This document shows, piece by piece, positions 1 through 32,000 of a stretch of 32,000 nucleotides of DNA (the stretch's first letter is position 1; each line of letters starts with the position of its first letter). Source of the stretch: Cuniculiplasma divulgatum. GTDB taxonomy: Archaea > Thermoplasmatota > Thermoplasmata > Thermoplasmatales > Thermoplasmataceae. Below the pieces are notes generated by a model that saw only the letters and a list, made by a program, of their open reading frames with translations, ran no database searches and was not told the origin of the DNA. The DNA is taken from positions 870,001 to 902,000 of the forward strand of contig NZ_LT671858.1 of the NCBI RefSeq assembly GCF_900083515.1, read 5' to 3'. The position numbers were made by a program, and so were the translations under genes.

Positions 1-1991
1 AGTGGCCTGCTAAAAAAGACATTTGCCTCGCTTCCTTTATTGCCCCTTGTAAACCCTAGATCTTTCATCAGTCGATCGACGGTTTCACTGTTCTGGCGGT
101 AGTATGCTCTCGGGATCGCTATGTTGAATTTATCCCCGTAGATGGAAACGCCGGTATCAGATGCGTTAAGATGAACTCCATGCTCTAGTAATAAATTGAC
201 CGATTCTTCTCCCTGTTCTTTAGTTAGAGGTAATCCATGGAGTGGTTCTTGATTCAGGTTCCTTTCGTCATTATTAGAGTTTTCATTCTGGACGTCGGGT
301 TTTAAAGGGTCTCCTTGCAGGTCTGGACTAAGAGGACGAAGAGGACTATCATTTTGGAAGGGGGGTAACTGATCATTCTCCTTTTTTGATTGCTGAGGCT
401 TTGATTTATTGGCTTTAATATCGTTTTTGCTGTTACTTTGAGTGTGGGGGCTTCCTTTCTCATCGTCCTCATCGTCCTCATCGTCCAAGATTGACTGCTG
501 AGCCTGTTCTATACTGGATAATTTGGCAAGAACAAATTCAGTGTCATATCTCGATCTCAATTCACTGATCTTTTTTTCATCAGGGATCTTTACCACAGTG
601 TAACGTTTTGTGTAGTCCTGATCGTTACCATCGTTTCCTTTCCTAGTCCTTGTTATTCTCGGTCTGTCTGTTTTTAGGCCTAATGCAGATAATATCTTCC
701 CTGCCTGTTTCGCGTAATCCCTTCCAATTTCATCATAAATTGCGCTAAGATATATTCCGGTATAGCTTCTTCCTCCTATACTGTACTGAGCAGTGGCCTC
801 AGGAGAGTCCATTAGCGTCAGGACTTCATTGGCGATAATCCCGTTAGGAGTTTCAGCTGCAACCTGTGCATTCCTTAGTATCTGAGATTTAAGCACGTCC
901 CCTATTTCCGATTTTAGTTCAGGTATGATCTCAAGAAGATCCTCAAAAAATGAAATAACCTCAAAAAGCCTTGGTTCTGTATGAGACTCATACAATTTCA
1001 AAAAATTGCTTCCCTTGATTTCGTTTATTTTATCGTGCCATTTTACCTTGAAATTAAGGAGCATGCCCCTGATTCTTCTGGCATCTCCGGTAAATTGATC
1101 CAGCGTTTTTCCTTTGATTTTCCTAGGTACATCTTCTCTGGCAAGTTCAAAGTCCATGTTTATTTGAAAGCTCTTTGATTCGATGGCATCATCCCTGAAC
1201 GGTGTCCTCCCGGCAAGAACCAACGGCCCAAAGATTCTATAACCTATTATAGCTGAGAATCCCTGCTGGATTTCATTATTTGCGTTGAGTACTAAGGCGT
1301 TCGCGTTATATTTTCCGTTGAGTATGGCAGCTAAGTCATTGTCCATCTGCCCTTTTTCATCCACGAAGAGAGGCGCACCGTACAGGTCAGAAATTCGCTT
1401 AAGAGCAGCTGATTTTATGTCAATAGAATAAAAGCCAAAAGGCGTTATCTCGCATGTTGTCGTTAGCAGTCTGGATTTTCCTTTACCGTAAGGCGCCAAT
1501 ATGTGAATAAAAGGAAAAGATGTATCCTTTAACGCATCAAATATCGCAGCCTTCATTACATATAGAGAAAGAATTATCTCATCCTCCGGTTTCAATTCCA
1601 TGAAAGTGTGAATAAATGCTTTTATTTCGCAATATAGTGCATATTCGCTCTCATATTCAACTGGAGCGGGAGGGAATTTAACAGATTCGAACCTATCTTC
1701 CTTTAGTATCCGATCACGTTTTGTTTGAGCTATCTGCGGAGCAGGCAATATAGTGATTTCTGAATTTTCAGAATCAGGATCCGGAATTTTTACTTCCGGC
1801 ACAACTTCCGTTTGTCCGTTCTTATATTTCAAAAACAACAACGATCCCTTTTCGTCGGTGAACTCACAATAGTGCCAGCCACCGTGAGAAAATCGTGTTT
1901 TGTATAGTTTTTGTTTCTCTTTGTTATCCTGGTCATTTTTCACTGCATCTCTTAGGTCTTTTCCATCTTTTTTAGTCCTATCGTTTGCCAT
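1..1991 (-). CDS. P-loop NTPase, putative replicative helicase of a plasmid/virus-like element (3' end cut by window edge)
   Basis: The minus-strand frame is open from ATG at 1991 to position 1 (663 codons). It is absent from the ORF track, presumably because no stop lies in the window. Hand translation gives Walker A 'LAPYGKGKSRLL' (about 1472-1499) and Walker B-like 'PLFVDEKG'. Its start overlaps the prim-pol stop by 14 nt. It has an acidic/low-complexity tail (DDEDDEDDE, S/N/K/Q/P-rich). Confidence 0.65.
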   Translation of the reverse strand, partial: MANDRTKKDGKDLRDAVKNDQDNKEKQKLYKTRFSHGGWHYCEFTDEKGSLLFLKYKNGQTEVVPEVKIPDPDSENSEITILPAPQIAQTKRDRILKEDRFESVKFPPAPVEYESEYALYCEIKAFIHTFMELKPEDEIILSLYVMKAAIFDALKDTSFPFIHILAPYGKGKSRLLTTTCEITPFGFYSIDIKSAALKRISDLYGAPLFVDEKGQMDNDLAAILNGKYNANALVLNANNEIQQGFSAIIGYRIFGPLVLAGRTPFRDDAIESKSFQINMDFELAREDVPRKIKGKTLDQFTGDARRIRGMLLNFKVKWHDKINEIKGSNFLKLYESHTEPRLFEVISFFEDLLEIIPELKSEIGDVLKSQILRNAQVAAETPNGIIANEVLTLMDSPEATAQYSIGGRSYTGIYLSAIYDEIGRDYAKQAGKILSALGLKTDRPRITRTRKGNDGNDQDYTKRYTVVKIPDEKKISELRSRYDTEFVLAKLSSIEQAQQSILDDEDDEDDEKGSPHTQSNSKNDIKANKSKPQQSKKENDQLPPFQNDSPLRPLSPDLQGDPLKPDVQNENSNNDERNLNQEPLHGLPLTKEQGEESVNLLLEHGVHLNASDTGVSIYGDKFNIAIPRAYYRQNSETVDRLMKDLGFTRGNKGSEANVFFSRP

Positions 1992-2994
1992 CGCTTATTT
2001 CCCCCATAAGTTTCTCCAAGGTCCGGAATCCTTTAACTGGTCCATTCTTTTTAAATGCGTACTTGGCCCCTGAAATGTGGTCTCCACCCTTTCCTGTGAT
2101 TCTTGCGAGTTCAGAAATTACAAATACGGCATCTGCCTCAGTGCCTCCAGAATGTGCGAGAAAGCCGGCAATTGCGAGTGTTAATTCGTTTCGTTTACCG
2201 TCTCCGTTTTTCCAGTAATATAGTAAAATTTTCACGATCTTATCGCGATCTATCTTGGCCGTACCAGTTGGCAATAGTGGTGATCTAGCACTTTTTGTTT
2301 TTCCACTGAATTTCATGACCCATTTTAGAAAGGGCTCTGGAATAGGTCTTATCTTGGTCATATTCAAAAATTCGTATCTGCCATACTGGCCCTGTGAATT
2401 CGGCAAAATTACGTAGCCACCATATCCTTTCAGGTCGAGACCTGGCAACGCAGCAACGTGATTGAATGATGGAATTCCTTCCGGCATTTGAAAATAAAAG
2501 TGAGTACCGCCAGATTGGGTCCTAACCGAGAGAGTACGCAGATGGTCCCCTGTTATGTTTAGTCCAAGAATAAGTTTCTGAAATGATTCCAGCCCTATGC
2601 GCTTGAGTAATCCGTTACTTACTAGCGGGCGCTTCTGCGCATCTTTTTTCACGTCACAGTCTATAACAATTAATTCAGGCGGAATCGCAAAACCAATTGC
2701 TGCGTCAGGATACCTGAACCAGGTCTTGGCGATAATTTTTGTGTCGCTTGTTGCATCCTTGACACCATGGATAAACCCAAGGGAAGGATCCACTATCGGG
2801 GCCTTAGTTCTATCGCACGGAAAGATTCGCCACCTTTTTCTGGTGTAGTTAACCGCCTTTGCAGCCTGTGTTTGATGCTTGTCAATATCAGTCGTCGAAA
2901 ATGTAATAAACGATTTCTCACTACTTACATTTGAGGGTTCGTCACCTTGTATTAAGGGCGGGTTGCAGCCCCTCCCTTCTTCATTTAAGATCAT
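1978..2994 (-). CDS. Bifunctional DNA primase/polymerase (prim-pol, archaeo-eukaryotic primase superfamily) domain protein
   Basis: Prim-pol motifs are in order: 'FPCDRTKAP', 'KDATSD..I..TWF', 'IVIDCDV', 'TQSGGTHFYF', 'LDLKGYGGYVILPNS'. I prefer the start at 2994 (MILNEE) over the track start at 3039. It has AAGGAGGAA 9-17 nt upstream and forms an ATGA overlap with the upstream small ORF. Confidence 0.85.
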   Translation of the reverse strand: MILNEEGRGCNPPLIQGDEPSNVSSEKSFITFSTTDIDKHQTQAAKAVNYTRKRWRIFPCDRTKAPIVDPSLGFIHGVKDATSDTKIIAKTWFRYPDAAIGFAIPPELIVIDCDVKKDAQKRPLVSNGLLKRIGLESFQKLILGLNITGDHLRTLSVRTQSGGTHFYFQMPEGIPSFNHVAALPGLDLKGYGGYVILPNSQGQYGRYEFLNMTKIRPIPEPFLKWVMKFSGKTKSARSPLLPTGTAKIDRDKIVKILLYYWKNGDGKRNELTLAIAGFLAHSGGTEADAVFVISELARITGKGGDHISGAKYAFKKNGPVKGFRTLEKLMGEISDGKR

Positions 2995-3164
2995 TTTTTT
3001 AATTCCTCCTTGTCGTTTGATTCTGCAACACTTAGCCAAGTCACAACTTTGGCAACAAAATCTTCCGCACTTACCTGATCTGGTTCGTTGCGAATTATCT
3101 CGCAGATAGTGCGTCCGTGGTGTAATGATGATATACGTTCTTTTAACGGTCTGATGTTAATCAT
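2991..3164 (-). CDS. Small hypothetical protein (57 aa), translationally coupled to prim-pol
   Basis: Hand translation gives MINIRPLKERISSLHHGRTICEIIRNEPDQVSAEDFVAKVVTWLSVAESNDKEELKK. GGAG lies about 10 nt upstream of the ATG at 3164, and the stop TGA overlaps the prim-pol ATG. It is below the track size cut-off and I recognise no family. Confidence 0.4.
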   Translation of the reverse strand: MINIRPLKERISSLHHGRTICEIIRNEPDQVSAEDFVAKVVTWLSVAESNDKEELKK

Positions 3165-3185
3165 ATATCGTTCTCCACAAGCTGT

Positions 3186-3344
3186 TTAGGCAACTTTTTG
3201 ACTTTCATCGTTAAAATTCCTGATTTTTCCAACTGCTGAAAGAACAAGATACCTAGATGTGCTAATTCCAATTTTCCTAGCTTTCTCAGAGATAATCGCG
3301 TACTCTTCATCTGACATGTACAACATAACTTTTCTTGATAACAT
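3186..3344 (-). CDS. Ribbon-helix-helix (CopG/MobC-like) DNA-binding protein, 52 aa
   Basis: Hand translation gives MLSRKVMLYMSDEEYAIISEKARKIGISTSRYLVLSAVGKIRNFNDESQKVA. This matches the RHH pattern: a beta strand (RKVMLYM), helix 1 (SDEEYAIISEKARK) and helix 2 (ISTSRYLVLSAV). It lies in a different frame from the track ORF 3161..3355, which shows no recognisable features. Confidence 0.55.
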   Translation of the reverse strand: MLSRKVMLYMSDEEYAIISEKARKIGISTSRYLVLSAVGKIRNFNDESQKVA

Positions 3345-3352
3345 ATATATGA

Positions 3353-3379
3353 CAATATTAGAGTTGTATATTAATATTG
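3353..3379. promoter_or_regulatory. Inverted repeat CAATATTA-N11-TAATATTG in the divergent promoter region, candidate RHH operator
   Basis: The perfect 8-bp arms were read directly. The repeat sits 9-35 nt upstream of the RHH ATG (3344) and about 40 nt upstream of the plus-strand gene start. Confidence 0.3.
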
Positions 3380-3417
3380 CTGTATCTAAACGTTATTATA
3401 TGCATATAAAATGTACA

Positions 3418-4335
3418 ATGGTGAAAAAAGTAACACTATACTTGGGCGATGATCTCTTTTCAAGTATACAGAAGCTTAGAGCTTTTTATTTATTCGGGGG
3501 AAGCCATGTATCCGACTTACCGGACGTTTCAGATGTTATAGAAGCTTGTATCTATTATGAAAGATTCTATTTAGAAAAAGACCCGGAAGAAGCAACTATC
3601 CTTAAAAGATATGAATCGGAAGAAAATCCGCTCGAATCTTTAATTAAGCAAGGATCTAAGATCAAATCAAAAGGGGCTGGACGCCTGTTGTTTGCTATTA
3701 GAGAAAATACTCAGCTCGATTTAGATTTTATAAGAGATCTGTGGAAATATAAGGGGACAGATCCTCTTTTGATCAGGGATTTACTAGATAGAGTCTTTAA
3801 TGAATATAATAAAAAAGACATACCCGATTGGGCTAATTTATTTTTAAGAACTTACATTGGCCACTTATACAAACTTAAATTGCGTGAAGCTTTAATCCTT
3901 AGTTTATGTAGTAGCGGTAAGTTACCTATCGAGACACTTACTACGTCTCTCACTGTGGATGCACTCGACATAATCAGGGAAATCGCTCTTGATGAAGGTA
4001 AAATAGAGAGACTTGAAGCAATTATGGGAGATGGGCAAGTAAAAATGAAAACCTCGGGGATTTTTAGCATAAAATGGCAAGATTTTAACGAATATAGAAT
4101 TCTACTGTATAACAAGGAATACACTTTCAACTTTATAGATTCTTACTGGGGTTTCGCATTTGTAATGAAAGATCTTATAAAAACTGGTACAACTACCCCC
4201 ACACCGCCTTCCTTTGTGTTTTTCTTGATAGGGATGATGCTGGATCCAACTGAACACAAATATGTTAAGCAGCTTTTCTTTAGAGAATTGAAAGGTGCCT
4301 TAAAAACAAGTATCCAATTCAACAAGCATCTTTAG
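3418..4335 (+). CDS. Hypothetical protein of the element, N-terminus RHH-like (KKVTLYLGDDLFSSIQKLRA)
   Basis: This is track ORF 3259..4335. The upstream 50 codons overlap the divergent RHH gene and promoter, so the ATG at 3418 (or 3400) is more plausible. I recognise no family for the remaining ~290 aa. Confidence 0.55.
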   Translation: MVKKVTLYLGDDLFSSIQKLRAFYLFGGSHVSDLPDVSDVIEACIYYERFYLEKDPEEATILKRYESEENPLESLIKQGSKIKSKGAGRLLFAIRENTQLDLDFIRDLWKYKGTDPLLIRDLLDRVFNEYNKKDIPDWANLFLRTYIGHLYKLKLREALILSLCSSGKLPIETLTTSLTVDALDIIREIALDEGKIERLEAIMGDGQVKMKTSGIFSIKWQDFNEYRILLYNKEYTFNFIDSYWGFAFVMKDLIKTGTTTPTPPSFVFFLIGMMLDPTEHKYVKQLFFRELKGALKTSIQFNKHL

Positions 4336-4372
4336 TAAGTAGAATCACTGATCTATCGGTAACAAAAATATC

Positions 4373-4380
4373 TTTTTTTT
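4373..4380 (+). terminator. Oligo-T (T8) tract, archaeal-type terminator after the 3418..4335 gene
   Basis: A T8 run lies 38 nt after the stop codon. Archaeal RNAP terminates at oligo-T. Confidence 0.35.
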
Positions 4381-4487
4381 ATTTATCTATTAATATATTC
4401 TAAAACTACCCCCTGATAGGATAGGTTGTTTTATATACCATGAATTTAGAGTATATAAGACCAATAATAAATAGACCATCTTTGGTA

Positions 4488-4519
4488 GTGGATACCTACC
4501 TATCCTTTTAATTAAATAA
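4488..4519. repeat. Composite repeat copy A: gtggatac / cctacctatccttt / ttaattaaataa
   Basis: The 14-mer cctacctatccttt (4495-4508) and the 12-mer ttaattaaataa (4508-4519) recur at 8961-8974 and 8942-8953. The 8-mer gtggatac recurs inverted (gtatccac) at 8934-8941. Confidence 0.35.
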
Positions 4520-4780
4520 ACGGATACCTTGGTATTGACAATCTCATGATCCTTTGCATACTCCAAATAATCCCTCATCATCTAAACCAGTTATCTCAGT
4601 CTCATCAAGGTTTTTTGATTCCTTGCTGATGTATCTTATTCTGTCAGCACTAATGTGTTTCCCGACAACTAAGTTATCGATGTAATCGAATTTGTGATCA
4701 TCATGCCTTACACATCGAACAAGCACATCTCGAAGTTCTGGATAAGGTATCGTGATGGTAAAACCCGGGGGTTCAGGTTA

Positions 4781-6013
4781 TTAAGCATCACTTTGAAGTT
4801 CTATGTCTGAGCGGAGCGAAATAGATTTGAGCAAAATAAATTCAATGACGGAAATTATCATCGCTGAAAAACCAAAAATAAAGATTGTTAACCACTCATT
4901 GTAGTGAGCCAATAGAAATCCAACCAAAGGAAATGCAATAACCATCGGTATTGTTAGAACCAGGTCTTTTATGTTTATCACTTTAGCTCTTTTATCTCTA
5001 GGGACAAGTTTCTGGTACCATACTCTCAAAGGTATATTCAATAATTCAGAAAAAATGCCGTTGATAAGTAAAATTATGGCCATTACAACAATTATTATGC
5101 CTTCGGCGAGAAGAGAAAGACCCATTATTGACATGACTAGCCCCTCTCCAACCGAACCGACAAGTAAATAAGTTAGCAATTTCCCATTTCTCTTTCCAAT
5201 TATTATGGACCCGCCAAGAAGCATTCCAACAAGTTCACAAATGTAAAATATGCTAAGAGAAACCGATCCTATAGATGTGTTTTCTACGGCTATAGTTGGT
5301 ATAATGATTGCCATGCCAGATGTCAAGAAATTGAATGCAAATCCAAAAATAATCGTGTAAAAAATCATTTTTTGACTTTTTAAGAATGCGAATGTTTCTT
5401 TCGTCTCTTTCCAAAAGCGTATCTTTTCTATTTTTTCGAAACTGCTGTATTTCCTCAAGCCGATATATATGATTATCGCAGAAAGTAGAAATGAAGTTGC
5501 GTCCATAAGCAGTAATATACCCCAAGAAATAGAAGAAAATCCCAGTCCGGCTATTACATATCCTCCGATCATTGATGCATTTATACCCATAGACAGAAGT
5601 GCATTGCGTTTGTCAAGATCCTTGTGTACTATGTCTGGGAGTAGTGAAAAATTTGCAGGGTTGTAGAAAGTTTCGCCTATACTTGTTCCTATTACTGCAA
5701 CCACAATAAAAAGCATAAAATAAGTATAAGCAAAAAAATATGACAGGGAAACGGAAAACATTAGGAGGAACATAATAAAATCTGAAAAGAAGAGTCCCTT
5801 CACTCTATTTGTTCTATCTATAAAATATCCACTAACTCCTGTGGATACAATCCAAACCAGAAATTCTGCAGAATAAATCAATCCAAACAGGAAAGTAGAC
5901 CCTGTCACATACAGGATCACAAGTGGTATGACTAATGTTCTTATGCCATCGCCAATGGTTGAAACGGAAGATGACAGAAACAACGAGTAGAAACCGTGGC
6001 TTTCATTATCCAT
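4781..6013 (-). CDS. MFS transporter (DHA3/EntS-like exporter type)
   Basis: The 410-aa protein is hydrophobic throughout, with about 12 predicted TM segments. It has an MFS motif-A-like 'GYFIDRTNRVKG' after TM2. Its ATG lies 1 nt after the stop of the upstream rSAM gene. Confidence 0.85.
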   Translation of the reverse strand: MDNESHGFYSLFLSSSVSTIGDGIRTLVIPLVILYVTGSTFLFGLIYSAEFLVWIVSTGVSGYFIDRTNRVKGLFFSDFIMFLLMFSVSLSYFFAYTYFMLFIVVAVIGTSIGETFYNPANFSLLPDIVHKDLDKRNALLSMGINASMIGGYVIAGLGFSSISWGILLLMDATSFLLSAIIIYIGLRKYSSFEKIEKIRFWKETKETFAFLKSQKMIFYTIIFGFAFNFLTSGMAIIIPTIAVENTSIGSVSLSIFYICELVGMLLGGSIIIGKRNGKLLTYLLVGSVGEGLVMSIMGLSLLAEGIIIVVMAIILLINGIFSELLNIPLRVWYQKLVPRDKRAKVINIKDLVLTIPMVIAFPLVGFLLAHYNEWLTIFIFGFSAMIISVIEFILLKSISLRSDIELQSDA

Positions 6014-6014
6014 T

Positions 6015-7085
6015 TTAGATACCAGTTTCTTTCATTATTCTTTTGGTAAGATGGCAAATAAGCGGATCTGGACTGGCCGGTTTTCCTGACAAGATTGAGG
6101 TGTACGGACATCCCAAGCTACAGATATTCAGATATGAACATTCCATGCATGAGCCTTTCGTATACCTGGTAACAAGATCCATCCAATCTGAAAAAACAGG
6201 GGATAGATACAGTGTTTTAAGAGAATCAACATCTCCTATTGGTTCAGCATAAGGCGGCTCAGAAAGTGCAATGCATGGGGATATATTTCCGTTTGGATGT
6301 ATTACAATTTGCCCGTCGAATCCTCCACAGTATAATGATGTTCTTCCTTCGAAAATTGGCTTTATAAAATTGTCATAGAATTCGCCTGTCACTAACCTAT
6401 GTTTTTCAATGAGCTTCTTATTTACATCCATTATTGTATCGGTCAGTTGTTTTAAATTCATGTTTTTTAAGTAGTATGGATAATTTAAATTTACTGTTTT
6501 AACACGAAAATGATTCAACAAATATTCAATAGTGTGGAATAAATTATGTATATTATGTTCATCCAGAGTAACAGCGATTTGATAGTTAACGCTTTTAATT
6601 TCTAGAAGCCTAATCTTCGGCTCTATAAAATCATAAGAACCGTGTCCATTAGAGAACACCCTCATGGTGTCATTTGTTTCTTTGTCTCCATCTAAGGACA
6701 CCATTACAGAAATGTTTTCTGCCTTTATGAAATCTACGATTTTATCTGTTAACAGGGTTCCGTTTGTGGCCAACGCAAAATCAGCATCCAATCCAATTTC
6801 TTTGGTGTATGCAACAATTTTTTTAATTTTATCAAAATGTAAAATTGGTTCACCACCGTAGAATCTTATACTCAAGTGATGCTTTTCTTTTACGATGAGG
6901 TCAAGTAATTTGTAAATCCCATGTATATCCAATTCGGTACTATCTTTCGGCATAAAACAGTATTTACAACGTAGATTACAGTCGTGCCCGAGAATTACAT
7001 ACAGATAATCTCCAAAGTGATTAAATTCATTAAACTTGAATATACTATTTCCGGTTAAGTTATTTATATCCTTGTCGAACTGCAT
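6015..7085 (-). CDS. Radical SAM enzyme with C-terminal SPASM domain
   Basis: It has CxxxCxxC 'CNLRCKYC' and the SPASM motif 'CGGFDGQIVIHPNGNISPC' (C-x12-G-x4-C). This is followed by 'CMECSYLNICSLGC' (Cx2Cx5Cx3C) and a later Cys. It overlaps the upstream rSAM gene by 22 nt. Confidence 0.85.
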   Translation of the reverse strand: MQFDKDINNLTGNSIFKFNEFNHFGDYLYVILGHDCNLRCKYCFMPKDSTELDIHGIYKLLDLIVKEKHHLSIRFYGGEPILHFDKIKKIVAYTKEIGLDADFALATNGTLLTDKIVDFIKAENISVMVSLDGDKETNDTMRVFSNGHGSYDFIEPKIRLLEIKSVNYQIAVTLDEHNIHNLFHTIEYLLNHFRVKTVNLNYPYYLKNMNLKQLTDTIMDVNKKLIEKHRLVTGEFYDNFIKPIFEGRTSLYCGGFDGQIVIHPNGNISPCIALSEPPYAEPIGDVDSLKTLYLSPVFSDWMDLVTRYTKGSCMECSYLNICSLGCPYTSILSGKPASPDPLICHLTKRIMKETGI

Positions 7086-8092
7086 AAAGGATCACGTGCC
7101 CCCACATCACCGGTTCTGGCTAAGGCTACAGCTGGACATCCAACGCAAATATCTGAATAGGTACATCCCTCACATTTATTTCTGTTTTGAACTATTTTTC
7201 TCCATTCAATTGCAGTTTTTGAACCCCAAATGCACTCTAAGTCTGTGTTCAATAAATTATCTGTCGGTTCTTGAATAAAATTACAGGGTAGTATATTTCC
7301 AGCCGGGTCAATGAATATTCTATTCGAAAATATACCACAATTATGTCTATTTTCCCACGTTTTTCTCTGTTCTCGAATTAATGGTACTAATACATTAGGG
7401 TCAACGAGAAAAGAAAATGGGTAATTTAAAGAGAGGTTAAAATTCTTCTCGTGAGACCTATAGATATTATAAAACATTTGAGTGAAAGTTTCTAATTGAG
7501 ATGAAGTTATAAACAAATTTCTATCCAGTAACTTCCCGGCACCTATTGGTTCCAGAGTGGATATAGTCAAACCTTTAGCACCAATATCTTTACACAAATC
7601 AATCATTTTAGTCAAATGCTTATAATTATCGGATGTTAAATTCCAATTTATATCAAAATTAATATTTTCATTTTTCAAACTCCTTAAATTATAGATAGTT
7701 TTAGCAAAGGTGCCTTTTCCTCTCGTTCGGTCGTGAAATTCTTCATTATAACCATCCAGGCTCACTGATATATTACTTATCTTATCTGCGTATTTTTCTA
7801 CGACTTTTATTATTCTGTCCGAGAAAAGCGTTCCATTGCTGTTAATACTTATGTCAAAGTCAAGATCACCCAATTTTTTAAGAATATCTTGCCAGTCCTT
7901 TGCTAAAAAAAACTCTCCACCAGTTAGCCCAATTTCCTTTATATTATAGGAAGAGAGTCTTTCAGCAACTTTGAACTTCTGATGCGTACTCAACTCTTCA
8001 ACAGAATTTATATGATTACCCCTGTTGGCACAATAAATACATTTAAGATTGCATTTATTTGTAAAAGTCCAAGTTGCAACAGTAGGGAGCAT
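7064..8092 (-). CDS. Radical SAM enzyme with C-terminal SPASM-like domain
   Basis: It has 'CNLKCIYC' only 13 aa from the N-terminus. It also has 'CGIFSNRIFIDPAGNILPC' (C-x12-G-x4-C), 'CEGCTYSDICVGC' (Cx2Cx5Cx2C variant) and a terminal 'DPLCSS'. Confidence 0.85.
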   Translation of the reverse strand: MLPTVATWTFTNKCNLKCIYCANRGNHINSVEELSTHQKFKVAERLSSYNIKEIGLTGGEFFLAKDWQDILKKLGDLDFDISINSNGTLFSDRIIKVVEKYADKISNISVSLDGYNEEFHDRTRGKGTFAKTIYNLRSLKNENINFDINWNLTSDNYKHLTKMIDLCKDIGAKGLTISTLEPIGAGKLLDRNLFITSSQLETFTQMFYNIYRSHEKNFNLSLNYPFSFLVDPNVLVPLIREQRKTWENRHNCGIFSNRIFIDPAGNILPCNFIQEPTDNLLNTDLECIWGSKTAIEWRKIVQNRNKCEGCTYSDICVGCPAVALARTGDVGARDPLCSSTRI

Positions 8093-8135
8093 TAAACATC
8101 TCTAACAAAAAAAGAAGAGAAATTTAAAGATGTAA

Positions 8136-8258
8136 TTAAGCAATTTTTTGGCTTTTGCACTTCATACATGCTGTGACAAAACCTATCTCATTGAATTTCC
8201 CATATACTTCATGCAGTGTCTTTTCTCCCCATATCTCGTCATCTTTTTGTTTATTCAT
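8136..8258 (-). CDS. Small ORF (40 aa), candidate precursor peptide for the adjacent rSAM/SPASM enzymes
   Basis: Hand translation gives MNKQKDDEIWGEKTLHEVYGKFNEIGFVTACMKCKSQKIA. It lies 43 nt upstream of the first rSAM gene on the same strand, with a TATA-like tract upstream. It has an acidic N-terminal half and a basic C-terminal half with two Cys. It is not in the ORF track (<60 aa). Confidence 0.4.
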   Translation of the reverse strand: MNKQKDDEIWGEKTLHEVYGKFNEIGFVTACMKCKSQKIA

Positions 8259-8285
8259 TTTTCATTACCGAAATATGATTGTAAA

Positions 8286-8303
8286 CATATATATATAATT
8301 TTT
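8286..8303 (-). promoter_or_regulatory. TATA-like box (minus-strand AAATTATATATATAT) for the small-ORF/rSAM/MFS operon
   Basis: The tract is centred about 36 nt upstream of the ATG at 8258. That spacing is compatible with an archaeal TATA at -26/-27 and a short leader. Confidence 0.3.
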
Positions 8304-8662
8304 CTTATGTGACATATGGCGGAAATATATGGCGTCAGAATCGGGTTAGATTTCCTGTCATTTCGTTCTGTAAGTGCACGTTAAAATTGCCTTAATAACG
8401 TGGTTTTTAATCGAACTCTCAAGTATATCGGTTGTTTATAATAGTAGTGTACATATAAACTACTACAATGTCATTCAAAAGAAGAATAAAGAGGGGTGAC
8501 CGGATCTCTCACCGAACGAACTCCTTGACATTATAGAGAAGATGGAGTATCACGTGAGCAGGGATAACCCTAAGGCTCTCGGAATTAGTTACCGTTTTAA
8601 AAAAGGATATTACGCCTACCTTAACTAAGCCAGGAAATCGAGGATGCATAAAGATGCAGTGA

Positions 8663-8902
8663 ATGCGAGAAAAACTTAAGAGCCTGAATACGAAGGAGAG
8701 GAAGGTAGATAACTTAAACTTCCAGATTAGTGATCTAAACTATATGTGGACTTTCGAACCCGGAAAAGACAAGCACTCTTTTTTTGGAGACAATTTTTGC
8801 TTCCATTTGAGCTATGGAAAATTCACTGAAGCAAATGACTTTAGAATCACAGTCTTTAATTGTGGCTGGGATTCAAAAATTAATCCTTGTGATGAATGTT
8901 AG
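8663..8902 (+). CDS. Hypothetical small protein (79 aa), C-terminal CxxxxxxxxxCxxC-like Cys residues
   Basis: This is a track ORF only and I recognise no motif. Short broken reading frames lie upstream of it. Confidence 0.3.
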   Translation: MREKLKSLNTKERKVDNLNFQISDLNYMWTFEPGKDKHSFFGDNFCFHLSYGKFTEANDFRITVFNCGWDSKINPCDEC

Positions 8903-8933
8903 AAGGAATAGGTTAATGGAGCATAAGCATTTA

Positions 8934-8974
8934 GTATCCACTTAATTAAATAATCTGCTCCCTACCTATCCTTT
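8934..8974. repeat. Composite repeat copy B: gtatccac / ttaattaaataa / cctacctatccttt
   Basis: See copy A. The same blocks occur in a different order. Together the two copies bracket the rSAM/MFS cluster plus ORF 8663..8902. Confidence 0.35.
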
Positions 8975-9119
8975 ACCAATTAGTATCAAATACCCTTATG
9001 CCTAACACAGGTATCTTATATTTAGATTTCTGGAGTGCTGTTGATTCTATCACTAATAGTAATAAGGTGTGAAATCTCGTTTACTACGCCCTTGAAAATT
9101 TAGTTTTTTATTTTGTTTC

Positions 9120-9479
9120 CTAAAGCGATCGTAGGATATGAAAGCGTATGCAATCCATTATACGATCATGATGATTAGAATGATTTAGGGCTACATAGTC
9201 TAGAACTTCCCCTTTTAATGGAAGAACATTTGGATGAGCCATTATCTTTTCCCTTACTGAGTTTAGGTCAGGGATTTTTTGCACCTTATGTCCAGATACA
9301 GATTCTTTAATGAGATTATCTGTATCGATAATCCACTGTGTTATAATCCGTTCAATTTTCTCTTTATTCATTGCAAGCTTTTTACTAATGAATGCTACCG
9401 ATTTGTTATCGCACCTTAGATTTGCAACATCTATTTCATTTTTAGTATTCATAATTGCAAAGTTAATGGTAAATAACAA
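9120..9479 (-). CDS. Hypothetical protein, possible small HTH protein
   Basis: This is a track ORF. The more likely start is MNTKNEIDV at 9452. The segment 'NKSVAFISKKLAMNKEKIERII' looks helix-turn-helix-like, but the support is weak. Confidence 0.4.
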   Translation of the reverse strand: MLFTINFAIMNTKNEIDVANLRCDNKSVAFISKKLAMNKEKIERIITQWIIDTDNLIKESVSGHKVQKIPDLNSVREKIMAHPNVLPLKGEVLDYVALNHSNHHDRIMDCIRFHILRSL

Positions 9480-9659
9480 GTATAAAATGATCCATAGCTT
9501 TGGTTTTATCTATACCTTCTATTCTTTGTTTACTAGGAGTATTTTTTACTTTCTAATTTCATTGTTAATGACCGATACTAAAAGATGATAAAATCTGTCA
9601 CTTTGAAATAGAAAATTGTTAGATATACACGTTATTAAGCAAATTTATGGGATTATCAT

Positions 9660-10907
9660 TTATTTAGTTTTATGAGCTAAATAAAGTATAGCTGCCCCTA
9701 TCAAATAGAAAATTCCAGAAAGAGTGAATAACGCTGTGAACCCTTTGGAAGAGGTTTGACCAAAAAATAAGAGTACACTTCCGTAAATAAGAGGAGAAAA
9801 GGAGGAAGCTCCAGCAATTGAAAGATAGAAATATGACATATACTTCCCTGACTCATTTTCAGGTATTAGATCACTTGCGACGGCAAATGAAACGCTATAA
9901 AAAGTACCATAGGTTGCCCCAATTATTGACCCCAGAATGAGGAAGATATAGAAAGATCTAAAATAAGGAATAATGAATGTAGGGATCGATGCTGCAATTG
10001 CATCAGCTATTATAATATTCCACCTCCCCAATCTGGTTGAGAAATGACCTAGTACCATTGCAGAAGCAGATGATACAATGATGACCACTATTCCCGCAAT
10101 TCCAACATAAATCGCAGCATTTGAAAAATTAAGAACCTCTTTGAAAAAGTACAATTCAAAGTATGTAAGCCCTGTTATTCCAGAAAAGACAAAAAAGCTT
10201 CCTGCAATTAGTTTCCCAAACTTTATCAAGTTAATTGGGAAGTTTCTTATGCTGGATATATGCGGTAAGGAGATACTGGTATAGTTCATATTGATGGATA
10301 AAAAAGTGTTTCTCCTGGCATGTAAAGCAAGTAATGTTCCAGTTCCAGTGATTGCTACACCAGCGGCAATGGCGTAAAAATCATAATTCACAAATGGAGA
10401 TGATATCAGGTATGATGTAAGCCCAAATCCAAGACCTATTCCCATAAGGGAGAAAAGTCCATTTATTCCAGCTGATGTCCCTCTCTGATCCTTATTCTGA
10501 ATTTCTGCCAACACTGGCTGTGTTGCCCCTATTGCCATGTTTGAAAATGCCTGGAGCAGGATATAACCCGAAAGAATTCCTGGTAAGGAGCCAGATATAA
10601 ATGGCTCTAAAATTAGTGTAAGAATTACGACAACTACTCCCGCGATTATGTATGGGTATCTCAAGGATTTTCCATTTCTCAATCTGTCGCTGAGTATTCC
10701 GGCCAAAAGATTTCCCATCATTCCAAGAGCATTCCCCACAGATGCAGTAATTCCCAGTATAAACCCCACCTGACTTGGATCAACTACCGCTCCTATTTGA
10801 GTAGGAAGTATAAGTGATTCAAGTGAAATCCACAGATAATTAGATCCAAGATATAGCATATTATATCCGAACAAAAATCGATTTCTGACTCTTTGTAACG
10901 AGTCCAT
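9660..10907 (-). CDS. MFS transporter
   Basis: The 415-aa protein has about 12 hydrophobic segments and motif A 'GILSDRLRNGKS' after TM2. Confidence 0.85.
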   Translation of the reverse strand: MDSLQRVRNRFLFGYNMLYLGSNYLWISLESLILPTQIGAVVDPSQVGFILGITASVGNALGMMGNLLAGILSDRLRNGKSLRYPYIIAGVVVVILTLILEPFISGSLPGILSGYILLQAFSNMAIGATQPVLAEIQNKDQRGTSAGINGLFSLMGIGLGFGLTSYLISSPFVNYDFYAIAAGVAITGTGTLLALHARRNTFLSINMNYTSISLPHISSIRNFPINLIKFGKLIAGSFFVFSGITGLTYFELYFFKEVLNFSNAAIYVGIAGIVVIIVSSASAMVLGHFSTRLGRWNIIIADAIAASIPTFIIPYFRSFYIFLILGSIIGATYGTFYSVSFAVASDLIPENESGKYMSYFYLSIAGASSFSPLIYGSVLLFFGQTSSKGFTALFTLSGIFYLIGAAILYLAHKTK

Positions 10908-11212
10908 TTAAAAAATCAATATATTATGCTTCTATTAAACATTTTTAAGTATGATACTCAAATGCAATTTCTTAGTGATGATCCATGCTAAAATCAATAA
11001 GGAAAGCTGTGGAAAAAATAGAACGTTTTTAGAATTTGTAGTCAAAGAAAACCATTGCAAAGATAGATAATATATTGTACAATCAAATACTAGCATATTA
11101 CCACTAAAAGGGTTGTAATATCCTTTTTCTATTAACAATAATGATATGAAAGGTTTTAGGGAAGATTAATCTATAAATGAACATAAGTGATCTAGGTAAG
11201 TAAAGTGATACT

Positions 11213-12262
11213 ATGATTAAAATTATTACTGATTCTACCATAAAAACTGGGGTTGGGAGATATGCATTAAACCTCTCCATTGCACTTTCGGCAGAACTTA
11301 TTTCCCTCAGAAAGGACAACAGCAAAAAATTGAGTGATTATGGGGGAACAATAATGAATGGTATAAGGACTGGAGGAATAACTTCTGGTTATTATCTTAA
11401 TGAAAGATACTCAAAATTGGCGTTTAGAAATTGTGAGAGATACCTTAAAAAGAGTCAGGTCGATGATATGATACTTCACTATTCCAATCCAGGCATTAGG
11501 AAATTTGATCTTAAAGTCCAAGAAGTGGTTACATTTCACGATCTTTTTCCTCTGAAAAATAAAGGACCGGGGAAGATTGAGAAAATTAAGGTTAAAAATT
11601 TTTTGTCCTTTATGAATTCAGGCAATATATTAACAATTTCTAACGTTGTCATGAATGATCTTAAAAAGTATGGATTCAAAGGAAACATTCAGGTTATACA
11701 TCATCCAGTATCTCAAAATTTTAGAAAATTATCAGAATCAAAGGAATCCATAAGAAAAAAACTCAATTTACCTATTAATAAGAAATTAATTCTCAGCGTT
11801 TCAACCGCGGCGTTGAACAAAAATCTTAATGTAGTTCAGAAAACCCTAAAACTCCTTGGGAACAACTACAATCTGGTAAGAGTTGGACCGGAATTAAATG
11901 ACTCGATTAACTTCCAAAATATAGATGAAGAACAGTTAAATATGATCTATAACGCGTGTGATGTCCTACTAATTCCATCATCATCAGAAGGATTCGGTTT
12001 TCCAGTTATAGAGGCTTTTGCAACTGGTCTTCCTGTAGTTGCCTCAGACATAGAAATATTTAGAGAAATCACACGAGATAGTGCAATTTTATCCAAAATC
12101 GACCCAGAAGAACTCAGTCATTCCGTGGTTAATGCTATTGATCAAAGAGAAGCGTATTCAAATAAAGGCCTGGAAACAGCTAAATATTACAGTTTTGACA
12201 ATTTTAAAAATAATGTTAGAAGTTATTATTCAAAGAACTTTGGGATAAATTTTAATGAATAG
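11213..12262 (+). CDS. Glycosyltransferase, GT4 (GT-B fold) family
   Basis: The C-terminal domain carries the E-x7-E motif 'SSEGFGFPVIEAFATGLPVVASD'. The size is 349 aa. Confidence 0.8.
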   Translation: MIKIITDSTIKTGVGRYALNLSIALSAELISLRKDNSKKLSDYGGTIMNGIRTGGITSGYYLNERYSKLAFRNCERYLKKSQVDDMILHYSNPGIRKFDLKVQEVVTFHDLFPLKNKGPGKIEKIKVKNFLSFMNSGNILTISNVVMNDLKKYGFKGNIQVIHHPVSQNFRKLSESKESIRKKLNLPINKKLILSVSTAALNKNLNVVQKTLKLLGNNYNLVRVGPELNDSINFQNIDEEQLNMIYNACDVLLIPSSSEGFGFPVIEAFATGLPVVASDIEIFREITRDSAILSKIDPEELSHSVVNAIDQREAYSNKGLETAKYYSFDNFKNNVRSYYSKNFGINFNE

Positions 12263-12435
12263 TAAGTTTTTATAAAACACATCCAACCTATATAAATTTT
12301 GAAGCAAGTACTTTTATTTAGTTTCCAATGGATTTTTACAATCTTCCAGTCTAATATATTTTGTTTGTAAAAATACCAAGTCTAGTGATGAGGTGTATAC
12401 TTTTTGTAATCGACATGAATTCATTTATAGAGAAA

Positions 12436-12513
12436 TTTATCGATTATAAACATTAGCAGCGATTTTAAATTGATAACTTATATGTACTATAATCAATTTA
12501 GATAATCGATAAA
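12436..12513. promoter_or_regulatory. 12-bp inverted repeat pair TTTATCGATTAT ... ATAATCGATAAA upstream of the hemerythrin-like gene
   Basis: The arms lie at 12436-12447 and 12502-12513 and are exact reverse complements. Each is centred on palindromic ATCGAT. The second arm ends 23 nt before the ATG. Confidence 0.3.
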
Positions 12514-12535
12514 TACGTAATAAAGATTCAAAGAT

Positions 12536-12967
12536 ATGGATACAGGAAACTACTCCAAAGATGTACATAAACAATCAAGGTTATGGTTAAAAAAGATTAT
12601 GGGTGATTTAGAAGGAGGTACCTTGGATTTAGATCTCTACAATGATTTTCAAACAGAATTAAAGGATCACATTTTTGAGGAGGAAACTTTTATTTTTAAG
12701 ATGTTTAAAGAAAATGGGAAATTAAAGAATGAAATCTTAGGATTAGAGACGGAACATGCAGCGATGTGGAGATTGACTAATCTCATAAATTCGGAGATTG
12801 AAACGAAAAGATTTCAAAAAATAGAGAAATATTTTGATGAATTATTTCGAATACTTACTCAGCATAATGAACGGGAAGAACAGCTAATATACTCAAACCT
12901 CGCCGATTCTATACATGTTGCTGCGAAAAGGCCACAGGATTGGGTTTGCAGAAAGTTAATATCGTAA
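12536..12967 (+). CDS. Hemerythrin-like (HHE cation-binding) domain protein
   Basis: Paired H/E motifs 'DHIFEEE', 'ETEHAAMW' and 'TQHNEREEQ' are spaced as in a four-helix hemerythrin-like domain. Confidence 0.6.
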   Translation: MDTGNYSKDVHKQSRLWLKKIMGDLEGGTLDLDLYNDFQTELKDHIFEEETFIFKMFKENGKLKNEILGLETEHAAMWRLTNLINSEIETKRFQKIEKYFDELFRILTQHNEREEQLIYSNLADSIHVAAKRPQDWVCRKLIS

Positions 12968-13066
12968 TTTAATTAAATTGAAAGCGCATCTAAGAATGCA
13001 CAAAAAATAATCAATTCCGTTTTAAATTATGTTAAAGCATATATCCATTAATTAAATTAACTTATT

Positions 13067-14785
13067 ATGACCCAGACAAATGACTTCTATAAAAGAAAAT
13101 TAAATGAAGCTGTTGAGAGAAACAGCAGGAATCAAAGTTCAAAGGAAAAAAAATGGAGAGATTATACGTTAGAACCCTGGAACAAGAAGACTAAATATAA
13201 GGAGAAGAAATATGTTAATTCGTCTAATATAAATATAAAAGACCTTTACACAAAAGAAGACGTTCCACAGAATGAGGAATACTTACTGGGCTTTCCGGGA
13301 GAATATCCCTTTACCAGAGGAGTCTACCCTAATATGTATCGTGGAAAATACTGGACCATGAGGATGTTTTCAGGATTTGGAACACCGGAAGATACGAATT
13401 CCAGACTAAAATATCTCATTTCACATGGGGAAACGGGACTTAGTATAGCTTTTGATATGCCTACTCTTTATGGATACGATTGCGATAATGTTAGGTCAGA
13501 GGGTGAGATTGGAAAATGCGGCGTAAATGTAACTTCACTGAAAGATATGGAAGTTGTATTTGATGGAATAGATCTTTCGAAAGTAACAACATCGATGACC
13601 ATAAATGCCCCTGCGGCAGTTCTTACTGCTATGTATTTTGCAATAGCTCAAAAAAAAGGAATTAGTCTTGATAAAATAGGTGGAACAGTACAGGCTGATA
13701 TACTTAAAGAATACATAGCACAAAAGGAATGGATTTATCCACCTGAAGCCCACTTGAGAATTATAAGGGATATGATGATTTACTGCACTGAAAATGCCCC
13801 AAAGTGGAATTATATAAGCATTTCTGGTTATCATATAAGGGAAGCGGGGGCAAGTGCCGTCCAGGAACTTGCATTCACACTTGCAGATGGTTTTTATTAC
13901 GTTGACATGGGTATAAAGGCAGGTCTCGATCCGAATAAATTTGCTCCAAGATTGTCCTTTTTCTTTAATTCTTCAATTAACTTCTTTGAGGAAATAGCAA
14001 AAATGAGAGCAGCCAGGAGAATATGGGCAACAGTACTAAAAGAGAAGTTTGGAGTAACAGATCCACGTGCTCAGATGCTTCGTTTTCACACTCAAACTTC
14101 AGGATATACATTAACCTGGCAGCAGCCCCTCAATAACATCATAAGGACAACTGTAGAGGCTATGGCAGCAGTGCTTGGGGGTACACAAAGTTTACATACA
14201 AATTCTTATGATGAAGCCATGGCACTACCATCTGAGGATGCAGTGAAGATAGCTCTTAGAACCCAACAGATTTTAGCCGAAGAAACTGGAATAACTGATA
14301 CAATAGATCCTCTAGCTGGATCTTATTATATGGAAGCCTTAACCAATAAGGTAGAAGAGGAAGCCTACAGGTACTTTGATAAGATAGAGTCTATGGGCGG
14401 TATCCTTAATGCAGTCAAAAATGGTTATATTCAAAGAGAGATAGCTGCAACCTCTTATAGAAGGCAAAAAAGACTCGAATCTGGAGAAGAAATAATGGTC
14501 GGTGTTAATAAATATGTTGAGGAAAATGAAAAGCCAATCAATATTCTAAAGATATCAAGGGAAGCCGAAAAGATCCAACTTGCGAGACTAAAAAAAGTTA
14601 AGGAACTAAGAAATGAGGATGAGGTAAGAAAGGCACTGGAAGAATTGAGGAATGCATTCAAGGATGAAAACAAAAATATCATGCCTTATCTTATAGAGGC
14701 TGCTAAGGAGTACGCCACAATCGAAGAAATATCAAATGTTGGGAGGGAAATATATGGTGGATGGAAAGAACCAGTCATTGTTTAA
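13067..14785 (+). CDS. Methylmalonyl-CoA mutase, large (catalytic, substrate-binding) subunit
   Basis: The canonical N-terminal motifs 'FPGEYPFTRGVYPNMYRGKYWTMRMFSGFGTPEDTN' and 'GETGLSIAFDMPTLYGYD' are present. The 572-aa protein lacks the B12 domain, which is the split archaeal form. Confidence 0.95.
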   Translation: MTQTNDFYKRKLNEAVERNSRNQSSKEKKWRDYTLEPWNKKTKYKEKKYVNSSNINIKDLYTKEDVPQNEEYLLGFPGEYPFTRGVYPNMYRGKYWTMRMFSGFGTPEDTNSRLKYLISHGETGLSIAFDMPTLYGYDCDNVRSEGEIGKCGVNVTSLKDMEVVFDGIDLSKVTTSMTINAPAAVLTAMYFAIAQKKGISLDKIGGTVQADILKEYIAQKEWIYPPEAHLRIIRDMMIYCTENAPKWNYISISGYHIREAGASAVQELAFTLADGFYYVDMGIKAGLDPNKFAPRLSFFFNSSINFFEEIAKMRAARRIWATVLKEKFGVTDPRAQMLRFHTQTSGYTLTWQQPLNNIIRTTVEAMAAVLGGTQSLHTNSYDEAMALPSEDAVKIALRTQQILAEETGITDTIDPLAGSYYMEALTNKVEEEAYRYFDKIESMGGILNAVKNGYIQREIAATSYRRQKRLESGEEIMVGVNKYVEENEKPINILKISREAEKIQLARLKKVKELRNEDEVRKALEELRNAFKDENKNIMPYLIEAAKEYATIEEISNVGREIYGGWKEPVIV

Positions 14786-15200
14786 GGACAAACCCATAAA
14801 AGTTCTGCTTGCAAAACCCGGGATTGATGGACATGACAGAGGAATACTTGTTCTAGCAAGGGCATTCAGAGATGCTGGGATGGAGGTACTGTATGCTGGA
14901 CTTCTTCCAACGCCAGAGGAGGTAATAGATACAGCTGTGAATGAGGATGTGGATGTGGTTGCCCTAAGTTTATTGAATGGTGCCCATATGACCGTTTTCA
15001 AAAAGGTTGCTGAAATAATGAAATCAAGGAATATAGACGACATAGCCCTCGTTGGTGGGGGAACCATTCCAGACGAAGATAAGCCTGAACTCGAAAAGAT
15101 GGGTATAACTGGTAACTACGGCCCCGGAACGCCCCTATCTGTCATCATAGATCATGTAACAAAAAGAGCCAGTGAAGCAAGGGAGCGAAAGATCAGGTGA
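14754..15200 (+). CDS. Methylmalonyl-CoA mutase, small B12-binding subunit
   Basis: It has the DxHxxG motif 'GIDGHDRG' and 'LVGGGTIP'. I prefer the ATG at 14754, preceded by GGGAGG, over the track start at 14736. It overlaps the large-subunit stop. Confidence 0.9.
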   Translation: MVDGKNQSLFKDKPIKVLLAKPGIDGHDRGILVLARAFRDAGMEVLYAGLLPTPEEVIDTAVNEDVDVVALSLLNGAHMTVFKKVAEIMKSRNIDDIALVGGGTIPDEDKPELEKMGITGNYGPGTPLSVIIDHVTKRASEARERKIR

Positions 15201-16149
15201 TTTCACGGATATAGACGATCTGATCAGAAGGATTAGGGAAGGAGATAAGCAGGCGATAGCAAGATCCATTTCACTGGTTGAGGGTGCAAATATGATCCTC
15301 AAAAAGGAACTTCTTACTAAGCTTTATCCCTACACAGGACACTCTCAGGTAGTTGGGATCACTGGTCCTCCAGGAATAGGAAAAAGTACTCTTATAGGAA
15401 ATTTATCCTCGCTAATAAAGAATTCTGGGAAATCTGTTGCGGTTTTGGCCATAGACGCATCCAGTCCGTACACTGGTGGCTCATTGCTTGGAAATAGAAT
15501 CAGGATGCAGGAACAACTCTGGGAAAATAAAATCTATATGAGGAGTCTTGCAAATAGGGGGACAAAGGGGGGACTTGCCGATTCGGCTCTTGGTTCAGTG
15601 AGTATTCTTGATGCATCAGGTTTTGATTATATAATTATAGAAACTGTGGGAGCTGGCCAAGCCGATCTGGACATAATGAATCTAGCTGATACAACTATTC
15701 TTATACTGGCTCCTGGACTCGGAGATCAGGTACAGGCTATTAAGGCTGGAATTATGGAAATAGCTGATATATTTGATATAAATAAGATGGATAGAGACGG
15801 ATCCTATTTTGCAATGAAAGACATCGAGGAGACCCTATCACTCGATGAGAATCGAAGCTTTCCAAGGGAGGTTGTAGGTTCCACAAATACAAACCTAGAA
15901 AGTTATAAAGAACTTTTTGCCGCCATTAACCGACATAGAAAATACCTTGAGGGTTCTGATCAACTAGGAAAAAAGAGGCTTGATTTTGGGTTGAAGTGGG
16001 TTCTGGAATCAGAACTAAGAGAGAAGCTTATAGAGCCCATTATAGAGAGATTTCATCAAAGGGAGAAAAATAAAAGAGGCAACTATTATCAAGATATAGA
16101 CCATTTAATATCGAATATTAACATAGAAGACCTGATGGAAAAAATTTAG
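15172..16149 (+). CDS. meaB: MeaB/ArgK-type G3E GTPase (mutase chaperone)
   Basis: It has the P-loop 'GPPGIGKST', 'ETVGAGQ' and the NKxD-like motif 'INKMD'. It sits immediately downstream of the mutase subunits. The GTG start overlaps the preceding gene. Confidence 0.9.
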   Translation: MKQGSERSGDFTDIDDLIRRIREGDKQAIARSISLVEGANMILKKELLTKLYPYTGHSQVVGITGPPGIGKSTLIGNLSSLIKNSGKSVAVLAIDASSPYTGGSLLGNRIRMQEQLWENKIYMRSLANRGTKGGLADSALGSVSILDASGFDYIIIETVGAGQADLDIMNLADTTILILAPGLGDQVQAIKAGIMEIADIFDINKMDRDGSYFAMKDIEETLSLDENRSFPREVVGSTNTNLESYKELFAAINRHRKYLEGSDQLGKKRLDFGLKWVLESELREKLIEPIIERFHQREKNKRGNYYQDIDHLISNINIEDLMEKI

Positions 16150-16159
16150 TATTCTGGTT

Positions 16160-17086
16160 CTAATTGTTTTTGTTTTTATCAAGGTTAAATTGGTGTTCTC
16201 TTTTTCTTAAAATTACTGGTCTGAATCTCCTGGGGAAATATTTCAATGCAATATAGGATTTGAATTGTATCCATCTTCTGCTTAACGGTATATATTTACA
16301 CGTTATGAATGTAAACACGTGATCAGGTCTGATCTCAGGATTAAATTGAAATCTACCCATCTTTAAATCGCATATCATTGCTGCCATATATCGCCTGGCC
16401 TTTCTTTTTTCAAGCAGTGAAAGTACCATTTCTGCGTTTTTAAGATAGTTTTGATAAGCCTTATAAGATTTCATTTTATACTCCTCAAAACTCATATTTT
16501 CAAAATTTGAAGTACTTGAATGAAGAAGATAAAAAGTAAGTGGAGTTTTATCATCAATTAACTTTCCACCATAATTTAGAGCAAGTGAAAACACTATTGG
16601 ATCCTGAAAGAATGATATTTTTTCAATTATGTTCTCATTTAATGCAAGTTTTTTAATTGAAATATTTGACATTCCAAAATCTATGGAATCATGTTTGAAA
16701 TTTGCCGGGCTACCATCTTCCTTTATGGCTGAAATACCATTATGGTAATATGTGAGCTCTTTATTTTCATAGAATTTCCTATAGACTGTTTCTAATTTCA
16801 TATTCATAAATTGGTCATCATCGTCCAGAAAACATATAACGTTTCCAGCTGAAGCTTTTAAACCCTCCACAATAAGTGACCCTGCTATACCATCCTTAAA
16901 GATCACCTTTATACTTTTTGAACTTAGGTAGTTATCGATAATTTCATCTTTCCAGTTCTTAACAACAATTACCTCATAATCTGAAGCCCTAAGGGTTTGG
17001 TTAAGCGCACTATCAACTGCCTTTATAAGGAAATCTTTTCTGTTGTAGGCCCTTATTATAACAGTAATAAATTCGCTCTTATGCAC
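16160..17086 (-). CDS. Glycosyltransferase family 2
   Basis: It has the N-terminal GT-A signature 'VIIRAYNRKDFLIKAVDSALNQT' and the DxD motif 'FLDDDD'. Confidence 0.8.
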   Translation of the reverse strand: MHKSEFITVIIRAYNRKDFLIKAVDSALNQTLRASDYEVIVVKNWKDEIIDNYLSSKSIKVIFKDGIAGSLIVEGLKASAGNVICFLDDDDQFMNMKLETVYRKFYENKELTYYHNGISAIKEDGSPANFKHDSIDFGMSNISIKKLALNENIIEKISFFQDPIVFSLALNYGGKLIDDKTPLTFYLLHSSTSNFENMSFEEYKMKSYKAYQNYLKNAEMVLSLLEKRKARRYMAAMICDLKMGRFQFNPEIRPDHVFTFITCKYIPLSRRWIQFKSYIALKYFPRRFRPVILRKREHQFNLDKNKNN

Positions 17087-17177
17087 GTCAGATAATGCAA
17101 TAAATCATAATTATCTTTTCACTTCACTTGAAATTAAAAATTATTAACTGTTTCTGTGTATATTTTCTCTAATAAAG

Positions 17178-17187
17178 CTTTAAATAA
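17178..17187 (+). promoter_or_regulatory. TATA box (CTTTAAATAA) of hsp20; the spacing implies a leaderless or near-leaderless mRNA
   Basis: It is centred about 26 nt upstream of the ATG at 17208. Confidence 0.35.
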
Positions 17188-17207
17188 GTTATTGAAATAT
17201 TTAGCGT

Positions 17208-17597
17208 ATGACAACAATATATGGACCGTTGAAATTTATGGCTGATGAATTTATGAAGAACGTAAATGATAGAGCTAAGGAAGTTCTAACTTATCTATAC
17301 CCTCCAGTAAGGATGTATGAGGATAATGGAGAAATCGTGATTGAAGCTGACATGCCAGGATTTGATAAAAAAGATATTAAGGTAACATCAAGTAAGATGT
17401 CTATTGAGATATCCGCATCAAGAAAGTCTCCAGAGAATGTAAACATGTTGCTTGATCAGAGACCAGATAAAATTTGGAAATCAGTTAGGCTTCCAGTTGA
17501 ACTTGACCATGATGCGGCCATATCAGCAAAATATACCTCAGGGGTTCTTTACGTAAGAGCACCAATTAAAGGGTTAAAAACCGTTAAGATAGAGTAG
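17208..17597 (+). CDS. hsp20: Small heat-shock protein, Hsp20/alpha-crystallin family
   Basis: The alpha-crystallin domain pattern is present: 'YEDNGEIVIEADMPGFDKKDIKV', 'RLPVELD' and 'GVLYVRAPIK'. Confidence 0.9.
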   Translation: MTTIYGPLKFMADEFMKNVNDRAKEVLTYLYPPVRMYEDNGEIVIEADMPGFDKKDIKVTSSKMSIEISASRKSPENVNMLLDQRPDKIWKSVRLPVELDHDAAISAKYTSGVLYVRAPIKGLKTVKIE

Positions 17598-17610
17598 ATA
17601 TATTAATATA

Positions 17611-17630
17611 TTTTCACTTTTATTTTAATT
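17611..17630 (+). terminator. Cluster of T4 runs after hsp20 (possible archaeal terminator)
   Basis: The sequence ttttcacttttattttaatt begins 14 nt after the stop. Confidence 0.25.
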
Positions 17631-17676
17631 TCTGACTTTATACAAAATTATTTAAGGTCTGACAATATATACTATT

Positions 17677-18057
17677 ATGGATTTAATGGGGATACTTACT
17701 GTTGTCAGTATGACAGCAACAAATTCAACAGGGTCCATTACTGTTTCGTCAGTTCTAAGCAATCCGTTAGTTGAGCTTGCATTAATATTCATAGATGGAT
17801 TGCTTTTTGGACTGGGTATAAAGAAAGGTGTTTGGTCTGTGATCCTTATAGTGATCGCGGTGTTCCTTTCTGAATACATCAACTTTTCAGTATTGCCTAA
17901 AGCTTCACTGTCAACCTTTTATGACGATGTAAAGTCTCACATAGAGTATATAATAACAAATATAAACAAGATAATTCCATTTTCCAATATAGGTGCAATT
18001 TCTATATCACTCATCTTGTTTATCGTGGGCTTTATTGTAGGCTACATGAAAGGATAA
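17677..18057 (+). CDS. Small integral membrane protein (about 3-4 TM), unknown function
   Basis: This 126-aa track ORF has hydrophobic stretches 'LALIFIDGLLFGLGI', 'WSVILIVIAVFL' and 'ISISLILFIVGFIVGY'. Confidence 0.5.
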   Translation: MDLMGILTVVSMTATNSTGSITVSSVLSNPLVELALIFIDGLLFGLGIKKGVWSVILIVIAVFLSEYINFSVLPKASLSTFYDDVKSHIEYIITNINKIIPFSNIGAISISLILFIVGFIVGYMKG

Positions 18058-18154
18058 AAAAAATTTAAACAAATTGTTCAACTATTGAAGATTTCCCTTT
18101 TCAATTAAACAAAGGAAAACCTTTTATTCTAATTTAAATTGATTTGATGATCAT

Positions 18155-18757
18155 ATGCCTTTATTTAATAGCAGAAAGCCGAAAGGCCTTGAAAGCCTTT
18201 CACCAGATGAAATTGAGAGCCTTATTCAGCAGACTAGAACAGAGATTTCCCTTATAGAAAAAGATAATGAGAGAAAACAGGAAAAGTTTAATTCTTTAAT
18301 GAAAGAGGGTAGTAAAGCTTCTGGATCCAAAAGAGTTCAAATTGCTCAGGAGCTTGAACTATTGGAAAGAAAGATCCATACCAACGAAAATCAGATATTG
18401 AACCACACTAAGAAAATTGAGTTAATGCAGGAGGTAAAGGAATCTAAAACTTCGGTTTCACCAAGCAGCGTGGATAATATTATTTCGAAAACCAATTCTA
18501 ACGCCATTAAAACCAACATACTTCAGTCAAAGACAAAGAATAAGGTAGCACTACAGAAAACCGATGATCTCTTGAATACAGTAAGAGACCTGCAAATAGA
18601 AGATGATCAGGGTGCATCTGTTATGGGAAGTAAATACATGGAGATGTTTAAGGAAATGGATAGAAATGATAATTCACTAAAACCAGGCAAGGTCAAAAAG
18701 ACAGAGACAGAAGAAGATAATGACGAGAATACAGAGAGTGATGTGAAGGGAGAGTGA
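18155..18757 (+). CDS. ESCRT-III/Snf7 (CdvB)-like coiled-coil protein 1
   Basis: It has a Snf7-like N-terminus 'MPLFNSRKPKG' and a heptad-rich alpha1/alpha2 region. Compare 'KRVQIAQELELLERKIHTNENQILNHTKKIELMQ' with CHMP4 'KRAALQALKRKKRYEKQL'. It has an acidic C-terminal tail and is 200 aa. The call rests on pattern similarity only. Confidence 0.55.
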   Translation: MPLFNSRKPKGLESLSPDEIESLIQQTRTEISLIEKDNERKQEKFNSLMKEGSKASGSKRVQIAQELELLERKIHTNENQILNHTKKIELMQEVKESKTSVSPSSVDNIISKTNSNAIKTNILQSKTKNKVALQKTDDLLNTVRDLQIEDDQGASVMGSKYMEMFKEMDRNDNSLKPGKVKKTETEEDNDENTESDVKGE

Positions 18758-19956
18758 ATTTATTGGATTCAGATTACCTGCAGATTGGTGGATTGAAAAA
18801 GCTTATTGCTGACGATATAAAAATTGAAACCAGTATGGAGGAAAAGGGAAATATCAGGGACAGTATCATATTATGCGAGAAGATTATCAACAACCTTCAT
18901 ATGTTAAAGAAACTTGATGGCAACAATCCATCCTATGATGCTCTCATAAAATCCTGGGATAAAAGAAAAACTGAGATCTTGAATAATAATCCTAAAACTT
19001 TGAAAAAACATGAAAGTAAGCAGGATAGTAAAAAGACTAGTAATGGACTCATTGGTCAGATGGAAAAGGAATTTAGAAGTAGAATCATGTCTCTCATAAG
19101 TGAGTCAAATGTAAAGTGGTCGGAAATCGGTGGATTGGAAGATCAAAAGGAAATTATCAAAGAAGCTGTTTTTTTTGCAATGGCTCAACCCGATCTTGAT
19201 GTTAAGGTTCCAAACCTTAGAAATATTTTGCTGTTTGGACCTCCTGGAACTGGTAAAACGACTATTGCAAAGGCAATCAGTTCAAATATTGATGCAACAT
19301 TCTTTAATGTGCCAGTGTCAGAACTCATCTCTCGATATGTTGGTGATTCAGAGAGAATAGTGTCCTCACTCTATACAGTTGCCAGGGAAAAAGCTCCTTC
19401 TGTAGTTTTTCTGGACGAAATTGAATCTCTCCTGAGACAGAGAGGTGACGGAAACAAAAATGCGGGTGCGGTTCTCCAGCAATTTTTATCTCAGCTTGAT
19501 GGATTTTCTACAGATGAAAGTTTTGTAATGACTGTTGCAGCAACTAATGTTCCATGGGAACTTGATCAGGCAATTCTTTCCAGATTTGAAAAAAGGATAT
19601 TCATAGGATTACCGGATGCGGAAACCAGAAAGAAAATAATTAGTATTCATACTACTGGCAAAGGATACAGGGTAGATGACTCGATAGACGATATAGTGCC
19701 CAATACCGAAGGTTTCTCCGGTCGAGATTTGTTTTATTTGTGTGCAGAGGCAATAAGGAATATGCTTAGAAGAACAAATAGGGTGATAATGGAAGATAAG
19801 GATAAGGTAATTCTTGGCTCTGAGAAGGTTACTTACAGGATTAATCCAATTACAAGGCAGGATTTTGAGGTTGCATTATCCAAGATTAAACCTGCAGTAA
19901 ATGAGGAAATGAGTAAGAAATATTACAAATGGAAGGAGGAATTTGCAAATAATTGA
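18754..19956 (+). CDS. Vps4/CdvC-like AAA+ ATPase (meiotic clade) with N-terminal helical, MIT-like region
   Basis: It has Walker A 'LLFGPPGTGKT' and Walker B 'VVFLDEIE'. Vps4-type 'ATNVPWELDQAILSRFEKRIFIGLPD' is present (compare Vps4 '[25 protein letters not shown]'). The C-terminal 'KYYKWKEEF' resembles the Vps4/katanin C-terminal helix. The GTG start forms a GTGA overlap with the upstream stop. Confidence 0.85.
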   Translation: MNLLDSDYLQIGGLKKLIADDIKIETSMEEKGNIRDSIILCEKIINNLHMLKKLDGNNPSYDALIKSWDKRKTEILNNNPKTLKKHESKQDSKKTSNGLIGQMEKEFRSRIMSLISESNVKWSEIGGLEDQKEIIKEAVFFAMAQPDLDVKVPNLRNILLFGPPGTGKTTIAKAISSNIDATFFNVPVSELISRYVGDSERIVSSLYTVAREKAPSVVFLDEIESLLRQRGDGNKNAGAVLQQFLSQLDGFSTDESFVMTVAATNVPWELDQAILSRFEKRIFIGLPDAETRKKIISIHTTGKGYRVDDSIDDIVPNTEGFSGRDLFYLCAEAIRNMLRRTNRVIMEDKDKVILGSEKVTYRINPITRQDFEVALSKIKPAVNEEMSKKYYKWKEEFANN

Positions 19957-20621
19957 TGATTTCTATGAAAAAAAATAATGATTTTCAGTCACTTATTGAA
20001 AGTCTGGCATATTATCGTGGAGATTCCAGCAAATCAGAGGGTTTCATGAAAAAGTTAGTTGGATTGTGGTCTTCATATGGAGACAAAAAATTCCTGGGAA
20101 AAAAGGGGAGTAAGATTTTAAATAAAAGTCTTCAGGAGTTATATGTTATTATGGATGTATCCCGGGAACATATTGTAGAACTTCAGGACCTCATTAACAG
20201 GATGAAAGATAATTCAGACGATATGAATCACATAAAGAAAATTAGGGCAACAGACTCTTTGAATGCTGAAATCGCAAAGTATAACCACATGGAAGAAAAA
20301 TATAAATTCATGTCAATGCTCCAATCAATTAATGAACTTATGTCTGAAAAAGATTCAAAATTCATGAGGAAGCTGGATAAAACCTTAAAGAATCGTCAGA
20401 TGATAAGGGAATTTCAAAACACAGTAAAGGAAGAAATGAATGATCATGGACGGATAATGGAAGATATGGATAATATTGAACTTTATTTCGAAACTATTAC
20501 TGAAAAATCTACCTCTAAAGTGGCTAGTAATGAAAATACTATTCATGAACCTCAAAAAACTATTCCCAAGAAGGATAGTGAAGAGAAAGATGATGAGGAC
20601 GAAAATCCAGAGGTGATATAA
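19953..20621 (+). CDS. Coiled-coil protein, divergent ESCRT-III-like 2
   Basis: This 222-aa predicted helical protein has 'NRQMIREFQNTVKEEMNDHGRIMEDMDNIE', which resembles CHMP2 'IQKIMMEFERQAEIMDMKEEMMNDAIDD'. It has an acidic tail (EEKDDEDENPEV). The likely start is the ATG at 19956, preceded by GGAAGGAGGA and forming a TGATG overlap. Confidence 0.45.
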   Translation: MMISMKKNNDFQSLIESLAYYRGDSSKSEGFMKKLVGLWSSYGDKKFLGKKGSKILNKSLQELYVIMDVSREHIVELQDLINRMKDNSDDMNHIKKIRATDSLNAEIAKYNHMEEKYKFMSMLQSINELMSEKDSKFMRKLDKTLKNRQMIREFQNTVKEEMNDHGRIMEDMDNIELYFETITEKSTSKVASNENTIHEPQKTIPKKDSEEKDDEDENPEVI

Positions 20622-20622
20622 T

Positions 20623-21222
20623 TTGAGCGTTTTCAACAGAAAATCTAAGGAAGAGCTTGAAGTTGAAACACAGATGAACATAAAGCTGCTTAAGAAGAAA
20701 GCAGAGGACTATGCTGGTAAATGTGATTCGATGGCACAAAAATATGATGCGCAAAAGGAAGCCGCGAGATCCATAGGAAATAAGAGTTTAGAGCAGGCTT
20801 TTGAGGAAAAGGCTAAAAATCTAAGAGTTCAGGCTTCGAAGATAAGATCATTTGTTCTTATAGTGGATGATATAGGCATGATGAAAGACCAGTCTGCATT
20901 GATGAACAGTTTTGCAGACACAATGAAGACTTATGTAAAGACCATAGGAAAAGGCCAGGCTAATGCCCAATGGATGTCCCAAATGGAATCTCAACTGGAT
21001 AAGGCAGTTGACGAAAGTGAGCGCGTTGGTGATCTTTTTGGTGGATTGCTCCAGGATGTGGGTTTAAATCTTAATTATGAACTAGATTCTATCGGGAGGG
21101 AAAAGAGTAACAATACGAACGCAAACGATAAGGAAAAGGTAGAGGATATAAATGTTGATGAAATGGAAAAGCGGCTAAGAGAAAAGTTAAAAGATTTAGA
21201 TAAGGTCGACACAAATGAATAA
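20623..21222 (+). CDS. ESCRT-III (CHMP/Vps2-24-like) protein 3 with C-terminal MIM1-like helix
   Basis: It has the N-terminus 'MSVFNRKSKEE', a coiled-coil core and the C-terminal 'VDEMEKRLREKLKDL'. The TTG start lies 1 nt after the upstream stop, with AGGTGA 7 nt upstream. Confidence 0.55.
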   Translation: MSVFNRKSKEELEVETQMNIKLLKKKAEDYAGKCDSMAQKYDAQKEAARSIGNKSLEQAFEEKAKNLRVQASKIRSFVLIVDDIGMMKDQSALMNSFADTMKTYVKTIGKGQANAQWMSQMESQLDKAVDESERVGDLFGGLLQDVGLNLNYELDSIGREKSNNTNANDKEKVEDINVDEMEKRLREKLKDLDKVDTNE

Positions 21223-22351
21223 CGGTCAGGATGCAGAATGCCTGAAAAAGTATAGGGAAAAGGTAGAAAGTATAATAAAATCAGATCAGCTTAAGAATAA
21301 AAAGATAGAGAACCTAAAATTATTAGCCACTGAGATATTAAATTCTTCCAAAAATAGAGAAAATGCTAAAAGAGTCGAGTTCCTAAAACTGGCAGATCTA
21401 TGTGTAAATATTATTGACAAACTTACCAATGAAATGCCTGAAAATGTTTCCAAAAGCAATTCATTAACCAAATATAAGGAAGTAATCATAGCAAATGACT
21501 CTTCAGACTATTTCAGAAGACTCCGCCCCGCCATAGCTTCAACTTCCTTTGATGATATTGCAGGTCTTTCAGATGTTAAAAAAATAGTAATGAATCAGAT
21601 AATCAAGGCTAGAGAGAATAAAGAAATAGCAAGAATGTATGGCATTACTGGAAGGAATATCCTCCTTTTTGGTCCTCCCGGAACAGGAAAAACAAGTATC
21701 GCTCAGGCAATTTCAAATAGGGTGCAATACCCAATGGTGACAATTACCCCTTCAGATATTCTTGATAATAAATTTGGTGAATTCGAGAAAAATATAAGAT
21801 CCCTCTTTCAGGGAGCAATAGCCAACAAACCGGTAATAATTTTCTTCGATGAATTCGATTCACTGGCTACAAGAAGAACGAATAGTAATTCGTCATACAT
21901 GAAAAGAGGAGTCCCCGAAATGCTACGTCAAATGACAGATTTAAGGAAGGAATCAGATGGACAAATCATGATAATAGCTGCTACCAATAATCCGTGGGAT
22001 ATTGATGATGCCATGTTAAACCCTGAAAGGTTCGATACAAAAATTTTCGTCCCTCCACCAGACGAAGCTTCAAGATCAGAATTATTCAGAACATTTCTAA
22101 GGGAACTCAAGGTATCAGATGCAATAGACTATGAAGAGCTTGGAAGAATTTCAGAAGGATATACAGGCGCTGACATAAAATACATCTGCAAGAGAGCGGC
22201 AGAAGAAGTATTTTCTCAGGTTATAGATAGCAATGAAATAAGAGAGATAAACCAGGAAGATCTTGTGGTGTCTATTGAACAGAGTTCCAGATCTATCACC
22301 GGTGATCTGCTATCCAAATACACCAAATTCAAGGAAAAATATCACCTTTAA
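21215..22351 (+). CDS. Second AAA+ ATPase with N-terminal helical (MIT-like) region
   Basis: It has Walker A 'LLFGPPGTGKT', Walker B 'IIFFDEFD' and the second region of homology 'ATNNPWDIDDAMLNPERFDTKIFVPPPD'. The C-terminal 'KYTKFKEKY' is also present. It overlaps the upstream gene by 8 nt. Confidence 0.85.
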   Translation: MNNGQDAECLKKYREKVESIIKSDQLKNKKIENLKLLATEILNSSKNRENAKRVEFLKLADLCVNIIDKLTNEMPENVSKSNSLTKYKEVIIANDSSDYFRRLRPAIASTSFDDIAGLSDVKKIVMNQIIKARENKEIARMYGITGRNILLFGPPGTGKTSIAQAISNRVQYPMVTITPSDILDNKFGEFEKNIRSLFQGAIANKPVIIFFDEFDSLATRRTNSNSSYMKRGVPEMLRQMTDLRKESDGQIMIIAATNNPWDIDDAMLNPERFDTKIFVPPPDEASRSELFRTFLRELKVSDAIDYEELGRISEGYTGADIKYICKRAAEEVFSQVIDSNEIREINQEDLVVSIEQSSRSITGDLLSKYTKFKEKYHL

Positions 22352-24510
22352 TTTTGTTTTTGTTGTTTTCTCCGAATAATAATAACTGCTGCAATTGCAG
22401 TTATAGCCAATACTCCAAAAGCGACCAAGGTAAATAATACAATATCGTATTCTGTTAATTTAGAAACCGATTTTTTTGGAATGTAATTTGAATAATAGAA
22501 TGTAGAAATTACCGAGATTGTACCCGATCTAAGATTGCTAACATAAAGGAAACCGTTAGAGTTGTCATATCCGATTCTGAAGGGAGAATTACCAACCTTA
22601 ACACTTCCGACTATTGCATTATTCGTGGAATTTACAACTATAGCTATATTTTGGTTCTCATCAGCAATATAAATATAGCTATTTTGTGGATTATAGCTTA
22701 TACCTTCCGGTCCAGATCCTACATAAATAGATTTAATAATGTTATTTGTTTTTGAACTTAAAACATCCAGGGTTCCTGAGATATAATTAATAACATATAA
22801 ATCGCCGTTATATGGTGAAAATAAAACACCCTGAGGTCCAGAACCAACACCGATGTTTTCTATTAAATTATTGTCAGATGGGTTTATTACTGAAAGATTG
22901 TTAGTAGCAAAGTTACCTGTGTAAATATATCCATTAGATTTATCGAATGTGACGGAAAGTGGACTTTTACCAACATTTAGCGTCGAGACGACTTTATTAT
23001 TAGTGGAGCTGATAACTGAAAGGGAATTAGATTTTTCATTTACCACGTAAAGTTCATGATTCACTGGATCATAGGCAGCAGCAGATGGTCCCATTCCGAC
23101 ATTTATTGATAAATAATCTTTTTGCGTAGAAGAATTGATCACTGAAATATTATTAGAGTCGTAATTTGTCACATATAAATTCTTGTTGTATCCATCATAG
23201 GTAATTGATGATGGCCCAACACCAACTCCAATTTTGGTTAATATCTTATTTCCAGCAGAATTTATCTCATAAATAAAGTTTGAAAATGCGTTAGAAACAT
23301 AATAAAAGCCATTATACGAATCATAGGTGCCACCTTGTGGACCCGAACCAGTATCTATTGAATAAATTACGGATTCAGTTAGCGGATTTATGATAGATAT
23401 ATTAGCCGTGTACTCATTCATAACGTATACTTCATGATTTATTGGATTGTATGTTACGCCGTAAGGATTTAATCCAACTGCGATTATTTTATTAATAAGA
23501 TATGTTGATGTGTTTATCGCATATACACTATCTGAGCAGAAGTTCGCCACATAAATTAACTTATTTTCAGGATTATATGAAATTCCAAATGGAGTGTTGC
23601 CAAGTTTTACTGTGTTCGATATTTCATCTGAAATGGTGCTAATTACGCTCATATTATTTGACCTTTCATTAACAACAAATAGACTGTGACCTGTGTCATC
23701 GAGAGCGAGTTTAGCAGGACCATCCCCAACACCAATAATAGTTCTTATTGTGAGATCTAAATTATAAACTGTCACAGTATTTTTGGCATAGTTGGTAACA
23801 TAAATCATACTGTTTAAAGGATCATATACTATGGCCGATGGCGAATTTGACGATATTGTATTCATTACATGATTCGTTGAGGTATTAATTACAGATATTG
23901 AATTTCCATATGAGTTGGCAACAAGCAGATAATTTTTTGAGGAAATATAAGCAAGAGAATCAGGCCCACCCCCAACACTTATGGATGAGGTAACTCTTTT
24001 CTCTTCCGTATTAATTACAGTTATATTAGATGACCCCTTGTTAGCAACATATAGATCGGAATTCATATAGTCAAAGGCTATGGCCTGTGGTGCATCGCCT
24101 ACATTAAACCAGTTGGCCGGTAAATTTGTTGTTGAATTAATTCCCAAAATATTATCTGTGCAGCAGTTTGTTACAAACATCTCTCTGTCAAGATTGTCAT
24201 AAACTGCACAGGTAGGTATCAACCCATTATTACTCTGCGAAGAATTACCCTTAATTAACTTATTACTAAATAAATCTAGAGTACAGTTCACCGTTCCGAT
24301 GTTTGTTGTATTTGGCTTGAGTCCGGAATTTACATGGGACAAATAATCACTAATCTTTTCATCCGAAATATCAGATTGAAATGATGGGAAACTTTCCTTG
24401 GGGTTTGTAGACTGATAGTGGATCAAGTTTGTGGGAGAAATGAAAATAATGATGAGAAAAAATACTACAAATCTGAGTATAATTCCTCTTTTATAAACTC
24501 TAATTTTCAT
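22348..24510 (-). CDS. Surface-exposed YVTN-family beta-propeller repeat protein with N-terminal signal/TM and C-terminal TM anchor
   Basis: About 14 repeats of ~42 aa each carry a YVTN-like core (FVTN, YVAN, LVAN, YVTN, FVVN, YVAN, YVMN, YVSN, YVTN, YVVN, YTGN, YVIN, YIAD, YVSN). It has the N-terminal 'ILRFVVFFLIIIFI' and the C-terminal 'VLFTLVAFGVLAITAIAAVIIIRRKQQKQN'. Confidence 0.85.
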   Translation of the reverse strand: MKIRVYKRGIILRFVVFFLIIIFISPTNLIHYQSTNPKESFPSFQSDISDEKISDYLSHVNSGLKPNTTNIGTVNCTLDLFSNKLIKGNSSQSNNGLIPTCAVYDNLDREMFVTNCCTDNILGINSTTNLPANWFNVGDAPQAIAFDYMNSDLYVANKGSSNITVINTEEKRVTSSISVGGGPDSLAYISSKNYLLVANSYGNSISVINTSTNHVMNTISSNSPSAIVYDPLNSMIYVTNYAKNTVTVYNLDLTIRTIIGVGDGPAKLALDDTGHSLFVVNERSNNMSVISTISDEISNTVKLGNTPFGISYNPENKLIYVANFCSDSVYAINTSTYLINKIIAVGLNPYGVTYNPINHEVYVMNEYTANISIINPLTESVIYSIDTGSGPQGGTYDSYNGFYYVSNAFSNFIYEINSAGNKILTKIGVGVGPSSITYDGYNKNLYVTNYDSNNISVINSSTQKDYLSINVGMGPSAAAYDPVNHELYVVNEKSNSLSVISSTNNKVVSTLNVGKSPLSVTFDKSNGYIYTGNFATNNLSVINPSDNNLIENIGVGSGPQGVLFSPYNGDLYVINYISGTLDVLSSKTNNIIKSIYVGSGPEGISYNPQNSYIYIADENQNIAIVVNSTNNAIVGSVKVGNSPFRIGYDNSNGFLYVSNLRSGTISVISTFYYSNYIPKKSVSKLTEYDIVLFTLVAFGVLAITAIAAVIIIRRKQQKQN

Positions 24511-24647
24511 TCCAAATCAATCCCTATTTTATACTTAATTTTATTCATTTTACTCTCGGTCGTTTTTACGGTGTATATATGTGCACGTATTTAGTTAAAT
24601 TTATAATGTCATATAAAAAAAGAGTTTAAATATTAGAATTATTTTCA

Positions 24648-24662
24648 AATGTTATAAACATT
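24648..24662. promoter_or_regulatory. Perfect palindrome AATGTT-ATA-AACATT in the divergent intergenic region upstream of the ABC operon
   Basis: It was read directly and lies about 100 nt upstream of the binding-protein ATG. It is a candidate operator (for example for the TrmB-family regulator at 30459), which is speculative. Confidence 0.25.
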
Positions 24663-24762
24663 GATAAAACTCGCTCAAATAAAGGATTTCCAAGTTTTAC
24701 TTAAGAAGTTAGTAAGATCAAACTGATTAAATTTAAATATAGAATTACAACTTGCTAGCATT

Positions 24763-26625
24763 ATGAACACTAATTATAGGAGAAGAAGAATATTGATTGC
24801 ACTTGCGTTAAGTTCCCTTATGGTGCTATCAGGTCTTTCAGTATTTTCTTTTGTAAGTGGCGGAAACTCTACTACTTTAGTTGCCAGAACAGCAGATAGT
24901 TCGAGTGCAAATGGAAACAACAGTACGCTTTATCTGTCACCAGGTGCAACGCCAGAGTTTGTAGATAATTTTAATCCATATAATATATGGACAGAGCCCA
25001 CAGGTATAATGGGGATGATATATGAGCCCTTATTGCAGGTTAATACATATAATGGAACTGTTATTCCATGGCTTGCAACTGGGTATTCGTTCAGTAAAAG
25101 TGGTTTGTATTTGAATATGACATTAAGACAGAATGTAACCTTTTCTAATGGTCAGCCATTTAATTCGTATGATGTTGTTTATACTTTTAACATTCAAAAG
25201 AAAGCTATTAATGCTTGGGGGGCAATAGAAAATATAAGTGCACAAGGTCTCTACAAGGTTTCATTTAAATTTTACACACCGCAGACAAACTACCTCTTTT
25301 ACATTGGCTGTCAGGCTATAATGCCTACAAACCAATCATGGGAACAACAGACAGGCAGTAATGGAGTCCCAGATCCCCAAAGCGCAGTTGTAACAGATCC
25401 CATAGGCACAGGACCATACGTACTTTCCAGTTTCAGCCCGCAAAAAGTAGTTCTTGTTAAAAATCCACATTACTGGCAGAAAGGTTTACCGAAAATAGAT
25501 AGATTGGTATATAACGATTATACCAGCAATAGTGCATTGAGTCTAGCTCTTGCAGAGGGAAAAGTTCAGTGGGCATCAGTTTTTGAACCTAATGTTACAT
25601 CTTTATTTGTTCAAAATAATCCGAAAACAAATCATTACTGGTATCCGGCAGGACAGCCTGTTACTATGATGGTTAATGATCTGATGCCATTTTTAAACGA
25701 GAGTTATGTAAGACAGGCACTATCCTTAGCAATAAATAGAACGGCAATCTGTCAGATAGGTGAGTATGGATATGAGAAACCTGCCAATGCAGCTAACATT
25801 TTGCAGCAGCAGCTTTCCTATCTAAATAAAACAAACCTAAATCAAGCAAATAGTCTCGCACAATTCAATCCGTCAAAAGCCTTGTCAATGCTTGAAGAAC
25901 ATGGCTTCAAACTAAACAGTAAGAAACAACTTGAATACTCCAACGGAACACTTGTGCCAACTATTTCATTGATGTCGGTTGCAGGATATTCAGACTGGGA
26001 TACAGACATAACCATAATTGCTGCAGATTTAAAGGCTATTGGCATAAATGTAGTAACTACAACCCCTACCGGAAGTAATCTGGCAAGTGATATAGCTGAC
26101 GGTGATTATCAGCTGGCTGTAGATACGGTATCTGGTATAGGACCAAATCCATGGTACGATTACAGTGGACTGGTGGGAAGTGTAACACCAATAGGGAAGA
26201 CTGCTTACGTAAATGAGGAAAGATGGAATGCTACTGGTACCGATTTCATGAGTGCTTATGCAAACTATACATTAACAGGAAACTTAACTCTGCAGGATAA
26301 GTACACAAATGAAATGGTTAATGTAATGTTAAACCAGATGCCTATAATTCCTCTTGTATACTCTGGAGACTGGTATGAATACGTGAACAATACCATAGGA
26401 GGATGGCCAAACCAGAACAATTCATTCTGGATCCCAATGCCATGGTATCCCCATCCATCAGAAGTTGTTGTTCTGCATCTATATCCGCTTACCAGTGCAA
26501 AAGCGGTTAAGGTAACATCCACTGTAACCTATGAATACATAGGAGTAGCAATAGTAGTAGTCGTAATTGCAGCAGTCGCAGGTGTTACATTAGTTAACAA
26601 GAGGCAGAAAAAGAGAAATGATTAA
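24763..26625 (+). CDS. ABC transporter substrate-binding protein, family 5 (Opp/Dpp class), membrane-anchored
   Basis: The 620-aa protein has an N-terminal 'RRRRILIALALSSLMVLSGLSVF' signal/anchor and a C-terminal TM 'IGVAIVVVVIAAVAGVTLV'+KRQKKR, typical of archaeal binding proteins. It carries about 17 N-x-S/T sequons and leads an Opp-type permease/ATPase operon. Confidence 0.85.
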   Translation: MNTNYRRRRILIALALSSLMVLSGLSVFSFVSGGNSTTLVARTADSSSANGNNSTLYLSPGATPEFVDNFNPYNIWTEPTGIMGMIYEPLLQVNTYNGTVIPWLATGYSFSKSGLYLNMTLRQNVTFSNGQPFNSYDVVYTFNIQKKAINAWGAIENISAQGLYKVSFKFYTPQTNYLFYIGCQAIMPTNQSWEQQTGSNGVPDPQSAVVTDPIGTGPYVLSSFSPQKVVLVKNPHYWQKGLPKIDRLVYNDYTSNSALSLALAEGKVQWASVFEPNVTSLFVQNNPKTNHYWYPAGQPVTMMVNDLMPFLNESYVRQALSLAINRTAICQIGEYGYEKPANAANILQQQLSYLNKTNLNQANSLAQFNPSKALSMLEEHGFKLNSKKQLEYSNGTLVPTISLMSVAGYSDWDTDITIIAADLKAIGINVVTTTPTGSNLASDIADGDYQLAVDTVSGIGPNPWYDYSGLVGSVTPIGKTAYVNEERWNATGTDFMSAYANYTLTGNLTLQDKYTNEMVNVMLNQMPIIPLVYSGDWYEYVNNTIGGWPNQNNSFWIPMPWYPHPSEVVVLHLYPLTSAKAVKVTSTVTYEYIGVAIVVVVIAAVAGVTLVNKRQKKRND

Positions 26626-26640
26626 AAATCATTTCCTTCC

Positions 26641-27660
26641 ATGGTGATTTTAACGGCTATACCTGTAAAATATATTATTAAACGACTTATAATTTTTGTA
26701 AGTGTATTTTTTGGGGCTCTCACTCTAAATTTTGTTTTACCAAGATTGATGCCTGGAGACCCTGCAGAAATTGTTTATGAAGATTTATTAAAAGATTCTG
26801 GAGGGACAATAAACATTGCATACTTACATCAGCTCGAGGCAGAATATGGAATTTCAACGAACAAACCTATTTATTTACAGTATTTCTCTTATTTAAATGA
26901 TTTATTTCACGGTAATCTTGGAATTTCAATCTCTTTTTATCCTGATCCAGTTTCATCCATATTAGCTGAAGCGCTTCCATGGACTTTATTTTTGGTAATA
27001 TCTGCTGTAACTATTTCATTCTTCATAGGTAACAGACTTGGAAGATATGCAGGCATTAATAGGAATACTGGAAAGGATTTGTTAATTGATTTATTTTCTA
27101 TGTTCATGGCAGCTTTTCCTGCCTTTGTTCTTGCATTTATACTACTGGATATTTTTTCAGTATACGGAAAGATATTTCCTATCGGCGGTGCATACTCTGA
27201 TTCTGTGAATATGGGATTTAACATTCCATTTATAATTAGCACGATGTATCACGCTGTTCTCCCCGTAGGTACTATAATTCTTACATCCCTTGGAGGTTGG
27301 GTCCTTGGTATGAGGAATAACATAATTCCAAATGTAAATAGTGACTATATCAGTTTTTCCCAAAATCTTGGAATGAAGGACTATCAGATAAAGAGCATTG
27401 CATATAGGAATGCACTTCTACCGAATTTAACTGGATTTTCTATGTCTATTGGGTTGTCTGTAAGCGGTGTTATTATAGAGGAATCTATATTCTCGTATCC
27501 TGGTGTAGGGATGTATATGATCACTGCCATAGATAACCTCGATTACCCTCTATTGCAGGGAATATTTTTAATGGTTATAATTGCAGTTCTTGTGGGTAAT
27601 CTTATTGTGGATATCCTACTGGGTTTCCTGGATCCACGAATAAAGCAGGAGGGTGAGTAA
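26641..27660 (+). CDS. ABC transporter permease (OppB/DppB type)
   Basis: It has the N-terminal 'YIIKRLIIFVSVFFGALTLNFVLPRLMPGDP', typical of OppB/DppB, and multiple TM segments. Confidence 0.9.
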   Translation: MVILTAIPVKYIIKRLIIFVSVFFGALTLNFVLPRLMPGDPAEIVYEDLLKDSGGTINIAYLHQLEAEYGISTNKPIYLQYFSYLNDLFHGNLGISISFYPDPVSSILAEALPWTLFLVISAVTISFFIGNRLGRYAGINRNTGKDLLIDLFSMFMAAFPAFVLAFILLDIFSVYGKIFPIGGAYSDSVNMGFNIPFIISTMYHAVLPVGTIILTSLGGWVLGMRNNIIPNVNSDYISFSQNLGMKDYQIKSIAYRNALLPNLTGFSMSIGLSVSGVIIEESIFSYPGVGMYMITAIDNLDYPLLQGIFLMVIIAVLVGNLIVDILLGFLDPRIKQEGE

Positions 27661-28615
27661 TATTCAGGAAAATAAGACTAAAGAAGGAATGATTTCAAAA
27701 ATACGGGAAAACAGAGCATTTGATATAATATTTAAGATATTTAAGCCACTTGGTGTTCTTCTTCAAAACAACAAATCAAAAGCCGGTTTTCTTCTATTGC
27801 TTTCTATCATCATTTTTGCTGTTGTTGGAATTTTTTATACACCATACCCTCCAAACGCATATCTTTTCAAGAAAAGTATTCCTCCATCCTATTCCCATCT
27901 TCTTGGTACAACGGGTTATGGTCAGGACGTATTTTCCCAATTAATAGGAGGTGCTGCACCAACATTACTCATTGGATTTTCCGTGGGTATACTGGGTACA
28001 TTGATATCCGTTTTCGTAGGAGTTTTGTCCGGATTTGCATCAAAGGGTGCGAATGAAGTAATAAATGCAATAGTGAATGTGTTTTTGGTAATTCCAGGAG
28101 TTTTGTTAATAATGCTCTTTGGTGCGTATTTTCTGGGTATTCATCAGAATCTTGGTTATTTTCCAACAATCCTAATCCTTGTGGTGACAGGTTGGGCATT
28201 TGGTGCTAGAACTTTTAGATCTGTTACCCTGTCAGTTGCAAAGAGAGATTACATTCTTTCTTCAATTCTAATAGGTGAAAGAAAAATGAGCATTATATTC
28301 AGGCAAATAATTAAATCAATTATGCCTGTAATCGTTTCAAATTTCTTTTTTACCGCCATGTATGGTACCATGGGACTTACATTCGTTGAGTATCTTGGAG
28401 TTGGTAATCTACAGCAGGTCAATTGGGGAACAATGCTATACTGGGCCATAAATAACGAAGCCTATCTTGTTGGAGAGTGGTGGTGGATATTGCCACCTGC
28501 AATCTTTATAGCAGTTTTAATGTTTGCCTTCATACTATTGAACTTTGGAATGGATGAAATCGCCAATCCAGCGTTGAGAGTTTTTAAGGTTAAGAAAAAT
28601 AAGGTGAAGTCATGA
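27653..28615 (+). CDS. ABC transporter permease (OppC/DppC type)
   Basis: It has 'HLLGTTGYGQDVFSQL' (the OppC 'GTD..GRDv' region) and multiple TM segments. It has overlapping start and stop codons with its neighbours. Confidence 0.9.
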   Translation: MSNIQENKTKEGMISKIRENRAFDIIFKIFKPLGVLLQNNKSKAGFLLLLSIIIFAVVGIFYTPYPPNAYLFKKSIPPSYSHLLGTTGYGQDVFSQLIGGAAPTLLIGFSVGILGTLISVFVGVLSGFASKGANEVINAIVNVFLVIPGVLLIMLFGAYFLGIHQNLGYFPTILILVVTGWAFGARTFRSVTLSVAKRDYILSSILIGERKMSIIFRQIIKSIMPVIVSNFFFTAMYGTMGLTFVEYLGVGNLQQVNWGTMLYWAINNEAYLVGEWWWILPPAIFIAVLMFAFILLNFGMDEIANPALRVFKVKKNKVKS

Positions 28616-29409
28616 GTTTGATGGAAATTCAAAATCTCACAAAGGAGTTTACAGTCAGAAAAAGTCTTACAAAGGGTGACATAGTAAAGGCACTTGATGA
28701 AGTTAGTCTAGAATTAAGGGAAAAGGAATTACTTGGTATTGTAGGTGCAAGTGGTAGTGGAAAAAGTACACTAGCTAGACTAATGGTTCTTCTATATCGA
28801 CCAACATCTGGAAAAATTATCTTTAACAATGAGGATGTTTCACACCACAAAGGGCAGAGGCTAAAGGTGTACCGAAAAAATATTCAGATGGTGTTTCAGG
28901 ATCCATATGCCTCTCTAGATCCATTTCATAATGTGGAATGGCACATAAAGAGACCATTGTTAATCAATCATTACAAGGGCAACGTTAGTGATCGTGTGCA
29001 GGAGCTTCTGACACAGGTAAAACTTGACCCTCCATCGCAATTTCTCGATAAATACCCACATCAAATGTCTGGTGGGCAAAGACAAAGAGTGTATATGGCC
29101 AGGGCTCTTGCTACAGAACCCAAGGTACTAATTGCGGATGAACCGGTTTCCATGCTGGATGTGTCTCTCAGAATTGAAATCCTGGAACTTCTTCTTTCCC
29201 TTAGAGAAAACTTAGGAATTAGTATAATTTATATAACGCATGATCTGAACACAGTTAGTATGATTACCGATAGAATATATGTGCTCAATAAGGGGAAGGT
29301 TGTTGAGTCCGGAAACACAAAACAGGTAATTGAAAATCCAGTGGACGAATATACTAGAAGATTAATAAAGGCCGCCCCAGATCCATATAAGAAAATTGAG
29401 GTGGACTAA
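28612..29409 (+). CDS. ABC transporter ATP-binding protein (OppF/DppF type)
   Basis: It has Walker A 'GASGSGKST', the signature 'MSGGQRQR', Walker B 'LIADEP' and the H-loop 'ITHD'. Confidence 0.95.
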   Translation: MSLMEIQNLTKEFTVRKSLTKGDIVKALDEVSLELREKELLGIVGASGSGKSTLARLMVLLYRPTSGKIIFNNEDVSHHKGQRLKVYRKNIQMVFQDPYASLDPFHNVEWHIKRPLLINHYKGNVSDRVQELLTQVKLDPPSQFLDKYPHQMSGGQRQRVYMARALATEPKVLIADEPVSMLDVSLRIEILELLLSLRENLGISIIYITHDLNTVSMITDRIYVLNKGKVVESGNTKQVIENPVDEYTRRLIKAAPDPYKKIEVD

Positions 29410-30387
29410 ATGCCAAATGCAATCCAGGTAGAAAATCTGACCGTTGGGTATCACTGGGAAAACGGGTTTTCAATAATTATACGAGACTTAAATCTTTCCA
29501 TTGAAGAGGGCATTATCTTTGGTATAGCAGGAGAATCTGGATCAGGTAAAAGCACATTTGCCCAATCTATCTATAATTCGCTCAGGTATCCTGGAGAAAT
29601 AGAATCAGGCAGGGTTTATTTTAAGGGTAATGATCTTTTAAAAATGTCAAAAAATGAATTGCGAAGGATAAGGGCTGTCAATATGACATTTATCCCACAG
29701 GCAGCAATGAATGCGCTGAATCCAGTTAAAAGAATAGGTGACCAGTTTAACGATATCCTTGAGGCTCATGGGAAAAACATTGTGGAATTTCAGCAGAACA
29801 TTCAGGACGTATTAAAAATGGTAAGGCTTCCTCAAGAAATATTACATAATTATCCTCACGAGCTTAGTGGTGGAATGAGACAGCGAACAGTCATAGCAAT
29901 GGCACTAGTTCTTTCTCCAGAACTTGTGATACTGGATGAACCCACCACAGGTTTGGATGTCCTTGTCGAACATGATATACTGGTTGATCTTAAAAAAATA
30001 CAGAGAAAAAAAGGTTTTACAATGATAATGATCACTCATGATTTATCTATCCTTTATGAAATATCCGACCAGCTTGGCATGATGTATGCAGGTGAATTAA
30101 CCGAATATGGGGATAGGGAATCTATGATTAAGTCATCTGCTCATCCCTATAATTATCTTTTGTTGAAAAGCATTCCGAGAATAGGAGTTAGGAAATATGA
30201 TGGAATAAGACTAACGGGGAACCCTTCGAACTATGATGAAAACTTCAAAGGATGTCAGTTTAGTACAAGGTGCCCTTATAAAACTTTTGAGTGTGAATTG
30301 ACACACCCAGAGTTAAAGAAAGTTCCTAACGAGAATCATTACTATCGCTGTTTAAGATATCCAGACTGGGTTAGAGATGAAAAATAG
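29410..30387 (+). CDS. ABC transporter ATP-binding protein (OppD/DppD type, C-terminal Cys-containing extension)
   Basis: It has Walker A 'GESGSGKST', the signature 'LSGGMRQR', Walker B 'VILDEP' and 'ITHD'. The C-terminal 'CQFSTRCPYKTFEC...RC' is the oligopeptide-ABC C-terminal domain. Confidence 0.95.
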   Translation: MPNAIQVENLTVGYHWENGFSIIIRDLNLSIEEGIIFGIAGESGSGKSTFAQSIYNSLRYPGEIESGRVYFKGNDLLKMSKNELRRIRAVNMTFIPQAAMNALNPVKRIGDQFNDILEAHGKNIVEFQQNIQDVLKMVRLPQEILHNYPHELSGGMRQRTVIAMALVLSPELVILDEPTTGLDVLVEHDILVDLKKIQRKKGFTMIMITHDLSILYEISDQLGMMYAGELTEYGDRESMIKSSAHPYNYLLLKSIPRIGVRKYDGIRLTGNPSNYDENFKGCQFSTRCPYKTFECELTHPELKKVPNENHYYRCLRYPDWVRDEK

Positions 30388-30458
30388 TCAATTGTACATC
30401 ATTCTAATTTTTAGTTAACATTCAACTATATTTATAAACTGAAATAACATAAGATAAT

Positions 30459-31475
30459 GTGGAGGAAAAAATTTTTGAGGGATTATCCAAGTTTGGACTT
30501 ACAGCCTATGAGATCAAAATCTATGAAGTTTTGATACTAAAGGGTCCATTGAATTCCACCAGTATTGTAAAGGAAACCGGTATACCTCAGCCCAGAGTTT
30601 ATGACCTATTCAGTTCAATGGAGCGTAAGGGTTTCATTGAAAGTAGCTTTGGGAAAAGAAAAACGTACAAGGCAATACCTGTTTCAACCATTATGGAAAG
30701 AGAAAAAAAGTGGCTAGACACCTATAGTTTCAATCTTGAACATTTTGTTCAGAATAAAAGGATATATAATCAGAATAACGGATCATTTCTTTCCCTTCTA
30801 GAGGGAAATACACAGGTAACTGAAAAAATGGCATCACTTATTTCACACACTGAGGACGAACTAATTTTATCCACAAGCTATGAAAGATTCAAGGAACTTT
30901 ACCCATATATTGAAAAACTGAGTTCTTCGAACGTTACTATGTGTATTATTATTTTCAAGGAGCAGAGACAGAGACTCACGGAAAAAATAGATGGTAATTG
31001 TTTTATTCGCACAATGTCAGGAAAACCGGTTGAAATTCTTATTTCGGATAGGAAATCCTGTACAATGAAAATAGAAACAAGAGAGAGGAAGGATGATTTA
31101 GCCCTATATTTTGAGGAGGACAACTTCATTCATGTAGTATCGTATTACTTTAATCAGTCATTGTGGAAATATGCAGATATATATACTGATCAGATCAACG
31201 ACAACTGTATCAGATTCAGAACCATATGGCTGGCTTGTGATATAATAGAATACTATCTTAACAACGGAGCAAAACTCAAATCTCATCTTGAATGTTATTA
31301 TAAGGACGATTACAGAGAAATTGATGGTGAAATAGTGAAAGTTGAAAAAATCCCATTTGTCAGGAACACTTTTTTTATAAGGTCAGGAAATGAAGAGTAC
31401 TCCGTTGGGGGCAAAACTTCCTCAATTGAGAAATTGAGAATGTTATTTCTCAAGATAAATCCTGAATTACTATAA
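30459..31475 (+). CDS. TrmB-family transcriptional regulator (N-terminal wHTH plus C-terminal effector domain)
   Basis: The N-terminus 'FGLTAYEIKIYEVLILKGPLNSTSIVKETGIPQPRVYDLFSSMERKGFIE' matches the TrmB wHTH pattern. It is 338 aa with a GTG start. Confidence 0.8.
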   Translation: MEEKIFEGLSKFGLTAYEIKIYEVLILKGPLNSTSIVKETGIPQPRVYDLFSSMERKGFIESSFGKRKTYKAIPVSTIMEREKKWLDTYSFNLEHFVQNKRIYNQNNGSFLSLLEGNTQVTEKMASLISHTEDELILSTSYERFKELYPYIEKLSSSNVTMCIIIFKEQRQRLTEKIDGNCFIRTMSGKPVEILISDRKSCTMKIETRERKDDLALYFEEDNFIHVVSYYFNQSLWKYADIYTDQINDNCIRFRTIWLACDIIEYYLNNGAKLKSHLECYYKDDYREIDGEIVKVEKIPFVRNTFFIRSGNEEYSVGGKTSSIEKLRMLFLKINPELL

Positions 31476-31529
31476 GATAGAGTATAAGCTTTGAAAAAAC
31501 CTTAAAATAACAATAGAAAATTATAAAAA

Positions 31530-32000
31530 ATGTTTCCAAAAAATTTTAAGTTCGGTTTTTCAGAGGCTGGATTTCAGTTTGAAATGGGTGTCAGTGATAT
31601 TGATACCAACACTGATTGGTATAAATGGAGTCATGATTCAGAAAATATCAAGAATCACATTGTTTCTGGAGACAGGCCAGAAGAAGGTGTTGGATACTGG
31701 GACCTGTATCCCAAAGATCATGATCTTGCAGAATACATTGGAATGAATGCAGCTAGAATAGGTATAGAATGGTCAAGGATATTTCCCGTTTCTACCGAAC
31801 GTGTCACGGTTGAAGTAATAGAAGAAAATGGGGATATTCTTGAAATTAAAATAACCGAGAAAACCATAAAAGAACTGGACTTATTGAGTGATAAAAATGC
31901 AATGCAGCACTACACCAATATTTTTAATGATATAAAAAAGAGGGGATGGTTTCTTGTCATCAATCTCTTTCACTGGTCACTCCCACTATGGATAAATGAT
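31530..32000 (+). CDS. GH1 beta-glycosidase (LacS-like), 5' part only (runs off window)
   Basis: Hand translation from the ATG at 31530 gives 'MFPKNFKFGFSEAGFQFEMG...NTDWYKWSHD...ARIGIEWSRIFP...NLFHWSLPLWIND'. This is co-linear with archaeal family-1 glycosidases such as Sulfolobus LacS. The frame is open to the window end (157 codons). Confidence 0.9.
   Translation, partial: MFPKNFKFGFSEAGFQFEMGVSDIDTNTDWYKWSHDSENIKNHIVSGDRPEEGVGYWDLYPKDHDLAEYIGMNAARIGIEWSRIFPVSTERVTVEVIEENGDILEIKITEKTIKELDLLSDKNAMQHYTNIFNDIKKRGWFLVINLFHWSLPLWIND

Follow-up and report, generated by a model that had tools for sequence, protein, structure and literature searches.

A probable radical SAM RiPP cluster on a tRNA-Cys cassette of Cuniculiplasma divulgatum S5

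Introduction

In the acid-loving archaeon Cuniculiplasma divulgatum S5, a short cysteine-containing ORF precedes genes for two radical SAM/SPASM enzymes (rSAM1 and rSAM2) and an MFS transporter. Does this locus encode a modified and exported peptide (RiPP), or do the enzymes act on a cofactor, a lipid or another substrate? An earlier note had suggested the locus as a candidate RiPP cluster of an archaeon and called such loci rarely described in archaea. In antiSMASH surveys, predicted radical SAM RiPP clusters are common across archaeal genomes, with none of them characterised so far. For archaea, no radical SAM peptide product of this kind has been characterised to date; S5 is culturable in the laboratory, and the locus is directly testable. 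We analysed a window of 32,000 nucleotides, to which all positions refer.

Gene organisation of the locus

The four ORFs lie on the minus strand, exactly at the coordinates and spacings given in the earlier note: a 43-nt gap separates the peptide gene from rSAM1, rSAM1 and rSAM2 overlap by 22 nt, and 1 nt lies between rSAM2 and the transporter gene. The 40-aa ORF is annotated by NCBI as a hypothetical protein. The features are as follows:

8258-8136, minus strand: peptide gene, 40 aa
8092-7064, minus strand: rSAM1, 342 aa, radical SAM/SPASM enzyme of the AhbD/PqqE/SkfB-like branch
7085-6015, minus strand: rSAM2, 356 aa, radical SAM/SPASM enzyme of the CteB/PapB/anSME branch
6013-4781, minus strand: MFS transporter, 410 aa, DHA3/EntS-like
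8093..8135, minus strand: 43-nt spacer with a T-run, TTCTCTTCTTTTTTTG, 3′ of the peptide stop codon, as read from the sequence
8287..8306, minus strand: putative archaeal promoter, read as an A-rich BRE-like stretch plus a TATA-like box, TTATATATATAT
8663..8902, plus strand: CSP5_0919, a divergent 79-aa ORF within the cassette described below, with four Cys and a C-terminal CDEC

The BRE-like/TATA-like stretch, located about 30-48 nt 5′ of the peptide ATG, is a putative archaeal promoter, and an upstream TA-rich element is also found in the related loci L007 and L003/L006, in the latter in the form of a (TA)n run. T-runs 3′ of the peptide stop codon are likewise present in L006 and L007, and the one in the S5 spacer is a possible leaky archaeal terminator. 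The gene order, including the small ORF, and the gene overlaps recur in diverged loci. Because the same order recurs there, the arrangement is not a chance juxtaposition. CSP5_0919 accompanies the cassette in every case; it had no match in Pfam, NCBIfam or the PDB and is alone in its own protein cluster.

The transporter scored 88.6 bits with MFS_1 and 32.2 bits with MFS_3, both above the Pfam gathering scores, which confirms it as an MFS protein; against TIGR00900 it reached 144 bits, below the cut-off of 319.6. The gene is kept 3′ of rSAM2 in L001, L003 and L006, and three of the four lineages have an EntS/DHA3-like MFS gene coupled to rSAM2. Its presumed functions are export and self-protection. 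On the short contigs L004/L005, a convergent minus-strand ORF directly follows rSAM2, at the MFS position of the other loci.

The cluster is carried by a cassette in tRNA-Cys

A discrete cassette, inserted in the 3′ end of tRNA-Cys, carries the cluster as its cargo. When the window was compared with L093-L101 by blastn, the breakpoints were identical (8975 and 4492), and between the genomic contexts of the cassette, at least three in number, identity is 99.9%. Its parts are:

4492..8975, minus strand: whole cassette, 4,484 bp, a block 99.9% identical between contigs with differing flanks
4495..4507, minus strand: MFS-side copy of the att core, AAGGATAGGTAGG, which is the tRNA-Cys 3′ end in reverse complement
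8961..8973, minus strand: att core copy at the peptide-side end, inside the 16-nt duplicated tRNA-Cys 3′ end (8959-8974)
4508..4529, unstranded: inner arm motif on the MFS side, TTAATTAAATAAACGGATAC, adjoining the att core (repeat family D1, junction alignments)
8935..8957, unstranded: inner arm motif on the peptide side, CAGATTATTTAATTAAGTGGATA in cluster orientation (repeat family D1, junction alignments)

The att core has exactly two matches within the window, against 0.03 expected. In the S5 window, the copy at 4495..4507 is a hybrid, formed at the junction with a second integrated element; the matching copy in L092 and L096 is the 3′ end of tRNA-Cys(GCA). A sister genome shows a clean empty site at the cassette position, and L092 is equivalent to L102, an empty-site genome, with 4,450 bp inserted and 16 nt duplicated. 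The arms at 4508..4529 and 8935..8957 are inverted copies of each other. The same motif opens an unrelated cassette of G-plasma, in which the same att site carries a different, non-orthologous module of an rSAM/SPASM gene, a 31-aa ORF and an MFS gene. Among the named genomes, the cassette genes were found only in S5 and one MAG, whereas the flanking genes are present in all strains; the sister genomes are 98.7-98.8% identical by average nucleotide identity (PMC5155288). No integrase is encoded within the cassette, and a 438-aa integrase just outside it in some contexts may be the one that moves it. The mobile-cassette nature of the locus was absent from the earlier note. The recognition of a RiPP-type cluster as a mobile tRNA-gene cassette is what is new here.

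Family relationships of rSAM1 and rSAM2

Both enzymes contain the CxxxCxxC and full SPASM motifs ascribed to them before, and Pfam assigned Radical_SAM and SPASM domains to each. In rSAM1, the motifs are C14xxxC18xxC21, C252-x12-G-x4-C270, C307x2Cx5Cx2C319 and C337, with seven conserved SPASM cysteines; in rSAM2, they are C36xxxC40xxC43, C253-x12-G-x4-C271, C313x2Cx5Cx3C326 and C344, again with seven SPASM cysteines. Ahead of the SAM motif are 13 residues in rSAM1, as had been counted, and 35 in rSAM2, where 36 had been given. This leaves no room for an RRE or PqqD-like domain, and no protease, PqqD or RRE gene is present within the cassette (4492-8975), both as noted before. The missing RRE is real, yet not disqualifying, because anSME and ChlB, which have this size and fold too, do without an RRE as well.

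Family membership was judged by NCBIfam profile scores against each family's own cut-off. Neither enzyme reached an equivalog cut-off; the best matches are mostly peptide maturases, and YhhB and DynA are among the matches. The best match of rSAM1 is AhbD, whose SPASM spacing (CX17CX36CX2CX5CX2CX17C) it shares, and PqqE and MftC also appear; identity to named heme b synthases is about 25%. That of rSAM2 is PapB (154 bits, cut-off 340), followed by the SCIFF maturase (128 bits); its top sequence-level matches, PapB, SCIFF maturase, QhpD and CteB, all form thioethers. Membership of AhbD, AhbC and NirJ was rejected (best scores of 149 against a cut-off of 500, 82 against 650 and 100 against 515 bits, respectively), as was that of anSME (97 against 349 bits), whose eighth Cys is absent from rSAM2, and for rSAM1 that of Gms, which is defined by an N-terminal lipid domain of about 100 aa that rSAM1 lacks. 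With no family cut-off reached and no Gms domain, the AhbC/AhbD-type or lipid-enzyme alternative of the earlier note becomes very improbable.

The nearest solved relatives of the two enzymes are peptide maturases, namely CteB, SkfB, anSME and SuiB. Against the PDB, the rSAM1 family profile matched SkfB best (E = 8e-61), then PqqE and CteB, and its AF2 model (pLDDT 90.7) gave SkfB, SuiB and anSME as top Foldseek matches. For rSAM2, the best PDB sequence match is CteB (E = 1e-26), with an alignment that begins at CteB residue 101, and the model (pLDDT 89) matched CteB, anSME (TM 0.80) and ChlB. TM-scores of both enzymes against the anSME/triceptide synthase group were 0.75-0.80. Cysteines 253/271/313/316/322/326/344 of rSAM2 mirror 344/362/400/403/409/413/432 of CteB. 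Both enzymes show the three-Cys Aux I pattern linked to substrate-Cys binding, and in CteB, PapB and Tte1186 this cluster binds a substrate Cys (PMC10177961).

Conservation of the 40-aa peptide

The peptide, MNKQKDDEIWGEKTLHEVYGKFNEIGFVTACMKCKSQKIA, has orthologues in L003/L006 and L007, beside enzyme orthologues with an identity of only 56-64%. The residues W10, V18, F22, I25-V28, A30, C31, C34, Q37 and I39 do not vary, and the invariant core is IGFVxACxxC(K/R)xQxI. For the C-terminal half, pS was 0.70-0.95 against a pN of 0.13-0.28, so that the peptide is, by this measure, under purifying selection, with statistics that rest on few sequences because only three variants exist. The small ORF, whose conservation the earlier note had proposed to check, is retained at diverged loci: every complete locus has it alongside the enzymes, and conservation is highest in its Cys-containing core. 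It contains only two Cys, no match to known precursor families was found with the NCBIfam profiles, and no leader-cleavage motif is recognisable in it. After each of the three invariant aromatics come two further residues, an arrangement like that of Omega-X-X motifs. We also observed that the conserved part is the C-terminal half, which is unusual among leader-guided RiPPs, and that C31-x-x-x-(K/R)35, as a sequence reading, loosely resembles the CxPxR sulfatase motif.

We infer that the peptide is the substrate of both enzymes. The proposed RiPP cluster is supported, as neither of the two computable observations against it, enzymes inside a cofactor or lipid family and a small ORF lacking at orthologous loci, was made. 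From the sactipeptide/ranthipeptide-type assignment, the architecture of peptide, tandem SPASM enzymes and exporter stands; the label and the thioether chemistry are unproven.

Proposed function and alternatives

We consider it probable that 4492-8975 is a self-contained, horizontally mobile, strain-variable RiPP cassette in the tRNA-Cys 3′ end of C. divulgatum S5, whose product is exported. Transcription would be driven by the promoter 5′ of the 40-aa gene, and the T-run after this gene may make short peptide transcripts outnumber read-through, by which the translationally coupled rSAM1-rSAM2-MFS genes would be reached. The RRE-less enzymes would directly recognise the peptide's conserved C-terminal half (F22..IGFVxACxxC(K/R)xQxI) and install one oxidative cross-link each. 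Most likely, each would bind C31 or C34 at the open iron of the three-Cys Aux I and form a Cys-S-to-carbon thioether, as CteB, PapB and Tte1186 do. The DHA3/EntS-like pump would export the product and protect the producer, and the product would most plausibly serve competition or signalling between strains.

A rather unlikely alternative is a RiPP cassette with non-thioether chemistry, in which one or both enzymes form C-C cross-links (cyclophanes of three residues on W10, F22 or F27, or links like those of streptide or darobactin), epimerise or carry out another radical modification; the peptide cysteines would then have a different role. ChlB, an RRE-less triceptide synthase that makes multiple cyclophanes, and SuiB fit the rSAM2 model nearly as well as CteB does, and the YhhB and DynA matches and the Omega-X-X-like aromatics point the same way. 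However, the top sequence matches of rSAM2 are thioether formers, both Cys are invariant, and both enzymes have the Aux I pattern tied to substrate-Cys binding.

It is very improbable that the enzymes modify something else (an anSME-type protein substrate or a small molecule), with the 40-aa product a regulator, immunity factor or other small protein. Both are anSME-like in size and fold and lack a peptide-recognition domain, and the peptide has the sulfatase-like motif mentioned above. However, the anSME score and missing eighth Cys argue against this, the cassette holds no sulfatase or other candidate target, and the peptide always accompanies the enzymes in complete loci.

Hardly any weight is given to rSAM1 being a heme enzyme of the AhbD/NirJ type or a GDGT cross-linker of the Gms type, with rSAM2 accessory and the small ORF incidental. 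AhbD is its best match and shares its cysteine spacing, C. divulgatum is cited as a GMGT producer, and Gms is an AhbD homologue. However, the AhbD score of rSAM1 and its identity to heme b synthases are low; Gms is defined by its COG4001 lipid domain, for which the 13 residues of rSAM1 leave no space, and by about 36% identity to AhbD; the full SPASM motif of rSAM1 is absent from AhbDs of non-methanogenic archaea; the genes lie on a strain-variable insertion absent from close sister genomes; and the small ORF is conserved under purifying selection. Hardly credible, too, is a non-exported peptide from which an intracellular cofactor or redox mediator would be derived (compare PQQ and mycofactocin), to which the PqqE and MftC matches, the lack of a protease and cleavage motif and the L004/L005 contigs would fit, but for which the cassette has no PqqD/MftB-type chaperone, partner dehydrogenase or trimming peptidase, has a coupled MFS gene in most lineages, and would be an unusual carrier.

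Comparison with known systems

Among the known systems close to this probable RiPP cassette are those of CteB, PapB and Tte1186, in which a short Cys-containing peptide gene also adjoins the enzyme gene. These enzymes, and QhpD, have in common with rSAM2 the fold, the full SPASM domain, Cx2Cx5Cx3C and the 3+4 auxiliary-cluster Cys pattern. However, identity is below 30%, scores are far under the equivalog cut-offs, and CteB has an N-terminal RRE of about 100 aa that rSAM2 lacks. Ranthipeptide/SCIFF precursors have six Cys, whereas the S5 peptide has two and no CX3D or SCIFF motif. The second, unrelated SPASM enzyme, the archaeal host and the mobile cassette also set S5 apart.

In the sactipeptide system SkfA/SkfB, an export function is also encoded alongside; SkfB is the best solved relative of rSAM1, but it has a Twitch domain where rSAM1 has a full SPASM domain with 7 Cys, and its N-terminal peptide-binding domain has no counterpart in rSAM1. 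The thuricin CD locus contains two radical SAM maturases, TrnC and TrnD, just as there are two radical SAM enzymes in S5, in which there is only one precursor gene. AhbD has the C-terminal spacing CX2CX5CX2CX17C in common with rSAM1, which differs from AhbD/Gms by its Aux I cysteines, missing in AhbDs of non-methanogenic archaea, and by being encoded, beside a conserved peptide gene, on a mobile accessory element instead of at a housekeeping locus. The RRE-less SPASM enzymes anSME and the triceptide synthases ChlB, YhhB and XncB (about 360-375 aa) are as compact as the S5 enzymes, which likewise lack an N-terminal domain but score under their family cut-offs.

Finally, in contrast to archaeal tRNA-targeted integrative elements and genomic islands, the S5 cassette measures just 4.48 kb and encodes no integrase. 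It nevertheless shares with them, and with bacteriocin islands, the direct repeat of a tRNA 3′ end, the precise empty site, tandem elements at one att site and alternative cargo there in sister strains.

Peptide gene and its relatives

The cluster consists of four minus-strand genes. These had been placed exactly in the earlier note, which also gave correctly the 43-nt gap between the peptide gene and rSAM1, the 22-nt overlap of rSAM1 and rSAM2 and the 1-nt gap before the MFS gene. Together with the neighbouring ORFs they are:

8258-8136, minus strand: peptide gene, 40 aa
8092-7064, minus strand: rSAM1, radical SAM/SPASM enzyme, 342 aa
7085-6015, minus strand: rSAM2, radical SAM/SPASM enzyme, 356 aa
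6013-4781, minus strand: MFS transporter, 410 aa
8374-8499, plus strand: small hydrophobic ORF in the 400-nt divergent region
8509-8649, minus strand: small ORF in the same divergent region
8663-8902, plus strand: CSP5_0919, 79-aa ORF in the cassette, divergent from the peptide gene, with four cysteines, ending NPCDEC

The radical SAM/SPASM and MFS calls made from sequence alone also stood up. Both enzymes matched Pfam Radical_SAM and SPASM and carry the motifs CxxxCxxC, C-x12-G-x4-C and Cx2Cx5Cx2/3C as described, and the transporter matched MFS_1 and MFS_3 above the gathering scores; it is a candidate DHA3/EntS-type exporter that scores below the family cut-offs (TIGR00900, 144 versus 319.6; EntS, 39 versus 324). 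The window comes from Cuniculiplasma divulgatum strain S5, whose proteins SIM58905.1, SIM58881.1 and SIM58853.1 have exactly the sequences of rSAM1, rSAM2 and the MFS protein, respectively. The 40-aa ORF is annotated at NCBI as a hypothetical protein. tRNA and Rfam scans of the window gave no match. The 79-aa ORF had no match in Pfam, NCBIfam or PDB sequences, none of which supports it as a hidden RRE/PqqD leader-recognition domain, and no homologue in any search; candidate roles are those of immunity factor, regulator and second substrate.

Among 5.8 billion proteins, rSAM2 has four close relatives (100, 81, 75 and 63% identity), the next being 29% identical, and rSAM1 shows the same pattern of few close relatives followed by a sharp drop. 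The order rSAM1-rSAM2-MFS with overlapping genes was found on contigs L001/L002 and L003/L006; the short contig L007 stops after rSAM2. Directly upstream of rSAM1, where the earlier note had suggested looking for a conserved small ORF, diverged variants of the peptide are encoded in L003/L006 (MKGPTSNDVWNTEVLQQVYKNFEKIGFVTACMNCRKQTI) and in L007 (MNGPNNIDHVWSMETAREVRRNFEKIGFVFACRNCRKQKI). When the three variants on which peptide conservation rests (window, L003/L006 and L007) were aligned, W10, V18, F22, I25-G26-F27-V28, A30, C31, C34, Q37 and I39 were invariant. In the peptide's C-terminal half, pS is 0.70-0.95, near saturation, versus a pN of 0.13-0.28, and dN/dS of the two enzymes is 0.09-0.19. 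Each of the three loci also has a T-run behind the stop codon of the peptide gene (in the window, within 8093-8135) and a TA-rich element upstream. The substitution pattern indicates that purifying selection acts on the small ORF and that it is a genuine, conserved gene. A long (TA)n run is present immediately 5′ of the peptide gene at the contig ends of L003 (1-30) and L006 (1-38), at the place where the window carries a short TTATATATATAT. This run probably breaks assemblies and may be a TATA element. A sigma-70 promoter and terminator scan was uninformative, the host being an archaeon.

The peptide family is very rare, with two clusters in the 5.8-billion-protein collection. A library of 1.84 billion representatives held no genuine further member; its phmmer matches P0243 and P0244 were artefacts in which a weak match is multiplied by exact tandem repeats. 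A degenerate DNA pattern of the peptide found one metagenome contig only, already known, and no viral contig. Viral contigs also contained no relatives of rSAM2, and a scan of genome contigs with the rSAM2 alignment gave, among the matches listed, Clostridia enzymes of ~30% identity and no archaeal orthologue. From their similarity, not their annotation, we take these enzymes to be SCIFF-type maturases. Since the distant enzyme relatives P0005, P0125 and P0126 were found in unrelated contexts, the architecture is limited to the small clade. The nearest distant relatives of rSAM2 and rSAM1 (29-32% identity) are on contigs L089 and L090, which appear archaeal, to judge by neighbouring genes such as those for PcrB and archease. 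They are accompanied there by small PEP-utilizer (PF00391) domain proteins and unannotated ORFs, and may belong to another uncharacterised rSAM system.

Insertion of the cluster at tRNA-Cys

The exact 40-aa peptide was found on 23 contigs. When ten peptide contigs were compared to the window, one common block was observed (8975..4492; 4,484 bp, 99.9-100% identity), with identical breakpoints and different flanks. Two kinds of flank occur upstream of this cassette: one is the window's own MCM/hemerythrin/GT4/MFS2 neighbourhood, and the other combines small ORFs with an ArsR-type regulator and an IS1634 transposase. Downstream of 4492, the contigs continue in at least four different ways. A 29-nt direct repeat marks the cassette ends, and a shared att core (2 matches versus 0.03 expected) is located within them:

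4495-4507: att core AAGGATAGGTAGG, downstream cassette end
8961-8973: att core AAGGATAGGTAGG, upstream cassette end

In contigs L092 and L096 a tRNA-Cys(GCA) gene has the downstream core copy as its 3′ end. The complete sister genome L102 (CP133596.1) has an empty site with one core copy, in the order GT4 - MFS2 - 110-aa ORF - tRNA-Cys - ADH, and L092 corresponds to L102 with 4,450 bp inserted and 16 nt duplicated at tRNA-Cys(GCA). A direct repeat duplicating the 3′ end of a tRNA gene, together with a matching empty site, is what characterises a tRNA-targeted element. From these junctions we conclude that a discrete mobile cassette carries the cluster as its cargo.

S5 and the MAG GCA_054610455.1 are the only named genomes in which the cassette proteins were found. 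MFS2 and GT4, which are encoded in the flank, are present in S5, PM4, G-plasma, C_DKE and others; the absence of the cassette from PM4 was judged by protein-cluster membership. Furthermore, several differences separate the two tRNA-Cys genes that adjoin 99.9%-identical cassettes, a sign of recent transfer between genomes. Excision of the cassette is expected to produce the circular junction GTATCCGTTTATTTAATTAAAAGGATAGGTAGGGAGCAGATTATTTAATTAAGTGGATAC. In the otherwise 99.9%-identical cassette of L096, the called rSAM2 (5660-6598) has 312 aa rather than 356, perhaps through a start-proximal mutation; this copy would then be a possible pseudogene variant in a natural population. A short ORF, MMRDYLEYAKDHEIVNTKVSVYLIKRIGR..., at 4390-4581 of the window (minus strand) starts within the cassette and crosses the att junction, so that its C-terminus is different in each genomic context.

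The att site in G-plasma and neighbouring elements

The G-plasma contig (L103, ATDV01000001.1) is identical to the empty-site genome as far as the att core, after which a three-gene module follows (11027-13748):

radical SAM/SPASM enzyme, 431 aa, 25% identical to rSAM2 (DynA, 182 versus 450; anSME, 172 versus 349)
31-aa ORF, MRTVINIYGNGETFTISAAPEEEYIEPLVCA, ending EPLVCA
EntS-like MFS pump, not orthologous to the MFS protein of the window

The 431-aa enzyme is DynA/anSME/DarW-like, with its SAM motif preceded by about 55-65 aa. The module is followed by further small ORFs that belong to an integrated element. Both the S5 and the G-plasma cassettes start with the arm motif ATTATTTAATTAA..GGATAC next to the core, and an inverted copy of this motif closes the S5 cassette. 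We read the two cassettes, on the basis of these shared sequences, as having a common recombination site and an exchangeable peptide-maturase-pump cargo. A 2025 survey listed an antiSMASH 'ranthipeptide' region for the G-plasma assembly on ATDV01000006.1. G-plasma is without the S5 cassette, and the surveyed entry is therefore a different locus; nor is it the version on L006, which is MTML01000064.1 of another assembly.

No integrase of its own was found within 4492-8975. A 438-aa protein named site-specific integrase by NCBI begins just outside the cassette in L093, L095, L097, L099 and L101, and could be the enzyme that moves it. The cluster copy of L001/L002 (L001 7040-8163) is decayed: it lacks the peptide and roughly 110 residues at the start of rSAM1, and rSAM2 and the MFS gene are intact. 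The missing part is replaced by a 91-aa fragment, directly behind tRNA-Leu(CAG), with 49% identity to the N-terminus of the 438-aa integrase. In L006, a 157-aa C-terminal fragment of an integrase lies 400 nt past the MFS gene. Just past this fragment, another radical SAM gene (254-288 aa, no SPASM) is located at 4763-5629 of L006/L105 (MTML01000064.1).

The first part of the window (1-4491) belongs to a second element, integrated in tandem at the same tRNA-Cys att site, with the following genes:

1978-3039, minus strand: PrimPol
3186-3344, minus strand: NikA-like ribbon-helix-helix (RHH) protein
3259-4335, plus strand: 358-aa ORF of no family
1994-3, minus strand: open frame of more than 664 aa that leaves the window

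No match to this PrimPol element was found among plasmids. The accession numbers of S5 are spaced such that roughly 27 genes would lie between its MFS and ADH genes. Beyond the cassette, the window contains an ordinary operon of the core genome, shared with sister strains at 99.6% or more:

13067-16149: methylmalonyl-CoA mutase operon (large subunit, B12-binding subunit and MeaB GTPase), adjoined by hemerythrin and glycosyltransferases

Family and predicted chemistry of rSAM1 and rSAM2

Both enzymes combine CxxxCxxC with a C-terminal SPASM domain, as expected for radical SAM/SPASM maturases, and the cysteines are (nearly) invariant in the family alignments A3 and A4. Neither reached any curated NCBIfam cut-off, including those of the AhbC, AhbD, NirJ, anSME and PqqE families that the earlier note had raised.

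NCBIfam scores of the two enzymes (score / cut-off)
rSAM1, highest scores: AhbD (TIGR04545) 149 / 500; TIGR04053 129 / 395; NirJ2 117 / 500
rSAM1, sactipeptide maturases: StsB 110 / 625; AlbA 80 / 850
rSAM1, others: AhbC 82 / 650; NirJ 100 / 515; NirJ1 73 / 650; PqqE 93 / 381
rSAM2, ranthipeptide maturases: PapB (NF047865) 154.1 / 340; SCIFF maturase (TIGR03974) 127.6 / 425
rSAM2, others: QhpD 118 / 453; anSME (TIGR03942) 96.8 / 349.45; RumMC 71 / 720

Leader recognition by an RRE/PqqD-like domain, either fused or standalone, is common but not universal among radical SAM/SPASM RiPP systems. rSAM1 and rSAM2 gave no PqqD match in Pfam, and the earlier observation that neither has room for an N-terminal RRE holds, with 13 residues before the SAM motif in rSAM1 and 35, corrected from 36, in rSAM2. 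When solved structures were searched by sequence, the thioether synthase CteB was the best match of rSAM2 (E 1e-26), in an alignment that begins at CteB residue 101, past the N-terminal peptide-binding domain of CteB. For rSAM1 the sactipeptide maturase SkfB had the top score, both with the single sequence and with a profile of its 71-sequence family, followed by PqqE, CteB, SuiB and anSME. The AlphaFold models, which are confident (pLDDT 89.1 and 90.7), match CteB, anSME (TM 0.80), ChlB, TigE, SuiB and SkfB. In rSAM2, C253/C271/C326 align with CteB C344/C362/C413, the three-cysteine auxiliary cluster Aux I, and C313/C316/C322/C344 with CteB C400/C403/C409/C432, the four-cysteine Aux II. In CteB, as in the thioether maturases PapB and Tte1186, the substrate cysteine is bound by the open iron of Aux I (PMC10177961; PMC10452713).

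In the mechanism that we propose, the peptide gene would have a promoter of its own, and the peptide would probably outnumber the enzymes. As neither enzyme has an RRE, rSAM1 and rSAM2 would bind the conserved C-terminal half of the peptide directly. Each would introduce a single cross-link, most likely a C31 or C34 thioether, and the MFS protein would export the product. C-C cyclophane chemistry by one or both enzymes is a serious alternative to this predicted thioether formation: the similarity of the models to ChlB, a triceptide synthase that likewise has no RRE, would be consistent with it, and the Aux I alignment with CteB with a thioether.

We also considered that rSAM1 might be an AhbD-type heme enzyme or a Gms-type lipid enzyme. 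Its highest NCBIfam score is indeed that of the heme b synthase AhbD, its SPASM spacing is AhbD-typical, and C. divulgatum has been cited as a GMGT producer (PMC11214058). The GMGT synthase Gms is homologous to AhbD (36% identity, E 7e-79), and its defining feature is an N-terminal COG4001 lipid-binding extension of ~100 aa on an AhbD-like core (PMC11214058); by this published description, the 13 residues before the SAM motif set rSAM1 apart from Gms. Moreover, rSAM1 is ~25% identical to proteins named heme b synthase, and its full SPASM motif is absent from the AhbDs of non-methanogenic archaea (PMC10452713). Decisive against the heme or lipid reading is the location of the genes on a strain-variable insertion, where a housekeeping enzyme would not sit: an AhbD is expected in all strains of a heme-making species, but among named genomes the cassette genes occur only in S5 and one MAG, and the sister genome has an empty site.

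Significance and comparison with known systems

According to the 2025 survey, two haloarchaeal lanthipeptides were the only archaeal RiPPs validated before it. antiSMASH surveys predict many archaeal clusters of the rSAM type ('ranthipeptide', 'sactipeptide'), which the 2025 survey treats as predictions still to explore. The Cuniculiplasma genome paper describes genomic islands and their tRNA association in general, and 'radical SAM' is absent from its main text (PMC5155288). Our literature search found no description of the S5 cassette, its peptide or its mobility.

The cassette is compact, with four genes in 4.5 kb, a defined candidate precursor and a cultured strain, S5; near-identical strains without it, or with a different module at the same site, are ready controls for chemistry and ecology. 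It would show how one peptide is recognised by two SPASM enzymes free of leader domains, and the locus is a case of secondary-metabolite cargo that moves in archaea on small modules flanked by att sites. An antagonistic or signalling product would matter for strain competition in acid mine drainage communities and for the association of Cuniculiplasma with ARMAN. Cuniculiplasma and related Thermoplasmatales are wall-less acidophiles. As a tentative synthesis, which we consider possible though somewhat improbable as a whole, their tRNA-Cys would be a docking site at which small, integrase-less 'peptide + radical-SAM maturase + MFS pump' cassettes with common att-arm sequences are swapped, the 438-aa integrase acting in trans. 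Close strains would then export different cross-linked peptides against each other or towards ARMAN/Micrarchaeota partners, and the S5 product would be the first example of an archaeal class in which two SPASM enzymes, both RRE-less, act on a two-cysteine core.

Among characterised enzymes, rSAM2 resembles CteB in reproducing its cysteine spacing, with three ligands for Aux I and four for Aux II. It differs from anSME in its score below the cut-off and in lacking the extra (eighth) SPASM cysteine of that family, the one in the CGmngTCTC stretch. The seven conserved SPASM cysteines of rSAM1 have the spacing CX17CX36CX2CX5CX2CX17C, which is typical of AhbD (PMC10452713), but the first Aux I cysteine of the methanogen AhbD motif is missing (PMC10452713). 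Ranthipeptide precursors contain six cysteines (SCIFF) or repeated CX3D motifs, whereas the S5 peptide has two cysteines and matches no NCBIfam or Pfam family.

Follow-up and report, generated by a model that had tools for sequence, protein, structure and literature searches.

In the Cdv system of Sulfolobales and Thaumarchaeota (CdvA-CdvB-CdvC), ESCRT-III-type subunits are encoded together with a Vps4-type ATPase that carries a MIT-like domain. Roles of this system in division and vesicle formation are established experimentally. Two further archaeal types are described by Makarova et al. (2024, mBio). The Main-clade ESCRT is represented by the Thermococcus peptonophilus plasmid NZ_CP014751, which encodes arCOG08177 and arCOG09748 proteins, two 'Snf7 family' proteins, a Ser/Thr kinase, Vps4, PP2C and an arCOG07402 ESCRT-III protein. 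The minimal ESCRT of the Thermoplasmata clade consists of an arCOG07400 beta-barrel protein, Vps4 and ESCRT-III. Cuniculiplasma divulgatum is named in the text of that paper among the carriers of Thermoplasmata-clade ESCRT, and four of the five genes considered here are entered in its Table S1 as Vps4 or ESCRT-III. Both ATPases also carry ESCRT-component annotation in the public genome. The CdvA-less ESCRT-III/Vps4 nature of the locus is thus not a discovery, and the first-pass annotation rated its novelty too high.

Gene order and evolutionary core

The window is the whole 32,000-nt stretch of C. divulgatum DNA that was analysed. Its ORF listing contains five plus-strand reading frames, all tightly overlapping or abutting, which correspond to CSP5_0930-0934 of strain S5. 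The locus is a real, conserved five-gene ESCRT-III/Vps4 operon of a wall-less acidophilic archaeon. The operon and the elements upstream of it are as follows (window positions).

17208..17597, + strand: Hsp20/alpha-crystallin small heat-shock protein, CSP5_0928 (Pfam HSP20 E=2.5e-11)
17677..18057, + strand: small multi-pass membrane protein, 126 aa, CSP5_0929 by order (conserved core about 100 aa)
18120..18139, + strand: TATA-like element CCTTTTATTCTAATTTAAAT, 16-35 nt upstream of the p1 start codon
18155-18757, + strand: p1, 200 aa, CSP5_0930, EQB69932
18754-19956, + strand: A1, 400 aa, CSP5_0931, EQB69933 cluster
19956-20621, + strand: p3, 221 aa (222 aa if from 19953), CSP5_0932, EQB69934 by order
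20623-21222, + strand: p4, 199 aa, TTG start, CSP5_0933, EQB69935 by order
21215-22351, + strand: A2, 378 aa, CSP5_0934, EQB69936 cluster

Direct reading of the sequence gives a GTGA overlap at 18754 (p1/A1), TGATG at 19954-19958 (A1/p3), TAA-T-TTG at 20619-20625 (p3/p4) and the 8-nt overlap ATGAATAA at 21215-21222 (p4/A2). Reading frames and junctions are all as first described: five co-directional genes with overlaps or a minimal gap. The annotated ATG at 19956 is taken as the p3 start because the 222-aa TTG version is absent from the protein collection. In RefSeq, A1 starts three codons downstream (397 aa). Among the window ORFs scanned there is no CdvA or PRC-barrel gene, in agreement with the earlier description of an ESCRT-III/Vps4-type operon that lacks CdvA in a wall-less Thermoplasmata archaeon also having FtsZ.

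All eight related species-representative genomes recovered have these five genes in unchanged order and with junctions just as tight, an arrangement that is therefore not due to chance; the synteny proposed as a check is found at species level. Protein identity across these loci ranges from about 30% (p1, p3) up to 57-85% (A1). Housekeeping genes flank the operon and are kept across species, and beyond Cuniculiplasma-like genomes the operon itself is found only in a few relatives. Two more distant loci, L009 and L012, carry p1-A1-p3-p4 without A2. By this comparison of sequences, p1-A1-p3-p4 is the evolutionary core and A2 an add-on. In L009 and L012 alike, DO-GTPase genes adjoin the core.

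The core resembles a stripped-down relative of the Main-clade system. The Main-clade Vps4 is nearest A1 (38% identity, 241 bits; 318 bits with the A1 HMM), and the two have in common an unusual 'LS-RF-x-KRI' SRH and a 'KW-EEF' C-terminus. The upstream 'Snf7 family' proteins are homologous to p1 and the downstream arCOG07402 protein to p4, so that the relative order (p1-like, Vps4, p4-like) is alike. In contrast, the Cuniculiplasma window has no counterpart of the Main-clade kinase, phosphatase, arCOG09748 or arCOG08177, and the host belongs to Thermoplasmata, a class not named among the paper's Main-clade orders (to which 'several other archaea' are added). From the Cdv system the operon differs in lacking CdvA, in having two ATPases and in its FtsZ-bearing host, and it is known here from genes and proteome; no winged-helix domain was detected on its ESCRT-III-like proteins. 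The core, the family links of p4 and p1, and the conserved Hsp20 and membrane-protein neighbours upstream are new, as is the finding that the two ATPases go back to separate ancient lineages and are not duplicates of each other.

Descent of the two ATPases

A1 comprises a MIT-like N-terminus, a single AAA+ cassette and a Vps4_C helix (Pfam AAA 1.2e-37; Vps4_C 23.1 bits, cut-off 21.3), and the NCBIfam CdvC model covers its residues 28-398. Both stretches claimed for it earlier, SRFEKRIFIGLPD and KYYKWKEEF, are present. Among the matches listed, its SRH ('LS-RFEKRI') and C-terminal helix score best with katanin MEI-1 (86 bits, one domain), against 59 bits for Vps4 (4lgm) and 34-44 bits for VAT; p97 is not among the matches listed. 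Vps4_C and the katanin/Vps4-type SRH are shared with eukaryotic Vps4, but A1 retains just one of the paired SRH arginines. The N-terminal profile matches the solved CdvC MIT domains 2w2u (E=0.009), 2v6y and 4lcb, with E-values up to 0.33. The identification of the first ATPase as Vps4-type is upheld by a Vps4_C score over the Pfam threshold, the SRH and C-terminal helix, and these marginal MIT matches; judged by sequence, A1 is a genuine Vps4/meiotic-clade-type (Vps4/katanin-type) ATPase. Helical N-terminal regions at the place of the Vps4 MIT domain had been noted in both enzymes. MIT similarity is marginal for A1, whereas the N-terminus of A2 has no detectable MIT match.

Catalytic motifs are intact in both proteins, including Walker A/B and sensor 1 of A2 (Pfam AAA 6.6e-35, plus AAA_lid_3). 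Two substitutions in A2, each kept in 7 orthologues, set it apart from canonical Thermoplasmata-clade members: pore loop 1 reads DN[KR]FG versus SQWFG (Trp to Lys/Arg), and the SRH reads LNPERFD versus TRPGRFD (first arginine to Asn). In BLAST, A2 scores 192-246 bits with canonical Thermoplasmata Vps4 and 101-144 bits with A1. Its C-terminal half is nearest p97 D2 (66 bits), and in its SRH it follows the Cdc48/classic type.

A neighbour-joining tree (200 bootstraps, limited taxon sampling, without eukaryotic Vps4, CdvC or katanin) supplies the ATPase phylogeny that had been suggested. Both proteins fall with Vps4 lineages, and the Vps4-like sequences as a whole stand apart from Cdc48/FtsH (98% bootstrap). 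A1 is sister to the Main/Halo_FHA archaeal Vps4 group (98%), and A2 clusters with canonical Thermoplasmata Vps4 (100%), a placement matched by the leaf order of Table S1. A2 is a diverged paralogue of Thermoplasmata-clade Vps4 (arCOG01307) in which the Trp of the pore loop and one of the arginine fingers have been lost. Its host class is that of the minimal system; an arCOG07400-like gene, however, is absent from operon and window, A2 shares its operon with a different Vps4 lineage, and the genome's canonical copy (EQB68980, EQB68987) sits away from the operon.

The first-pass annotation supposed instead that a [filament subunit + ATPase] module had been duplicated in tandem, giving a two-ATPase machine with paralogous halves. 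The gene order does look repetitive at first sight (coiled-coil, ATPase, coiled-coil, coiled-coil, ATPase), and p1 and p4 have an N-terminal M-x-(L/V)-F-N-x-(R/K)-K in common, with a weak in-register alignment (E=0.011). The ATPase tree contradicts such an origin, since A1 and A2 are sisters in 0 of 200 bootstraps and belong to two different archaeal Vps4 lineages. They are about 29-30% identical, their SRH types are unlike (meiotic in A1, classic in A2), and the core of the more distant relatives does without A2. Duplication is therefore extremely improbable.

The helical subunits

A profile search of 1.84 billion proteins recovers relatives of p4 in 32 clusters. Pfam Snf7 is matched by 13 of 29 relatives (best 2.2e-8), and PspA_IM30 weakly by two. 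The AF2 model of p4 predicts a hairpin (H9-51/H54-86, pLDDT about 80) and four shorter helices, which with an acidic linker and a C-terminal amphipathic helix reproduce the layout of eukaryotic ESCRT-III. Its top six Foldseek matches are CHMP1B (E=1.6e-3), followed by CHMP2A/3 and S. islandicus CdvB (TM 0.53-0.60); overall confidence is low for this model (pLDDT 58.5) as for that of p3, and neither has a Foldseek match at E<=0.001. The conserved C-terminal helix, DEMEKRLREKLKDL, is MIM1-like. Its hydrophobic spacing (i, i+4, i+8, i+11) differs from what we take to be the MIM1 consensus. Beyond its own family, p4 is nearest the Main-clade arCOG07402 protein T_188. The earlier assignment of p4 as ESCRT-III-like with a MIM-like tail is borne out by the Snf7 matches, the CHMP-like fold model and the conserved motif, and p4 is a diverged Snf7-family ESCRT-III subunit.

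All three helical proteins had been called ESCRT-III-like; this is direct for p4, indirect for p1 and not sustained for p3. For p1 and p3, direct comparison with Snf7/PspA profiles and structures yields nothing significant. p1 is a coiled-coil protein with an N-terminal MPLFNSRK motif and a conserved C-terminal KYMEMFKEMD helix. Searches of Pfam, PDB and Snf7 profiles give no direct match (best E=0.011, in register), but hhalign aligns p1 with the Main-clade proteins T_198/T_201/H_225 (arCOG09747/09749 'Snf7 family') at 95% probability (E=2.8e-8), to which it is evidently homologous. p1 is identical to EQB69932, for which Table S1 of Makarova et al. (2024) gives arCOG07402 (ESCRT-III/Snf7 family). 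p3 is absent from that table and has no Pfam, NCBIfam or PDB match; its positional orthologues are present in all eight loci and in L009 and L012. It is a helical protein with a conserved GLWxxYGxKKFLGKKG motif and an acidic tail ending DENPxVI / DGDVMxS. Its basic N-half and acidic C-half (pI 9.2/4.7) are a feature shared with p4 and eukaryotic ESCRT-III. The AF2 model (mean pLDDT 56) has a long hairpin (H48-82/H89-131) at 76-91, and its Foldseek matches are non-specific (LSD1 tower, Vipp1; E about 0.7-1.1). p3 is unclassified, with only a helical hairpin predicted.

PspA/Vipp1 (IM30), which acts in membrane stress and repair and forms the bacterial arm of the ESCRT-III superfamily, offers an analogy to the operon's proposed role in maintaining membranes under stress and to its pairing with stress and membrane genes. 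Membership is not supported: Vipp1 is among the Foldseek matches of p3 and p4 but weak (E about 0.6-1.2), and the Snf7 matches of p4 are much stronger. PspA systems are not known to work with an ATPase of the Vps4 type.

Upstream neighbours, expression and putative role

Hsp20 keeps its position in seven of eight Cuniculiplasma-like loci (it was not found in L007) and in the distant L012. It lies outside the overlapping operon, behind a TATA-like promoter with a conserved TTTAAATAA box about 27 nt upstream. The membrane protein CSP5_0929 is the block's most conserved gene (62-87% identity in all loci, L012 included) and invariably lies immediately upstream of p1; it has no Pfam match. In L015/L016 a 47%-identical homologue stands beside an ESCRT-III gene; this arrangement, ThrA-membrane protein-ESCRT-III, is the one listed for Thermoplasma in Makarova Table S2 (arCOG04811 'Fun14 family'). 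Most of the distant homologues have no ESCRT neighbours. CSP5_0929 is a candidate membrane partner of the operon. As separate promoters serve Hsp20 and CSP5_0929, and distant homologues of the latter are mostly ESCRT-free, a functional link is only suggested. Upstream of p1, a TTTTATT/TTTATAT box is found at the same distance in all orthologous loci, and CCTTTTATTCTAATTTAAAT is probably the promoter at which the five-gene transcript starts.

In the published proteome, p1 (assigned by locus-tag order) is represented by 15 peptides (7 unique), A1 by 9 (2 unique), A2 by a single peptide, which is weak evidence, and Hsp20 by 16. A1 and A2 are of very low abundance; p3, p4 and CSP5_0929 are not among the entries listed from the proteome tables. 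The organism has a complete FtsZ machinery (PMC10936438), FtsZ is expressed in growing cells, and a canonical Vps4/ESCRT-III set, EQB68980 with EQB68987 (CSP5_1150 type), is encoded elsewhere in the genome. The expressed FtsZ, this third Vps4/ESCRT-III set and the Hsp20 and membrane-protein neighbours therefore point to membrane maintenance, repair or vesicle budding as the most likely role in this wall-less acidophile, rather than primary cytokinesis. The locus is probably an ESCRT-III/Vps4-type membrane-remodelling machine of composite origin, with a Main-clade-like core and such a maintenance, repair or budding role.

Alternatively, the operon might encode a, or the, cytokinesis machine of the kind known from the Sulfolobales Cdv system, with ESCRT-III filaments that narrow the division neck and are turned over by Vps4. 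Makarova et al. write of the reduced Thermoplasmata ESCRT that it 'seems likely to be involved in cell division', and ESCRT persists in the absence of FtsZ in Ferroplasma and Acidiplasma (Makarova et al. 2024). The arCOG and genome annotations label the operon proteins 'cell division' proteins, and cargo-sorting components are absent, as in Cdv; ESCRT-0/I/II and ubiquitin-linked components of eukaryotes are missing here. Yet with FtsZ expressed during growth, both ATPases very scarce, a narrow distribution and another canonical set in the genome, a division role is unlikely.

The conserved Hsp20 adjacency, the p97 D2-like half of A2 and the fact that p1 and p3 are not demonstrably ESCRT-III would suit a cytosolic proteostasis module, two AAA+ unfoldases with coiled-coil adaptors and no relation to membranes. 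This is very unlikely given the Snf7 membership of p4, the Vps4-specific features of A1 and the ESCRT nature of the homologous Main-clade loci; moreover, CSP5_0929 is equally conserved beside the operon and Hsp20 has its own promoter. Least probable of the readings considered is an anti-virus or conflict system with Iet-type (IteA/IetA) ATPases, possibly with dynamin-like GTPases. PADLOC IetA and NCBIfam IteA models match both ATPases, and there are the DO-GTPase genes of L009 and L012. These matches, however, reflect generic AAA+ similarity and are weaker than those to CdvC/CDC48 models; p1, p3, p4, the membrane protein and Hsp20 match no defence model, the window holds neither an IetS-like protease partner nor a DO-GTPase, housekeeping flanks are conserved and p4 lacks phage relatives.

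How the membrane-remodelling machine works, from filament assembly and MIT-MIM recognition to the parts played by A2, p3 and CSP5_0929 and the cellular process served, is a proposal, with these steps. (i) p4, probably p1 and possibly p3 would form filaments on the membrane's cytoplasmic side. (ii) The A1 hexamer would bind the conserved C-terminal helices of the filament subunits via its MIT-like N-terminal domain. (iii) With ATP, A1 would draw subunits through its pore, and the resulting filament turnover would lead to membrane constriction, scission or resealing. (iv) A2 would have joined as a second ATPase that came from the separate Vps4 lineage of Thermoplasmata, and this in the Cuniculiplasma lineage alone. 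Because of the changes in its pore loop and in one arginine finger, A2 is most likely a disassemblase with a specialised or modulatory task and not a redundant copy.

Operon architecture and conservation

The locus consists of five co-directional genes (CSP5_0930 to CSP5_0934) encoding two AAA+ ATPases, A1 and A2, and three coiled-coil or helical proteins, p1, p3 and p4. The ORF listing places them as follows.

18155-18757, + strand: p1, helical protein
18754-19956, + strand: A1, first AAA+ ATPase
19953/19956-20621, + strand: p3, helical protein
20623-21222, + strand: p4, helical protein
21215-22351, + strand: A2, second AAA+ ATPase

The junctions described in the first-pass annotation (GTGA, TGATG, TAA-T-TTG and an 8-nt overlap) are all borne out by direct reading. 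The spacer before p1 is AT-rich, 97 nt long and carries a TATA-like box at 18120-18139. At the distal end, A2 is convergent with a minus-strand gene, and the stop codons of both overlap. Synteny, proposed earlier as a check, is retained: the p4 profile recovered eight species-representative genomes of relatives, and every one of them has this gene order and equally tight junctions. The arrangement is therefore not due to chance.

Systems of this kind are known, and the locus itself is largely catalogued. Makarova et al. 2024 (mBio, PMC10936438) define a Main clade and a Thermoplasmata clade of archaeal ESCRT, the latter comprising minimal systems of arCOG07400, Vps4 and ESCRT-III. Table S1 of that survey lists three Vps4 proteins (arCOG01307: EQB68980, EQB69933, EQB69936) and three ESCRT-III proteins (arCOG07402: EQB68987, EQB69932, EQB69935) for C. 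divulgatum. By exact-sequence look-up, p1 is EQB69932, and A1 and A2 are in 90% clusters containing EQB69933 and EQB69936, respectively. p3, EQB69934 by order, is absent from Table S1 (PMC10936438). Of the five operon genes, four therefore stand in the catalogue as ESCRT components. The main text of the survey leaves the operon architecture undiscussed (PMC10936438); the new details are a composite architecture drawn from two lineages, p3 as a component, substitutions in A2 and the linkage to a membrane protein.

Two distant loci were found by looking up the closest non-Cuniculiplasma relatives of p4. The first, L012 (GCA_052315375.1), encodes hsp20, the membrane protein, p1-like, A1-like (43% identity), p3-like and p4-like proteins and an extra ESCRT-III; A2 is absent. 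The second, L009, has p1-A1-p3-p4, with A1 at 49% identity, and a Thermoplasmata-type Snf7 and Vps4 pair and a 617-aa protein lie 3.5 kb upstream of this core. The gene content of these loci identifies p1-A1-p3-p4 as a conserved core. Thermoplasmata-clade components repeatedly adjoin it, and A2 is attached in the Cuniculiplasma group only.

Other genes accompany the distant cores. The 617-aa protein (L009:2098-3951), which follows the Snf7-Vps4 pair, is weakly similar to an arCOG09748-like protein of Thermococcus peptonophilus (BLAST E=2e-4, hhalign E=0.002), a likeness hinting that some Thermoplasmata may keep more Main-clade components than the window. Genes for DO-GTPase1/2 (Pfam, dynamin-outgroup) adjoin the core, with neighbours, at L009:4045-5418 (- strand) and L012:14497-16290 (- strand). 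They are absent from the window, and could represent another link to membrane remodelling or to conflict systems.

The ATPases A1 and A2

Each ATPase contains one AAA+ cassette (Pfam AAA, 1.2e-37 for A1 and 6.6e-35 for A2), and Walker A, Walker B and sensor 1 are intact in 11 A1 and 7 A2 orthologues. A1 matches Vps4_C with 23.1 bits against a Pfam cut-off of 21.3, and the NCBIfam CdvC model aligns to its residues 28-398. The A1 SRH, 'LDQAILS--RFEKRIFIGLPD', is two residues shorter than the RPGRFD type. Per domain, the C-terminal half scores highest with katanin MEI-1 (86 bits, over a stretch that takes in the C-terminal helix), with further matches to KATNAL1 (81.5 bits) and Vps4 chain 4lgm (59 bits), and the alignment with katanin and Vps4 chains includes 'rrfekrifiplpd'. 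VAT domains score 34-44 bits among the alignments listed, which do not include p97. A1 was originally read as Vps4-like, and the Vps4_C and katanin/Vps4 matches confirm that it has the C-terminal helix and the meiotic-clade SRH (RRF-x-KRI) of Vps4/CdvC. An N-terminal profile of A1 alone aligns with the CdvC MIT domain 4lcb at E=0.16; with Main-clade N-termini added, the profile reaches E=0.009 (2w2u), 0.17 (2v6y) and 0.33 (4lcb). The similarity is marginal and would be consistent with an archaeal CdvC MIT domain.

A2 is of a different type. Its SRH, 'LNPERFDTKI', follows the classic RPGRFD pattern, and the nearest match of its C-terminal half is p97/Cdc48 D2 (66 bits). Neither katanin nor Vps4 chains are among the best 60 matches of this half, and Vps4_C is not among the 25 best Pfam matches of A2. 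The protein thus lacks the combination of meiotic-clade SRH and C-terminal helix that marks Vps4/CdvC; arCOG01307 and the published Vps4 tree nonetheless include it (PMC10936438). No MIT signal was found in its N-terminus by PDB comparison, and hhalign against A1 and canonical Vps4 N-termini was non-significant. Judged against canonical Thermoplasmata Vps4 from four loci (L007, L009, L015 and L016), the pore-loop-1 Trp is replaced (SQWFG to DN[K/R]FG), as is the first SRH arginine (TRPGRFD to LNPERFD), each in 7/7 orthologues.

BLAST scores separate three groups: canonical Thermoplasmata Vps4 proteins match each other at 314-357 bits, A2 matches them at 192-246 bits and A1 matches either at 101-150 bits. 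In a tblastn search of plasmids, the best match of A1 is the Vps4 of a T. peptonophilus plasmid (38% identity, 241 bits), which scores 318 bits with the A1 HMM versus 143 with the A2 HMM and has the motifs 'LS-RF-x-KRI' and 'KW-EEF' in common with A1. Table S2 of the survey gives the T. peptonophilus locus as arCOG08177, arCOG09748, arCOG09747 and arCOG09749 ('Snf7 family'), a Ser/Thr kinase, Vps4, PP2C and arCOG07402 (PMC10936438), which is the gene set of the Main clade. A neighbour-joining tree (266 columns, 200 bootstraps) was built from a limited sample without PAN, eukaryotic Vps4, CdvC or katanin. With this small sampling, A1 is sister to, and not nested within, a group made up of haloarchaeal and T. 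peptonophilus (Main) Vps4 proteins (98% bootstrap), and A2 groups with canonical Thermoplasmata Vps4 (100%). All Vps4-like proteins (A1, A2, canonical Thermoplasmata, Main/Halo) are separated from Cdc48 D1, Cdc48 D2 and FtsH at 98%, so that the suggested phylogenetic check sets both operon ATPases apart from Cdc48 and FtsH. The grouping agrees with the leaf order of the published tree, in which EQB69936 stands beside EQB68980 among Thermoplasmata and EQB69933 is the final leaf, preceded by Thermococci, Halobacteria and the two Acidianus paralogues ARM76971 and WP_052349468 (PMC10936438).

By these comparisons the operon joins two old Vps4 lineages. The first-pass annotation had proposed a duplicated module of filament subunit plus ATPase. 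That proposal is unsupported, because A1 and A2 fall into different lineages by tree, BLAST, HMM and published leaf order, and an origin by tandem duplication is contradicted by the 0% bootstrap for a grouping of A1 with A2.

Helical subunits and upstream neighbours

The evidence for ESCRT-III is most extensive for p4. A profile search of 1.84 billion representatives recovered 32 clusters only. Pfam and NCBIfam scans of p4 itself gave no match, and a PDB search with its profile returned nothing meaningful. Among its aligned relatives, 13 of 29 match Pfam Snf7 PF03357 (best 2.2e-8), p4 aligns to this Snf7-matching family at E=8e-51, and two of the 29 match PF04012 (PspA/IM30) at E of at least 0.002. 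By sequence and profile, a Snf7 assignment is reached for p4 only, and transitively. The AlphaFold model has a long hairpin (H9-51/H54-86, pLDDT ~80) followed by four shorter helices, in the order of the ESCRT-III fold (hairpin alpha1-alpha2, alpha3-alpha5, C-terminal helix), but at a low mean pLDDT of 58.5. CHMP1B filaments take the first six places among the Foldseek matches (best E=1.6e-3); CHMP2A/3 and S. islandicus CdvB are also found (TM 0.53-0.60). A variable acidic linker precedes a family C-terminal helix, [DE]-L-D-[KR]-R-I-x-x-G-L-[KR]-K-[IL], a putative MIT-interacting motif. We regard p4 as a diverged ESCRT-III.

p1 (12 orthologues) has no direct Pfam, NCBIfam or PDB match and none in the Snf7-profile search; hhalign against a Snf7-like profile gives E=0.011-0.2, the best alignment being in register and non-significant. 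Over residues 1-125, p1 is homologous to T. peptonophilus and Halomicrobium proteins encoded upstream of Vps4 (95% probability, E=2.8e-8). The T. peptonophilus homologues are arCOG09747/09749 'Snf7 family', and p1 itself is listed as arCOG07402 (PMC10936438). For p3, no Pfam, NCBIfam or PDB match was found across nine orthologues; hhalign against the Snf7-like profile gives E=0.06-0.3, HMM scores are below zero, and Snf7 membership is not reached by sequence or profile. The confident part of its AlphaFold model, built from a 4-sequence alignment, is a hairpin (H48-82/H89-131, pLDDT 76-91); the rest is poor, and the Foldseek matches are generic hairpins, Vipp1 among them (E ~0.7-1.1). Conserved C-terminal helices are present in p1 (KYMEMFKEMD) and p3 (MDNIELYFET). 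A basic N-terminal half and an acidic C-terminal half are typical of ESCRT-III; p3 and p4 have this polarity (pI ~9.2 versus 4.6), which is less clear in p1. Profile-profile comparisons of p1, p3 and p4 with each other and with the Snf7-like profile, from shallow and enlarged alignments, were non-significant (best p1 versus p4, E=0.011). The earlier view of three ESCRT-III-like proteins thus holds for p4, through its Snf7 relatives and Foldseek matches, may extend to p1 by homology to 'Snf7 family' proteins in place of a direct Snf7 match, and is not supported for p3. Membership of the PspA/Vipp1 family is not supported for p1, p3 or p4: none of the three matches PF04012, and Foldseek matches of the p3 and p4 models to Vipp1 are at E=0.6-1.2.

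The operon differs from each known system with which it was compared. The Cdv system (CdvABC) has CdvA, whereas matches to PF18822 or a PRC barrel are absent from the operon proteins and the other window ORFs scanned, as the initial reading of a CdvA-less locus had it. The Main clade is represented by A1, with its 98% placement, and by p1 and p4, homologous to Snf7-family proteins of the T. peptonophilus locus; its accessory set of arCOG08177, arCOG09748, kinase and PP2C is missing from the window, where tblastn with the T. peptonophilus proteins found nothing better than E=0.37. All Main-clade systems are said to encode arCOG09748 (wH protein) and arCOG08177 (inactive Cas2 + TBP) (PMC10936438). 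A2 falls in the Vps4 lineage of the Thermoplasmata-clade minimal systems (100%). Those systems have an arCOG07400 beta-barrel coupled to Vps4, whereas here it is p4 that overlaps the start of A2; tblastn of the window with the arCOG07400-like proteins of L015 and L016 gave no match.

Two genes upstream of the operon recur with it.

17208-17597: Hsp20 (CSP5_0928), upstream of the operon in 7/8 Cuniculiplasma-like loci and in L012
17677-18057: small 3-TM membrane protein (CSP5_0929 by order), upstream of the operon in 8/8 Cuniculiplasma-like loci and in L012

Hsp20, the membrane protein and the operon each have their own conserved TATA-like box, and within the block conservation is highest for the membrane-protein gene. 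A sequence, 'TTTTCACTT', upstream of both hsp20 and the membrane-protein gene was considered as a shared regulatory motif and is attributed to chance, since it is not conserved in orthologous loci. A copy of the membrane protein with 47% identity (L015:7056-7364, L016:7330-7638) lies between ThrA and ESCRT-III; in Thermoplasma the same position is occupied by arCOG04811 'Fun14 family' in Table S2 (PMC10936438). Equating the membrane protein with arCOG04811 is a matter of position and of 47% identity to the L015 copy only, and Pfam gives no FUN14 match. The survey does not flag the membrane protein as an ESCRT component (PMC10936438). Most distant homologues are without adjoining ESCRT genes, and a metagenome scan with the membrane protein for divergent operons returned only near-identical operons and unlinked homologues. 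Gene context suggests that the membrane protein may be functionally linked to the ESCRT operon; it could act as a membrane anchor or recruiter.

Expression, proposed role and wider context

Proteome data for C. divulgatum S5 are available in the supplements of Bargiela et al. 2020 (PMC7285479). Hsp20 (CSP5_0928) is represented by 16 peptides and p1 (CSP5_0930 by locus order) by 15, seven of them unique, at an abundance similar to that of Hsp20. A1 (CSP5_0931, UniProt A0A1N5UET8) has nine peptides, two unique, at ~50-fold lower abundance, and A2 (CSP5_0934, A0A1N5UF02) has one; CSP5_0929, 0932 and 0933 are not among the entries listed. FtsZ (CSP5_1965) and another ESCRT-III (CSP5_1150) are also expressed (PMC7285479).

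The best-supported interpretation is that the operon encodes a membrane-remodelling machine of the ESCRT-III/Vps4 kind, in which A1 would turn over Snf7-type subunits, recognising their C-terminal helices by an MIT domain. A2 may be a specialised or modulatory second ATPase. We infer a role in membrane maintenance, repair or budding and favour it over primary cytokinesis, because the FtsZ machinery is complete, with FtsZ expressed, another canonical Vps4/ESCRT-III set is present, a stress chaperone and a membrane protein adjoin the operon, and the host is a wall-less acidophile. Cytokinesis is possible but less likely. A function in cytosolic proteostasis is contradicted by the assignments of p4 and A1. 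A defence system could be proposed from the DO-GTPase genes flanking the two distant loci; PADLOC matches are to generic AAA+ only, and p4 has no phage relatives, both of which count against it. A link to the published four-gene 'SNARE-like' operon of Metallosphaera (PMC11329633) was also considered, and no connection to the locus was found.

A fuller joint reading of the membrane-remodelling machine, possible but doubtful as a whole, would make the locus an undescribed archaeal ESCRT subtype. In it, a minimal, kinase-free Main-clade derivative, p1-A1-p3-p4, with p3 as a lineage-specific third helical subunit, would have been joined by a Cuniculiplasma-captured Thermoplasmata-clade Vps4 whose pore loop and arginine finger are altered. 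The two ATPases, not orthologous to each other, would both serve one filament system, anchored or recruited by the Fun14-like membrane protein, in repair or budding of the naked membrane of a wall-less acidophile.

To our knowledge, archaeal ESCRT outside Sulfolobales and Asgard has had no experimental characterisation, and we know of no genetic system for C. divulgatum. Here, one cultivable wall-less species has two ESCRT lineages, partly fused in a translationally coupled operon, alongside FtsZ. The locus is a compact test case for the role of a minimal ESCRT-III/Vps4 set when it is not the division machine, for substrate sharing between two non-orthologous Vps4 ATPases, and for small membrane proteins as recruiters in place of CdvA or ESCRT-I/II. 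What the 'reduced' Thermoplasmata systems do is explicitly posed as a question by the 2024 survey (PMC10936438). The locus offers moderate practical value, with small, expressible proteins of which p1 and A1 are produced in culture.

Several further features were observed in the window. At its left edge (1-3039), G+C is 0.40-0.44 versus ~0.34 and a Prim-Pol ORF is present (1978-3039, - strand, E=2.3e-23); the higher G+C and the bifunctional primase-polymerase suggest that an integrated element, a plasmid or a virus-like one, has its border here. Two overlapping radical-SAM genes, one with a SPASM domain (6015-8092, - strand), adjoin an MFS transporter (4781-6013), a layout reminiscent of peptide-maturation clusters. 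An ordinary metabolic cluster upstream (13067-16149) encodes the methylmalonyl-CoA mutase large subunit, its B12-binding subunit and the MeaB GTPase, and most related genomes keep MeaB in synteny with the ESCRT block. The gene convergent with A2 (22348-24510, - strand) encodes a 720-aa YncE/NHL-type beta-propeller repeat protein with hydrophobic N- and C-terminal segments, probably a surface protein; L001 and L002 also have it downstream of their operon, at 54-64% identity.
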